The notes under the pieces are model-generated. The model saw nothing but the letters and a program-made list of their open reading frames with translations. It did not search any database and had not been told where the DNA came from. Shown here piece by piece: positions 1-63,866 of a stretch of 63,866 nucleotides of DNA. Source of the stretch: Octopus bimaculoides. Taxonomy: Eukaryota. Every line of letters begins with the position of its first letter. The stretch's first letter is position 1. The translations under genes were made by a program, and so were the position numbers. The stretch spans positions 130,006,499 to 130,070,364 of the forward strand of contig NC_068981.1 of assembly GCF_001194135.2 (NCBI RefSeq), given 5' to 3'.

Positions 1-219
1 GAAGTTTCTATAAAACTAATGTTTAAACAGTGAATAGCTATGGGGATCCACCAGAATGAAATAGTAATCAAATGGATCCATAAAAAATGGTTGAAAACCC
101 CAAATGTAGAGTGAATCAACACAAAAAAAAAGATATTTTTCATGATTACTTCAATTATATATTTTTCTTCTAATTTTAGAAACAGAAAAAAAAAAAAAAG
201 GTAAAACTGAGTGGGTTTT

Positions 220-500
220 GTCCTATTTCGCGACCCAGGGAATTTCTGAATGGCACGACTAACGAAAAATTACCTTGAATTTATTTTTAGTAGTGCGGCC
301 CGCCTGAAAATGTGCCATGTCTCATGCCTACTTTCCGAAAAAGGCTATCCGTGTCTTCCCAAGGAAGTCAATAAAGCAAAGTCTGTAGATCAAGCGGAAG
401 GGATAGAAAGGAGATACAGTTGACGGTAGTTTAAGAAGAGCACGTTTGTATTTATGTTGTTTCGATTCCTGGATGCTGTCATTTTAATGATACTTTTTAT
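220..500. promoter_or_regulatory. CpG-enriched putative promoter region upstream of DCAF11
   Basis: Local excess of CG dinucleotides (ttcgcgaccc, gcggcccgcc) against a very AT-rich background, 400-650 nt upstream of the first ATG; positional inference only. Confidence 0.35.
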
Positions 501-897
501 GAAAACATTTCATTCATGCACCTCACTTTCCCTTCTTTCCTGATACCAAATGTAATCAAATGAGTAACTAGTGTATCAGAGCGGATGTGATGTCATAAGT
601 GCTCAGCACTTAGCATGGAATAAGTTAAATAATCTAATAAGTATATAATAACCCTAAATAACCAAAGAAACATCTTTTAAAAAAATTCTTGAAATATTCC
701 AGCGTATACATTATGAAATGATCGGGAGGAAATTTTATATTTCCAATTAATAAACAAAATATATATACTCGGCACGGTGATCTGCACGGTTAGTTCAGCT
801 GAAAATATGGTGTGATCATCAGAAAGTTGATTTAATGAACTTTCTTCAAGTGATTACCTAATGATACAGTATTTGTTTTTTAAAAAGCTTTGCCAGC

Positions 898-992
898 ATG
901 AGTAAATCGAGTGGAAATACTTCGTCCGGATCGAGAGATAACGACGAAAGACAGGCGAATTCGCTGAATCATCCTCTTATTCTTGCCACAAG
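898..992 (+). CDS. DCAF11: DCAF11 coding exon 1 (MSKSSGNTSSGSRDNDERQANSLNHPLILAT), ends phase 2
   Basis: ATG at 898, open frame, AG|gtaaac donor. The Ser/Gly-rich start resembles the human N-terminus (MGSRNSSSAG). Phase fits exon 2. Confidence 0.6.
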
Positions 993-3900
993 GTAAACAA
1001 ATGCACATTTACTCGTTTCAAGATATGTAATAACATAGCATGTCCTATCAAGTATTAATCTACTCATCTGAAACCATACATTTGCTCAAACTTTCATAAA
1101 TGAGGACTAGCAACCTTTAGTCGTAACTTTAAACGTAATTCATGGATCCAGTGCTAAGTCGTCCTTGACTTCCCTGTTGCTGGTCAGAATCATTTGTTTA
1201 GTAAATAAAAGTGAAAGGCTTCTGAAAAATGGCATCTTCTCTCTCCAAGCCAATTTATTCCACTCTTCTGCCCTTGTAAACAGATTTATTCCATTTTAAA
1301 ACTGTTTATAACAATACAGCTAATCTACTTTTGCAAATATTTGAAAGGTTTGATTACATAAACAACAGGACCTGCATTCAGCTAACTGTACCCGATAAAA
1401 AGAAATCGTTGTAAATCTCTTTACAGCCATTCTCTAAAAAATATCTGTTCCAGGTCATCTCTGATCAAGAGCACGAATGTAGTCGGCCGACAGAAGCTGT
1501 ATTTATTTATTATTTTTCCAGCCGTGCGCACTCTTTAACCTAAGCTATTAAGGAAGCTACAGCTTGGGCTGTTTGGTTTCAGATCTTATCTCTCTCCATA
1601 CTCCAAAGAATGTCTTTGTACTTTGATTTATTAATGACACGAACTCTGCAATTATGCAACAACAACAATACACACACACACAGAGTTAATTACTCAGAGA
1701 CGCCGTCTGCATGGAATAATAGTTAAAATATACTAACACTAACTTACATAAGTTTTTGTTTGGTTCTCTACATTGCTCACACCATTTAACCCTATACGTT
1801 AATAGGTTGTTATTGAATAAATCCAATTGTTTGGACATATGATCTAAAGGTATATCGCCCGCTATTATCCCGTCATTTAATTTTCCAGACAATAGATTAT
1901 ATTAGTCATAGTGTCATTCACTTTTCTTAAGACATCAGCCTGTGATGCGAGAGAAATTTGGCTGCTATTTCTAGCGGGTTGAGGCTCCCTAGTAGGTTCG
2001 TGTCAAATGTACGCTTATGTGTGGAAACAATGAAGCTGTCATTTGAATTTATACACAAAAATTTCCTAGGGTTGTAAACCAGAACTTTTTCCATTTAGTC
2101 CTCCTTTTTTTTCTCAGTCTTAGTCTCATACGAACATTGTGTGTGTTTCTGTTGTCTTTATACTTGTATTTATATTTTTAATTGGCAGCAATCTTTCGCA
2201 GGTCGGTTCCATTACTTAAAGCCTTTTATATTTTCCCAAACGCAACTCTTATTGACTTGTATTAAGACACTTATGCCTATTGAACAAATGTTTATTATAT
2301 ATGTAGTTATTAGTTAAGTACATATATATTTATGTATTTCAATGTTAAAAGCAAGTAGCTTCTTTCGTATGGAGCTATCATAATTATCAAAATCCATCTG
2401 TACTAGGCCAACATTGAAAAAGTGGGGCTAATGTCACCTCTTGAAAAATGCATCTTTTTGAAAAACGTTTTTGGGATTCCTACGTTCTAGATGTTGGAGA
2501 TTCAGGCCATAGGATACATTATTTTCCTCTTTAAGCTAATACAATGTATGAATAAACAAGTATGTAAAATGAATCTCTTAATGATTTTCAAACAGTAATC
2601 TGATTCTGTTATGATATCTATATATAGTACCTTTAGAGCTGCCTCTAGATTGTCTGACTTTAAAACATACTAACATATTACAAGTTTTGGATTTGGATAA
2701 AAGTAAATTAACAATGGGTGACATAGTAAGATATGTAATTTGGAGATGATATCAATGGTAAAGGTTTGAAAAGTCACTGATCTATTGAATCCAAATCTTG
2801 TCCTGTAACTAATACAATTTGTTTTCATTGTAGAGGTAGAAGACATAGAGCTGTTCGTCACTCATCCAGGAGAGAGAAAAAAGAAGTAGATGAACCCAAA
2901 GGTAATTATTTCATTACATTTTAGTTTTAATTTAACCCAAGCACAGTGATTTATTTGTAATATGATTTGTAACAGATTTTTGTGGAAGGTGTGATCAATT
3001 ATGTCAACTCTAGTTCTCACAAGCATGTATTTCATTGATCTTGGAAGGCTACAAAGCAAAATAAACTGCAGTAGGATTTGATCTCAAAATGTTGGCAATA
3101 AAATAGACTTCATTTGGTCTGGCAACTTAGAAATAACTCCCATGATTCCACTTAGAAATGAATCACTTATGTTTATTATTCTGCACATATTTATAAGGGT
3201 GTCTATTTGGTGTGTGTGTCACTAAATCATTTATATATTTTTATGTAGTTCAAACAATGATTTGCATAATTATTCTTAATATGTTTTGGCAGATTTGAAT
3301 GCAAACTGTTAATCACTGGTGACATGTAAAAGGCACCCTTTCTGGTGACACGTAAAAGACACCCACTACATTCTGTGGAGTGGTTGGAACTTAGGAAAGG
3401 CATCCAGCTATAGAAACCAAGCCAAAACAAGACGAGCCTGGTGCAGCCCTCTTGTTTACCAGTTCCAATCGAACTATCTTATCCATGCCAGCATGGAAAA
3501 CAAACACTAAATGATGATGGTGGTGAAGCATACATCACAGGAGAAAAACTTATTTTTACAATGGTGTGTTCATAGTGCACTTAACTCATTGCTATGAGGG
3601 ATTCTGGGACACTGGTTTTTCCCATGATGCTGTGTCTCATCAGCTAGAAGCTCTCCAGACTTTTGACTCTAAACAAGAGCTGATGATTTTTGTTTATAAT
3701 TTCAGCAAACAAACTGCTGATTGGTGATGATATCTACCAACTAAAAATAAATCACTGTTTACACTATGAACAGCAAGGTCTGATATAATGACTTGCATAT
3801 TTCATTCTTATTACATTCCAGCAAATTTGAATGCAAAATATGCCAATTACTGTTGTGTATGTCACAGGAAAACAACTTCTTTATTTTATGAGTGTGTTCA

Positions 3901-4899
3901 TAACACATTGACTTATTGGTGCAATGGATACTGGAACATCAGTGTTTCAACAGGTTGTGTCTTGTAAACCAGAAACAACCCAGACCTTTTTGTCGAAACA
4001 AGAATCCTATTTTCTAACATAATATTCAAGTTTATCTTGTTATTAGGACCAGCGTATGCAGTTTCCCTCCTTACAGTTTGCCAGTATTTATGTTTTGGAA
4101 TTCATGATTTTAGAATTCCCCAAAAATACCAATTTCAGGAGAGTAATAAATCAATTACATCGAACTTAGTGCTCTACTGGTACTTAATTTATTAACTGTG
4201 AAAAGATGAAAGGCAAAATTGATCTTAGTGGAATTTGAACTCAGAACATAATGACAGCATTTTGCCTAGTGTGCTAATGATTCTGCCAGCTTGCTGCCTT
4301 CAGAAGTACCAATATTGATTTCAATGAATACCTTTCTCTCTACTTTTTTCCAGCTAGTCTCTCAACGAGTTAAATTTTCATCTACATATAAATAAGCTTT
4401 CTCTTTATCTAAAGACAATGTACTAAGTTTTATCTCCAAGTTAAACACTAGCATCCAAGAAGACTAGTGGTGGTTTATTTTGGGGCAAAAGTTTGTCCAA
4501 CAAAGTTTTTAAAGATGGGAACTATTAATAAAGTGTGAAGAAAGTTTTAATGTCCTATGTTGGGACCAGAGTTCTGAGAAATGATATTGGTAAAACGAAA
4601 TTAAGAGCTAATCAAATCATAAAAATTTGATTATGAGAAAGGGTGAGTGAATGGAAGAGAGAGAGAGAGAGAGAGAGCAAGAGCAAGAGGGAGGAAAAAT
4701 GGAAACAACTGCTTCGATAAACCAAACTCTTTATTTGATGTTAATATTTTATATTGTAATCTTTCTTATTCCCAAATTACATGTGTACTTATATTTTTAT
4801 TATTTTCTATTCTAGCTGACCAAGCTCCGAAATCAACAGTTCATGTAAGCATGATTGATGTTTGGGGAATGTCATGAAGGTAACACCCTTGTAACGTTT

Positions 4900-4946
<47 letters not shown>

Positions 4947-7900
4947 GTTTATGTATAACCCACAGCATATTGATACTCTAGCTATAAATATTTGGCTTTC
5001 AACCTTGTACTGTTGTGTAAAATTCTGAGTGCTTGTCAACAATTTTTTCTTTAATATTTTAACAAGTAAATCTCAGTTTCTTTACTAAAGCAGCTTAATG
5101 AATCTTCAATGAAAGACAAAGCTAGTTGGGGAATTGAGGCCAAAAGAGTTGTGGTTTCGGAAAGAAAAAATAGAATACTGCTTTCTGTGAAGCCTGGAGT
5201 TTGTGGATCGATTGTATAAAACCAAACCAAACGTGTTGAATTGTCCACTGAGTAAAAGGTTTTGGTTTCTGCACCAGATGTTGTGAAGATGTTCCGTGAA
5301 TTGGTTAGCTACATTCTCTAGAAATTTATTTTATCTCCATTACCATTTAATGTCCATCTTCCATGCTGGCATGGGTTGGATGGTTTAACAGTATCTAGTA
5401 AGCCAAAAGACTACATCAAGCTCCAGTGTCTGCTTTGGCATGGTTTCTACAGCTGCTTGCCCTTCCAAATGCCAACCACTTCACTGAGTGAACTGGGTTC
5501 TCTTTGTATGGTACCGGCACTAGTGAGGTTGCCTTGTAACTCACATATCAAGACCCCTTGACTGAGTCAGGGTGCAATATTGAGGGACATGGCTTTGTGT
5601 CAGGTGTTGAGACATTAAAGTGTGATAGAGGGACAGGAACAAGTGTCATGCCGCTATGGAGATACATGGCTACTTCAGCTGGAAGAGGTGAAAAGATGGT
5701 AGTGATGAGGTGTCAAGACATATCCTCAAGGGTCAAGAAGGTGAATATAAAAGAGAATAGAGACAAGATTGGGAAGGGTGGGTGGGTAAGTTCATGAGAG
5801 TATGATAGGTGTATGACATCAGCATCATCATCATCATGAGTTGTAGGGAAGGTTTTGTCATCTCCTCTATGAGGGCCAACATCCTAAGGTTGGTTTTCAC
5901 TACTCTGTCTCATGTCTTCCTGGGTCCCTGCTTTATTGCATATCTTCCACAGATTCCATCCATATATTTTGCAACTGAAACATCTTTATGCAGCTGTCCT
6001 CATTCATATGCATCACACGATCATATCAACAGTTTTCACTCTTGCATACTGTATCTAATGCATTTTATGCCCAGATTTTCTCTCAACTCCTTTGCATTTT
6101 GTTGAACATACACATTGAGGTTGCACATCCAACAGAACATACTAGTTTCATTTCTTTCATGTCTTCACATGTGCTCTGCATTCACAGCCCTTGCTGTTTG
6201 TATGCAAACATCATACAATATTGCCTTTCATTCTGAGGGAGAGGCCTTTTATTAACAACAGGGGTAATAACCCTCTGAACTTTTTCCAGGGGACATTATA
6301 TTATTTTTAATATCATATAAAAGCACCTGTGCAGCACCACGTAAAAACACCTGTATGGTGCCACATAAAAGCGTCCAGCACACTCTGGTTGGTGTTAGGA
6401 AGGGCATCCAGCCATAGAAACCATGCCAAATTAGACTGGAGCCTGGTGCAGCTCTCTACTTTGCCAGCTCTGGTCAAACTGTCCAATCCATGCCAGCATG
6501 GACAATAAATGTTGAATAATGATGATGATGATAGTTTTATAGAGATCATAGAGATGTTAGAGTGGAGTTATGTCCATGTGTGCTGTGTACAAATATATAC
6601 AAAATGTAGCATGAAAGTGATCCTTCACTAGATACCTTAAGTGTAAGGAACACAGGTACAAATTCTTTTAGATGAATAAAAGCTCTGGATTGGGTGGAAT
6701 AGGCATACTATTAACAGAGAAATAGATAGATATGGTAATTGAATTAGAAGGAGTGGTTGTGTGGTAAGTAGCTTGGTAAGTACCAACCACATGGTTCTGG
6801 GTTCGGTCTCACTGCATTGCACCTTGGCAAGTGTCTTCTACTATAGCCTCGGGCCAACCAAAGCCTTGTGAGTGGATTGGTAGACGGAAACTGAAATAAG
6901 CCCGTCGTATATATGTATATGTATATATATTTGTGTGTCTGTGTTTGTCCCCCCAACATTGCTTGACAACTGATGCTGGTGTGTTTACATCCCCCGTAAC
7001 TTAGTGGTTCGGCTAAAGAGACTGATAGAATAAGTACTAGGCTTACAAAGAATAAGTCCTGGGGGTCGATTTGCTCGACTAAAGGCGGTGCTCCAGCATG
7101 GCCGCAGTCAAATGACTGAAACAAGTAAAAGAGATTAATTATGCTTAAGTTAGTTATAGGCTGCAGTGATTTCTGCATGTGTGTTACAATCAGGTATGAC
7201 AGATGTACGAAAGAACCAGTTCTATGAAGTCCTCTTGTGGACTACCTCCGTGACTAATGACAATGACCTTGTTGTCACTTCTAAGGAGGTCAGTGGACAC
7301 TGGGAAACATCCACAACAGCCAAAGTCTCCATGTACTCAAGTGTACATGAAGGCTATTGTATAAGGAATGAAGAAGAATCAAGGGTGCTGGAGTTTTGTG
7401 ATACAACTCTGATCTAACCATTTGTAACTCATCATCGTCATCATTGTGTAACGTCCACTCTCCATGCTGGCACAAGTGGGATGATTTGACATAGAGCTGG
7501 CTAGCAGGGAGTTGTTCAGACTCCAGCTATCAGTTGTGGCACGGTTTCTGTGGCTTGATGTCCTTCTTAATACCAACCACTTAGCAGTGTGTGCTGGGTG
7601 CTTTTTACATGCCTCTGGCATGGGTGCATTTACACAGCACTAGCATTTACACAGCACCATTTACACAGCACTAGCATTAACACAGCACCAGTATGGGTGC
7701 TTTTTAAGTGGCACCAGCACCCAAAAGGACAAGCCTGTATGTGTGGAATACAGTGATTTTTCTTAGCTTGACATGTCTTATAAGTATAGCAAATCACATC
7801 TCCCAGTCCCTTGTCATTTCCTCAGTGAGGCCCAGCATTTGAAGATCCTTTCTCACCACTTTGTCTCACATCTTCCTGGGTCTACTCTTTCCACAGGTAC

Positions 7901-10805
7901 CTTCCACAATTAGAGCTCAGCACTTCTTTATGCAGTTGTCCTCCTGAAAACCAGTTACAGATCTTTTTATTTACTACTCATGTGAACATGCAAATAGAAA
8001 GATTTCATGCTTATTAGGAAACAGAATAGACAGCTGGCTGTGTTTCTAGATTTTTCCCCTATGAAGAAAGTAGCACTTGAGATAGACTAATGGTCAATGA
8101 CTCCTTAAGGTTAGAACAGAATAGACACAGAAATGAGAAAAACTGAAAGTGGATGATATGAAATCTAAAAGATCCTTTAGTCATACATAGATTCAAAGAA
8201 GTAACAGGTAAAACTTCTGAGTGAAGTAAGAGAGATAGATACATACGACAACTGGGAGTTTTTTCAGAGACAATCTGCTAAGAGCCATAGACCAGAACTG
8301 AGAATGGAGAAAGGGTCCCAGCCAGGTGGAAGGTGACATGGTGGTAGAATGGTAGAGAAGGTAGTCATAAAGGTCAAAACATATGTCTAAGAAGAAGGGG
8401 CAAGGTAGAAGATGAGTAGAAGGGGCAAGGAATAGTATCATGTAGATCGAAGAGAAGTTAGACATCAGGTATTTTTAACAAAGAGAGGAGATGTAAGTGA
8501 GAGGTCTGACAATGTTCTGTTGCAAGAGGATCAGACAGAGGTATGATGTTTTTCAGATTGCAAAGCTGAATCAGGATATCGTTGGTGAAAAGTATGTTTG
8601 AAATGTGAGTGGTACCTTGCTTAGGCAAAAAGAGATCTAACAGTCTAAAACCTGCTTCGTTCATGAATGACCATGGGATTGCACTTAGAAAAGTTCCCTT
8701 CCGAGGCATAGTCCAGGCAAGGTTATTTATGGAAGACCAACAGTCGCCCATGCATACCAATATTGTCCAAGGGAAAGGCAGAAGTTGATACAGCTTTGCA
8801 CCAGTGATGTAGCAGCTCATTTCTACAGCTGAGTGAACTGGAGTAACGTGAAATAGTGTCTTGCTCAAGAGCACAACACACAGCTCAGTCCGGGAATTGA
8901 ACTCACTACCTCATGATTGTGAGCCTGACGCTCTAATCACTGAGCCATTCGCCTTTGCAAAAAGAAATACAGCCCAGCTAATTAGGAAAAGGATTAGATT
9001 ATATTAGATGTTATACAAATTTGTGCCAAAATGAAGAGAGTTATTAATGAATTGTTTAAGAAATTTAATTGCAGCTAGTTGTCCATCAGAGCTCCTTTCT
9101 CAGCTCCTGCTTGGTTATCATAGTTTTTCTGGCCATGAGAGAAGAGTTTAAGACCAGATGAATTAGTTCTGACAACTGAATCTGTCAAAGAACTAAGGAA
9201 GGAATTCTGAATGTGAAAGCAAAGTCATCATCATCACTTAGCATCTGTTTTCCATGCTGGTATGGATTAGATGGTCTGACTGGAACTGGTAAGCCAGAGA
9301 ACTGCACTAGGTTCCAGTCTAATTTGACTGTGTTCTACAGATGGATGCCCTTCCTAATGCCAAGCACTCCATAGAGTGTACCAATTGTCTTTTACATGCC
9401 ACCAGCACAGGTGCCTTTTGTGTCACTGGCACTGGCCACAATTATGATTTCACTTGACTTGACGAAAAGTCCTCAAGGTTTACCTATCAAAGACATAAGT
9501 TTTGGCTTGCCAGAAATATGACAGCACTTTAATACCATCTCATAAGTAGCCATATTCTACTTGCTTCAGTCATTAAACTGTGGCCATGCTGGAGTACTGT
9601 CTTGAAGGCTTTTTAGTCAAATGAATCGACCCTGGTACTTATTTTCTTGTTGTTACGCCTGGTACTTATTCCATTGGTCTCATTTACCAAACCACTAAGT
9701 TACAGGTGCGCAAACACATCAACACTGGTTGTCAAGTGGTGGTGGGAAACAAACACAAAAACACCCACACATAGACATATATATATGACAGCCTTCTTTC
9801 AGTTTCCATCTACCAAATCTACTTGCAAGTTTTTGCTTGACCTGAGGCTACAGTAGAAGACACATGCCCAAGGTGCCACGCAGTGGAACTGAATCTTTTT
9901 CAATATGCATGAGGGACTGGTAGGAATTCTATACATTGTCTTTGATATAAACTATGGGTGCATAAATAATGCAATAATATCACAGGCAGGCTGAGAGAAA
10001 AGAAGCACCTCATATGTAGCAGATGCATAGGAGTAATTAGCAGTAATAGCAACCATTAAATGAATTCATTTAAATGGCTGGATGTCTCCCTAGAAGTAGT
10101 TGTTTACTTCAATTTCCTAACTAGCAATGGTGGTGGGTGTTTTCAAAGTCTAGTAGCCAGAGTAAAAATGGGGATGAGGAAAAAATTAGGACAGATTGCA
10201 TGATGTTTATGCATGAAGTGTGATAACACATGATGGCAAAACCTGGCATTGAATGTGGATATGAGTGAAGGCTAGAAAGAAATAAGATGAGCATGTTTCA
10301 CTGGACATTTAATATTGGCTTCAAATGTTGGCACAAGAACAGCAATTTCAGGGGAGGGAGTAAGTTGATTACATCAACCCCAGTGTTCAGTTGGTACTTA
10401 TTTTATTAACCTCCAAAAGGATGAAAGGCAAAGTTGACCTCAGTAGAATTTGAACTCAGAATGTAAAGATGAATGAAATGCTGTTAAACAATTTGTCTGG
10501 CTTGCTAACGATTCAGCCAGCTTGCTGCTTCACACTGGATATATAATATAAGTTGCTAAGAGAAAACAGGTGAATATAAGAAGAATCATGTAATGTGCAT
10601 GGAGCATGATAGTTGATTAAGAAGTGCCAAATGATTTGAGCAGAAGGCACCTATGAAAAATGAGCAAGTGTGAAAGTTGACCTTAGAATACTAAACTTCA
10701 AGAAGGAAATGATGATGGACCACAGCAAGTGGTCAGCTGGAGGAGACTCCTTTGTCTCATATGAACATAGGAAAACAGACATGATAATGATTATGTATGA
10801 ATGTG

Positions 10806-10857
<52 letters not shown>

Positions 10858-13800
10858 NNNNNNNNNNTATGTATATATACAAGGTGGTATCAAAAAGTTC
10901 CAGGACTAGTTATGTTTAATAAAAAATAAGTTATTTACCTAAGGTTTAACATCATCTCCTTTGAAATAGTCACCACAGCAATACACTGGTATCAACGTTA
11001 CTGCCTCTTTTAGAATCTGGCCTGGATGTCATTTTCCATAAGTGATATTTGCTCTGGATCTTGGCAACAATATTAAAACACCAACCTTTGAATGACATTT
11101 TCCTCTTGGAGAAGAGATGGCAGTCCATAGGTGCTAAATCTAGTGAATAGGGCAGGTGCAGAAGTGATATCATGTTTTTGGTGAGAAACTCGCAAGTGAA
11201 GAGAGCTCGGTGACAAGGTGCATTATCATCCTGAAGAATTCAATTCTTTGCGCTCCACAGATCTGATCATCTTAGCTGAATATCTTTCCCCAAAAACTTC
11301 AAAATATTGCTGTAGAACTCTTGATTGACTGTCTGACCCTGAGGAACAAATTCTCAATGCACAATACCACTTTTCAGTACTTTACATAGTGTACTGAATG
11401 TTTTTTTGTTTTATTATAGCACTGACATTAATGAGGTCACCAAGTAATTTGCAAGACCCCTCAACTGAGTTGGTACAATATTGAGGGAGATGCCTTTATG
11501 TCAGGTGTTGAGAGATTAAAGTATCATAGAGGGACTAGAACAGGTGTCTTGCTAAAGATGGATAGAGAGAATAGTGAGGGTATACCCTCAAGGTACAAGA
11601 ACATAAGCAAGAGAAAGGGACAGAGGAACAGAAAAGCTGGGTAGGAAGGTTAGTTTGTGAAGGTGTGAAAGGAGGCTGACAGATGGTTAGAGGTGGTGAT
11701 ATAGATGGATGCAGTGAATGCGGTACACAGGTGGAGACATGGTCAATGATGCATATCAATTTGGTGGGGGAATGAAGGAAATTGAGGTGAGTTGGAGAGG
11801 AGAAGGTGATAAATGAAAGTAATAGGAAGACGAGAATTTGAAAGATTGGGAGATAAATGGTATATATGTATACATATATATTTGTGGTGGCTGCAACTCG
11901 ATTTCAAGTAAAGTCACAGTTTCAACATGTGCAACATAGATGTTGTTTTTCATTCCTGTTAGGGACTTACAATCTTTTGTGCATAGATGTAGCAACATTG
12001 AGTGCCCCTTGCTGGAGGTGTCAAAGTTTTATTTTGGTGAACCTTCATATGACATTTCAGTCAACTTCCTGATGCACATTCTTTTGCACACTCTCTGTGA
12101 GTAGAGATGCCATATAATACATAGTTAACAGCTTCCATGTGTCTGTAGCTGTGTGCATGCACAAGTATGTGTCTGTGAGTGTTTACTTTCTGCATCATCA
12201 TCATTTAATGTCTATGCTCCATGCTGGCATGGGCTGGATGGTTTCACAGGAACTTCTGATGGGTCCAAGGACTGCATCATACTCCAGAATTTGCTTTAGC
12301 ATGGTTTCTATAGCTGGATGCCTTTCCTAATGCCAACCGCTTTACAACATGTACTAGTTGCTTTTTTCAGCACTAGTAAGGTCAGCATGCAGCTCACAAA
12401 GCTACAATACCTGGGTGGGGGTGGGGGAATTTATGCACAGAGATGAGGGGTTAACATATGAAAGGAGAAGAGGGAGGGGCAAACAAGTTCTAGTACAGGA
12501 GCTATTGACTCAGCTTTAGGAGAGAGAGAGTGATAATGGGATTGATCAGTTGGAGCTGCAAGTCCAGATGGCTTGTCAAGGTACAAGGTGAGTAGAAGTG
12601 TGTTGGCACAGAGAAGGTAGGTGGGAGTTTGTAAAAGAATATGAGAGAATAATAGATAGGGGGATGGGAGGCTGGTAACTACTGTAAAGATTGGGTAGGA
12701 TTGAAGGGTGAGTGTAGGGTGTGATGGATGACTAATGATTTGGGGAAGGTAGAGAGATGTAGAAGAGAAGACAAGAGAGAGATAACATGTTTATGCAAGC
12801 TACATACAAGGGTGGGGTAAAAAGGCAAGCATAGTGCATGAAAGAAGATTTGGTGGGCCAGTGGTGAAGAGTGAATCATGTGGGTGAGAACAATAATGGA
12901 TGGAGAATAACTGACAAGTGAAATGGTTCTAGATAGCAAGAAAAAGCAAGTAGGGTGGAGGGTTTGCAATGAGAAAAATGATGGGTGAGGAGGTTGGTTG
13001 GAGGGGATTGGATGAGGTGCATGAACAGGCAAGGATCAGTGACAGAAAGAGTATTCAGTTGTAAAACAATGCCTGAATACTACAAGGTGTTGTGCCAACC
13101 CACGGTAGCATGTAAGAACAGACCTAAAACAAATCAACATTGTCTTTCTGTTTCTCTTTCTCTCTCTCTCTCCTATTCCCTGTCAGCTATAGGGATTCAC
13201 TTAAGCCCTTTAGTCTTAGAGGTTGCAAGGTGACTTCACAAGTTGTTGGCACTCCGTCACTTATGATGTCGAGGGTTCCAGTTGATCCGATCAACGGAAC
13301 AGCCTGCTCATGAAATTAACGTGCAAGTGGCTGAGCACTCCACAGACACGTGTACCTTTAATGTAGTTCTCGGGGATATTCAGCGTGACACAGTGTGACA
13401 AGGCTGGCCCTTTGAATTACAGGTACAACAGAAACAGGAAGTAAGAGTGAGAGAAAGTTGTGGTGAAAGAGTACAGCAGGGTTTGCCACCATCCCCTGTC
13501 GGAGCCTCGTGGAGCTTTAGGTGTTTTCGCTCAATAAACACTCAGAACGCCCAGTCTAGGAATCGAAACTGCGATCCTATGACTGCGAGTCCGCTGCCCT
13601 AACCACTGGGCCATTGCGCCTCCACGACTTCACAAGTACTGTGTCATGAAAAGAAGCACCCAAAACTGTAAAGTGACTGGCATTTGGAGGGACATCTGGC
13701 TTTAGAGATGTCAAAAAGTCATAGGGGTATGACACAATTATCATGATGATGGCATGTAGTATCATTGTCATCATGATGGCATGTGGCTTAGTGATTAGGG

Positions 13801-14072
13801 TATTCAGCTCATGATCATAAGGTCATGAGTTCAATTCCTGGTGGTGTACTGTATCCTTGAGCAAGACATTTCACGTTGCTCCAGTTCACTCAGCTGGCAA
13901 AAGTGAGTAGTACCTGTAATTCAAAGAGCCATCCTTATCACATTCTGTGTCATGCTGAATCTCACTGAGAGCTATGTTAAGGGTACATGTATCTGTAGAG
14001 TGCTCGGCCACTTGCACATTAATTTCATGAGCAGGCTGTTCCATTGATTGGAGTGCCAATCATTACATATTT

Positions 14073-14139
<67 letters not shown>

Positions 14140-14492
14140 ATGGGTGTATATTATTTGACAGGAGTTATATTTAAGGTTACTAATATGCATTTAATCTAAA
14201 CTTACAACCAATCAATCATCTGTTAATGTAGACAGTTTCTGTTTACCGTTGGTTAGGATATTGCTAATGAAATGAAAGAAATAACGTTGCTTAATTATGT
14301 TTGTCTTCTCCCAATCTATTGCAGGACACTCATCTTGGACAACAGATTCTATTGGCTTCTGGCCGAATCCACAAAAATAAAAGCTATTGTGGGCCGACTG
14401 TTTCTCACATGTTGCAAAAGGTAAATTCTTACATATATTTATTCTTTACTGCAGTGGTTCCCAACCTGTGGTCCGCAAACTAAATTCAAAAT

Positions 14493-14524
<32 letters not shown>

Positions 14525-16705
14525 TTAACATCCGCTTTCCATGCTAGCATGGGTTGGACGATTTGACTNNNNNNNNNNTTGAAACATATGTAGGAATAAA
14601 GTATGCAATTATAACATGCATTTTCTCCAATCCTTAAATTCTTAAATATATATGTATATATATATATGTGGATATATGGTAGTAGCCGTTGCAAGATCTG
14701 CATCATGGAGAGAACCAAAATTCTTAAGGACTTTAAGAAGCCTGGCGCATTAAACAGCTGTAAAAATGCGTTTTCTAAATGTATCCACTGCACTACTTAC
14801 TAGAAAATTGGATCTTCCTGTTTGCTCATTAGGCCTCTCAGAGTCTATAAAGGTTCCCTTCTCTGATTAAGGGGAAACAACCCGTATTCATTAACGTTGT
14901 TCCTATTCCTCAAGTTTTAATAGTTTCCTCACATCCGCAAAAGCAGATATTTTAAAATTTTGTATTCCTATAGAGTCTCACGAGCTGTCCAGAAGGCTTT
15001 AAGTTTGTGTGTGTGAAACCTTGGTTAAGAACTCTATATAAAATTTTGTTGTAATAATTTACTGCTCTGATATATATTTTATTAACTACATACACACACA
15101 CATATGCACTTACATATTTACATATATATACACACACATACACCATTCATAATTGTGTATATTATTATTTGCATGAAAGCATTTTCTATTTACTCTTTTG
15201 CAGGCTGTTTAACTTGATAGAATGATTGCACAAGTTGCTCATTGCTATAAGTTTTTCATTGATCAAACGCTAAAGAGACCTCTATATTTAAGTCATTATC
15301 AAAGAACTCTCCTTCTACTCCAACTTCGCCGTTTTAAGCATCTCCAACTTTCCAATCCAGTTTTACCAACATTTTTTCGGGCAAAGAACTATTTGGAAAG
15401 AGTTGCTCTTGTTGACCAGAATGGGCACTTCCGATACAGAGACCTACTCCATTACAGTGCAATTTTATCTAAAAAAATTAAAAATACAGTTGGCTGCACT
15501 CCAAATTCCTGTGAAGGGTTACGGATAGCATTTCTTTGTGAAAATGATTTGTCATATGTCATAACAGAATGAGCAACTTGGATGATTGGAGCAGCTGCTG
15601 TTCCTCTTTGTAAAACATATCCTGTTAAAGAAATTTGTTATTTCATAGACAATTCCAAATCCTCAATTGTTATTATTAGTGAAGAATTCAGAAGTCTAAC
15701 TAAGGAAATAGAACAAAAAACAGGAGTTCAAACATTGCTTTTAAGCAAAGATGACTATCTTCATGACTATGATCCATGTCAAAATTATTGGTTGACTAAA
15801 TGTAAAGAGTTGGACAGAAAATTTGAAGAAATGCTTAAAATAAACCAGTTCAAAAACCAGCCTGCATTAATTATTTATACTAGTGGTACAACAGGGAAAC
15901 CAAAGGTAAGTTTTTAATTCCACCCAATTAATTTTAATGTTTTATTTACTACCTCTCCCTTTCTCTCTCCTATATATATGACCGTTGACTGAACACTATT
16001 CATTTTTTTTCTCCGTGTTTTTCTCCTTGTCTCCGTATTCTTTCTGTTGAAGAGCGTAGCTCGAAACGTCAAAGACTTTCCGTATTCCCGAGCGTCATAC
16101 TAATATATACTTTTGTTATTTACACCACCTGTCCTCGTCTGNNNNNNNNNNNNNNNNNNNNNNNNNNNNNNNNNNNNNNNNNNNNNNNNNNNNNNNNNNN
16201 NNNNNNNNNNNNNNNNNNNNNNNNNNNNNNNNNNNNNNNNNNNNNNNNNNNNNNNNNNNNNNNNNNNNNNNNNNNNNNNNNNNNNNNNNNNNNNNNNNNN
16301 NNNNNNNNNNNNNNNNNNNNNNNNNNNNNNNNNNNNNNNNNNNNNNNNNNNNNNNNNNNNNNNNNNNNNNNNNNNNNNNNNNNNNNNNNNNNNNNNNNNN
16401 NNNNNNNNNNNNNNNNNNNNNNNNNNNNNNNNNNNNNNNNNNNNNNNNNNNNNNNNNNNNNNNNNNNNNNNNNNNNNNNNNNNNNNNNNNNNNNNNNNNN
16501 NNNNNNNNNNNNNNNNNNNNNNNNNNNNNNNNNNNNNNNNNNNNNNNNNNNNNNNNNNNNNNNNNNNNNNNNNNNNNNNNNNNNNNNNNNNNNNNNNNNN
16601 NNNNNNNNNNNNNNNNNNNNNNNNNNNNNNNNNNNNNNNNNNNNNNNNNNNNNNNNNNNNNNNNNCCATGCTAGCATGGAAAGCGGACGTTAAACGATGA
16701 TGATG

Positions 16706-16759
<54 letters not shown>

Positions 16760-19700
16760 GGATAAGCATATTAAAGGGGGTCCATAGGAAAACTCATTTA
16801 AATAAAAGAAGTCCTTGGTAGTGAAAAGGTTGGGAACCACTCCTTTAGTGCAATACGCCACTTCTATATCAGGGGTCAGCAACAAGGTAATCATAGCCCA
16901 CAAATGGGCCATTAAAGTGATCTATATGGGTTTCAGATCTTTTGTTTCAAATTTATTGTATTTATAAATCATTGAGTAGTTTCAAGTAACCTTTTTTGTC
17001 ACAATTTGTTTAATTTTTGCTAAAATAACCATTGCAAATAATGGAAATAGCGATGCACCTGAGGATGATTTTATTCATATATAATCATTTTCATTTAACT
17101 TCTACTTTTCCATGCTTGCATGGGTTGGACAGTGTTTATTTTCTATGGCTGGGTACACTTCTTGTTGCCAACAAAGGCAAGGTAGTATTCAGGGCCAGCC
17201 TTAAGCCAATTGGACTGATTGCTCCCAATCGGGCCCCGTGCTCAAGGCTAGACATGTTCTTGCAGAATATTGGAAATGAATCACACTGCTTGTTTGACAG
17301 TGACAGTCAGTTTACAACTGTCACATGATGTAAAGACAAGGAGACACAAGTACACACGTGTGCACACAAACACTTTCACTTCCTGTCTACCTAATCCATT
17401 CACAAGGCTTTGGTTGGCTTGGGCTATAGAAGACACTTGTGTAATGTGTTGTGTATTGAGACTTAACCTAGGACCATGTGGTTGGGAAGCAAGCTTCTTA
17501 CCACACAGCTACGCTTGCACCTACAAAACAAGGATCAGTTCTTTTTGCAATGGTCCTCTTTTGATTTTTAAAAAATTTACTCATGGTACAAAGCCAGCAA
17601 TTTGGGAGAAGGGGAAAATCACTTAAATCAATCCCAGTGTTCCACTGGTACTTATTTTATTGACCCTAAAAGGATGGAAGGTATAATCAACCTCAGTGAA
17701 ATTTGAACTCAGAACATAAAGATGGATGGAATGCTGCTAAGCATTTTGTCTAGCATGATAGCAATTCTGCTAGCTTGCCTTTATATATATGTATGTATTG
17801 CAAAAAGAAGTTGTTCATCCTTGTTTTGTGTGACAACAGTTGTTTTGATTTCAATGTTTGTATGTGTAAGAGTATGTATTTTTTCAGATAGAGATTCTTT
17901 AGCTATCCCAAACTTGGTCTTCATCAATAATATATCATTTCCATTCATGTCACTTCATCAATTTGAAATTTGTTTTATTTAACAAATAATGAAGATGGAG
18001 ACCTTCCTGCAATGCCAAAAGAGAGAGTTGAATAACCTTTATATATTACAGGCATAAATGCCCATCATCAAACATGAACAGTTTTAAGGAATTTAAATTT
18101 ACATAGATCATTTCTTTAACCCTTTAGCATTCAGACTATTCTTTCAAATGCAATGCTTATATATTCACATTGTTTTGAAGTAATTGTGCATTATCTCATA
18201 ACTTTGAGACTTCAGTGATGTAATTGTTTATTTTTAGAATGACAATGTAGAGTAGGTGTGAAAGGTTGGAACTGGCCAGTTTGAACAAAAAAGAATGATA
18301 CAATATCTGGGCTGGATATGGTCAGTTTGAATGCTAAAGGGTTAAACTGTTCACTTCTGTTGATAGGCATTTGTGCCCAAAATATATAAAGGGTGCTTAA
18401 CTGTGCCTTTTTGTACTATTAAAATCTTTTTATCTTCTTTATTTGTTATTTTACTTCTGTATCACAATACTTGAAGCAAACTACAACACTCTTTTTTGTT
18501 TTATTTCAGAGAGAAGTTGGCATGGGTGATAAGCAATGTTTTTCAAATGGAGACCAGTGTGCAATAGGTACCCTGTAAGTACCTATTCTATATGGTTATG
18601 TGTCGATCTTGACATTTTTCTTTCTTTTTTGCTTTTTTTCTTTTTTACTGATTTTAGTCAATTGATTGTAGCTATGTTGAGTTGGCATCTTTACAAGTTT
18701 TTACTCAATTATATCGATTCCAGTACTTAATCTGGTGCTTATTTCATCATCCTCATTAGCTACAGAAATGCAAAATGGACAATCAGTCAAACTCTGTTTG
18801 AATGTTTTGTTCGTCACGCATACATATGTACAGAAGGGAGGAAACCATTACAGCTCATTGTAATACATCATCATTTTAATGTTCATTTTGCCATGCTTGC
18901 ATGAGTTGGATGAAATTTAATGAGGTGGATTTTCTGTGGCCAGATGCCCTTCCTGTCACCAACCCTCACCTGTTTCCTGGTAAGATAATATTTCTCCATG
19001 ACCAGACATGCTTTCAAAGATAGTAAATGAAGGACACTGCTTGCAATAATCACTTGAAGTCAAGTCAAAGAGACACGTATACGACAAGTTTCTTTCAGTT
19101 TCTTTCTAACAAATCCGCTCACAAGACTTTGGTTGGCCTTGGGCTATCATAGAAGGCACTTCCCAAGGTGCCATGTAGTGGGACTGAACCTGAAATCATG
19201 TGGTTAGGAAGCAAGTTTCTTACCACACAGTCACACCTGTGTCTATTATGTACAGTATATGAAATAAGATTAGATAGAAAAACCTGGTTGCCAGCTCTAC
19301 AATTTTATATAGAATTACAAGGAAAATGAGAAGAATGACTGAGAAAACATTACTAATATTAAAATACAAACCAAAAAATCAACACACAGATAAATCACTC
19401 ATAAAATACATAAGAAAAATCCACCAGTATAATTCTTAAATTTGCTATTTCTGATTTATCAGTTATAACAATAAAGGATTCCTGTGATCTTTTGTAACCT
19501 AATCCAAAGCATGCAGATAACATCCCATTATTACCATCATTTCATTCTGTTGATGGGACTGTGAAGTTTATGAAAGGTTATTACACCAATGGATTAAGGA
19601 ATTTTGCATTTACACTAGTGCCATGTCAAAAGCTCTCATGCTGGTACTGCATAATAGCACTTATGCCAGTACCATGTAATAGCACAAAAGGATCACAAAA

Positions 19701-22700
19701 CAGATTCTTCAAGCTGAGCCAACTAGCAGGATGCCTAAGAGTAAACCAAAAATAAGATGGTTGGATATCTTTAGTCTCAGTTGGTTACACTTGGATATCC
19801 AAATGGAAAGTGCAATGATGACTGCTTCTGATAGGAGAAAGTGCCTCAAGACTCTACCCACGTCCACAACCCTCACAAGAATAGTGGACGGAGGAGATGG
19901 CTGGATGGCTGGAAACTAAACTTAAACATTGTTATGTCATTGATATAATCATATTTCAAAGAAAAGCTGTTCTCTATTCACACACATAAATATTTGTATA
20001 TAAATATAATTTTATGCTTCAAATTGATGTTTTTTTCGTCTTTAGATACATCCCAAATATGATGTCAACAGTTGCTTACTGCAAGGACAAAGCGTTCTGT
20101 GGAATTTATTCCAAAGAAGGTGACAGCTTCTTAGCTGCAGGTCGAGGTAGGTACACATATTCTTTTATTCATTGAATGTTTTATTCACTTTTCCTCTCTC
20201 ACTCACTCTCTCTCCTCCTAAACCTCCCTCCTTCCATCTCTCTCTCTCTCTGTTTTCAGCACGAGTGTATTAATCTCTTTATGACTTGACTTCACATGGT
20301 TGTTGTAAATGAGTGTCACCATCATACACGTGGTGTCTTTAGTTTCCAATCTTCCATGCAAACATGTCTTGCCATAAAGATATATTAAGATATATTACAT
20401 TGCTTGGAAACAGGTGAGGATTGTCAATAGGAAAGGTATCTGACCATATAAATCTGCTTTAATGAATTCCATTTGATTCATGCAGGCAGGGAAAAGTGGA
20501 CATTAAAATATTAAAATGATGATGATAGTATGCATATATATATGTATATGAGCGTGACTGTTGCCAGTACCGCCAGACTGGCCCTCGTGCTGGTGGCACG
20601 TAAAAGCACCAACTACACTCTCGGAGTGGTTGGCGTTAGGAAGGGCATCCAGCTGTAGAAACTCTGCCAGATCAGATTGGAGCCTGGTGCAGCCATCTGG
20701 TTCGCCAGTCCTCAGTCAAATCGTCCAACCCATGCTAGCATGGAAAGCAGACGTTAAACGGTGATGATGATGATGATGATATATATATATATATATATAT
20801 ATAGTTCAAAAAAACAATAACAAAAAAACAAAAAAACAACAAAGTGAGGACGTGATATGGATAGTATTATTGGACGCTCAGGAAAGGAAAGNNNNNNNNN
20901 NNNNNNNNNNNNNNNNNNNNNNNNNNNNNNNNNNNNNNNNNNNNNNNNNNNNNNNNNNNNNNNNNNNNNNNNNNNNNNNNNNNNNNNNNNNNNNNNNNNN
21001 NNNNNNNNNNNNNNNNNNNNNNNNNNNNNNNNNNNNNNNNNNNNNNNNNNNNNNNNNNNNNNNNNNNNNNNNNNNNNNNNNNNNNNNNNNNNNNNNNNNN
21101 NNNNNNNNNNNNNNNNNNNNNNNNNNNNNNNNNNNNNNNNNNNNNNNNNNNNNNNNNNNNNNNNNNNNNNNNNNNNNNNNNNNNNNNNNNNNNNNNNNNN
21201 NNNNNNNNNNNNNNNNNNNNNNNNNNNNNNNNNNNNNNNNNNNNNNNNNNNNNNNNNNNNNNNNNNNNNNNNNNNNNNNNNNNNNNNNNNNNNNNNNNNN
21301 NNNNNNNNNNNNNNNNNNNNNNNNNNNNNNNNNNNNNNNNNNNNNNNNNNNNNNNNNNNNNNNNNNNNNNNNNNNNNNNNNNNNNNNNNNNNNNNNNNNN
21401 NNNNNNNNNNNNNNNNNNNNNNNNNNNNNNNNNNNNNNNNNNNNNNNNNNNNNNNNNNNNNNNNNNNNNNNNNNNNNNNNNNNNNNNNNNNNNNNNNNNN
21501 NNNNNNNNNNNNNNNNNNNNNNNNNNNNNNNNNNNNNNNNNNNNNNNNNNNNNNNNNNNNNNNNNNNNNNNNNNNNNNNNNNNNNNNNNNNNNNNNNNNN
21601 NNNNNNNNNNNNNNNNNNNNNNNNNNNNNNNNNNNNNNNNNNNNNNNNNNNNNNNNNNNNNNNNNNNNNNNNNNNNNNNNNNNNNNNNNNNNNNNNNNNN
21701 NNNNNNNNNNNNNNNNNNNNNNNNNNNNNNNNNNNNNNNNNNNNNNNNNNNNNNNNNNNNNNNNNNNNNNNNNNNNNNNNNNNNNNNNNNNNNNNNNNNN
21801 NNNNNNNNNNNNNNNNNNNNNNNNNNNNNNNNNNNNATGTGTGTGTTTATGTGTGTGCGTGCGTATGTGTGCCAGGTATGTGTGTTATTTTGTGTGTGCA
21901 CTCCTGTGTGTATGTGTGTGCATGTGTATGCGGCTGTGTATGTAGGCGTGCGCGTATATATGGGTGTGTGTGTGTGTGTGTATATGTGCGTTCGGCTATG
22001 TGTGTGTGAGGGTAAAAAAATAAAAATAAAAAAATAAAGAAAAGTGTTGCAGGGACGTAAAGTGGAGAGTCATAAGGAAGAGAGGGCTGCGTTGAGTCCA
22101 AAGGGGAAAGAAGAATTAAGGTTGAAAATGTAGCGTTGCTCCAAGTGGAGTCGCGAGGCAGTGGACCCATGGTGCAGGGCAAAAGATAGAGATGTATACA
22201 TATGAAAGGCTTCCATACAGTTTCTATGTACCAAATTTCTCTGTTTTGAATTTCATCACTGTTAAGCTGTTGTGGAAGACACTTACTTAAGGTATCTTAC
22301 AGTGCAATATGATGTTGATCCATGTGATTGCAAACAACATGTTCATATTTATGCCCATGTATAAAATTCTCAGTGACTATCTGAAGTATCTTAATATCAA
22401 TATTCAGGATTGAATTAATTTTTATGGTTTATTTTAGCAGCTCTTTATCGAGCTTTGTGTTTACTTCAGAAAATTTTTATTAGTCTTTTAAAATCATTTG
22501 GAATCTTCCATTAAAAATTTAAGCTTTACTAAAAGCTTGATTATAAATTATTTCTCAAGCCTCTGACAGTTTGTTTATTTATCTTCAGATGTATATATAC
22601 GGTTGTATGACACATCATGTGATGAATTCAGACATATTAAATCAATTCGAGCACAAGGATTTTTCTGGAGTATTTTAGATGCTGCATTTAGGTAAGTTTT

Positions 22701-25700
22701 TATTTCTTGAAAATTTTCTTGCTATTAAGGAAATATAGTGAAGAAAACGAGCTTCTAATGATGTGAAAAGGGAAAGTTGAGAAACCTTTGTATATTTCAG
22801 GAACAAAGGTCCATTGTCAGAAGTGAATAGACAAAATGGAGTTTCTGCCTGTTTTGCTATCAAAATGACAGGATCTACATAAACTCACATTTCTAAACTG
22901 TTCGCTTCTGATGAGGGGCCTTTGTGACAAAACACATAAAGGTTACTCAAGTTTCCCTTTTTGCATTGTTAGAAATCCTCTTTCTTCATTATTTGTTATT
23001 TTACTTCTGTATCACAATGTCTTAAGCAAACTACCATGCTTTTCTTTAACTCTTTAGCATTCAGATTACTCTGTCAAATATGATGCCTGTCTATTCATGT
23101 TGTTTTGAATTTATCCTGCATTATCTTGTAGTTTTGAGATTTTGATTACGTGATTATTTATTTTAAGATTAACATTGTAGGGTAGGTGTGAGAGGCTGGA
23201 TCTGGCCAGTTTGAACTTAAGACAGGTAAAATATTTTGGCTGGTTATGGCCAGTTTAAATGCTAAAGGGTTAAGGAAAAATAATTCTTAAATCTGTGATT
23301 GTCAGTTATTAATATACTAATTATTAAATGTGAAAACAACATTCTGTAGTTTCTAGATAACATGTTCTTGATAGCTGATGCCATTCTATTTATCTTGTTG
23401 AATCAATTTTAGACTTTCTTCACAACTTTAAAATAATTTTTATGGACTGGTTTATGGAGGACGGATCTTGTAGTAATTTAGAACTTGACATATTTTGTTT
23501 GTTTGTAAATTAAATGCAGCGGCATGCATACATAGGCTTCTTATAGCTTCTCTTTACTAAATCCACTCACAAGGCTTCAGTTGGTCCTGGACTATAATAG
23601 AAGACACATGCTCAAGATTCCATACAGTAGGACTGAACCCAAGATCATATGTCTATTGATAAGAAGTTTTAAAAAAACTGTTTTGCATGTTTTATTCGCT
23701 TGTTACTTACTTTCCCCCATTCTGAAATAATCCATGCCTCACTGGTTGAGTGTGTGTCCTGCCTTGAGAAATACTGATCCAGCAGAAGACCTGTATGAAT
23801 TTATTGATTGTAAACTAGCTTTAATTTGCTAACTTATTCATCATATTCATTCTACTCTTTCTGTTACTCCCAGTTGATGCTTATCTAACCAACTTCTTAT
23901 CACACACTTACTCAGAACTGCATTATTTTCAATCCCTTCTACTATTTCTCCATTTATTAACTTGAAAGAGCAGTACACATTAATCTGCCTTTGTTAACCC
24001 TAACTTTCAGTCCAGGAAGGCTTGAAAAATCTACAAAAAGACTAACTAATAATAATAAAATTGTGAATGCTTGTATAGTATGTAATGTAACAGTATTTGG
24101 GGCTTAGAATATACAGTATTATATTTTGAATGTATTTGGTACCCAGAGTGTTGTGGTATGTCTGCAGACAATTCATGGTCTTTGAAATAACATACTCATT
24201 GATGTAATAGATTCCTCTTGTACAGCAGAGTTTATTCTAAAGAACACTTATAGAGTCCTGGTTTAAAGACTAATGCTGAAGCTCAGATATTTCATAAAAA
24301 TACATAAAACCAAAGACACAATTCTGAAGTCATCAACAAATGGTCTTATGTTTAAGTTGCTTTAAAGGAAATGATTGTAAAAAAATCTATAAAACAAAAT
24401 ATTTTTTCCCAACAGGTTCCATATAAAAAAGAATTAGTTACTAAGAGAGATTTCCAAGCAATCATTTTATAAATATACCTGGTAAATATTGAAAGAACAT
24501 TAAATTTTATGTAATATTCCATGATTTGCTTATAGTAACTGTAAAAGGAACAGTTCCTTTTTCTGAAGGAAATTATTTATCATTATAAATACTTAATGTT
24601 TTCAAAGCTTTCAATGACTTATGATAAAACAACATCAACATATACTTTTGTATTTTAATTGCTTGTATTTTTATAAATGTATAATTTGGAAGAATTTAAC
24701 TTAAATCTTTTATAATATTTCTTTTATATTTTCTTAATTTTTGTTTAGTCCTGATGGAAATTATGTGATATATTCCAGTTGGTCTGATTGCAGTAAGTCT
24801 TACATCTTTTATTATTCAAGAACCGTCAAAGCAGTGAAAAAGATAGAATTGTTAGCATGCCAGGTGAAATGTTTAGCGACATTTCATCCGTCTTTATGTT
24901 CTGTGTTCAAATTCTGCTGGGGTCAACTTTGTCTTTCATCCTTTTGGGGTTGATGAAATAAGTACCAGTGGAGCACTGGGGTCGATGTAATCAACAAGCC
25001 TCCTTCCCCTAAACTTTAGGCCTTGTGCCTATTGTAGAAAGGATTATTCAAGAGCCGTCTAATTCTATTCTGAAAAAATGGAAATCGATTACATACTAGC
25101 AATAATGATGATAGTAATTTCTTGCACAAACTGTTTCTTCATTAATGAACAAATGTGAAAGATTATATCATCTATAGTGTCAGCCTACCATTCTTTACTT
25201 CTCTATCTCTCAGAACATTGATAAAATATTTCATAATTTTTACATACTCTTATCATAACAATGACTTTTGTAAGTGTGAATATTTGCATATGAATTATAG
25301 TATTGTTTGATCATCATCATCATCGTTTAAAGACCGCCTTCCATGCTGGCATGGGTGGGATGGTTTGACAAGAGTTGGCCAAGCAGAAACCTTCATTTAA
25401 CTGTTTTGGCAGGAGTGTTACAGCTGGATACCCTTCCTAACACCAACCACTCAGCAGGGTGGACTTAGTGGGGTCTTTTATGTGGCACAAGCACAGACGA
25501 GGTCAGTTTTAGTGAGGTTTTTACAGTTAGATGCCCTTCCAAATGCCAAGAACTTTACAGTGTGGACTGGGTGTTTTAAGTGGCTCCTGCACTGACAGGG
25601 TCACCAAAAACTTGCAAGACAAAAAGAAAAAAACTCTTTTGAGAGGGGAGGTGGCATTAGAGGAGGTAATCTTGTGTTGGATGATGAAAGGTTATATTGA

Positions 25701-25757
25701 GGCAGAGAGACAGAAACAGGTGTCTTGCTGTAGAGGCGGTACAAGGTTACCCCTGTC

Positions 25758-25791
<34 letters not shown>

Positions 25792-28700
25792 AGGAACGAA
25801 GACTGAAACAAGTGCGCTGCTGTAAAGAAAATACATGGTTACCCAACCTGAAGGAAGTGCAGGAGAGGGAGAGAGAAAGTGGGAGATAGCAGGATAGAGA
25901 TGGTGGCAAAGTACTGGGCATACCCAATGATACATAGAGACAGGGCGTGGGTGGAACACACAGGTCAGAAGCTAGCAGAGAGCAGTGATACAGTGGCGCT
26001 AGGCCAAGAGGACAGGATTGGGGAGTGGGAGGTAAGCTTAGTTCATGAAGTGGAAATGTGAGGAAGAGAAGACATGTAAAGATGTAGTTTGGTTTGTTGT
26101 GATAGAGTGTGTGAGAAATTTTCTTAAGTGTGGGTGGGACACAGCGCTTCTAGAACTCCCTTTTGCTGACAGGGTCCATTGTCATTTCCTCTGTGAGGCC
26201 CAGCATCCTCAGATCGGTCCTTACCACTTCATCCCACATCTTCCTGGATTGCCCTCTTCCGCGGGTACCCATCTACTTTCAGTGATTGGCACTTCTTTAT
26301 ACAGCTGTCCTCAATTGTATACCTCAATTATTTTGGAGTGTTATCTGCTGTCAGGCAGACAGACAAACTGTTTCAAAACACAATGGTTGTAGCTAATCTT
26401 TTAACCCTTAGTTATGTGCATAAAAAGAAAGCTGCCAGTTGTATGTGATATCTTATGATTATCATTATGTAAGTCAAGAATTCATAATTTCTCAAGACTA
26501 AAAACATTGTTTAATTTTGTAACTTTAAGATATTGTTCATTGCTGGGATTACTCCCATATTTAAATCAGTATCTGGGAAAAAGACTTAGGAAATTTGAAA
26601 AAATACAAACCAAAGCTATTTATCTAAATGAAAGTTATTATATGCATTTTCTGATAGAAATATTGTACCTGATTATGGGCAACTTCCAGAATGAAAATGT
26701 TCTATTTACAGAAGTTATGTAATATTAAAATGCTTCAGTTTCAAAATCTGCATATTTTATTTTACAATATTAATACAACACCTACAACTATACATTATTG
26801 TATCAAGACATTTCTTCTTAACTTAAACTAGGAAATAAAAAGTAGATTTGAACAATAGACAGAATTTGTAGAGCAGAAGATATATTTGAATGTAATAACC
26901 CTAGTATGTTACTGATACTCATTTTATCTATCTTGAAAGTATGAAAGTTAATGTTTACTCAAATGAGACTTGAACTCTGAAGGCAAAAAGAAAAATATGT
27001 TTTTAACTGTAATGTATTTAGTTCAACACTTCTGTTTGTGCTATCTTTATTGTATTGAAAATAGCTACTCAAAATATTATTTTGAAAGTATTGTTTTATG
27101 TATATTTCAAAATATATGAAACTAAATGCTTATTTGATATAGTCACAAGTATTATTTTTTTTTTCATTTTGTTTATTTAATGTCCTCTTATGCATATATT
27201 TCAGTTCATTTGTGTAATATTCGAGGTGACCGTGATATCCACGAAGCCCTACCATTGTTTCCTGGTAGAAGTACTTTCTGCATTTTTTCACTGACATTCT
27301 CTTCTGACAACAAGGAAATTCTTGGAGGGTAAGCTTGAAGTTTCTTCTTCCATTCATCATCATCATCATCATCATCATCATATTGCTTTAATGTCCGTTT
27401 TCCATGCTGGTATGGGTTGGATGGTTTGACCAAAGCTGGCAAGCTGCACCAAGTCCCAGTCAGATTTGGCTTGGTTTCTACAGCTGGATGCCCTTCCTAA
27501 TGCCTACCACTTTACAGTGTGTGCTGGGTGCTTTTAACGTGCCACCAGCATGAGTGCTTTTACATGGCACCAGCACAAGTGTTTTTTATGTGACACTGGT
27601 ACAGGACTCTTGCAGGCTAATCCTCTTCACCAGGGAATGTGGCCTTAACACTTCTGCTCTGGAAGACAGGTCTTCTTGAGTACAGCAAGGCACTAGGTAT
27701 CTCGGTCCTTTGTCAGCTTCTGAAATTCACTGTAATTTTAACTTTGGTCTCCTTTCTTACATCTTGAACCATGTGAAACATATTACTCTATGATAGACAT
27801 CTCATTTGAAAATATATCATATGCTATCATTCTTACTTTACTTCAATAATTAACCTGAACTAGTTTTTTTTTTCTGTCATTCAACTCGATACTGATGCAA
27901 CTAAGTTATCTTTTAATTAAATCTTTAAATATAGGCTCACTTATTCAATGTTCTAAATCCTGTGATAACATACTTAATTTAGAGTATTGCTATGACTAGA
28001 AAGTGACTTGAACAATAAAGTTCTATTGAAATTTAATATGATCTCAGGAGGATAGTTTATTCCAGATATTCCTATTGAACCATTACCTATATTTTATGAA
28101 CAGCCTCTGACACCAAAATTTTAATAAGATGTTTTAAATGAATCAAAAATTGCTTTGTAGAGAAAATACATTCATATAAAATGTAAAAAAAATTAAAAAA
28201 ATAAAATTTTTAAAAAAATTAAAAAAAACATAAATACATTTACCATATATACTGGTTTATAAGATGTGACAAGAAATTGGCATGCATTGAATGTGGCTGT
28301 ATTAAGGCTGGAATACCGAGTGTATAACTGTATGATGAAACATTAACTTTGTTTTCTCCACAAAATATTCTTGTCAGTGGGGGGGTGGGGTCTTATATGC
28401 TAGCAGATACATTATTTTGAAATAGCAGACACCATTTATTTAATTTTTTTGCATAAAGTAAATTTTTATTAAATTTTTATTAAAAGACCCCTTTTCTTGC
28501 AGAATCTCAGAATTTTGCTACAGAACCTACTTAAAGAAGCACTGATCTGATATATCAGGGCAAATTTCATTAAATATCCTATTCTTGTACTAGCAAAACA
28601 TTCCCTGTAATTATGAAAAGAATCCCCAAAATTTGAAGTAGAACTTTTCACAGCCAGGTGGCCATCCTTAATACCAGTGTTTCATATTTGTGAGTGTCCC

Positions 28701-31700
28701 TGATTTGTTGCCAAGAACATTTCTCACTGAAGCATGTAGTTTATTATACTGATGTCATCATTTGTCCCTTTGCTAGTATGAATACAATTTGCATTCAAAC
28801 TCACTGAAACTATTTTTAAGGTGTCAGATTTAAAGAAGCCTTTATCTTACATATATTTCTATTATTTTTCTACCATTTTAACTTAATACTTTGCCATTTT
28901 TAAAAGTAAGCTTTCACTATTTTCCAGTGCAAACTGTGGTAATTTTTATGTCTATGATTTAGAGAGAAATCAGAAGATATTAACAGTAAGTCATTTTGCA
29001 AGACTTTACTTCTTCTCTTCCAGTCACTGAGTACAAATGAAAAAGAATCATATGTGCGTGTGTGCATGTGCTTGTGTGTTTGTGTGTGTGTGTGTGTATG
29101 TGTGAAGGTCTGTATATACCTATCTACCCATTTCCCATGGACAAACAAAAGAAAGAAGCACACAACACATTTGGAAGGAGTGCATATATTAGTAGTCAAT
29201 AACAATTTGATTTGACTCCATGCAACTTTAAGTATTGTAGGCTCATCACAGAACCTAGCACCTTAGGCCTCAGGAGCTAGTTTCATGTGATGAACCTACA
29301 AAAGTTACATGGAGCCAATTCAAACTATTATTAAATACTAATATATATATGCGCGCACACACACATACACACACACATGTGATGGGCTTCTTTCATTTAG
29401 TATCTACCAAATCCACTCACAATTATTTGGTTGGCCTGGCACTATAGTAGAAGACGCTTGCACAAGGTGCCACACAGTGGGGCTGAACCTGAAATCATTT
29501 GCTTCTTAACAACACAGCCATGCCTTCTTAACCATATAGCCATAACTGCACCCATTTATATTATATATCAGGCTGAGTAAAAAGTAATCAACGTTTTGAA
29601 ACATGAAATTCATCACAATATATTTCAACCATGCAGAAATTTTATTCATCAAAGTGAGCACCATTACAATCAACACATTTTTGCCAATGAGTTACAAGTT
29701 TGTTTATTCCAGTAACATAAAAATCTGGAGTTCTAGAGCTGATGAACTCTTTGAACACACTTTCAGCATCAATTTGATTTTTGAACTCCTTCTCTCGCAG
29801 GAAACCATCAAGGTGCTTGAAAAGGTGGTAGTCATTACGAGAAAGATCTGGGGAATAAGCTGGGTGGTGAAGAACTTCGTGGCCAAGTTCCCTCAACTTC
29901 TGGAGTGTCATTAGGGAAACGTGTGGTTGAGCATTGTCATAAAGAATGATTGGCCCTCTTCTGTTGACCAGTCTGGGATGGAGGAGTAGCAGTTTTTTGT
30001 TCATTTTGGCAATTTCACAGCAATATGTTTCTGCAGTAATGGTTTTTCTGGGTTTTAAGAAGTTATTGTGGATGAGTCCAGCAGTACACCACCAAACAGT
30101 TACCATAACCTTTTTGAAGAGCTCAGGTTTAGGGAAGGATTTTGGTGTTTCATTTTGATCCAGCCACTATGGAGAGCATTTTTATTATTATACAGAATCC
30201 ACTTTTCATTGCAAGCTGCAATACGGTCGAGAAATGGATCAGTCTGATTATGGAGAAGAAGCAATGAGCACATCCCATATCTGTGCATCTTCTGATTTTC
30301 TTTCAAATTGTGTGGTACCCATTTGTCATGCTTTTTTGATTTTCTGATCGCATGCAAATGGTTGCAGGTACTTTTCTGGCTAACTTGAAGTTCTTTTGCC
30401 TGTTCTTGGGTGGTTTTACGTGGATCTTTCTCAATGACAGTCTTTAATTGATCATCATTGATGACGATCTTTAAGGCTCAGTTCTCCACTACAAAATCGT
30501 TTAAGCCATTTTTGAGCTGACCACTCACTGGTCATTTCCTCACCAAATGTTTCACTGATATTGCGAGCAGTTTCAGCTGCTTTACATCCTTTTTTGAAGT
30601 TGAATAGCAAAATTGCTCAGATATCTTACTTTGACAGTTCCATTTTAGGTGATTGTAACAACAGTGGAAAAAATATCAGTGTTAATTTATTGATGCATCT
30701 GTATTAGACAATTGCAAAAAGTTGTTTAAAAAAATTTCAAACCTCTACAAAAATCCGGTACAAATTCTTCATGGTTCAAAATGTTGCTTGCTTTTTACTC
30801 AACCTCATCATCATTATCATTGTTTAACGTCCGCTTTCCATGCTGGCATGGGTTGGGCGGTTTGACTGAGAGCTAGCAAGCCAGAAGGCTGCACAGGGTT
30901 CCAATCCGATATGGCAATGTTTCTACAGTTAGATGCCCTTTCTAACGCCAACCACTCTGAGAGTGTAGTGGGTGCTTTTTACATGCCACTGGCACGAGGG
31001 TTAGTTAGGTGGTACTGGCATCAGCCATGCTTGATGGTGCTTTTTACATACCACTGGCTCGGGAGCCGGTCAGGCGGCACTGGCAGTGATCATTCTTGAA
31101 TGATGCTTTCTACATGCCACTGGCACAGGACCAGTCAGGTGGCACTGGTACCGACCACGCTCAAATGATGCTTTTTACATGCCACCGGCACAGGTGCCAA
31201 TCAGGCGGTACTGTCATCAGCCACAACAACGACTTCACTTGCCTCAAAAGGTTTTCACAAATGCAATTTATTGCCCAATGATTGAAGGATACTCTTAAAT
31301 GGGCTGGTTATGCTGCACTGGCATACGCCACGTTTACGGTCTCACTTGGCTTGCCAGGTCTTCTCAAGCACAGCATACCTCCAAAGGTCTCAGTCACTTG
31401 TCTTCACCTTGGTGAGGCCCAACGTTTAGAAGTTGTGCTTCACCATCTCATTCCAGGTCTTCCTGGGTCTACCTCTTCCACATGTTCCCTCTACTGCTAG
31501 GGTGTGACACTTTTGCACACAGCTGTCCTTATCCATACGCAGCACATGACCACCAGCACAGTTGTCTCTCTTGTACACCACATCTGATGCTTCTTATGTC
31601 CAATTTTTCTCTCAGGGCGCTTATACTCTGTTGTGTATGCACACTGACATTACACATCCAGCAGAGCATACTAGCTTCATTCCTTGCAAGCTTATGCATG

Positions 31701-33567
31701 TCCTCAGCAGTCACAGCCCATGTTTCACTGTCATATAGAATGACTGTTTGCACATGCATCATACAGTCTACCTATTATTTTGAGCGAGAGGTCCTTTGTC
31801 ACCAGCAGAGGTAGGAGCTCTCTCAACTTTGCCCAGGCTATTCTTATTTTAGCAGTTACACTCTCAGAGCAACCACCCCGCTACTGATTTAGTCACTTGT
31901 AGTTTTTGGCCCAAGGAATGTGATGGAAGCTGTTTTCTGCACATTTTCAGTGTTTATTGCCCCTGAGCATTTACCACACACAAAAACTATCTTCCCAGTT
32001 AGCCTTCCTATTATGTGTCCATAGCTTACACCATCTTATGGAGTTTCTACCTACACCTTTACTACAGATCGAGCAGGGCCATCTGCCTGAAGGGGTTTGT
32101 GTCTTGTCTACCTTCCTACTTATTAGGACTTTGGTTTTAGCTAGGTTGACTCTAAGGCCCTTCGATTCTAGTCCTTGCTTCCACACCTGAAACTTCTCCT
32201 CTAGTTCTNNNNNNNNNNGGGCATCCCGTCTTGAATTCCTGTGTTATTGCTTGGAGGACTATGATAAATAGGAGGGGGCTGAGGACTGAACCTTGGTGGA
32301 CCCCTACCTTTACCGGAATTCTTCACTGTACTCGTTGCCAACCTTCACCTTACTGACAGCATCTCTGTACATAGCTTGCACAGCTCTCACTAACCATTCA
32401 TCTATCCCTAGTTTCCTCATTGACCACCAGATAAGGGATCATGAGATCCTGTCAAAGGCTTTCTCCATGTCAACGAAAGCCAGGAACAGAGGTTTATCTT
32501 TGGCTAGGTATTTCTCTTGCAGCTGTCTTACCAGAAATATAGCATCAGTGGTGTTTTTCCCTGGAACAAACCCAAACTGCATCTCGTCTAGATTAACTCC
32601 CTCCCTAATTAGTTGGACTATGACCCTCCATGATTTTCATTACCTGATCCAAAAACTTGATACCTCTGTAATTATTTGTATCCAATGCATCACCTTTACT
32701 TTTGTAGCAGTTGACTATGGTGCTGCTGGACCAGTCATTGGGTATGACTCCTTCGTGTATCACCTGATTGACTATACAGGTAACTAGACTATAGCTGACA
32801 CCACCAGATATTTTAAGCATCTCTGTGGTTATTCCTGATGGGCCGGAGGCTTTCCCTGTCTTCATATCCTTAATTGCTTTATCTACCAAGGTATTGTTAA
32901 TTTGGACAGTTGGTCCCTCCGTTGGGTCGACATTTGGCAGACCCTCTTTCTCCCATTCATTCTCTTCATTTAGCAACCTTTCACAGCGGTGTCTCCAAGT
33001 CTCTCTCCTTGCAGCCTTGTTAAATGCAAGTGAGCTATCATCCATGTGGACACATTTCAAGTCTTTGGTCCTCATAATGCAGAACATTGGCAATTTTTTT
33101 ATCTCCTTCCTCTTTGGCTAAGTAAACCTGTCTCCTAGCTTCCCTTCTGGCAATCTGATACAATTCCCTGCTACCATCGTTCTTCCTGTTCTTCCATGCT
33201 TGTTTCTTTTCCCTAATGGCCCTGACAACTACATTGTTCTACCACCACATTACCATGGGTCAAGAGTGGACTTTGCACCATCCACAGATCTGGTTAGTAG
33301 CCTTCAACAGGCTGTGCAGAGGGACTGAACCCAAGAGCACATGGTGGGGAACCAAGCTTCTCAACCATACAGTCATGTCACCACCTATATATATNNNNNN
33401 NNNNNNNNNNNNNNNNNNNNNNNNNNNNNNNNNNNNNNNNNNNNNNNNNNNNNNNNNNNNNNNNNNNNNNNNNNNNNNNNNNNNNNNNNNNNNNNNNNNN
33501 NNNNNNNNNNTATATATATAGTTTTAGGGAAAATTTTGGATTTTGTCCCTAATATTATTATTATTAT

Positions 33568-33599
<32 letters not shown>

Positions 33600-35867
33600 T
33601 ATTCTTTTGTTGGTTTCAGCCACTGAAACCATGACCTTGCTAGAGCACTGCCTTCAAGGGGTTCAGGGGATTATATTCATTGGTGTGCTTCACCCAGTAC
33701 TTGATGACATGACTGTATGGTTGAGAAGTCCCTCTGCACAGCACATTCCGCAAGTGTCTTCTACTATAGCCCTGGGCCATCCAAAGCTTTGTGAGTGGAT
33801 TTGGTAGACAGAAACTGAAAAGAGCCTCTCATATAAACCAATGGTTTACAACCAGGTTCTATATGACCCCTGGGGGTTCACAGTATTATTTTAAGGGTTC
33901 ATTACAAGAGTCTGCTAGGTTTCTTTCTCTAACATTTTAAATAGTGCAACCTACATAAGTGAATGTGTGATGAACAAATTAGGAATTTTGAAAGAAGTAT
34001 CTATAAAACTCAAATGGCTATGGGGGTCCACCAGTATAAAATAGTAATCAAAGGGGTCCATAGATGAACAATGGTTGAGAACCACTGTTGTAAACGAACA
34101 TCATTATTGTTTGTTTCCATTCTTCTGTGAAAAAGATGAGAAAATATTACCTTGCTTGGAAACGGTTGAAGGTTGGCAACAAGAAGGGTGTCCAGCTGTA
34201 GAAAATCTGCCTCAACAAATTTCGCCTGATCCATGCAAACACGGAAAAGCGAACATTAAAACAATGATTATGGTTATGATTGTGTGTGTGTGTGTGTGTG
34301 TGGTATTGTGACCCATTATACAATATTTTTTTAAAATTTCATTTTGAATTTCTCTGGTCCAGTAAACTCAGCAATAATGATTGACTAATATATTGTGCTA
34401 CTGTGAATGAAGTAAGAATGTGCATAAAGTATGTATTATTGGATGCATTGATCAGAGGTATTCCAGCCATGACCATCTTGTCTTTTCCCTATGAGCAAAG
34501 AACGCAAGACCCATATAATGCAGTATGTCCCTTTCTAAGATAGTGGTATGTTATCTGTGGGACATTTAGCTACTACTTCTTGCCGCTAGAGCGTCCATGT
34601 AGAGACTTCCTTGGCTCCTGTGGACATGTTTGTGTTATACTTGCGTAAAGCTAAAGTCTGAAGGAGAGGTAGAAGGAGGGGGGGTTATAAAAGGGAGATC
34701 ACTCTCTAAAGGGACGTGACTCTATTGAACTTGTTAAAATTAGTATTATATTAACGTATGGGAGTCACTATAATTGACTGCCATCTCCTCTATATTTCTG
34801 ACCTTGTGTCTATGTAAGAAATTATTATTATTTTATTATCGTGCGGGTGACACGTAAAAGCACCCACTACACTCTCTGAGTGGTTGGCGTTAGGAAGGGC
34901 ATCCAGCTGTAGAAACTCTGCCAAATCAGACTGGAGCCTGGTGTTGCCATCCGGTTTCACCAGTCCTCAGTCAAATCGTCCAACCCATGCTAGCATGGAA
35001 AGCGGACGTTAAACGATGATGATGATGATGATCCACTGCCCTTTTGGCAAATAAACCATTGGTCAAGTCATTGAAAGAGATCACTCCACAATCTTCCTTT
35101 AGTTAAGATAGTCAAGCAGTGTTCCCTGTTCTGGGGCTTTGGTGAAGGAGGTTCTGTGGTGGATACACATGAAAGGACTGAAGATGGACTCCTTCCTCTT
35201 GACATTTTCATGAACTTTTTCAAGATCAATAAAATAACTAACTGCTTATTGCTAAGGCCTATTAAATCAACTATACAGTTGAATCTAAAAAGGGAAGGAC
35301 ACATCAGACAATGTAATTCTAGAGAAGACAAGATTGATGTAGATATGACCTCTTTGATCCTAGCTCTGCTGAGTCAGGGCTGCCCTGAAGTTACACTACA
35401 GCAACAACTACAACTACTTCAAATTGTTGGAGTTGTGCCAATGTTAGAAACCATTGTTGTTGTCAATGTACTTTTTTGTGATTTATAGATCAAAGCACAT
35501 GGTGATGATGTTAATGCAGTAAAATTTGCAGATGATAGTTCCCAGATATTGTTCACAGGAGGAGATGATGGATTCTGTAAGGTAAGAAATAAAATAAATA
35601 CATTTAGATTTGTTTATGTTGTGCAGTATATTACTTCTCTAACGTATTGCTACTTCACTGTTCCACATTCTACACTAATGCTCTATATTGTATATTGAAT
35701 AATCTCATTGTAATGTACTATTTTGTTTTATTATATTTTTCTCAATGATCTGGTCTTCTGTTCAATCCCACTGCACAACACCTTGGGCAAGTGTTTTCTA
35801 ATATAGCCCTGAGCCAACCAAAGCCTTGCAAGTGAATTTGGTAAATGGAAACTGAAAGAAACCTATT

Positions 35868-35914
<47 letters not shown>

Positions 35915-38900
35915 CATGTGTGTGTTTGTGTGTACCCTTGTCTAGACATCACCTGATGATTGTAAATGAGCATCACTCTCAGACAAGCAAGGTTATTCAT
36001 TTCCAATTTTACCTGAAAAAGCATGTCTAGTTGTCGGGAAATATCGCCTTGCTTGGAAACAGGTGTGTGCTGGTGAACGGAAGGGCATCTGATTGTAGAA
36101 AATCCACTTCAACAAATTCCATCTGACTTTTACAATTATGGAAAAGTGGACATTAATCCTTTCATTACCAAACCACACTAAACTAGTTGAAATGACCTAT
36201 TGATATTTTAATGAGAATTTCAGCACAAATTTCATTAGTACATTCCTGAAAACACATGGTTTCACTATGTAAACAATTGGTTTACATTGTCTGCCATTAT
36301 TTTACAAGATATCTGGGTGCTGCAAATTTTTGGAGATTTTTTTTTTTCCATTTTTTTCCCACTTTGATTTTCTGAAATGTTTCATTACGGACGGAAAATG
36401 GATACCAGTTTCATGTTGCTAAGCAGTGAGTTTGAAATCAAAGTATTTTCGAAAGAAGACAAAAAAAATCTAAAAAAAATACATGGCAAACATGAAAACC
36501 ACATATGTGATTATGAATCGAATATTTCTTTTTCTGAAAGTGAAACAATTCTGACAATTTGTGATAGTGATAAAAGAAAACGGAATTTGTACCTGAAATC
36601 ACAAAATCCCCACTGAACAGGATCTGATGGATCAGAGGACAACATTGTGTTCCAATATCTCATTTTGCTGTAGCTGGATGCTCTTCTGCATGACAATCAT
36701 TTTACAGAGTGTCCTGGGTGCATTTCTGAAGGCACCAGCTCTAGTGAGGTTGCTTTGAAGTCCACAAGACTAATAAAAAGTCCCCGTGACTTAGAGGGGG
36801 AATATAACACAGGAAGTCATGACTTTTATGTAAGGTATTGAGAAGTTGAAGTATGATGAGAGAAACAGTGTTATTATGCAAGAGTGTTACTGGAGAGACT
36901 AGCAGAGACTGTTAGGGAAGGGAGAAAGAGAAAGAAAAGAGGAGCAACGTCAGGGTTTAGTGAGAGTGAATCAGAGACAGATAAGGAGGACAGTAGCTTG
37001 AGTAGGAGAAGATTCAGAGCTATCTCACATTATATAAGGCTGGGTGTAGTAGTGGTGCCAGAAAGAGAGATAAAAATGATGGTGACCAGAAGTTAGAGTG
37101 CACCTTCAAGGTAACATATTGTAGAAGAGAGCGTAGTGATACAGGATTTATGAAGGATGGGCAAAAGTTGTAAGAGTGGGTTGGGGTGAGTGATGGATAG
37201 AAATAAGGGTGGAGGTGTTCAGTGGGTATATAAGAGGGGAAAGTAGTCAATGACAAATGATGGTTGGGGGTGGTTGATGGTAAGAATGATGAATGGATGT
37301 CAATTGGAAGTTGCTCAAGGCAGTACAGATATTTATCCTACCCAATTTTCACTGACACTTCTTTGTAACTTTCTCCATTGGAAATGCTGTCAACCAGTGA
37401 TTAACTCATTAGAGATCTATAACCAATGATGTTGTTACTCACAGAATGCATGATATAAAATAATAATAATAAATACACATACAATCTAGCACATTGATAT
37501 ACACTTCTAAAATATTGAAATCAGCACTTATTTAATACAGGATTATAAAGGACTTATAAATTTTATTGTGAAACATATTATAGCACATACTCACATACAA
37601 CTTCTAAATATGCATTGAAGCATATAATCATATTCTTTCTAATGTCATTTACAATCCTATTCATTTAAGTACTCACATTTCTGTTGTATATTCTTCTACA
37701 TACCTAAGAAGATACATGTTATAAACATGGTTATATGTGCCATTTTTATACGCGCACACACACACACACACACACACACAATCTCACACACACACACAAT
37801 CATACTCACACACATGCACAGAATTACAATCACATTCATAAGATATTCACAAGGACATGCATACATTCACACATTAAACAGTTCATCAGTCAGGATTTAA
37901 TTGCTTGTCCTAATTGTATGATTGACTACAACTTTGATCCTTCTTGTTTAACTTTCAGGTTTGGGATCGGCGTACCCTTAATGAAAACAATCCAACTCCA
38001 GTTGGAGTGTTTAGTGGACATGCAGGTGGCATCACATATATAGATTCCAGGGTAATGTCTATCTTATACAAATTTTTTCTCATCTTGTTGCATGCATTCA
38101 GCAAAATTTGTTGTGTTTTAAATGAGTTACAAAGGTTTAGTGGATGGCTTTTGAATTGACATTATGCTGAAGGCACAACCTCTGGCTCAAAGCCATTAAC
38201 ATTACTTGACTAAAATGTAATAATTATTTAACCTTTAGCATTCATATTATTCTGTCAAATGTAATACTTATCTATTCACATTGTTTTGAATTAATCATGC
38301 ATTAAGCTTATAGCTTCAAGATTTCAATGATGTGATTGTTTATTTTTAGAATGACATTGTAGGGTAGGTATGAGAGGCCAGATATGGCCAGTTTAAACAT
38401 TAAACAGAATATTTGGGTTGAATATGGCTGGTTTAAATGCTAAAGGGTTTGGCAAAATAGCAAAGAAGCTTCTATGTGGTCACTCAGCTTGCTAGAATTA
38501 ACAAATTTCCTGGATAATTTAGTCCTGAATTTAATGTACCAGAAAAAAATAGACGGCATGGTCTATTTGTATTCTCTTTTTATTCATGTGTACTTTTAAT
38601 CACAAGTGATTAACTAAACTGAAGTAATTAATATTTAATCATAAGTATAGCCTTGTCTTTATACTATGTAGGGTGCCAACACGGCTATGTGGTAATAAGC
38701 TTGCTTCCCAACCATGTGCTCTTAGATTCAATCCCACTGCATGGCATCTTGGATGTCTTTCACTATAGCTCTAGGTTGACCAAAGCTCTTATGAGCAGAT
38801 TTAGTAGAAAAAACTGAAAGAAGCCCATCATATGTGTGTGTGTGTGTGTGTGTTTATCCCCACACTACTGCTTTACAATTGGTGTTGGTTTGTTTATGTC

Positions 38901-41900
38901 TCCTCAACTTAGCTGTTTGGCAAAAGAAGACTGATTGAAAAAGCACCAGTCTTAAAAATAAGTACTGGGGTTGATTTGTTCAACTAAGCCCTTCAAGGCA
39001 GTGCCCCAGCAAGGCCACAGCCTAACAACTGAAACAAATAAAAGATAAAAGATATTATTTGTTATGTTACTATATGTAATTGAACTGGACATAATTATGG
39101 TAATTATTTTGAATGAAAAAATTAAAACTAGAAAATTTTATTTTTTTAGGGTGATTCACGGTACTTGATATCCAATTCTAAAGACCAGACAATAAAACTG
39201 TGGGACATACGAAAATTTTCTACAGAAGAGGGTATCAAGGTAATTTCATTTCTGATCTGTGATTCATTCCTGAAGCTGATTGTCAAGTTCTCTGGTAGAT
39301 GTTTGGATTTTTATAATCATCATTATCATTATCATCATCATCATCACCATCATCACCACCATCATCGTCATCAGTTTCTAAAAATGATAATATAAAAACT
39401 AAAGTTCAGGATTACCATTGGCAGCCTATTTCTGAAGAACGTAAGCATACTTTTAAAACACTTTTTCATGCACAGAATCTTTTCAAGTTTTCAATTTATA
39501 CAATTTCTGAAATTTGTTTTAGTGAAACCACAAAACCAGCTCAACTCACTGGAAAAATCACTTTTCTAAAACCATTTGCAAATATATATATATATATTAG
39601 TGTAACTCTTCCTTTCCTGATAGTTTGGATATAATAGGTAAAAAACTATCTTTCTACATTTTTTTTATGTAATTAGAGAAGGAGTTATGATATCCATTAA
39701 GAGATACAGATCTTCTAGTGGATTTGTTTGGTGTTCAGCTCAAATTCCTGTGGCTTGATACATGCATGAGAAAGTGGGTAGAGACGTTGTAGAGCTGGGT
39801 AGAAAAGCATAGTTCAAAATGCTAGAAGCATTATTCTTCAAAATTATTTAGGACAAAAAAAGTAAAAAAATGGCAGAAGAGATTGACAAAAGCATTGTAG
39901 ACCTGTTTTGCATATTGTTAAATGAATCTTTGCAAATCAACTGTAGAGCCTGCAGTCTAGGATGTTTGAGTGTGCTGCAGCAACACTATTCCAAATATGG
40001 GTCACAGCTGAGCTCTGTGGAGAGTCAGCAATTGATCTGTAGTGATCCCTAGTGGTTATGACAACAAGCAAAATGGAAAAGGGATGTAACGAGAGTAATC
40101 TCCCTCAAGCTTCTAGAATGTTCAAGATTCTTCAGGAAGCTTCCAGTTTTACAGGGAAGTCAGGGACTTCCAGTCCATCCCTATATAAAGGAAAGAAATT
40201 CTAAATTCACGCCATTCAGACCCTTTTGGTTCTTCAACATGTACTGGATAGAGCTGCCGTACTTCATGTGCACTCATTCACTTTTCTAACTTGGAAATGT
40301 GACTGTAAACAGAACATATTCATGTAATGTTATAAGCTTCCTTCTATTAACCTTGTATATGAACGTATTACCTCCAGTAATAAAAGTTATGACTTATTAC
40401 AAGTGTCTCATGAATTCTATCCTCTTGTTGTTATGAACAGAAACAGTGACTTCCTTTTCTCTTATACTGACTAAATTATAGTGAGTCATTAAGCCAACGT
40501 TACCACCAAAAATGGATAACCCTGACATCACTATAGATCTAAGGTTTAAGCCTAGCATTTTGAATGTTCTTTTCTCAATATTATACATGTATGATCACTA
40601 TGAAGTTCACCAGAAATTGTATTTGAAATGACTTTAGAGAGTTATAAGTCAGTGTTATTCATGAATATTTCTTTGACATATGTAGTGAGTGTATAGTAAA
40701 GGCTGTGTGTATTAGGAGTCTTTTGGTACTGTTGAAGAAACTCAGTTGATCATTCCCATGTTTTGAATACTGAAGAATTTCGAAATGCTCCTGGCAAGCC
40801 AAATCAACAGCTTGCTTTAAATTTCTGATTGGAACCATTCCATATCACTTTAATTTCTAATGTTCTTAAGAAATGGTTGAACATCACAAAATTCCATTCC
40901 CTGTTTTTCTAAGACTACATATCTTTGTAAGAAATTACAAATATCCAGTTTTCTTCTTTTCAGGCTACTGAAGCAGCTATCAGTTTCCAAAGGTGGGATT
41001 ATCGTTGGCGGCCTATATCTCAGGAAAGTAAGTACATCCATAAAACACTCTTCTTGATGTACAGAATTTTGAAACTGTTAAAAGTATACAAAATTTTTCA
41101 ACTTTGTTTCAGTGAAATTACGAAAGCCTCTAACTGGAGATGTATCAGTTATGACTTACCGTGGGCATACTGTTTTGCACACATTGATTCGTTGCAAATT
41201 CTCTCCACGCTTCACTACGGGTCAGAGGTACATTTATTCTGGATGTGCAACAGGAAATGCATGTAGTAAGTACATACTTTTCCTTCATTTATTTTTCAAT
41301 TTAATTTTTCTCTGAAATTTCATCTTTCTTTATAATCATCCAGTTTCCACTTTAAAATGAAAACCAGTTTAGTTTACATCACTTCCACAGAACCATAGTG
41401 AGCTGTGGTAAGAAAATAAGTTGTAAGTGTTAAGACAGTATTCCTCTTCTAGGCTGGTTGCACAGATGTTTAGTCTACTCATTCAACTACATCTCTGGGC
41501 ATTACCATGTCAAGATATAACCGACATTACGATGTTTTATGTCTAGTCTCTTGTACATAACAACAATGATAATCAAAGACTTTTTGTCTTAAAAGAAGAC
41601 TTTTGTAAAGAAGAGGCTCTGAAAGATGTATCACTTTTTAAAAAAAAATCTTTTATTGGTTTGGTTTAGAGGAAGTGAAGGTACATGGCCTAGTGATTAT
41701 GATGTTGCACCCATGATTGCAAGATCATGGTTTTGATTCATGGATCAGGTGATGCATTGTGTTCTTGAACAAAACACTTTGTTTCACACTGCTCCAGTCC
41801 ACTCAGCTGTAAATGAATAACCCTGTGATAGACTGGTATACATACACACACATACATACATACATACATATAAATATATATATATATCATCATCATCATC

Positions 41901-43302
41901 ATCATCATCATCATCGTCATCGTTTAACGTCTGCTTTCCATGCAAGCATGGGTTGGACAGTAAACAAAGTTTGTTTGTAGAAGCGTTGAGATGTATTGAG
42001 AGATACAGGAATAAATTTTTTATTCTCAAACGCATGATAATGCTAATAAAATAGAGCGAACAGGATAAATTATCCATACATTGCAGAAAAATACGTTATC
42101 AGCCAGCCATGGCTGGCTGGTAACGTATTTTTCTGCAATGTATGGATAATTTATGGCTGGCCAGTAACGTATTTTTCTGCAATGTATGGATAATTTATCC
42201 TGTTCATGCTATTTTATTAGCATCATCATACGTTTGAGAATAAAAAATTTATTTCTGTATCTTTCAATAAAACTAATTTTAATATTTTCAGTTTATGATG
42301 TTCTTACTGGAGAAATTGTGACCAAACTGTCCAATTGTCACAGCACATGTGTACGAGATGTCTCATGGCATCCCACGAAAAACACAATAGTAACCACCTC
42401 AGTGAGTAAAAATTTATTTCCTTTGCATTTGACTTAAGTGATTTGCTTTCTAGGTGTATGAATTACAGATACCTTGTCTGCTGTAAGATGATGGTTAAAT
42501 TTCAATCGACTTGAAACCCAATCCTGTCTTTTGGCAACCATGCTTGGTGTGGTCTTTCACCCAGCTAACTTCACTGCAGTTGACAGTTTTGACTACTTTG
42601 ACAGTCTCTAAGTCAAGTTAGCACCAGAATAATGCTTTGTCATGTCAACCCTTTTGATACCAACCTGCCCAAAACCACTCTTGTTTCTATGATACAAATT
42701 GCATTTTAAAGTTATCTAAATTAAAACTTTCCATCAAAATTCCATGTTAATTTATGTTCTAAACACAGCCTTGATAATGGCAACATTGTTTTACTAAACA
42801 CTTCATTATTTTAAAAATTCATTCAAATAAAGGTAATGTATTTTAACAGAAATATGGTAACAAAAGGGTTAAACCCTATTTCCATTATTTTAATATTAAG
42901 TAATTTTTCATAACACCCTATTTCTTGAAAGTCTTTCTTTCTCCCTCCCTCTTACAAAAATAAAAGATGGAAAGGAAAAAGGTTGCCAGTGGAGTTGAGA
43001 AATAGAAAGGAGGAAAATTGTAGTACAACCTGTGGCAACTTATATTTCAGATATTTCTTTGAAATAAATCATTAAATCCAAATGCAAATTCTTTTTTTAT
43101 TGATGAAAAAATGTAATGCATATATGTTTTTGGATATGTCTCAAGTATATAGTTGATTTACTAAAACTTGAAAAATCTTTGTTCTATCTTGTAGTGGGAC
43201 TCAACAATATGCCAGTGGTATTACTATGGCATTGAACAGCATCGAGATTTTGAAAATGGAGAATTATATTACCTCAAATCATTTCGACGATTATTTGATT
43301 GA
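898..43302 (+). CDS. DCAF11: DDB1- and CUL4-associated factor 11 (WD40 substrate receptor), whole gene span; 17 coding exons totalling 1494 nt (497 aa + stop)
   Basis: Hand-spliced exons join in frame with GT-AG boundaries. The translation has DCAF11/WDR23 hallmarks: KAFCGIYS, WSILDAAFSPDG..IYSSWSD, HGDDVNAV, VWDRRTL, YLISNSKDQTIKLWDIRKF, WDYRW, SVMTYRGHTVLHTLIRCKFSP, CVRDVSWHP. Confidence 0.96.
2834..2901 (+). CDS. DCAF11: DCAF11 exon 2 (RGRRHRAVRHSSRREKKEVDEPK), phase 2 to 1
   Basis: ttttcattgtag acceptor, AAG|gtaatt donor, open in the required phase. Basic-then-acidic composition like the vertebrate N-terminus. Confidence 0.6.
4816..4844 (+). CDS. DCAF11: DCAF11 exon 3, 29-nt microexon (ADQAPKSTVH), phase 1 to 0
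   Basis: ttttctattctag acceptor and CAT|gtaagc donor. It bridges the phases of exons 2 and 4; DQAP aligns with DATP of the human protein. Confidence 0.55.
6749..7133 (+). mobile_element. tRNA-head SINE with internal (TA/TG)n tract; copies at 9540-9900(-), 17340-17520(-), 19075-19240(-), 29370-29545(-), 35750-35900, 38680-39050, 45930-46090(-)
   Basis: A-box-like ggttgtgtggtaag and B-box-like ggttcggtctc; shared ccttggcaagtgtcttctactatagcc...gaaactgaaa body. Confidence 0.8.
10880..11380 (-). mobile_element. Mariner 3' remnant (second family)
   Basis: ORF 10970-11173 gives LHLPYSLDLAPMDCHLFSK (YSPDLAP.DF.LF motif); upstream DDNAPCH-like motif; TA-CAAGGTGGTATCAAAAAGTTCC terminus. Confidence 0.8.
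13242..13622 (-). mobile_element. tRNA-derived SINE with a well-preserved tRNA-like head
   Basis: The minus strand begins GGCGCAATGGCCCAGTGGTTAGGGCAGCGGACTCGCAG...GTTTCGATTCC (A and B boxes), followed by a body of about 300 nt; there is no tRNA acceptor-stem closure. Confidence 0.8.
13778..14060 (+). mobile_element. tRNA-head SINE with a CORE/V/Meta-like central domain; related copies at 8640-8960(-), 41686-41830 and 51250-51560(-)
   Basis: Head ggcttagtgattagg...gagttcaattcc, then ccttgagcaagac...gctccagttcactcagctg. The domain name is recalled, not searched. Confidence 0.7.
14073..14137. repeat. (CA)n microsatellite; others: (TA)n 4903-4943 and 10813-10857, (CA)n 16709-16758, (TG)n 21837-22010, (GA)n 25760-25787 and 62777-62827, (CAT)n 39320-39372
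   Basis: Seen directly. Confidence 0.95.
14325..14420 (+). CDS. DCAF11: DCAF11 exon 4 (DTHLGQQILLASGRIHKNKSYCGPTVSHMLQK)
   Basis: ttgcag acceptor, AAG|gtaaat donor; similar to human QVELATG...RMLHQ. Confidence 0.85.
14678..14803 (+). mobile_element. Penelope-like element remnant: C-terminus of the GIY-YIG-containing ORF
   Basis: Translates GSSRCKICIMERTKILKDFKKPGALNSCKNAFSKCIHC*, fitting the PLE terminal pattern C..C..EK..I....LLN...E...KC.H (recalled pattern, no search run). Confidence 0.55.
15204..15905 (+). pseudogene. ACSF3: Orphan first coding exon of a mitochondrial malonyl-CoA/acyl-CoA synthetase (ACSF3-like); ATG at 15222, in-frame TGA at 15570-15572, ends in the AMP-binding motif
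   Basis: ORFs 15222-15572 and 15582-15917 share one frame and give RVALVDQNG..Y.DLL, RIAFLCENDLSYVITE*ATWMIGAAAVPLC, ALIIYTSGTTGKPK. Acceptor ttttgcag at 15203, donor AAG|gtaagt at 15906. No downstream ACSF3 exons were seen in the window. Confidence 0.85.
16039..16075 (+). ncRNA. Minimal type-I hammerhead-like motif (Penelope pLTR type) with variant core CUGUUGA
   Basis: TCTTT-CTGTTGA-A-GAGC gta GCTC-GAAA-CG-TC-AAAGA. Stem I is TCTTT/AAAGA, stem II is GAGC/GCTC, and stem III is the palindromic ACGU, followed by a UC cleavage site. Confidence 0.55.
18120..18341. mobile_element. piggyBac-type MITE (TTAA TSD, CCCTTTAGCATT TIR); copies at 23050-23269, 38232-38447 and 45061-45275, related family at 42649-42868
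   Basis: TTAA-CCCTTTAGCATT...AATGCTAAAGGG-TTAA seen directly, with a shared body of about 220 bp. Confidence 0.85.
18510..18574 (+). CDS. DCAF11: DCAF11 exon 5 (REVGMGDKQCFSNGDQCAIGT)
   Basis: tttcag acceptor, gtaagt donor; matches the human RERG...FSLGEQ motif. Confidence 0.9.
20046..20146 (+). CDS. DCAF11: DCAF11 exon 6 (YIPNMMSTVAYCKDKAFCGIYSKEGDSFLAAGR)
   Basis: KAFCGIYS motif, canonical splice sites, phase 2 to 1. Confidence 0.95.
20560..20780 (+). mobile_element. Young RTE-tail element (near-identical copy at 34840-35031; further ends at 14495-14568 minus and 16666-16707 plus)
   Basis: Shared ...cagtcaaatcgtccaacccatgctagcatggaaagcggacgttaaacg(atg)n. Older copies at about 3350, 5330, 6340, 7430, 9230, 12200, 25310, 27350, 44525, 46260, 48450, 52470 and 53230. 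Confidence 0.85.
22589..22691 (+). CDS. DCAF11: DCAF11 exon 7 (DVYIRLYDTSCDEFRHIKSIRAQGFFWSILDAAF)
   Basis: IRLYD...WSILD motif; cag/gtaagt sites. Confidence 0.95.
24749..24792 (+). CDS. DCAF11: DCAF11 exon 8 (SPDGNYVIYSSWSDC)
   Basis: PDG..YSSWSD motif; tag/gtaagt sites. Confidence 0.95.
27205..27328 (+). CDS. DCAF11: DCAF11 exon 9 (IHLCNIRGDRDIHEALPLFPGRSTFCIFSLTFSSDNKEILG)
   Basis: Matches human IHICNI...FSIAVSSDGREVLGG; canonical sites. Confidence 0.95.
28928..28985 (+). CDS. DCAF11: DCAF11 exon 10 (GANCGNFYVYDLERNQKILT)
   Basis: Matches human GANDGCLYVFDRE; tttccag/gtaagt sites. Confidence 0.93.
29568..30807 (-). mobile_element. Full-length but defective mariner (DD34D) transposon, 1240 bp
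   Basis: 33-bp imperfect TIRs (29568-29600 and 30775-30807), left TA. Transposase motifs HDKWVPHNL, CNEKWILYNN (first catalytic D changed to N), YDNAQPH, YSPDLSRNDYHLF; stops and frameshifts present. Confidence 0.93.
30808..33225 (-). mobile_element. 5'-truncated, frameshifted RTE-clade (BovB-like) LINE with 3' UTR and (GAT)n tail
   Basis: RT motifs KTGKASGPSGITTEML, IPNDWSSSTIVNCYKSKGDALDTNNYRGIKFL, WKQGLESKGLRVNLAKTKV, ILYDSETWAV. The 3' UTR matches the many short tails in this window; a 10-N gap lies inside the RT. Confidence 0.92.
33839..34087. mobile_element. Related cargo-free hAT MITE (about 250 bp)
   Basis: Degenerate left TIR caatggtttacaacc, right TIR ggttgagaaccactg. Shares the subterminal aaaggggtccatag with 16773-16788; flanks atataaac/ttgtaaac. 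A further 3' fragment lies at about 40-100. Confidence 0.6.
35489..35581 (+). CDS. DCAF11: DCAF11 exon 11 (IKAHGDDVNAVKFADDSSQILFTGGDDGFCK)
   Basis: WD40 repeat, canonical sites, phase 0-0. Confidence 0.97.
37959..38051 (+). CDS. DCAF11: DCAF11 exon 12 (VWDRRTLNENNPTPVGVFSGHAGGITYIDSR)
   Basis: WD40 repeat, canonical sites. Confidence 0.97.
39150..39239 (+). CDS. DCAF11: DCAF11 exon 13 (GDSRYLISNSKDQTIKLWDIRKFSTEEGIK)
   Basis: Near-invariant DCAF11 motif; canonical sites. Confidence 0.97.
40964..41027 (+). CDS. DCAF11: DCAF11 exon 14 (ATEAAISFQRWDYRWRPISQE)
   Basis: WDYRW motif; cag/gtaagt sites. Confidence 0.96.
41113..41265 (+). CDS. DCAF11: DCAF11 exon 15 (MKLRKPLTGDVSVMTYRGHTVLHTLIRCKFSPRFTTGQRYIYSGCATGNAC)
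   Basis: Conserved TYRGH.VLHTLIRC.FSP motif; preceded by an 85-nt intron. Confidence 0.97.
41994..42269. repeat. Long foldback inverted repeat (arms of about 105 bp, palindromic centre, 44-nt internal duplication)
   Basis: ORFs 41784-42077(-) and 42186-42437(+) start with near-identical peptides (MDNLSCS.YFISII.RLRIKNLFLYLSI); centre ccagccatggctgg. Confidence 0.9.
42292..42401 (+). CDS. DCAF11: DCAF11 exon 16 (IYDVLTGEIVTKLSNCHSTCVRDVSWHPTKNTIVTTS)
   Basis: CVRDVSWHP motif; cag/gtgagt sites. Confidence 0.97.
43195..43302 (+). CDS. DCAF11: DCAF11 exon 17, terminal (WDSTICQWYYYGIEQHRDFENGELYYLKSFRRLFD*)
   Basis: ttgtag acceptor, completes the last WD (S-WD..I..W), TGA at 43300-43302. Confidence 0.9.
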   Translation, partial: WDSTICQWYYYGIEQHRDFENGELYYLKSFRRLFD

Positions 43303-46300
43303 TTGTAACTGTCATATGGGTTACAAAAGAAACTGAACAGATGTAAATAATTAACATTTAACAGACATGGCTTTAAGCCCTCACTTTTTTTTCATTGCTA
43401 CATCCATCATTAGAATAGTTATATTAAATATATTTAGAAATCTCAGTCTATAAAACATATTCGTTTCAACAATTGAAATTCTTTAGAAAATTTTGAAAGA
43501 AAGCAGGCTCTAATTCTCATGAAGTGAAATATTTTAAATACCTTCTTTCAGCATAATCTGCTGCTTGAGACCCTAAGATTCCTAAAGAGTCTGAAGATAT
43601 TTAAAGTATACAAAGATCTTGATTTCACTGATTCATATGCTGTTTTTGTAGAACTAAGTCTTCCTCAACTGCCAACTACTTTCTTAATTTGATAAAACAA
43701 CTTTAATTAGTCAAGGCTACTTTACATTTATTGTTTTGTGCAAGTTAAATACTGCTAGAAGGTTTCAGCTTATTACATTCCTATGCAGAAACTACCAACA
43801 AAGGATTTCCTTTGTAACATTCTAAGTTTATATTGTACTGACACAACTGCCATCATGTATAGAATGGATATTTCTTTTGGTGGAATTCTGGTTTAAGCAG
43901 CCCATATAATCTCTTGTAACTTTTCTATTTTTTGGAATTTTCAAAACATTTTTGAAAATTTGTGTTCTACACATGGGAATTCATATGATTATGTAAAAAA
44001 TCTTTTCCTTAAAACTTTTTTATTCCCCCCTATAAATCCTAAAAGTTCCACTATTTTTGGAATTTTTTCTTAAAATTCATTTAAAATATGGACAGTCTGA
44101 ATTTTTTACTTAAATCCCAGCGATGGACTACCATTGGGTGCATCATCATTCCATTAAATGTGTTTATGGGGAGAAAAATATTGAATAGCATCAATACATG
44201 TTAGATTGACAAAGAAACAAGAAAGGTTTCAGTGGTTGTCAGATGTACTAAGAACAGCTAAATCGCCCATAAATCACACAAATTTGCAAAAGTTTTCTGA
44301 AAATTCCAAACAAATTAGAAGAGTTATTATATGGGGTACTTAAACCAAAATTCCACCTTTCTTTTATTAAAACTTTTAGTTATAAAATCTAAGGAGATAT
44401 GGAAGATAAAAACAATCCATGATCATCTTTGTAGCAAGATATAGCATCGTCATTTATGTGTGTCTGGAATTTCTTTCCACTATTTTTGAATAAATAAGTG
44501 TTATTTAGTTTTGTTTGTCATCTATATCATCATCATCATCATCAAGTGACATCTGCTTTCCATATTGACATGGGTTGGATGGTTTAGCAGGGAGCTGTCC
44601 AGACACCAGCTGTCTGTTTTGGCATGGTTTCTACAGATGGATACCCTTCCTAATGCTAACCACTTAACAGTGTGCTGGATCCTTTTTACATGCCACTAGC
44701 ATGGGTGTGTTAACACAGCACCAGTACAGGTGCTTTTTAAGTGACACCAGCACCTGAAAGGACAAGCCTGTATGTGTGGAAGACTGATTTTACTTAACTT
44801 GACATGTTTTATTAAGAACAACAAATCACCACATCTCCTGGTCCTTTGTCATTTCCTCAGTGAGACCAAGCATCCGAAGATCCTTTCTCACCACTTCCAC
44901 CCACGTTTTCCTGGGTCTACCCCTTCCACAGGTACCCTCTACAATTAGAGCTCAGCACTTCTTTATGCAGCTGTCAGTAAGTTAAATTACTGTCCTATTG
45001 AAATTCTCTTACCCCAAGTATTATTTTAGTGGCTGTTAAAAGCTGGAGTAAATCCTTGAACCCTTTAACATTTAAACTAGCCATATCTAACCCAAAATAT
45101 TCTGTTACGGTCAAACTGGCCAGATCTGATCTCTCACACCTACCCTACAATGTTATTCTTAAAATAAACAATCACAACATTGAAATCTTGTAGCTACAAG
45201 ATAATGCATGATCAATTCAAAACAAAGTGGATAAATGAGCATTATATTTGACAGAGTAATCTCAATGCTAAAGGGTAAAAGACCCATTTGTAGCATCTAT
45301 GGATCACTGTTTAGCAGAAACAATAAGTTTACTAGTGTAGCTAGAATGTGTGCCACCCCTGGCCCCCCACAAAAAAGTGGTGCCACCCGGGGCAGACTGC
45401 TCCCTTCCCTCTAGCTATGCTAGTGAATAGGTTATGATACAATAGATTAAACAGGAGATAAATTTGTTACTGGATGAAGCTAGTCAGTTGCACACATTTT
45501 TCTGGAATATCTTGTCACCTGTTCTTTTGGGTTAGGTATACAGAGTCAATGTAGAACAGTGTTCTGTTTGAAACAAAATATCTACAACAGATTTTAAGAC
45601 ATGATCTACACTTTTTTAAGAGTAAACTGAAATAATATCAAAGCAAATTTAGAAAAAAAAAAAAAACTTGAATCAAGTTGAAATAATCTTAAAGTTAATT
45701 ATAATAATCTCAGAGCAAATTAAACAATAGATCATCATTGTAATATCCACTTTTCCATGCTCGCATGAGTCAGACAGAATTTGTTGAAGCAGATTTTCTG
45801 TCTGGATGCCCTTTTTGTCACCAATCCTCACCAACAGACTGGACATATTTTCATGTAAGATTGGAAATGAAGGAAAATAACTTGCAGGATAGTAACACTC
45901 ATTTACAACTACACATGAAGGCAAGGAAACAGTAACACACACACATATATAAATGATAGGCTTCTTTCAGTTTCTGTCTACCAAATTCACTCACATGGAA
46001 GGCTTTGGTTGGCCTGGGGCTATAGCTGGAGACACAATGAAACTGAACCTAGAATCATGTGGTTGGGAAGCAAACTTCTTACCACACAATTTTTTTGTCA
46101 TTGATACAATGTTTTGTATTATTTACATATCTTTCTTTTCCTATTATTTTTAAAATAATAAAATAGTTCACTTTCAGAGTATACATGTAATAAGAATAGT
46201 GTGAAAGTACAAAATCCAGTTAGTTTAATATTTTGTATTGTATTTACAAAACAAAATTTTCCATCATCATATAATGTTTGTTTTCCATATTTGGCATAGG

Positions 46301-47689
46301 TTGAACAGTTTGACTGGAACTGGCATGTCAGAAAACTGTACCAAGCTCTACTCTCTGGTTTGACATAATTTCTATGGCTGGATGCCCTTCCTAATGCCAA
46401 TCACTTTACATAGTGTACTGGGTGCTTATGTGGCACCAACACCAATAAGGTCACCTAGCAACTTGCAGGGCAATACTCAACTGGTGGGGAGTAGTATTGA
46501 GGGACAGAAAAGAGAGAGAAGATGGTGAAAATGTGATAGGTGTATGCCCCCCCCCCCACAACCTAAGTTACAGAGTGGTGTATATGGTGAAGTGGACCAA
46601 GGATTGGGGAGCATGTGTAGGTGGGTGATTTCACAGGTTTGCAAAAGGAAGCTGGTGATGCTAGAGGGAGGGGATATTAGGAGGATATGTTGTGGGGGAG
46701 GTATTCAACAGGGACATATTGTATAGCATTATCACCAGTATTTAATGTCTGTTTTTTCCAATCAGGCATTGGTTGGATAGCTTGAGAGGAACTAGCAAGA
46801 CCAGGGGCCACACCAGGTTCTATAGTTCATTTTGGCATGATTTCTACAGCTTGATGCTCTTCATAATGCCACTTTACAGAGTGTACTGGGTGCGCTTCAC
46901 ATGGCACCAGCACCCACACCAATGTTTTTTCATGTGGCACATGTATTTTAATTTTCAAATCTAGTTAAAAGTATTCTGTTGTTTCTTCAATTTTCATGAG
47001 ATTAATTGCAATAATTTATGGATAAAATTTTTCATGAAATTCTTCCCTGGCCAAGCTGCCCACATTCATTTTCTGAAAGGTGTTCAGAGAATTGCAATGG
47101 TTTGCTAGCAACGTTTTTTTGTCTCTCTCTCTCTCTCTCTCTCTCTCAATACCCTATCTTGAACAAAAATTGAGTCCAGTTCCTTTAGCAATGAGTATAC
47201 TGTTGCCATGAACAAAGGAACCTACTATGATGGATCTATTTTTCCATCAAAGAATGAAACTTGCAACAACTGTAAAGAGGTTGCACATTTTTGGTAAACA
47301 TGTCAGTCAAAAAGAGCTACAGCATCATTATCTACAATTCTTCCTATAACAGGGGCACAACAAAGAAATGGACTTGAACAATGCTAATCAGCAAATATAT
47401 GGCTAATCAATATATTGATACTTTACTCAATTCAGTTAGTGTTACCAATCTCTCATTCTCAACTTTGCAGGAATATCTTTAAACTGTCCTGGCAGCTCAA
47501 TCCAAACAGATGACTTTAAACATTAATATGAACCATTACAGAATTTTTATGTCGTTCAATATATTCCAACTTTGGCAACCAACATTTTTTTTTTATTTTC
47601 TAAATTTAATGACTTGAAACTAATTGCTACTAAATCTTGCCACTTTTTCCTATTTGATAAAAGGACAAAGAAAGATATTAAATGGTTTT

Positions 47690-48060
47690 TTTTTATGATG
47701 ACAATATTGAGTCCACAGTCTCTCCATTGTAAGCCTATGTGGTAGCAGTAAGAAACAGAGGCAAAAACAATATATCTTGTCTTGATGATTTACAAACAAT
47801 AAATTACTACTGCACTGTAGAAGCTTGTCTGCTTCCTAATACTGAAAATCTTATGTGTTCTATTCTCAACAAATTCTACAACAAACTGGATCAAAAAGAA
47901 GCATACCATTAGATTCCAATCCAAAATGACGATAAGAGATATACTGCATTTGAAGTTGATTGAAGGTTTAGTGTATCTAATACTGCAAGTACTTTTCAAA
48001 GAACAATAAATAGTTACTGACAATCAAAGGCATTTACACCTATCTCAATGTAATTGTCAT
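47690..48060 (+). mobile_element. Heavily decayed Ty3/Gypsy reverse-transcriptase fragment
   Basis: Broken translation LDDLQTINYY...LPNTENL...KLDQKEAYH*IPIQNDDKRYTAFEVD...SNTASTFQRTIN follows the Gypsy RT order (D...IN, LP.I..L, D...AYHQIPI, TAF, N....FQR). Confidence 0.75.
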
Positions 48061-50490
48061 TGGCAAAACCATTTACTGCCTGTACATTCAAAAATACACA
48101 GGCAGTGAATTTTTCCAGCATTTTAGCTTACATATCTTTAACACATGCCTCAATTTCATTTTATTTTATTTTTACCTCATTCAGATTATACTGGTGCAGA
48201 TTTATCAGTTTATTACTTTTCTTTAATCTATTTTCTCTACTAATGGCTAAAGGCAGTCAGAAAGAGAATAATGTCGTACATTATGTATAACAATATCAGT
48301 GACATTAAAAGTTGATTTTTTTTTAAAAATCAACTTATTCAAAAAAGGATCTTCTTGGAGTAGGAAGACTGAAACAGCAAATTTTGAAAATGACATTGGT
48401 ATTATGATGGAATAAAGATTTCAATCAGTATTTCATTTATCTAACATAAACATCATCATCAACATCTATTTTTCCTTACTGGCATAGATTGGATGGTTTG
48501 GTAGGGCCTGGCAAACCATAGGCCCACATCAAGTTCTAATGTCAGCTTTGGCATAGTTTCTATGGTTGGATGCCCTTCCTGAGGTCAACACTTTACAGTG
48601 TGTTCTGGGTGCATTTTCCCATGCTACTGGCACTAGTGAGATTGCCAAGTAACTTGCAAAGCAAGAAAAGAACAAAAAGGGGGAAAAGTAAAAGAAGAAA
48701 GTCTCCTTGACTAAATGGGAGTGGTAATATTTGAGAGGGAGAAGAGGGATGCTGGTTCTATGCCAGGTGTTGACAGGCTATTTATTGTGTGAGGGATAAC
48801 AAGCCCAGGTGTTTTGCTTTAGAGATACAAGGCTACCCTGCGTTATATAAGGGTATTGGGAGTAACTGGAAAGCTGGAACATCTCAAGATATGAGGTGGG
48901 TGTTAGGATGCAGACAGTGGATTGTGCGTGATGTAGAGGGAAAAGAATTTTCAGAGTGAAAGAAAGATTTCTACATAATTGAAATATATTTAGTCTTAAA
49001 AGTTATATACAGATCAACAATAATCAAATGTAATGGTATAAAGAACAAGAATGAAATACAAGGGGGTGCTGAAAAGTTCCTGGCTTTGGGCAAAAAAAAA
49101 AAAACAACAACAAGATCATTTAATTATGATTTTATTCNNNNNNNNNNNNNNNNNNNNNNNNNNNNNNNNNNNNNNNNNNNNNNNNNNNNNNNNNNNNNNN
49201 NNNNNNNNNNNNNNNNNNNNNNNNNNNNNNNNNNNNNNNNNNNNNNNNNNNNNNNNNNNNNNNNNNNNNNNNNNNNNNNNNNNNNNNNNNNNNNNNNNNN
49301 NNNNNNNNNNNNNNNNNNNNNNNNNNNNNNNNNNNNNNNNNNNNNNNNNNNNNNNNNNNNNNNNNNNNNNNNNNNNNNNNNNNNNNNNNNNNNNNNNNNN
49401 NNNNNNNNNNNNNNNNNNNNNNNNNNNNNNNNNNNNNNNNNNNNNNNNNNNNNNNNNNNNNNNNNNNNNNNNNNNNNNNNNNNNNNNNNNNNNNNNNNNN
49501 NNNNNNNNNNNNNNNNNNNNNNNNNNNNNNNNNNNNNNNNNNNNNNNNNNNNNNNNNNNNNNNNNNNNNNNNNNNNNNNNNNNNNNNNNNNNNNNNNNNN
49601 NNNNNNNNNNNNNNNNNNNNNNNNNNNNNNNNNNNNNNNNNNNNNNNNNNNNNNNNNNNNNNNNNNNNNNNNNNNNNNNNNNNNNNNNNNNNNNNNNNNN
49701 NNNNNNNNNNNNNNNNNNNNNNNNNNNNNNNNNNNNNNNNNNNNNNNNNNNNNNNNNNNNNAAAAAAGTTATTCTTTTGATTTCAAATAAATAGTCCATT
49801 TTGTTTTTGCTTCTTGTAAAAAATATACTCATTTTTATAAAATTCATTTGCTGGGGGAACATTTTGTGTATGTTTTTTGTGTATCCAAAATTGTAAAAAC
49901 ACAGTTACTCAACATGTTTGATACACTGCGGAAAAATATTTTTACTTCCCCCAATCTCTTAAAAACTTGACCAAAATATGTCTATTGCTAGAATTGTTAC
50001 TTTCTATTTTTTCTTAAAATATTTGTGTTAGCCCTCCATCTTTTTTTTTTACTCCCTTTTACCTCCAATAAAAAAAAAAAATATATTTTCATATTTCTGT
50101 GACACAACAAAATTTAGCATGCATTTCAGCTAAGTTCATAAACAGAATGCAAATGCATATTATTATGTTACTGTGGCATCTGCAGAAAGCTATGCAATGT
50201 TGTTGAATTTTAGCATATCCTTCAAAGTTTGTCAAATTTATATTAGGCATTTCAGAAAAGACAGTCAATTTAACAGAAGTATCTACATTATTCAATTACC
50301 CATTCAATTCTGGTACCCACAATATAAATGTATGTATATGTGCATGTGTGTATGATAATGTTAAAAATATATTTGTGTTTTTAGATAACTGAGGGGATCT
50401 ATTCATTGGATTCTGACTGTCTGATTTCAGACTTGTATTCACCTTGTGCGCATGTACAACAGAGTCAATAACAAAGGGGTTGGTATTCAT

Positions 50491-50903
50491 TCAAACACCA
50501 ACTTCTTGCTTAAAATGAGAAGGAGTCTGATTATGATTGGTCAAGTTCCCTAATTTGAACTGAGACTCAACTTGCATACTGGAAGGTGTCAGTGAAGTAT
50601 CATGAGGATCCGTGAGTGTTTGATGAGGATGCTGGTCGTGTATATTAACTGTGATTGAACAGTCATTAGACAGAGGACTACTGCAGGTCAGAGGTGACTG
50701 GCTAAAAGGGGAAGTGTCAAGTGAATTGCTGCTGCCAACTGTGTCTTGAAGAATTATTTGGGAATCACCATTCTGACCATTAATAATGTTCTCCACAGCT
50801 TGATTTCCAAGCTGGTCAGGAAAACTGGGATTTGATAATAAATGAGGTTGAAGACTAACTGCTGAAACCGCTGCTGAGGAATGTCCAATTTCACTATTTG
50901 CTC
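50491..50903 (-). CDS. HNF4: HNF4 terminal exon (F domain, Ser/Gln/His-rich, ends FKQEVGV*)
   Basis: tttccag acceptor, open to TGA at 50491-50493. The KQEV terminus resembles vertebrate HNF4A (TKQEVI). Confidence 0.9.
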
Positions 50904-53900
50904 CTGGAAATGATAATAATAATAATAAATAATAATGATAATAACAAACATTAACAATAATAATCCTTTCTACTATAAGCACAAGGCCTGAAGTTTAGTG
51001 GGAGGGGGGCTAATTGATTACATTGACCCCAGTGTTTAAATGGTACATATTTCATCGATCCCGAAAGGATGAAAGGCAAAGTCAACCCCGGCAGAATTTG
51101 AACACAAACTGTAAAGACAGACAAAATGCTGCTAAGCATTTTGCCTGGCATGCTAATGATTCTGCCAGCTCGCCAGTTTAATAATAATAATAAATAAATA
51201 CACAACAAGTTAAAATTATGGCATACTAACAGTTACCTACAGCATAACTAGCAGACTGATATGATATCACTGTAATGGCTAGACTATCAGATGTTGCTAT
51301 ACATCGCTGGTCACAATGCACTTCCTTGTATTGTTATAACTTTCAAATGATGCTACCCCTATAGCTAGGTGGACAGGCCAACATTATCTCTGAATGTCGC
51401 ACAAGTTACTCGCTGGGTTATCCATTTACAGCTTAGTGGACTGAAGCAATGTAAAATGAAGTGTTTCATTCAAGAACACAATGCACAACCATTCTGAGAA
51501 TCAAAACTACAATCTTGTAATCATGAGGACAGCACCCCGACCACTAGGCCATGTACTTGTATATATAAGCTAGGAAATATTTTCCCTTTTCTTCAGACCA
51601 GACATGTTTTCTTGGAAGATTGCAAACAAAATGTCATCACTTGTGTACAACAGTGACACTTGTTTACAATTAGTATACAATGTCAAAACAACACCCACAC
51701 GTGACAGGCTTCTTTTTAGTTTCAACCTATTAAATTTGCTGTCAAGTTTTTGGTCGGCCCTTTATGCATGTGTATGTGTCGGCTTTGAATTTGCATTGAC
51801 TACAATGCCCTGTGTTCTGACTCTCTGTTCTGAATTTAGATCCTGTGGAGACCAGCCTTGTCTTTATTACTTTCAGAGTTGATTAAAAAGACTACTAATC
51901 CAGGGTCAGGATATGACAGAGATGTTGCAATGAAATATGACAGAGAGGTGCAGTATTGAGATATGGTAGCAAGCTGTTTGAGTGAGGCAATGAGATATCA
52001 TTGGGACACAGTAGTGAGATATAATAAAGAGATGACAGATAGAACAGAGAACTAAAAAACAAGATGTAAAGCGATGTAGTAAGTAAATATGAGAAACAAC
52101 CATTGTATAATGTTCCTGAGCAAAATGTCACACTATACTTGCTCCAGTTTGCCTGACTGATCAGTTCAGGCTCTACTACACAATGGTTGAATAGTAAGTG
52201 GACAGTAGCATAGTTAGTTGGGGTGCAAGGAGTAGCAGTTTGCTCAGGTGATGCTCTTATGGGGGGAAACATCTTTAGGTCTCCTGTATAACTGTACAGG
52301 CTTGGGGTTTGGTTTGGGCGGTGGGGAAAAAACTTAAGGGTTGTTCCGAGTGACACACTCTTTAGCTATTCCACTGTAAATAATTTTCATACAAAAATAT
52401 TCCACTCACAACTTGAGAAGACCCATGAAACCAAGAAAAATTGTAGTCGTGGCCAATGCTGGTGTCACATAACTGGCACCTGTGCTGGTGACATGTAAAA
52501 AGCACCCTTTGAATGTTGGATCTCACAGAGGCAATGATAAGTGACTGAAACCTTTGGCGATATGCTGTGCTTGAGAAGACCCATCAAACCAAGTGAAATC
52601 ATAGTTATGGCCGATGCTGGCATCTGTGCTGGTGGCATGTAAAAAGCACCCATTACACTCTTGGAGTGGTTGACATTAGGAAGGGCATCCAGCCATAGAC
52701 ACCATACCAAATCAGATTGGAACCTAGTGCAGCCTTCCAGCTTATCAGTTTCAGTCAAACCGTCTAACCCATGCCAGCATGGAAAGCAGACACTAAATGA
52801 TTATGATGATGATGAACAGCAGAGGAAAGTTTTTTTTTTTTTGTTGCTTACCTCCAAGTAACATTTCTTGAAGAAGATTGTCTATTTTAGCTACCCCAAA
52901 TATTTTGGCCATCTGAATCTGTTCTATCATCTGCCAAGTTATGCTCTGTAAGACAGGTAAAATAAGCAAAATTTCTCCAAATCGACCACGGCATTCATAT
53001 TGTCTGTCATTGATATAATCTTCAAGATTCACTTGAGCTTGGCATCGATACGTTTTTATTCGGTGGCTGTCAATTAAACCTCTGGCACCTAACAAAGAAA
53101 ATTAAACATTGGTTTGGTTATTGGAGACAGATAAATGATTAAGGTTTCAAATTTCGGAATTTATCCAAACAAGTGTAAATACACATTTATACATATATAC
53201 AATGATTTCATAGACAGAAAGTAAAAGAAGCCTGTCGTGTGTGTGTAGCATGGGTTAGACAGTTTGGCTGGAACTGGTAAGCCAGAGAGCTGCACCAGAC
53301 TCCAGTCTGTTTTGGCTTGGTTTCTACAGCTGGATGCCATTCCTAACACCAACCACTTTACAGAGTGTATTGGGTGCCTTTCACATGTCACCAGCACTAG
53401 TCACAACCATGATTTCACTTAGCTATATATATATATATATATATATCAGGTTTTCCCATAAGTTCTTTCTGAATTTTGAATAAAGAAAGCAAGTGATCAA
53501 ATGTCATATTTAATTGAAATTTAATTACCAATGTACTTTCCCTGATTATCTATGACTTCCTTCCATCTATTTACAAGCTTTTTAATCCCATCAATGTAAA
53601 ACTCTTTTGGTTTCAAAGCGAAGAACTCTTAAGTGTCAGTTTCGACCACCTCCTGGCTTACGAAAGTTATGTCCCCCAAATGATTCTGTAAACTATGAAA
53701 CAAATGGTAGTCTGAAGGAACAAGGTCAGGAGAATAAGGTGGACGAGGAATTTTTTCCTAACCAAGCTTTCGATCTTCTGTGATGTGATCTTTGCAGTTG
53801 GGGGTTGCGCATTGTCCTGATGAAACATCACTCCTTTTTGATTCACTAAAGCGAGTCGTTTTTTTCCTCAAAGCTTGGTTCAAGTGCTCTAATTGCTAAT

Positions 53901-56900
53901 AATAAACTTGAGCATTGATTGTTGCATTTGGTGGTAACAATTCAAAGTGAATTACTCCTTTGCAATCGCACCAGATGGACAGAAGAACCTTTTTCCCATG
54001 ATGTTCCCTTCTCAGTTGTGGTTGAGCTTTTTCCCTTTTACCAAGCCACTGTTTACGATGTTTAACATTCCAATAGAAAATCTATTTTTCATCACCAGTC
54101 TATCCAAAAAGGGTAAAATGAGTTTGCGAGAATGGAGAGAAGAGCAGATGTGAACTCGGGATTTGCGGTTGCTTTCGGACAATTCATGAGGCACCCATTT
54201 TCCAAGTTTAGGAAACTTTCCAAGTTGTTGAAGATGACAATGAACAGTTGCATGGTTTGAACTAAACTTTATTGCCAGTTCTTCAAATGATAATGCAGGA
54301 TTTTGTTCAAGTAATGCCTCAAGGAGCTTATTGTCAAACTCAACAGGATGTCCTGTTCGATCTTCGTCTTCAAGGCTGAAATCTCCACTTCTGAATTTTG
54401 CAAACTATCTTCTGCAAGTTCTTTCTTTCAAGCATTCTTTCCCATAAACTGAGTGTATGTTTTGAGTTGCTTCGGCTGCAGAGTTTCCTTTTTTGTATTC
54501 ATAAAGCATGATGTGCCTTCAATGCTCTTTGGATACTTCCATGTCATTTGCATGATCATTTATAACAAAATATAACTAATTTCTATTCAAGTTTAAATTA
54601 TAAATTTCTGAAAAGTATTAACAAAACTAGAATCTTTAGAAAGTTTTATTTTGACTAGGAACAAACATCCAATATTTTAGGAATAGGAAACTGGAATTAA
54701 TAGCCTTCATGTCTTCCCCCAAGGATATCAGTAAAAGGAAGTGAAACAGCAACAACCCTTAATCAAAATCGATTTCATGATCTCGCTCTGCTTGAGAGAA
54801 TGTCTTTGAAAAGGTCCAGTATGGTTGAATGCATTTGGTTTTCTCACTGCTTGCTGCTGGGGTGATTTTTTGTGTCTGTCTGATATTGCGTTTTTTAATA
54901 CAGTGATTAGATGTTATCTCAGGACAAATACCACAATAACTAGCCTATCAATGGTGTATATATATTATGTATGATACATAGATGGCGAATTTAATAGTAA
55001 AATGGCTCACGGAAGGATACCTTGAGATGACCTTGTAAAAAATAGAGCTATTATTTTACCTGGATCAAAGAATATGATTCCTTTAAGACATGCAAATTCC
55101 GAGTCATCAATATCTACTTCTTGCAAAGGCTTTACAATTTCATCAATCACTCTGCCACAAATATGTGACATTTCAGTATTTGCTACATGTCGAGAAATCA
55201 CAGAATCATTTCCTAGAAGTAAAACATCTTTCAGTTGTAATGAACGTCTGGCAACACCTAACAGAAGGTGTTCTCCTGCATGAGCCCGTAATAAAGCTAC
55301 CTAAAGGAAGAAAATAATGGAAATAATGCAACATTCAGATTGGTTTAGGTTTTAGAAATCAAATCATGTATTAAATACATTCATTTTAGTGCTATTGAGA
55401 TTATACATTGTCTTTTAAGAGTCTCACAGATAGTAAATATTTCAGGGTAAAGCATAACTGATAGAATTGTACAGGCATCATAAAAAAAGACTTTTCAAGT
55501 ACTGCATCGAAAACAAGTCAGCTTGCTTCTTTCCAAGCATTGATTATACAGAACATTTCTGTACCTTTTTATAGCAGCTTTTATAGTACCTTTTTATAGA
55601 TTTATCCAGCAAACACAAACAGTTAATCTTTTGAATAACTGGACAATATCTTAACTGTTCTAACTCTTCATCTAGAAGTTGAAAAATTAGCAACTTCTTG
55701 AAAGCGGAGAATTAAAGTGCAACAGTGCATGTTTCATAGCAACTAGAAATCTTCACACAAGGTAACAAGTTCAATTCTAAATGTGAGTTTTACAAACCAA
55801 CTAACAGCATGGCCACTGAGCTATTCCGTTGTCCTTTATGATATGATATGTTATAAAATTTGAAATAAAACATACTGATTGGTACCAAATGTATCAAGAC
55901 CATGATTGACCAGTGTAAGCATTATAATATTGGCTGGCCTTGCATCCTTGGATATGGTAACAAGACAATATCATTGATACAGTATCATTTAAAATGTGTT
56001 TCTTTTTTTATTTAAAAAGAACAATGAATAGTTCACAAGCTGCTAGATTTTCAGTCTCAAATTTTAAACAGCCAATCATTCCTGTTGTATTTATTAATAA
56101 CATTATAACTAAAGCAAATCTGTTTTGAAAGTGGCTTTAAAGAAGGCTAAAACTAATTGAGTTAAAGTATGTACTACTACTCCTTAGGGTCCATAGTTAA
56201 GCATTATTGATGCAACAACTAAGGTAACAGAAAAGGTTAACAGGGACTGACATTAATTCATAAGATATTTTATGATAATTTTATGTGGACTGCTCATCTA
56301 CCTGATCATCTAGCTGTAGTTCTCCAAAACATGGAATGTATTTAGCCCATTCAACTAAAACCAGTAGTTGTTGTTTCATGGACTCGCAGACATCATTTGG
56401 TGTAGCCATCTTTTTACTTGCTAAGTTATCTGTGTTTGGTTGACTTATTACCTGTAACAGAAATAGGAAAACAGAATTATTTCTGATCTGATGAGTTGAA
56501 TAAGATCTTGGTTTTCAAAAACAATATTATATCTTGTAAGCAGTTAATTTCATCTAATTGGAGTATTTTATATATTAATCTTCTTGAAAGTTTTAATTTA
56601 TGATCATCAATCTTGGGATAACACTCATTTTCTGTTGTAGGTAGTAGTCTAGGACAAATAAAATCTAGTTTGAATTACAATTGGTACCACAAGATCTAAA
56701 CACATGACCTTGTAGTCTATAGCAAAACAAAAGATGAACTGCTCATCATTAATAAGAAAATAATTTTGTTCTGAATAGTTAACATCTTTTTTAACTTCTA
56801 CACCTACCATTCATATTCTGAGCTGAATATATAAAATAAATGTTGTTCGGTTGACTGTCAAGACTTTATTATTCACTTACAATTTTTAAACATTTACCTA

Positions 56901-58265
56901 GTACTCAACTGTCTTCTCAAGTCTCTACAGTTCCCATGTCTTAACAGTTTGCTAAGTATTCTACCCCAATCAATATTGACATCAGACCACTTTTCTCTGC
57001 AATCCCCATTCCCCTTGTTTCACCTCTCAAATCCTGCAATAAATACTTTACCCATCTGACAGGAGGTCCCACTGCTAATCTGTGATAATTCAAAGTTAAT
57101 TCATTTTAACTACCCTAACCATGCCTAGTTATTCCTATGTTTCAATGTAAGAAACCCAGAAGTTATAGACACTGCTCTTGCTCCTTAGATTAATGAATAA
57201 TAATAATAATTTTTAAAATCTCCAGCTACTTAATTTTACACTGACAGCCTGTCTATTGTTTCAAATAATACTCACTTCTCTTGACATTAACTCAGCATTT
57301 AAAAGTGAAGAAATTGATAAAGATGAGCTGGTGCCCAGATCTTCATAACTTGTTCGCCGAATGCTGATGCGATCTCTTTCATTCTGTACCGCTTCAAGAG
57401 ACAAGAAATTATGCAAAACTAGAGATATGCAATAAATTTAGATCATGTTTAAAACCAAACATTTAAAAAAAATTCTATGACAGGCAGAATAAATTAGGAG
57501 ACAAGTAATTATTGAAAATGTTCTATTTAAAAAAACAAATAAAAAGACAATCATTATCTTACAGATAATCTGACAAACATGGGATTAAACATACTTGATT
57601 TACACATATTGAGAATACTAGATATTGGCAAAACTATTAAGATACCAACTTATTAACCACACAATCAAGGTGGCTTATGATATTTGTTATGATTCTCTAC
57701 ATTCTGAATTCAAAATCATACCATGGCTGACCTTGCCAGAGTCAATGAATAAAAAACCAACGAAATACAGAGGTTGATCCTCTCAGTCTCTCTCTCTCTC
57801 TGTATATATAAGTTATAATAAGGAAGTCAAACCAAATGATATTTTTGAAAGTGTTTAATATGAATGTTTCAGGTCATCGTGCAATATAGAAAAGGAAATA
57901 TATCCTTACACAAGACCTTCCTCAGTTAATACATTTCAAAATCAGTCTCTCTCTCTCTCATATGTATATATAAATTGGCTATGTGAGGTGGGTACAAAAG
58001 GAGTATGAGGATAGGATACAGCAAAAAAGAACCAAAAGGTTCATAGTTTGTATACTATTACTACTGCTACTACTATTACACTGTGTCTCTAAGGCATTTA
58101 ACTCTCAACAGCGCAGGCACTGTTTAAGTGTTGAATGTGTCATTAGCATATGGTGCTGAGCTCAAATTCTTTATATAATATAGAGAAAACAAAAATAAAA
58201 TAAATAAAATGATGCCACTCTAACCTTCATTGAACTAATATCTGAAAATAAATGCTTCATTAATG

Positions 58266-58305
<40 letters not shown>

Positions 58306-59302
58306 TGAGAGGCCATTTGTTGAAGAGGTCTATTAAGACTGAAATATGTCTACAGTTGTCTCCCTTACTTGCCAAAATAGCATTAATAACTGAGCTGGTT
58401 TTTCTTTCTTCATTACATAATCCTTTTTAATTAGATGCTTTGATGCTCACTACATTATGTATGTTAAAATCAATTTGACTATTGCTTCCCATTCTGATGG
58501 CATCTACGAGTAACTTTTCCTCAGGGATTTATTTTTTTAAATGTTCTAAATATTTTCTAAATGCTGACACAATGCTGAATATCTACATAGTGATTCTCCC
58601 ATTGCTACATCAGCAATTATGGCAATGTTTATGCTCACTAAGGAGGTCTAAATTGAAACATACTTAAAGTTGTCTCCCATTCTTGATGAAATAGTTACAA
58701 TAATATCCGAAAGATAATATTGTCTTTCCTTAATGCAATGAACATTAACTAATCTAATTAGAAATATATAGAAGCATTAAGCATGATAACACTAGAAATT
58801 GTTTTTTCTCTGCGTAATTAACTTTAGTGGTTTATTTTCTTTCAACAAACAATCATTATCAACATATTAAAATACTCTTTTACATGCTTGCTTGGGGCAG
58901 ACAGAATTTGTTGAGGTAGATTTTCAACAAACAGTCATGTAATTCAATAATGTCAACACATGCAAATATGTATAAGCAACCTACCTTCTTTCCTCATTCC
59001 AGCTCGAAAACATTTCCTCAGTCGACAGTAGCGACATTGGTTTCTTTTATCCTTATCCACAACACAGTTTCGAGCAAAGCGACATGTATACACATGATTT
59101 TTCCTCACACTTCGTCTAAAAAATCCTTTACAGCCATCACAGCTGGAAGCTCCATAATGTTTTCCAGTAGCTCGGTCTCCACAAATTGCACAAAATTGAC
59201 TGACATTGACTGCTGGCAAGTTTGATGCAACTGATTGAACAGAAGATCCAGAATTCAAAGTTGGTATGCCATTTAAAAGTTGGCTGTTCATATCGGGAGA
59301 AT
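50491..59302 (-). CDS. HNF4: Hepatocyte nuclear factor 4 (NR2A nuclear receptor); six clear coding exons (1475 nt), first coding exon upstream uncertain
   Basis: [39 protein letters not shown]-box [47 protein letters not shown]-2 [12 protein letters not shown], and C-terminal KQEV. All splice phases are compatible. Confidence 0.98.
50965..51180 (+). mobile_element. SINE-like repeat with ggtac.tattt.at.gacccc.aaaggatgaaaggcaaagt domain; copies at 4130-4300, 10320-10530, 17580-17780 and 24940-25060(-)
   Basis: A clearly repeated body of about 200 nt; resembles Nin/Deu-type SINE domains from memory only. Confidence 0.65.
52852..53088 (-). CDS. HNF4: HNF4 LBD/AF-2 exon (GARGLID...[46 protein letters not shown])
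   Basis: ttgttag acceptor, GAG|gtaagc donor; 237 nt, phase 1-1. Confidence 0.97.
53446..54670 (-). mobile_element. Decayed mariner (third family) in an HNF4 intron
   Basis: The minus strand gives PFLDRLV and the C-terminal [35 protein letters not shown]. Terminus TA-TCAGGTTTTCCCATAAGTTC; the right boundary is approximate. Confidence 0.8.
55060..55300 (-). CDS. HNF4: HNF4 LBD exon ([15 protein letters not shown]...LKGIIFFDP)
   Basis: tttag acceptor, CAG|gtaaaa donor; 241 nt. Confidence 0.97.
56302..56451 (-). CDS. HNF4: HNF4 LBD exon ([50 protein letters not shown])
   Basis: ttacag acceptor, CAG|gtagat donor; 150 nt. Confidence 0.97.
57276..57391 (-). CDS. HNF4: HNF4 hinge exon ([39 protein letters not shown])
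   Basis: gaag acceptor, GAA|gtgagt donor, phase 1 to 0. Confidence 0.96.
58985..59302 (-). CDS. HNF4: HNF4 DNA-binding-domain exon (both zinc fingers), phase 1-1
   Basis: tttttcag acceptor, GAAG|gtaggt donor; 318 nt. Confidence 0.98.
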
Positions 59303-60116
59303 CTGAAAAAATTAAAAGCAAAGAAACAATATATATATAAAGCTCAATGTGGGTGCTGGGGAAAATATGAGATAGCTGTTGCTATTGTTTAAGTTCAGTT
59401 CAACCTTGACAGACCTATGACCAGAGGTATTCCAGTCATGACCATCCATTTCATACAGAAAAGGCAAAAAAATAAAATAAATAAAATGCCCCTGTAACCA
59501 TCATTGAACCAATATCTGAAGATAAATGCTTCATTAATGAAGATGGAGAGAGAGAGAGAGAGAGAGAGCCCATTTGTTGAAGTTTAAAGCTAAAATATGC
59601 CTTGCTCTTGCTATATTATAAAATATGTTCTTTCTGATTTTTAGAATGAAAGTGATTTGAGGGAGATTTGACTATTATTTGCAGTCATTGGTATTTATGT
59701 AACTTCAGCAGAATATAAAGTAAATTTAAGCATAGCATGGTGTAAATACACACACACACACACACGCACACGAATAAATAGAAAACAACAAAAGAAACTG
59801 AATTCTGTAAAGCTTTTGGTCTTGTTTTATCATTCTTGTCAATTCAGTCAGTTCTCCAACCTAAAGTACCTTATACTTGAAGATTCATACTCCTCACTGT
59901 TCAAAATCAAGTCAGTAGTTAATACAATACTACAAGTCAACCTTTCTCTTTTCCTAGGAGGAATGGGTTGAAAAGGCATTTTCCAAGAGATAACACAACC
60001 CCATTCCCTCTCCAAGTCAGCTGTTGTGGTTTTCCAATTAGGTTAGTTGTGCTATTCCCTGCAAAAGTTTGGTCTAGAACCTAGACAACTGAAAAAAACC
60101 ACTAAGGAGATATGTA

Positions 60117-60334
60117 CGAGGGGCTGCTGAAAAGTTTTTGGCTTTAAGGGTATCACAAAAGGCCTGGTTGGAGGCCCAACCTTCTGAGTTCTTTTACAAG
60201 GCTTAGAAAAACTGAAGGGTTATTGCAATAAGTGTCTGAATCTGACATGGGGAATATGTTGAATAAAATAATAATTAACTGATCCTCCTCTATTTCCTTT
60301 TACTCAAAGTCAGGAACTTTTCAGTAACCCCTTG
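60117..60334. mobile_element. Mariner-derived MITE (218 bp, TA TSD); another left end at 49059 runs into a gap
   Basis: TA-CGAGGGGCTGCTGAAAAGTT ... GGAACTTTTCAGTAACCCCTTG-TA; the terminus resembles the 10880 and 49059 ends. Confidence 0.8.
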
Positions 60335-60739
60335 TATGAAAAACTGGTACTTCTTTTTATCTGTTTATTATGAAAAATTTGTTTAAACTATTAATCCTGC
60401 TCAATTCTAAAAATTATTAGAGTGAGAAACTATTTTATTGATCATCTCTAAAATGATTAGTTTTGGCTTAGAAGCTGAAATGTCATTAGCATTCTTATAC
60501 CACAAATTCAGTCATGTGTCCCCAATAAACATGTATCACTCATGCTGACTCAATTCAAATGATCTTTATTCAATTAACAATGGTTTCATTGAGTTATAAT
60601 GCTGTGCTCAAACCTTCTCACAGGTTACTGGAGAGGAACAAGCTGTTGCCAGCTATCTAAGACTATACAGTTGTGATAATTATCAATCCATACACTTGGT
60701 TAATTACGACTGTTACATAGATTTAGTAACTGGAGTTAC

Positions 60740-60798
60740 CCATCATTGTCACTGACATCATAACTATCAACAAGTTCACTGAGGGAGCCTTGTTTTGT
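60740..60798 (-). CDS. HNF4: Candidate HNF4 first coding exon (ATG at 60761: MMSVTMM, then phase-1 intron giving D)
   Basis: Acceptor ttttatttcacctgacag, donor G|gtaact, correct phase for the DBD exon. There is no homology support, and an alternative (MAAEAQ|gtgact near 61010-61030) exists. Confidence 0.3.
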
Positions 60799-61049
60799 CT
60801 GTCAGGTGAAATAAACATGTTTTGCTACACACAGGAACTGCAGGAACTAATCAGAGGTGTTGTTAGCTCTTCTGAATTTATCGCAATGTTAGAAACTCTT
60901 CCATATCATTAACAGATATCTCAGTCACAAGCGTTTTGCCTCTTAACCTGTGTACTTTGTGAGGTCTGTAGAAGAGTTCCAGTTGTAGTCTTTTGTCAAT
61001 CACAGTCACCTTGTGCTTCAGCTGCCATATCATACAAGCTTTATTGTCA

Positions 61050-61900
61050 TGTCTCTGTGATATTTATCTGCAGCATATCACTGTCTCACAGTCACATCTC
61101 TCATTCTACTTCTTTGATCTCTATCTTATCTCACTCCTCTATCATGCATGTTGTTACAACCTGCTACAATATTTTCCAGTCACATCCCTCTCAATCACAT
61201 CCCTCTCAGTCACATCCCTCTCAGTCACATCTCACTATCTCCTGGCCACATCTCTCTCAGTCATATCTCACTATCTCCTGGCCAGGTTTCTCTCAGTCAT
61301 ATCTCACTATCTCCCGGCCTCGTCTGTCTCAGTCCTATCTCACTATCTCCTGGTCTCATCTCTTTCAATCATATCTCACTATCTCTTTACTTTGTCTCTC
61401 TCAGTNNNNNNNNNNCTCCTGGTCTCATCTCTTTCAATCATATCTCACTATCTCTTTACTTTGTCTCTCTCAGTCATATCTCACTCTTTCCCTGCCTCAT
61501 CTATCTCGGTCCTATCTCACTATCTCCTTGTCACATTACTCTATCATATCTCACTGCCATGTTCCTCTCAGTTATATCTCACCACCACAACTCTCTTACT
61601 CACTGTCACAACTCTCTCACTCTTTTATCTCACTACTACATCTCTCTCTTTGATATCTCTCTACCACATCTCTTATTTCTCACCACTGTTTGTCATATCC
61701 ATTTGCTATGACTGTTATATCTCAATATCATGTCTATCTTGTGTAATGTCCACATTCTTTTACTATATCTCACCACTACAGACTTCTATCATGTTTCTGT
61801 CACATTTTTCTCTTTCACATCTTACTGCTACATTTCGTTTTCATATCTCACTCACACAGCCATATTTCATGGCCACAGCCTTGTATCATATGTAACTGTC
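61050..61900. repeat. CT-rich degenerate minisatellite (unit of about 39 nt, tctctcagtcatatctcactatctcc)
   Basis: Directly visible tandem units; the 301-aa low-complexity ORF over it is a by-product. Confidence 0.85.
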
Positions 61901-62772
61901 AGGATTTATAAATTCTTTTGGTGGATCCCTCTTCATAACACTTATTTACAGTATAGCAGAATAAGCTATTGAGAGTGCAGTACCAGAGGAAGTGATAGAA
62001 TTTGAACTATAGAGCATTTGGCTGCAAGGTCAGCAACTTAAACAACCCTGCTGCAAAGAAACTGTATGCCATTGCTCGGCCTGCTAGAAATAGCAGTTAA
62101 ATCTTCCTCAAATCATGCCTTACTATCTGAAAAATGAACACATTGAATAATGTACTCCTAGATACACTATTCCTGAAAGCAAGATGGGGGTAGTAACATC
62201 TGGAAAGTCTTTGATGAAAACAGATCTGTTCAATCAGGGCTGACCACAGATAAACAACAAAATAGTAACAATAACCCAGACATGAATCCACATCTTTCTA
62301 ATGTTGTCTGGCTTGAAAGAAAAAAAAACTGCAGGATTTGTAACCTTTTTCTTATTACATTTCTGTTGAAATACTTTACCTTTATTTCAATTAATTTTGA
62401 AAATAATGACGGATTTAGTAAAATAACCTTACTATTGTTATTAACTTCTTTAGAATATAAATTAGCATGGAATTTTGGTGGATGCTTTAATTTAGATCAC
62501 TTTGAAACAATGAAGTTTGTATCACAGCATCTGAGGCAGGTTGGTATCAAAAGGGTAGTGTTAAATTGTTAGTTAAGTTAGTCTGTTGACCACCCTAAAA
62601 CAGCTACATTTGCCGGGCTATGGCTCAAGGGCAAGTATAAATATCACAGTTTCCTCTGATCTCTTTCTCATAAGTAAACTATTAAAGTTAGGTGTATAAA
62701 AAAATGTAAGGAGTGTGCATACATATTTTGTATGATTAAACTATAGCTTCATACAGTCAAATAAGTGGTTCC

Positions 62773-62827
<55 letters not shown>

Positions 62828-63105
62828 ATAAGGGGGAGAGATATTAAACTGGATGAAGGGAGTGGAGAAGGAGCAAGAGATAGATAATTTTGATCAAATG
62901 ATCAGAGAATTATGCTATTAAAAAAGATGGTATAAATGGCCAACAGATTTCATATATATGAATACACACATATGTGAAACATATTGGTTAATTTGTAAGG
63001 AAAACTTAACTTATACCCATTCTGTTCTTTACATAGCATTTGTAACATACATATACATTCATGATGATATGTATATGTGTATCATTATATAATGATGATC
63101 AAAAT

Positions 63106-63370
63106 TGTTATATGGACTGTTGGATATGTTATTCGTTTGACGTTCCGTGTGTCACTGCAGTTCGTCTGAGTTCATTGTTTCATTGTTGTTGTTCTGAATG
63201 ACTGGGGTAGTAAAATGTCATTGATATATATATGGCGGACATGATTCTTGTTTATTTACAACGAACATTAGGTGAGTGCGTTCTTTGTATGTAATTGAAT
63301 AATAAATGTAATAATTAAATTGTACAACTCGTTGTGTTATCTCTGCGAGTCTCACGAGAGAAATACAACA
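63106..63370 (+). mobile_element. Probable 5' LTR of a Gypsy-type retrotransposon
   Basis: TGTT...AACA termini and internal AATAAA, followed by a PBS-like TGGCGTCGCCG at 63379 and then gag. The second LTR is outside the window. Confidence 0.6.
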
Positions 63371-63436
63371 GAGTTTATTGGCGTCGCCGATAGGATACAT
63401 GCTTACTTTACCGTAAACTTATTCATCGTAATAACA

Positions 63437-63866
63437 ATAGCTGAAAAACAGACAGCAGAACTTATTAAATTGTTTAGGGAACAAATGGAAAAGCAAATGC
63501 AACAACATCAGAGAGATATGGACACTGTTAAAACTGTTTAGTGCTCGACAAGTTGAAAGCGATCCCAGTGGCTATTTTTCAGCTGCTTCGACAATGGTGT
63601 TGATTCCACCATTTGCTGCATTTGATTCAACGTCAGAACTATGGCCTGATTACTGGTCAAGATTCCGTACGTTTGTGGCTGCTAATGCTGTACCTGAACA
63701 ACGCATGGCACAAGTGTTCCTGACCAATCAGACCGCTACTGTTTACAAACAACTTGCTAATCTGGCTACCCAACAAAATCCACCTAAAGATATCAACTTG
63801 ACAATGGATGAAATCGTTGACTTCATGAAAGAACAGTTCGACCCAAAACTTTTCATTGTGAGAGAG
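63437..63866 (+). mobile_element. Gypsy gag-like ORF (ATA start, frameshift near 63520), truncated by the window end
   Basis: AEKQTAELIKLFREQMEKQMQQHQRDM / LLKLFSARQ...IPPFAAFDSTSELWPDYWSRFRTFVAANAVPEQRMAQVFLT. The PF..FD....W..Y..RF..F pattern is typical of Gypsy gag N-termini. Confidence 0.75.

What the first reader, a model, noticed from the sequence alone, without database searches (positions are those of the whole stretch)
14452..16842. Pack-hAT-like element carrying a host enzyme exon (ACSF3-like) inside a DCAF11 intron
Seen: 16-bp TIRs (15/16 match) and an 8-bp TSD (CTTTACTG/CTTTAGTG, 7/8) start 31 nt after the DCAF11 exon-4 donor. They enclose a 702-nt acyl-CoA synthetase exon that keeps its own acceptor, donor and flanking intron, so it is a DNA-level copy and not a retrocopy. 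A related cargo-free MITE of about 250 bp is at 33839-34087. Known: 8-bp TSDs and CAGTGGTT termini typify hAT/Charlie elements, and TIR-mediated capture of gene fragments is well known in plants (Pack-MULEs) and less documented in animals. Inference: this is a gene-fragment-carrying transposon, or a MITE that later received the fragment. Caveat: the cargo contig 14579-16141 has gaps on both sides.
Basis: partly seen in the sequence, partly recalled or inferred. Interest (0 to 1): 0.82.

Follow-up and report, generated by a model that had tools for sequence, protein, structure and literature searches.

The report
Broken MITE holding an ACSF3 exon copy
A small hAT-type transposon remnant in an octopus DCAF11 intron is real. 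The acyl-CoA synthetase exon placed inside it carries a stop codon, is joined only through two assembly gaps next to common SINE repeats, and shows no sign of having been captured or moved by the transposon.

Summary
The sequence facts are confirmed. There is a 16-bp TIR pair (15/16), 8-bp flanks matching 7/8, and a 702-nt first coding exon of an ACSF3-like malonyl-CoA synthetase with its own acceptor, donor and intron flanks. A related 249-bp MITE lies at 33839-34087.

- The exon has an in-frame TGA (15570-15572) at an invariant Trp.
- The sequence at the outer edge of each gap is a copy of a very abundant SINE-like repeat. The two copies lie head-to-head, with their (CAT)n tails against the MITE remnants.
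- So no MITE sequence is read in continuity with the exon contig.

No other ACSF3 exon is in the window, so it is not a nested gene. The exon differs from a related octopus with dN/dS 0.39 and shows no rate acceleration. It is therefore either a very recent dead duplicate or the parental exon itself.

My best reading (about 0.45) is an older hAT-like MITE later split by young SINEs and a recent, non-functional ACSF3 fragment. The fragment would be a nested secondary insertion, not cargo mobilised by hAT. A mis-scaffolded contig (about 0.3) and a true Pack-hAT (about 0.12) remain open. No same-species sequence could be reached, so contiguity is untested. Interest is modest.

The parts
14325..14420 (+). 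Putative DCAF11 5' coding exon (96 nt, phase 0 at both ends), 23 nt upstream of the left flank duplication
   Evidence: It has a cag| acceptor and an AAG|gtaaat donor with an open frame. There is no homology hit of its own. Proven DCAF11 exons lie downstream on the same strand.
14444..14451 (.). Left 8-bp target-site duplication, CTTTACTG
   Evidence: It matches 16843-16850 at 7/8.
14452..14493 (+). Left remnant of the hAT-like MITE. The TIR is CAGTGGTTCCCAACCT (14452-14467).
   Evidence: (I10).
14494..14568 (-). SINE-like repeat copy with its (CAT)n tail at 14494-14523 and 3' body after that. Its head points right, into the gap.
   Evidence: It is 94-97% identical to copies at 20714-20780 and 34969-35032.
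14569..14578 (.). Assembly gap of 10 N
   Evidence: Two of the three other 10-N gaps (10858, 61406) sit inside repeats that continue across them; the third (32209) was read but not assessed.
14579..16141 (+). The 'cargo' contig: 625 nt of upstream intron, the ACSF3 exon and 236 nt of downstream intron. Apart from microsatellites it is unique in the window.
15204..15905 (+). First coding exon of an ACSF3-like malonyl-CoA synthetase. ATG is at 15222 and the exon ends in the YTSGTTGKPK motif.
15570..15572 (+). In-frame TGA replacing an invariant Trp codon (TGG in the related octopus)
16142..16665 (.). Assembly gap of 524 N
16666..16707 (+). Second SINE-like copy (3' end plus (ATG)n tail), inverted relative to the left copy. 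Its head points left, into the gap.
   Evidence: I1: 42 nt, 95%. One search shows 100% identity to 34985-35026.
16708..16759 (.). (AC)n microsatellite
16760..16842 (+). Right remnant of the MITE. The TIR is at 16827-16842.
16843..16850 (.). Right 8-bp target-site duplication, CTTTAGTG
33839..34087 (.). Related 249-bp MITE without an insert. Its flanks are ATATAAAC and TTGTAAAC (6/8).

Best explanation
A non-autonomous hAT-like MITE inserted into the 5' part of DCAF11 and made an 8-bp duplication. Its interior was later disrupted. Two copies of the abundant octopus SINE now sit head-to-head, each with its microsatellite tail against a MITE remnant. Between their heads lies about 2.1 kb that includes a copy of ACSF3's first coding exon with intron flanks. 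That copy cannot encode protein, because it is a lone exon and carries TGG>TGA. It diverged from the functional gene only very recently.

The fragment is therefore most likely a young secondary insertion nested in an older MITE. It could be a break-repair patch or a SINE-associated duplication. It is not likely to be cargo that hAT transposase captured and carried here.

Shown: the TIRs and TSD, the SINE copies and their orientation, the exon's identity, the stop codon, the absence of other ACSF3 exons, and the substitution pattern.

Inferred: that the contig really lies between the MITE ends, that a functional parent gene exists elsewhere, the order of events, and the repair mechanism.
For: - The TIRs and TSD are far beyond chance.
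- Only 42 and 83 bp of MITE remain. Each MITE remnant runs into a SINE copy before its gap.
- The stop sits at a Trp that is invariant in 10 homologues and is TGG in five contigs of a related octopus. That is unlikely in a functional gene and expected in a dead copy.
- Two of the three other 10-N gaps sit inside repeats that carry on across them, so such joins look local. Contig B starts TTGAAAC, close to where the SINE subfamily would read TGAAACC after contig A stops. This hint is weak.
- The exon shows no excess change on the window lineage (10 vs 15 polarised substitutions; dN/dS 0.39), so the copy is young. The TSD already has a mismatch, which suggests the MITE is older than the fragment.
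- There is no further TIR inside the contig.
Against: - Contiguity across both gaps is unverified.
- Both flanking contigs end in a high-copy repeat, which is the situation in which scaffolders misplace small contigs.
- No parent ACSF3 locus could be inspected, so 'duplicate' is inferred from the stop codon alone.
- The stop could be a heterozygous allele or an error, or it could be corrected by RNA editing.
- The age argument rests on one TSD mismatch.
- Two SINE insertions in one small MITE would be unusual if they were independent. At about one SINE per 3 kb I estimate roughly 0.3%.
Confidence: 0.45

Rival explanations
1. Scaffolding artefact. Contig 14579-16141 belongs elsewhere, either at the true ACSF3 locus or at another duplicate. 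It was dropped into a gap of about 2 kb between two SINE-ended contigs. The MITE would then contain only SINEs and unassembled repeat.
For: - The contig is bounded by N runs on both sides.
- Both neighbouring contig ends are a repeat with at least 17 copies in 64 kb.
- The exon looks like a gene under selection: dN/dS 0.39 and no acceleration.
- No other ACSF3 exon is in 48 kb downstream, whereas another cephalopod has exons 2-4 within 10.6 kb. An orphan exon 1 is what a misplaced contig would look like.
Against: - The in-frame TGA is improbable for the functional exon.
- Contigs of 1-4 kb are the norm in this scaffold, and DCAF11 exons appear in the right order, so local scaffolding is generally sound.
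- Two of the three other 10-N gaps look like true short gaps.
Confidence: 0.3
2. A true Pack-hAT. The ACSF3 fragment was acquired between hAT termini at another locus, and the unit transposed into DCAF11 with its cargo. The SINEs were part of the captured DNA or inserted later.
For: - TIRs plus an 8-bp TSD enclose the fragment.
- A cargo-free relative lies nearby.
- Pack-hAT elements are documented in maize and rice (PMC8903248).
- The element encodes no transposase.
Against: - No continuous MITE-to-cargo junction exists.
- Each MITE remnant runs into a SINE before its gap.
- The contig contains no inner TIRs, which the tandem-insertion capture model of PMC8903248 would predict.
- The cargo appears younger than the insertion, given the TSD mismatch and the lack of neutral decay in the exon.
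- No second copy has been seen.
Confidence: 0.12
3. One-step retrotransposition or repair patch. A break inside the MITE was sealed by SINE cDNAs primed from both broken ends, which leaves the tails outward. Reverse-transcriptase template switching onto unspliced ACSF3 pre-mRNA supplied the filler. This is a specific mechanism for the best explanation, not a separate structure.
For: - The tails-outward, heads-inward geometry.
- The exon and the right-hand SINE are in the same sense orientation.
- All of contig B lies in transcribed ACSF3 sequence: intron, exon, intron.
- Two independent SINE hits in one MITE would be rare.
Against: There is no direct evidence. The junctions lie in the gaps, and no TSD or target deletion can be scored. 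Two-tailed insertions are rare in the systems where they have been studied (my own knowledge).
Confidence: 0.15
4. The contig is the functional ACSF3 exon 1, and its genomic UGA is recoded to UGG (Trp) by A-to-I RNA editing, which is very active in coleoids.
For: - The TGA lies in a perfect 13-nt inverted repeat (15231-15243 / 15568-15580) that is present in both the MFE and the centroid fold (I18).
- 8 of 10 window-lineage changes are sense-strand G>A.
- There is no rate acceleration.
Against: - The fold as a whole is no more stable than shuffles (z = -0.13).
- A 13-bp helix is short for ADAR.
- A mitochondrial housekeeping enzyme would need near-complete editing in all tissues.
- The A/T excess continues into the intron flanks, by my reading of the alignment. 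That fits plain GC>AT drift.
Confidence: 0.04
5. A complete ACSF3 gene nested in the DCAF11 intron.
For: The exon is in the same orientation as DCAF11 and carries its own splice sites.
Against: tblastn with 74 homologues and with exons 2-4 of another cephalopod finds nothing else in the window. Only gaps of 524 N or smaller could hide an exon.
Confidence: 0.02

Closest known systems
hAT-superfamily MITEs (non-autonomous elements with 8-bp TSDs)
   Same: It has an 8-bp flanking duplication, a short 16-bp TIR starting CAGTG, no coding capacity, and a related 249-bp copy in the same window.
   Different: No autonomous partner or family consensus is available. The TSD lacks the A at position 7 of the Ac-family nTnnnnAn consensus. 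The interior is replaced or interrupted by SINEs.
Pack-TYPE transposons (Pack-MULE, Pack-CACTA, Pack-hAT of plants; PMC8903248)
   Same: TIRs and a TSD bracket a fragment of a host gene that keeps its intron sequence.
   Different: The cargo is not joined to the termini by read sequence. Each MITE remnant runs into a SINE before its gap. There is no evidence of mobilisation or of extra copies. The host is an animal, where transduplication is rarely reported (Turmoil-1 of C. elegans, PMC2572040).
Nested transposon insertions and duplicated gene-fragment pseudogenes in introns
   Same: An older element is split by younger SINEs. A lone exon carries a disabling stop and has no partner exons.
   Different: The head-to-head, tails-outward SINE pair flanking the fragment is not the usual pattern for independent nested insertions.
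Misplaced small contigs in short-read scaffolds
   Same: A 1.56-kb contig sits between N runs whose outer edges are high-copy repeats, and it carries an exon of an unrelated gene.
   Different: The exon has a nonsense codon, and two of the three other 10-N gaps in this scaffold behave as true short gaps.

Membership tests
hAT superfamily (non-autonomous / MITE) | 8-bp target-site duplication | tested here: met
   CTTTACTG and CTTTAGTG match at 7/8 directly outside the TIRs. The second copy has 6/8. The definition is taken from PMC8961557.
hAT superfamily (non-autonomous / MITE) | Short TIRs of 10-25 bp | tested here: met
   16 bp at 15/16. The start CAGTG fits the YARNG pattern, which I recall from memory.
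hAT superfamily (non-autonomous / MITE) | TSD consensus nTnnnnAn (Ac family) | tested here: inconclusive
   T at position 2 is present, but A at position 7 is absent in this copy. Both are present in the copy at 33839-34087.
hAT superfamily (non-autonomous / MITE) | An autonomous element with matching TIRs and a hAT transposase in the genome | not testable with these tools
   There is no hAT transposase ORF in the window, and no access to the rest of the genome.
Pack-TYPE transposon | Host gene fragment physically continuous with both transposon ends | tested here: inconclusive
   N runs at 14569-14578 and 16142-16665 separate them. The outer edges of the gaps are SINE copies.
Pack-TYPE transposon | An intact parent gene elsewhere in the genome | not testable with these tools
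   No same-species sequence is in the collections. A multi-exon ACSF3 exists in another cephalopod.
Pack-TYPE transposon | Evidence of mobilisation: further copies with different TSDs, or an empty site | not testable with these tools
   The search for orthologous intron contigs found nothing.
ACSF3 / malonyl-CoA synthetase (AMP-binding enzymes) | N-terminal AMP-binding domain with the YTSGTTGKPK motif | tested here: met
   Pfam PF00501 scores 8e-23. Named relatives are ACSF3 / malonyl-CoA synthetase.
ACSF3 / malonyl-CoA synthetase (AMP-binding enzymes) | Complete, open coding sequence | tested here: not met
   Only one exon is present, with a TGA at codon 117.
Processed retrocopy | Introns absent, poly(A) tail present | tested here: not met
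   The acceptor, donor and flanking intron are conserved with the related octopus. Copying from unspliced RNA is not excluded.
SINE (the repeat at the gap edges) | Short, very abundant, with a 3' simple-repeat tail | tested here: met
   It has at least 17 copies in 64 kb, a shared body of about 200 nt, and a (CAT)n/(ATG)n tail. Rfam finds no tRNA or 5S head at gathering score, and promoter boxes were not tested.

The most novel reading that the evidence does not exclude
The unit 14452-16842 is a genuine Pack-hAT. It would be a cephalopod hAT-type non-autonomous transposon that acquired the 5' exon of ACSF3 and carried it into a DCAF11 intron, which would show host-exon transduplication by a cut-and-paste element in a mollusc.
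Probability: 0.12. Interest if true: 0.6.

Novelty: new member of a known kind. Interest (0 to 1): 0.3.

Why it matters
If the contig really lies inside the TIRs, this is an animal example of a host exon sitting within a DNA-transposon shell. Such cases are rarely reported outside plants. The exon has working splice signals, lies on the sense strand of DCAF11, and would read GCT GTT TAA if spliced in, so it could act as a poison exon.

If the contig is misplaced, ACSF3 lacks its first coding exon at its true locus in this assembly, and both gene models need correction. In either case the locus shows how SINE-edged gaps can produce apparent gene capture. It is a cheap target for a PCR or long-read check.

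Tried and rejected
- Nested complete gene: rejected. No further ACSF3 exons were found.
- Same-species or orthologous sequence:
  - Exact look-ups of both halves of the exon ORF found nothing.
  - The cluster of the closest homologue holds only alleles of a related octopus on contigs of 0.9 kb that stop at microsatellites.
  - Searches with the exon-4/empty-site ORF, and with all ORFs flanking the MITE and the exon, found nothing.
  - So the empty-site and parent-locus tests were not possible.
- Synteny in another cephalopod contig (L003): no DCAF11 or HNF4 exons lie within 10 kb of ACSF3 exon 1. This is uninformative.
- The idea that the 'SINE' is really the long TIR of a foldback element carrying the exon: rejected. 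Another facing pair (5338/6532) is just two diverged copies with nothing shared beyond the SINE body.
- Long-standing pseudogene: not supported. dN/dS is 0.39, and the window lineage has 10 polarised changes against 15.
- Rfam scan of 14-36 kb: no hits.
- Literature search for the TIR string: only primers turned up. The run accessions of the related octopus could not be tied to a species.
Full report
**1. What is in the sequence**

The region was read directly.
- CAGTGGTTCCCAACCT at 14452-14467 recurs as a reverse complement at 16827-16842 with one mismatch.
- Allowing 3 mismatches there are only 4 matches in the window, against 0.41 expected from shuffles. None of 100 shuffles reached 4.
- Directly outside the two arms lie CTTTACTG (14444-14451) and CTTTAGTG (16843-16850), a 7/8 match.
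- At fixed positions this combination is very unlikely by chance. My estimate is about 6e-5 for the arm within 5 kb and about 4e-4 for the flank.

A short TIR plus an 8-bp duplication is the hallmark of hAT elements (definition in PMC8961557). The CAGTG start fits the YARNG pattern, which I recall from memory.

A 249-bp element at 33839-34087 has similar termini (CAATGGTTTACAACC ... GGTTGAGAACCACTG) and 6/8 flanks. Its right end aligns over about 66 bp with 16760-16842, with a score of 49 against 24.6 +/- 3.9 in shuffles and 0 of 300 reaching it. The MITE and its relative are therefore real.

**2. The host gene**

Exons on the + strand match human DCAF11 (PDB 9ptu_A) at 7e-65 and 9e-22. They lie at 20089-20142, 22591-22689, 24738-24791, 37953-38051, 39150-39239, 41127-41261 and 42291-42401.

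The 96-nt exon at 14325-14420 has good splice signals and an open frame. It finds no homologue on its own. 'DCAF11 intron' is therefore very likely right, but 'exon 4' is unverified.

An HNF4-like receptor gene occupies the minus strand from about 50 to 59.4 kb.

**3. The exon**

The segment 15204-15905 (702 nt) runs from a ttttgcag|G acceptor to an AAG|gtaagt donor, with ATG at 15222. Its translation is the N-terminal half of an AMP-binding enzyme ending in YTSGTTGKPK (Pfam 8e-23). Named relatives are ACSF3 / malonyl-CoA synthetases. It is the first coding exon.

- All ten aligned homologues have Trp there.
- Five contigs from a related octopus (91% protein identity, two alleles) have TGG.
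- The acceptor, the 18-nt 5' leader and about 80 nt of intron on each side are conserved with that species. It is therefore not a processed retrocopy.

**4. It is not a nested gene**

tblastn with 74 homologues hits only this exon. In a more distant cephalopod contig (L003), ACSF3 exons 2-4 follow exon 1 within 10.6 kb. Their peptides find nothing in the window.

**5. The gaps**

The window has eight N runs. The exon lies on a 1563-bp contig (14579-16141) with 10 N on its left and 524 N on its right.

The outer edge of each gap is the same very abundant repeat.
- The left copy is (CAT)n-TTTAACATCCGCTTTCCATGCTAGCATGGGTTGGACGATTTGACT, at 14494-14568.
- The right copy is the reverse complement of the same sequence, at 16666-16707 (I1: 42 nt at 95%).
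- The repeat has at least 17 copies in 64 kb, a shared body of about 200 nt and a (CAT)n/(ATG)n tail, so it is SINE-like. SINEs make up about 12% of an octopus genome (PMC13282606).
- The two copies are inverted. Their tails lie against the MITE remnants and their heads point into the gaps.

Only 42 bp (left) and 83 bp (right) of MITE sequence remain. No MITE base is read in continuity with the exon contig. Apart from microsatellites the contig is unique in the window, and it contains no further TIR.

**6. Is the contig really there?**

I could not reach any same-species or orthologous sequence for this intron. The evidence is therefore indirect.

For misplacement:
- Both neighbouring contig ends are high-copy repeats.
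- An orphan exon 1 of an unrelated gene is what a stray contig would look like.
- The exon looks selected. dN/dS is 0.39 and dS is 0.11 against the related octopus.
- With L003 as outgroup, the window lineage has 10 changes and the other lineage 15, so there is no acceleration.

For true placement:
- The TGA is improbable in the functional exon. My estimate is well under 1% for an error or a heterozygous null allele.
- The TGA is quite likely in a copy that is free to decay. I estimate about 13-24% after 0.5-1% neutral divergence.
- Contigs of this size are normal here, and the DCAF11 exons are in order.
- Two of the three other 10-N gaps sit inside a (TA)n run and a tandem repeat whose register carries on across the gap, so such joins look local.
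- Contig B begins TTGAAAC. The closest SINE subfamily reads GACT-GAGGACTGG-TGAAACC after the point where contig A stops. This is a weak hint of continuity.

A recent duplicate would also tend to collapse with its parent in a short-read assembly. That would give a contig ending at the duplication boundaries, as seen here. I put true placement at roughly 60% and misplacement at about 30%.

**7. Mechanism**

If the fragment is there, was it carried by the transposon?
- The fragment shows almost no neutral decay, whereas the TSD already has a mismatch. This hints that the MITE is older than the fragment. The evidence is weak because it rests on one site.
- Each MITE remnant runs into a SINE before its gap.
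- The tandem-insertion and re-mobilisation route proposed for Pack-TYPE elements (PMC8903248) predicts inner termini, and none are seen.
- Two independent SINE hits in one small MITE would be rare. At about one SINE per 3 kb I estimate roughly 0.3%.

The tails-outward, heads-inward geometry is what a single break-repair event would leave. SINE cDNAs would be primed from both broken ends and joined over filler. The filler could be DNA, or cDNA of unspliced ACSF3 pre-mRNA. The exon and the right-hand SINE are in the same sense, and all of contig B is transcribed sequence. This mechanism is inference.

I therefore favour 'an older MITE that later received young SINEs and a dead ACSF3 fragment' over a true Pack-hAT (about 0.12).

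**8. Comparison and novelty**

Pack-hAT elements are documented in plants (PMC8903248). Transduplication in animals is rarely reported (PMC2572040).

This locus meets the outer definition, which is TIRs and a TSD around a host fragment. The defining tests could not be run: continuous junctions, a parent locus, and mobilisation. As it stands it is an ordinary nested-repeat locus in a gapped draft assembly, with a modest chance of being something rarer.

Noticed in passing
window 15231-15243 and 15568-15580: The premature TGA lies inside a perfect 13-nt inverted repeat (CAAGTTGCTCATT / AATGAGCAACTTG). The repeat forms a helix in both the MFE and the centroid fold of the exon RNA. In the related octopus only 8-9 of the 13 positions pair. 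The overall fold is no more stable than shuffles (z = -0.13). In a coleoid this raises the small possibility of UGA>UGG recoding by A-to-I editing.
   Followed up: partly
window 15222-15905: With another cephalopod as outgroup, 8 of the 10 substitutions assigned to the window lineage are G>A on the sense strand, including the nonsense change. The 15 changes on the related octopus lineage are of mixed type. The A/T excess appears to continue into the intron flanks, so it may be plain GC>AT drift.
   Followed up: partly
window 15204-15212 relative to 14420: The ACSF3 exon is on the DCAF11 sense strand, has its own acceptor and donor, and is 702 nt long (a multiple of 3). Spliced after the phase-0 exon that ends at 14420, it would read GCT GTT TAA. 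It is therefore a potential poison exon for DCAF11.
   Followed up: no
window about 50000-59400, minus strand: There is an HNF4-like nuclear receptor gene. Its zinc-finger DNA-binding exon is in 58956-59381 ([28 protein letters not shown]...). Ligand-binding-domain exons lie near 56284-56514 and 55010-55300.
   Followed up: no
window 10973-11239, 29645-30477, 54015-54404 (all minus), 32608-33117 (minus), 63441-63866 (plus): There are mariner-type transposase fragments, a reverse-transcriptase ORF and a gag-like ORF at the window end. A mariner fragment also lies just upstream of ACSF3 exon 1 in the other cephalopod contig (L003 9057-9353).
   Followed up: no
window 10858, 14569, 32209, 61406: There are four gaps of exactly 10 N. 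Those at 10858 and 61406 interrupt a (TA)n run and a tandem repeat that continue in about the right register, so 10 N seems to mark short unclosed gaps within repeats.
   Followed up: partly
window 15990-16141: Homology with the related octopus stops about 85 nt after the exon's donor. The last 150 nt or so of the contig (…GTTGAAGAGCGTAGCTCGAAACGTCAAAG…) has no counterpart there or elsewhere in the window. It may be a species-specific insertion or the breakpoint of the duplicated segment.
   Followed up: no
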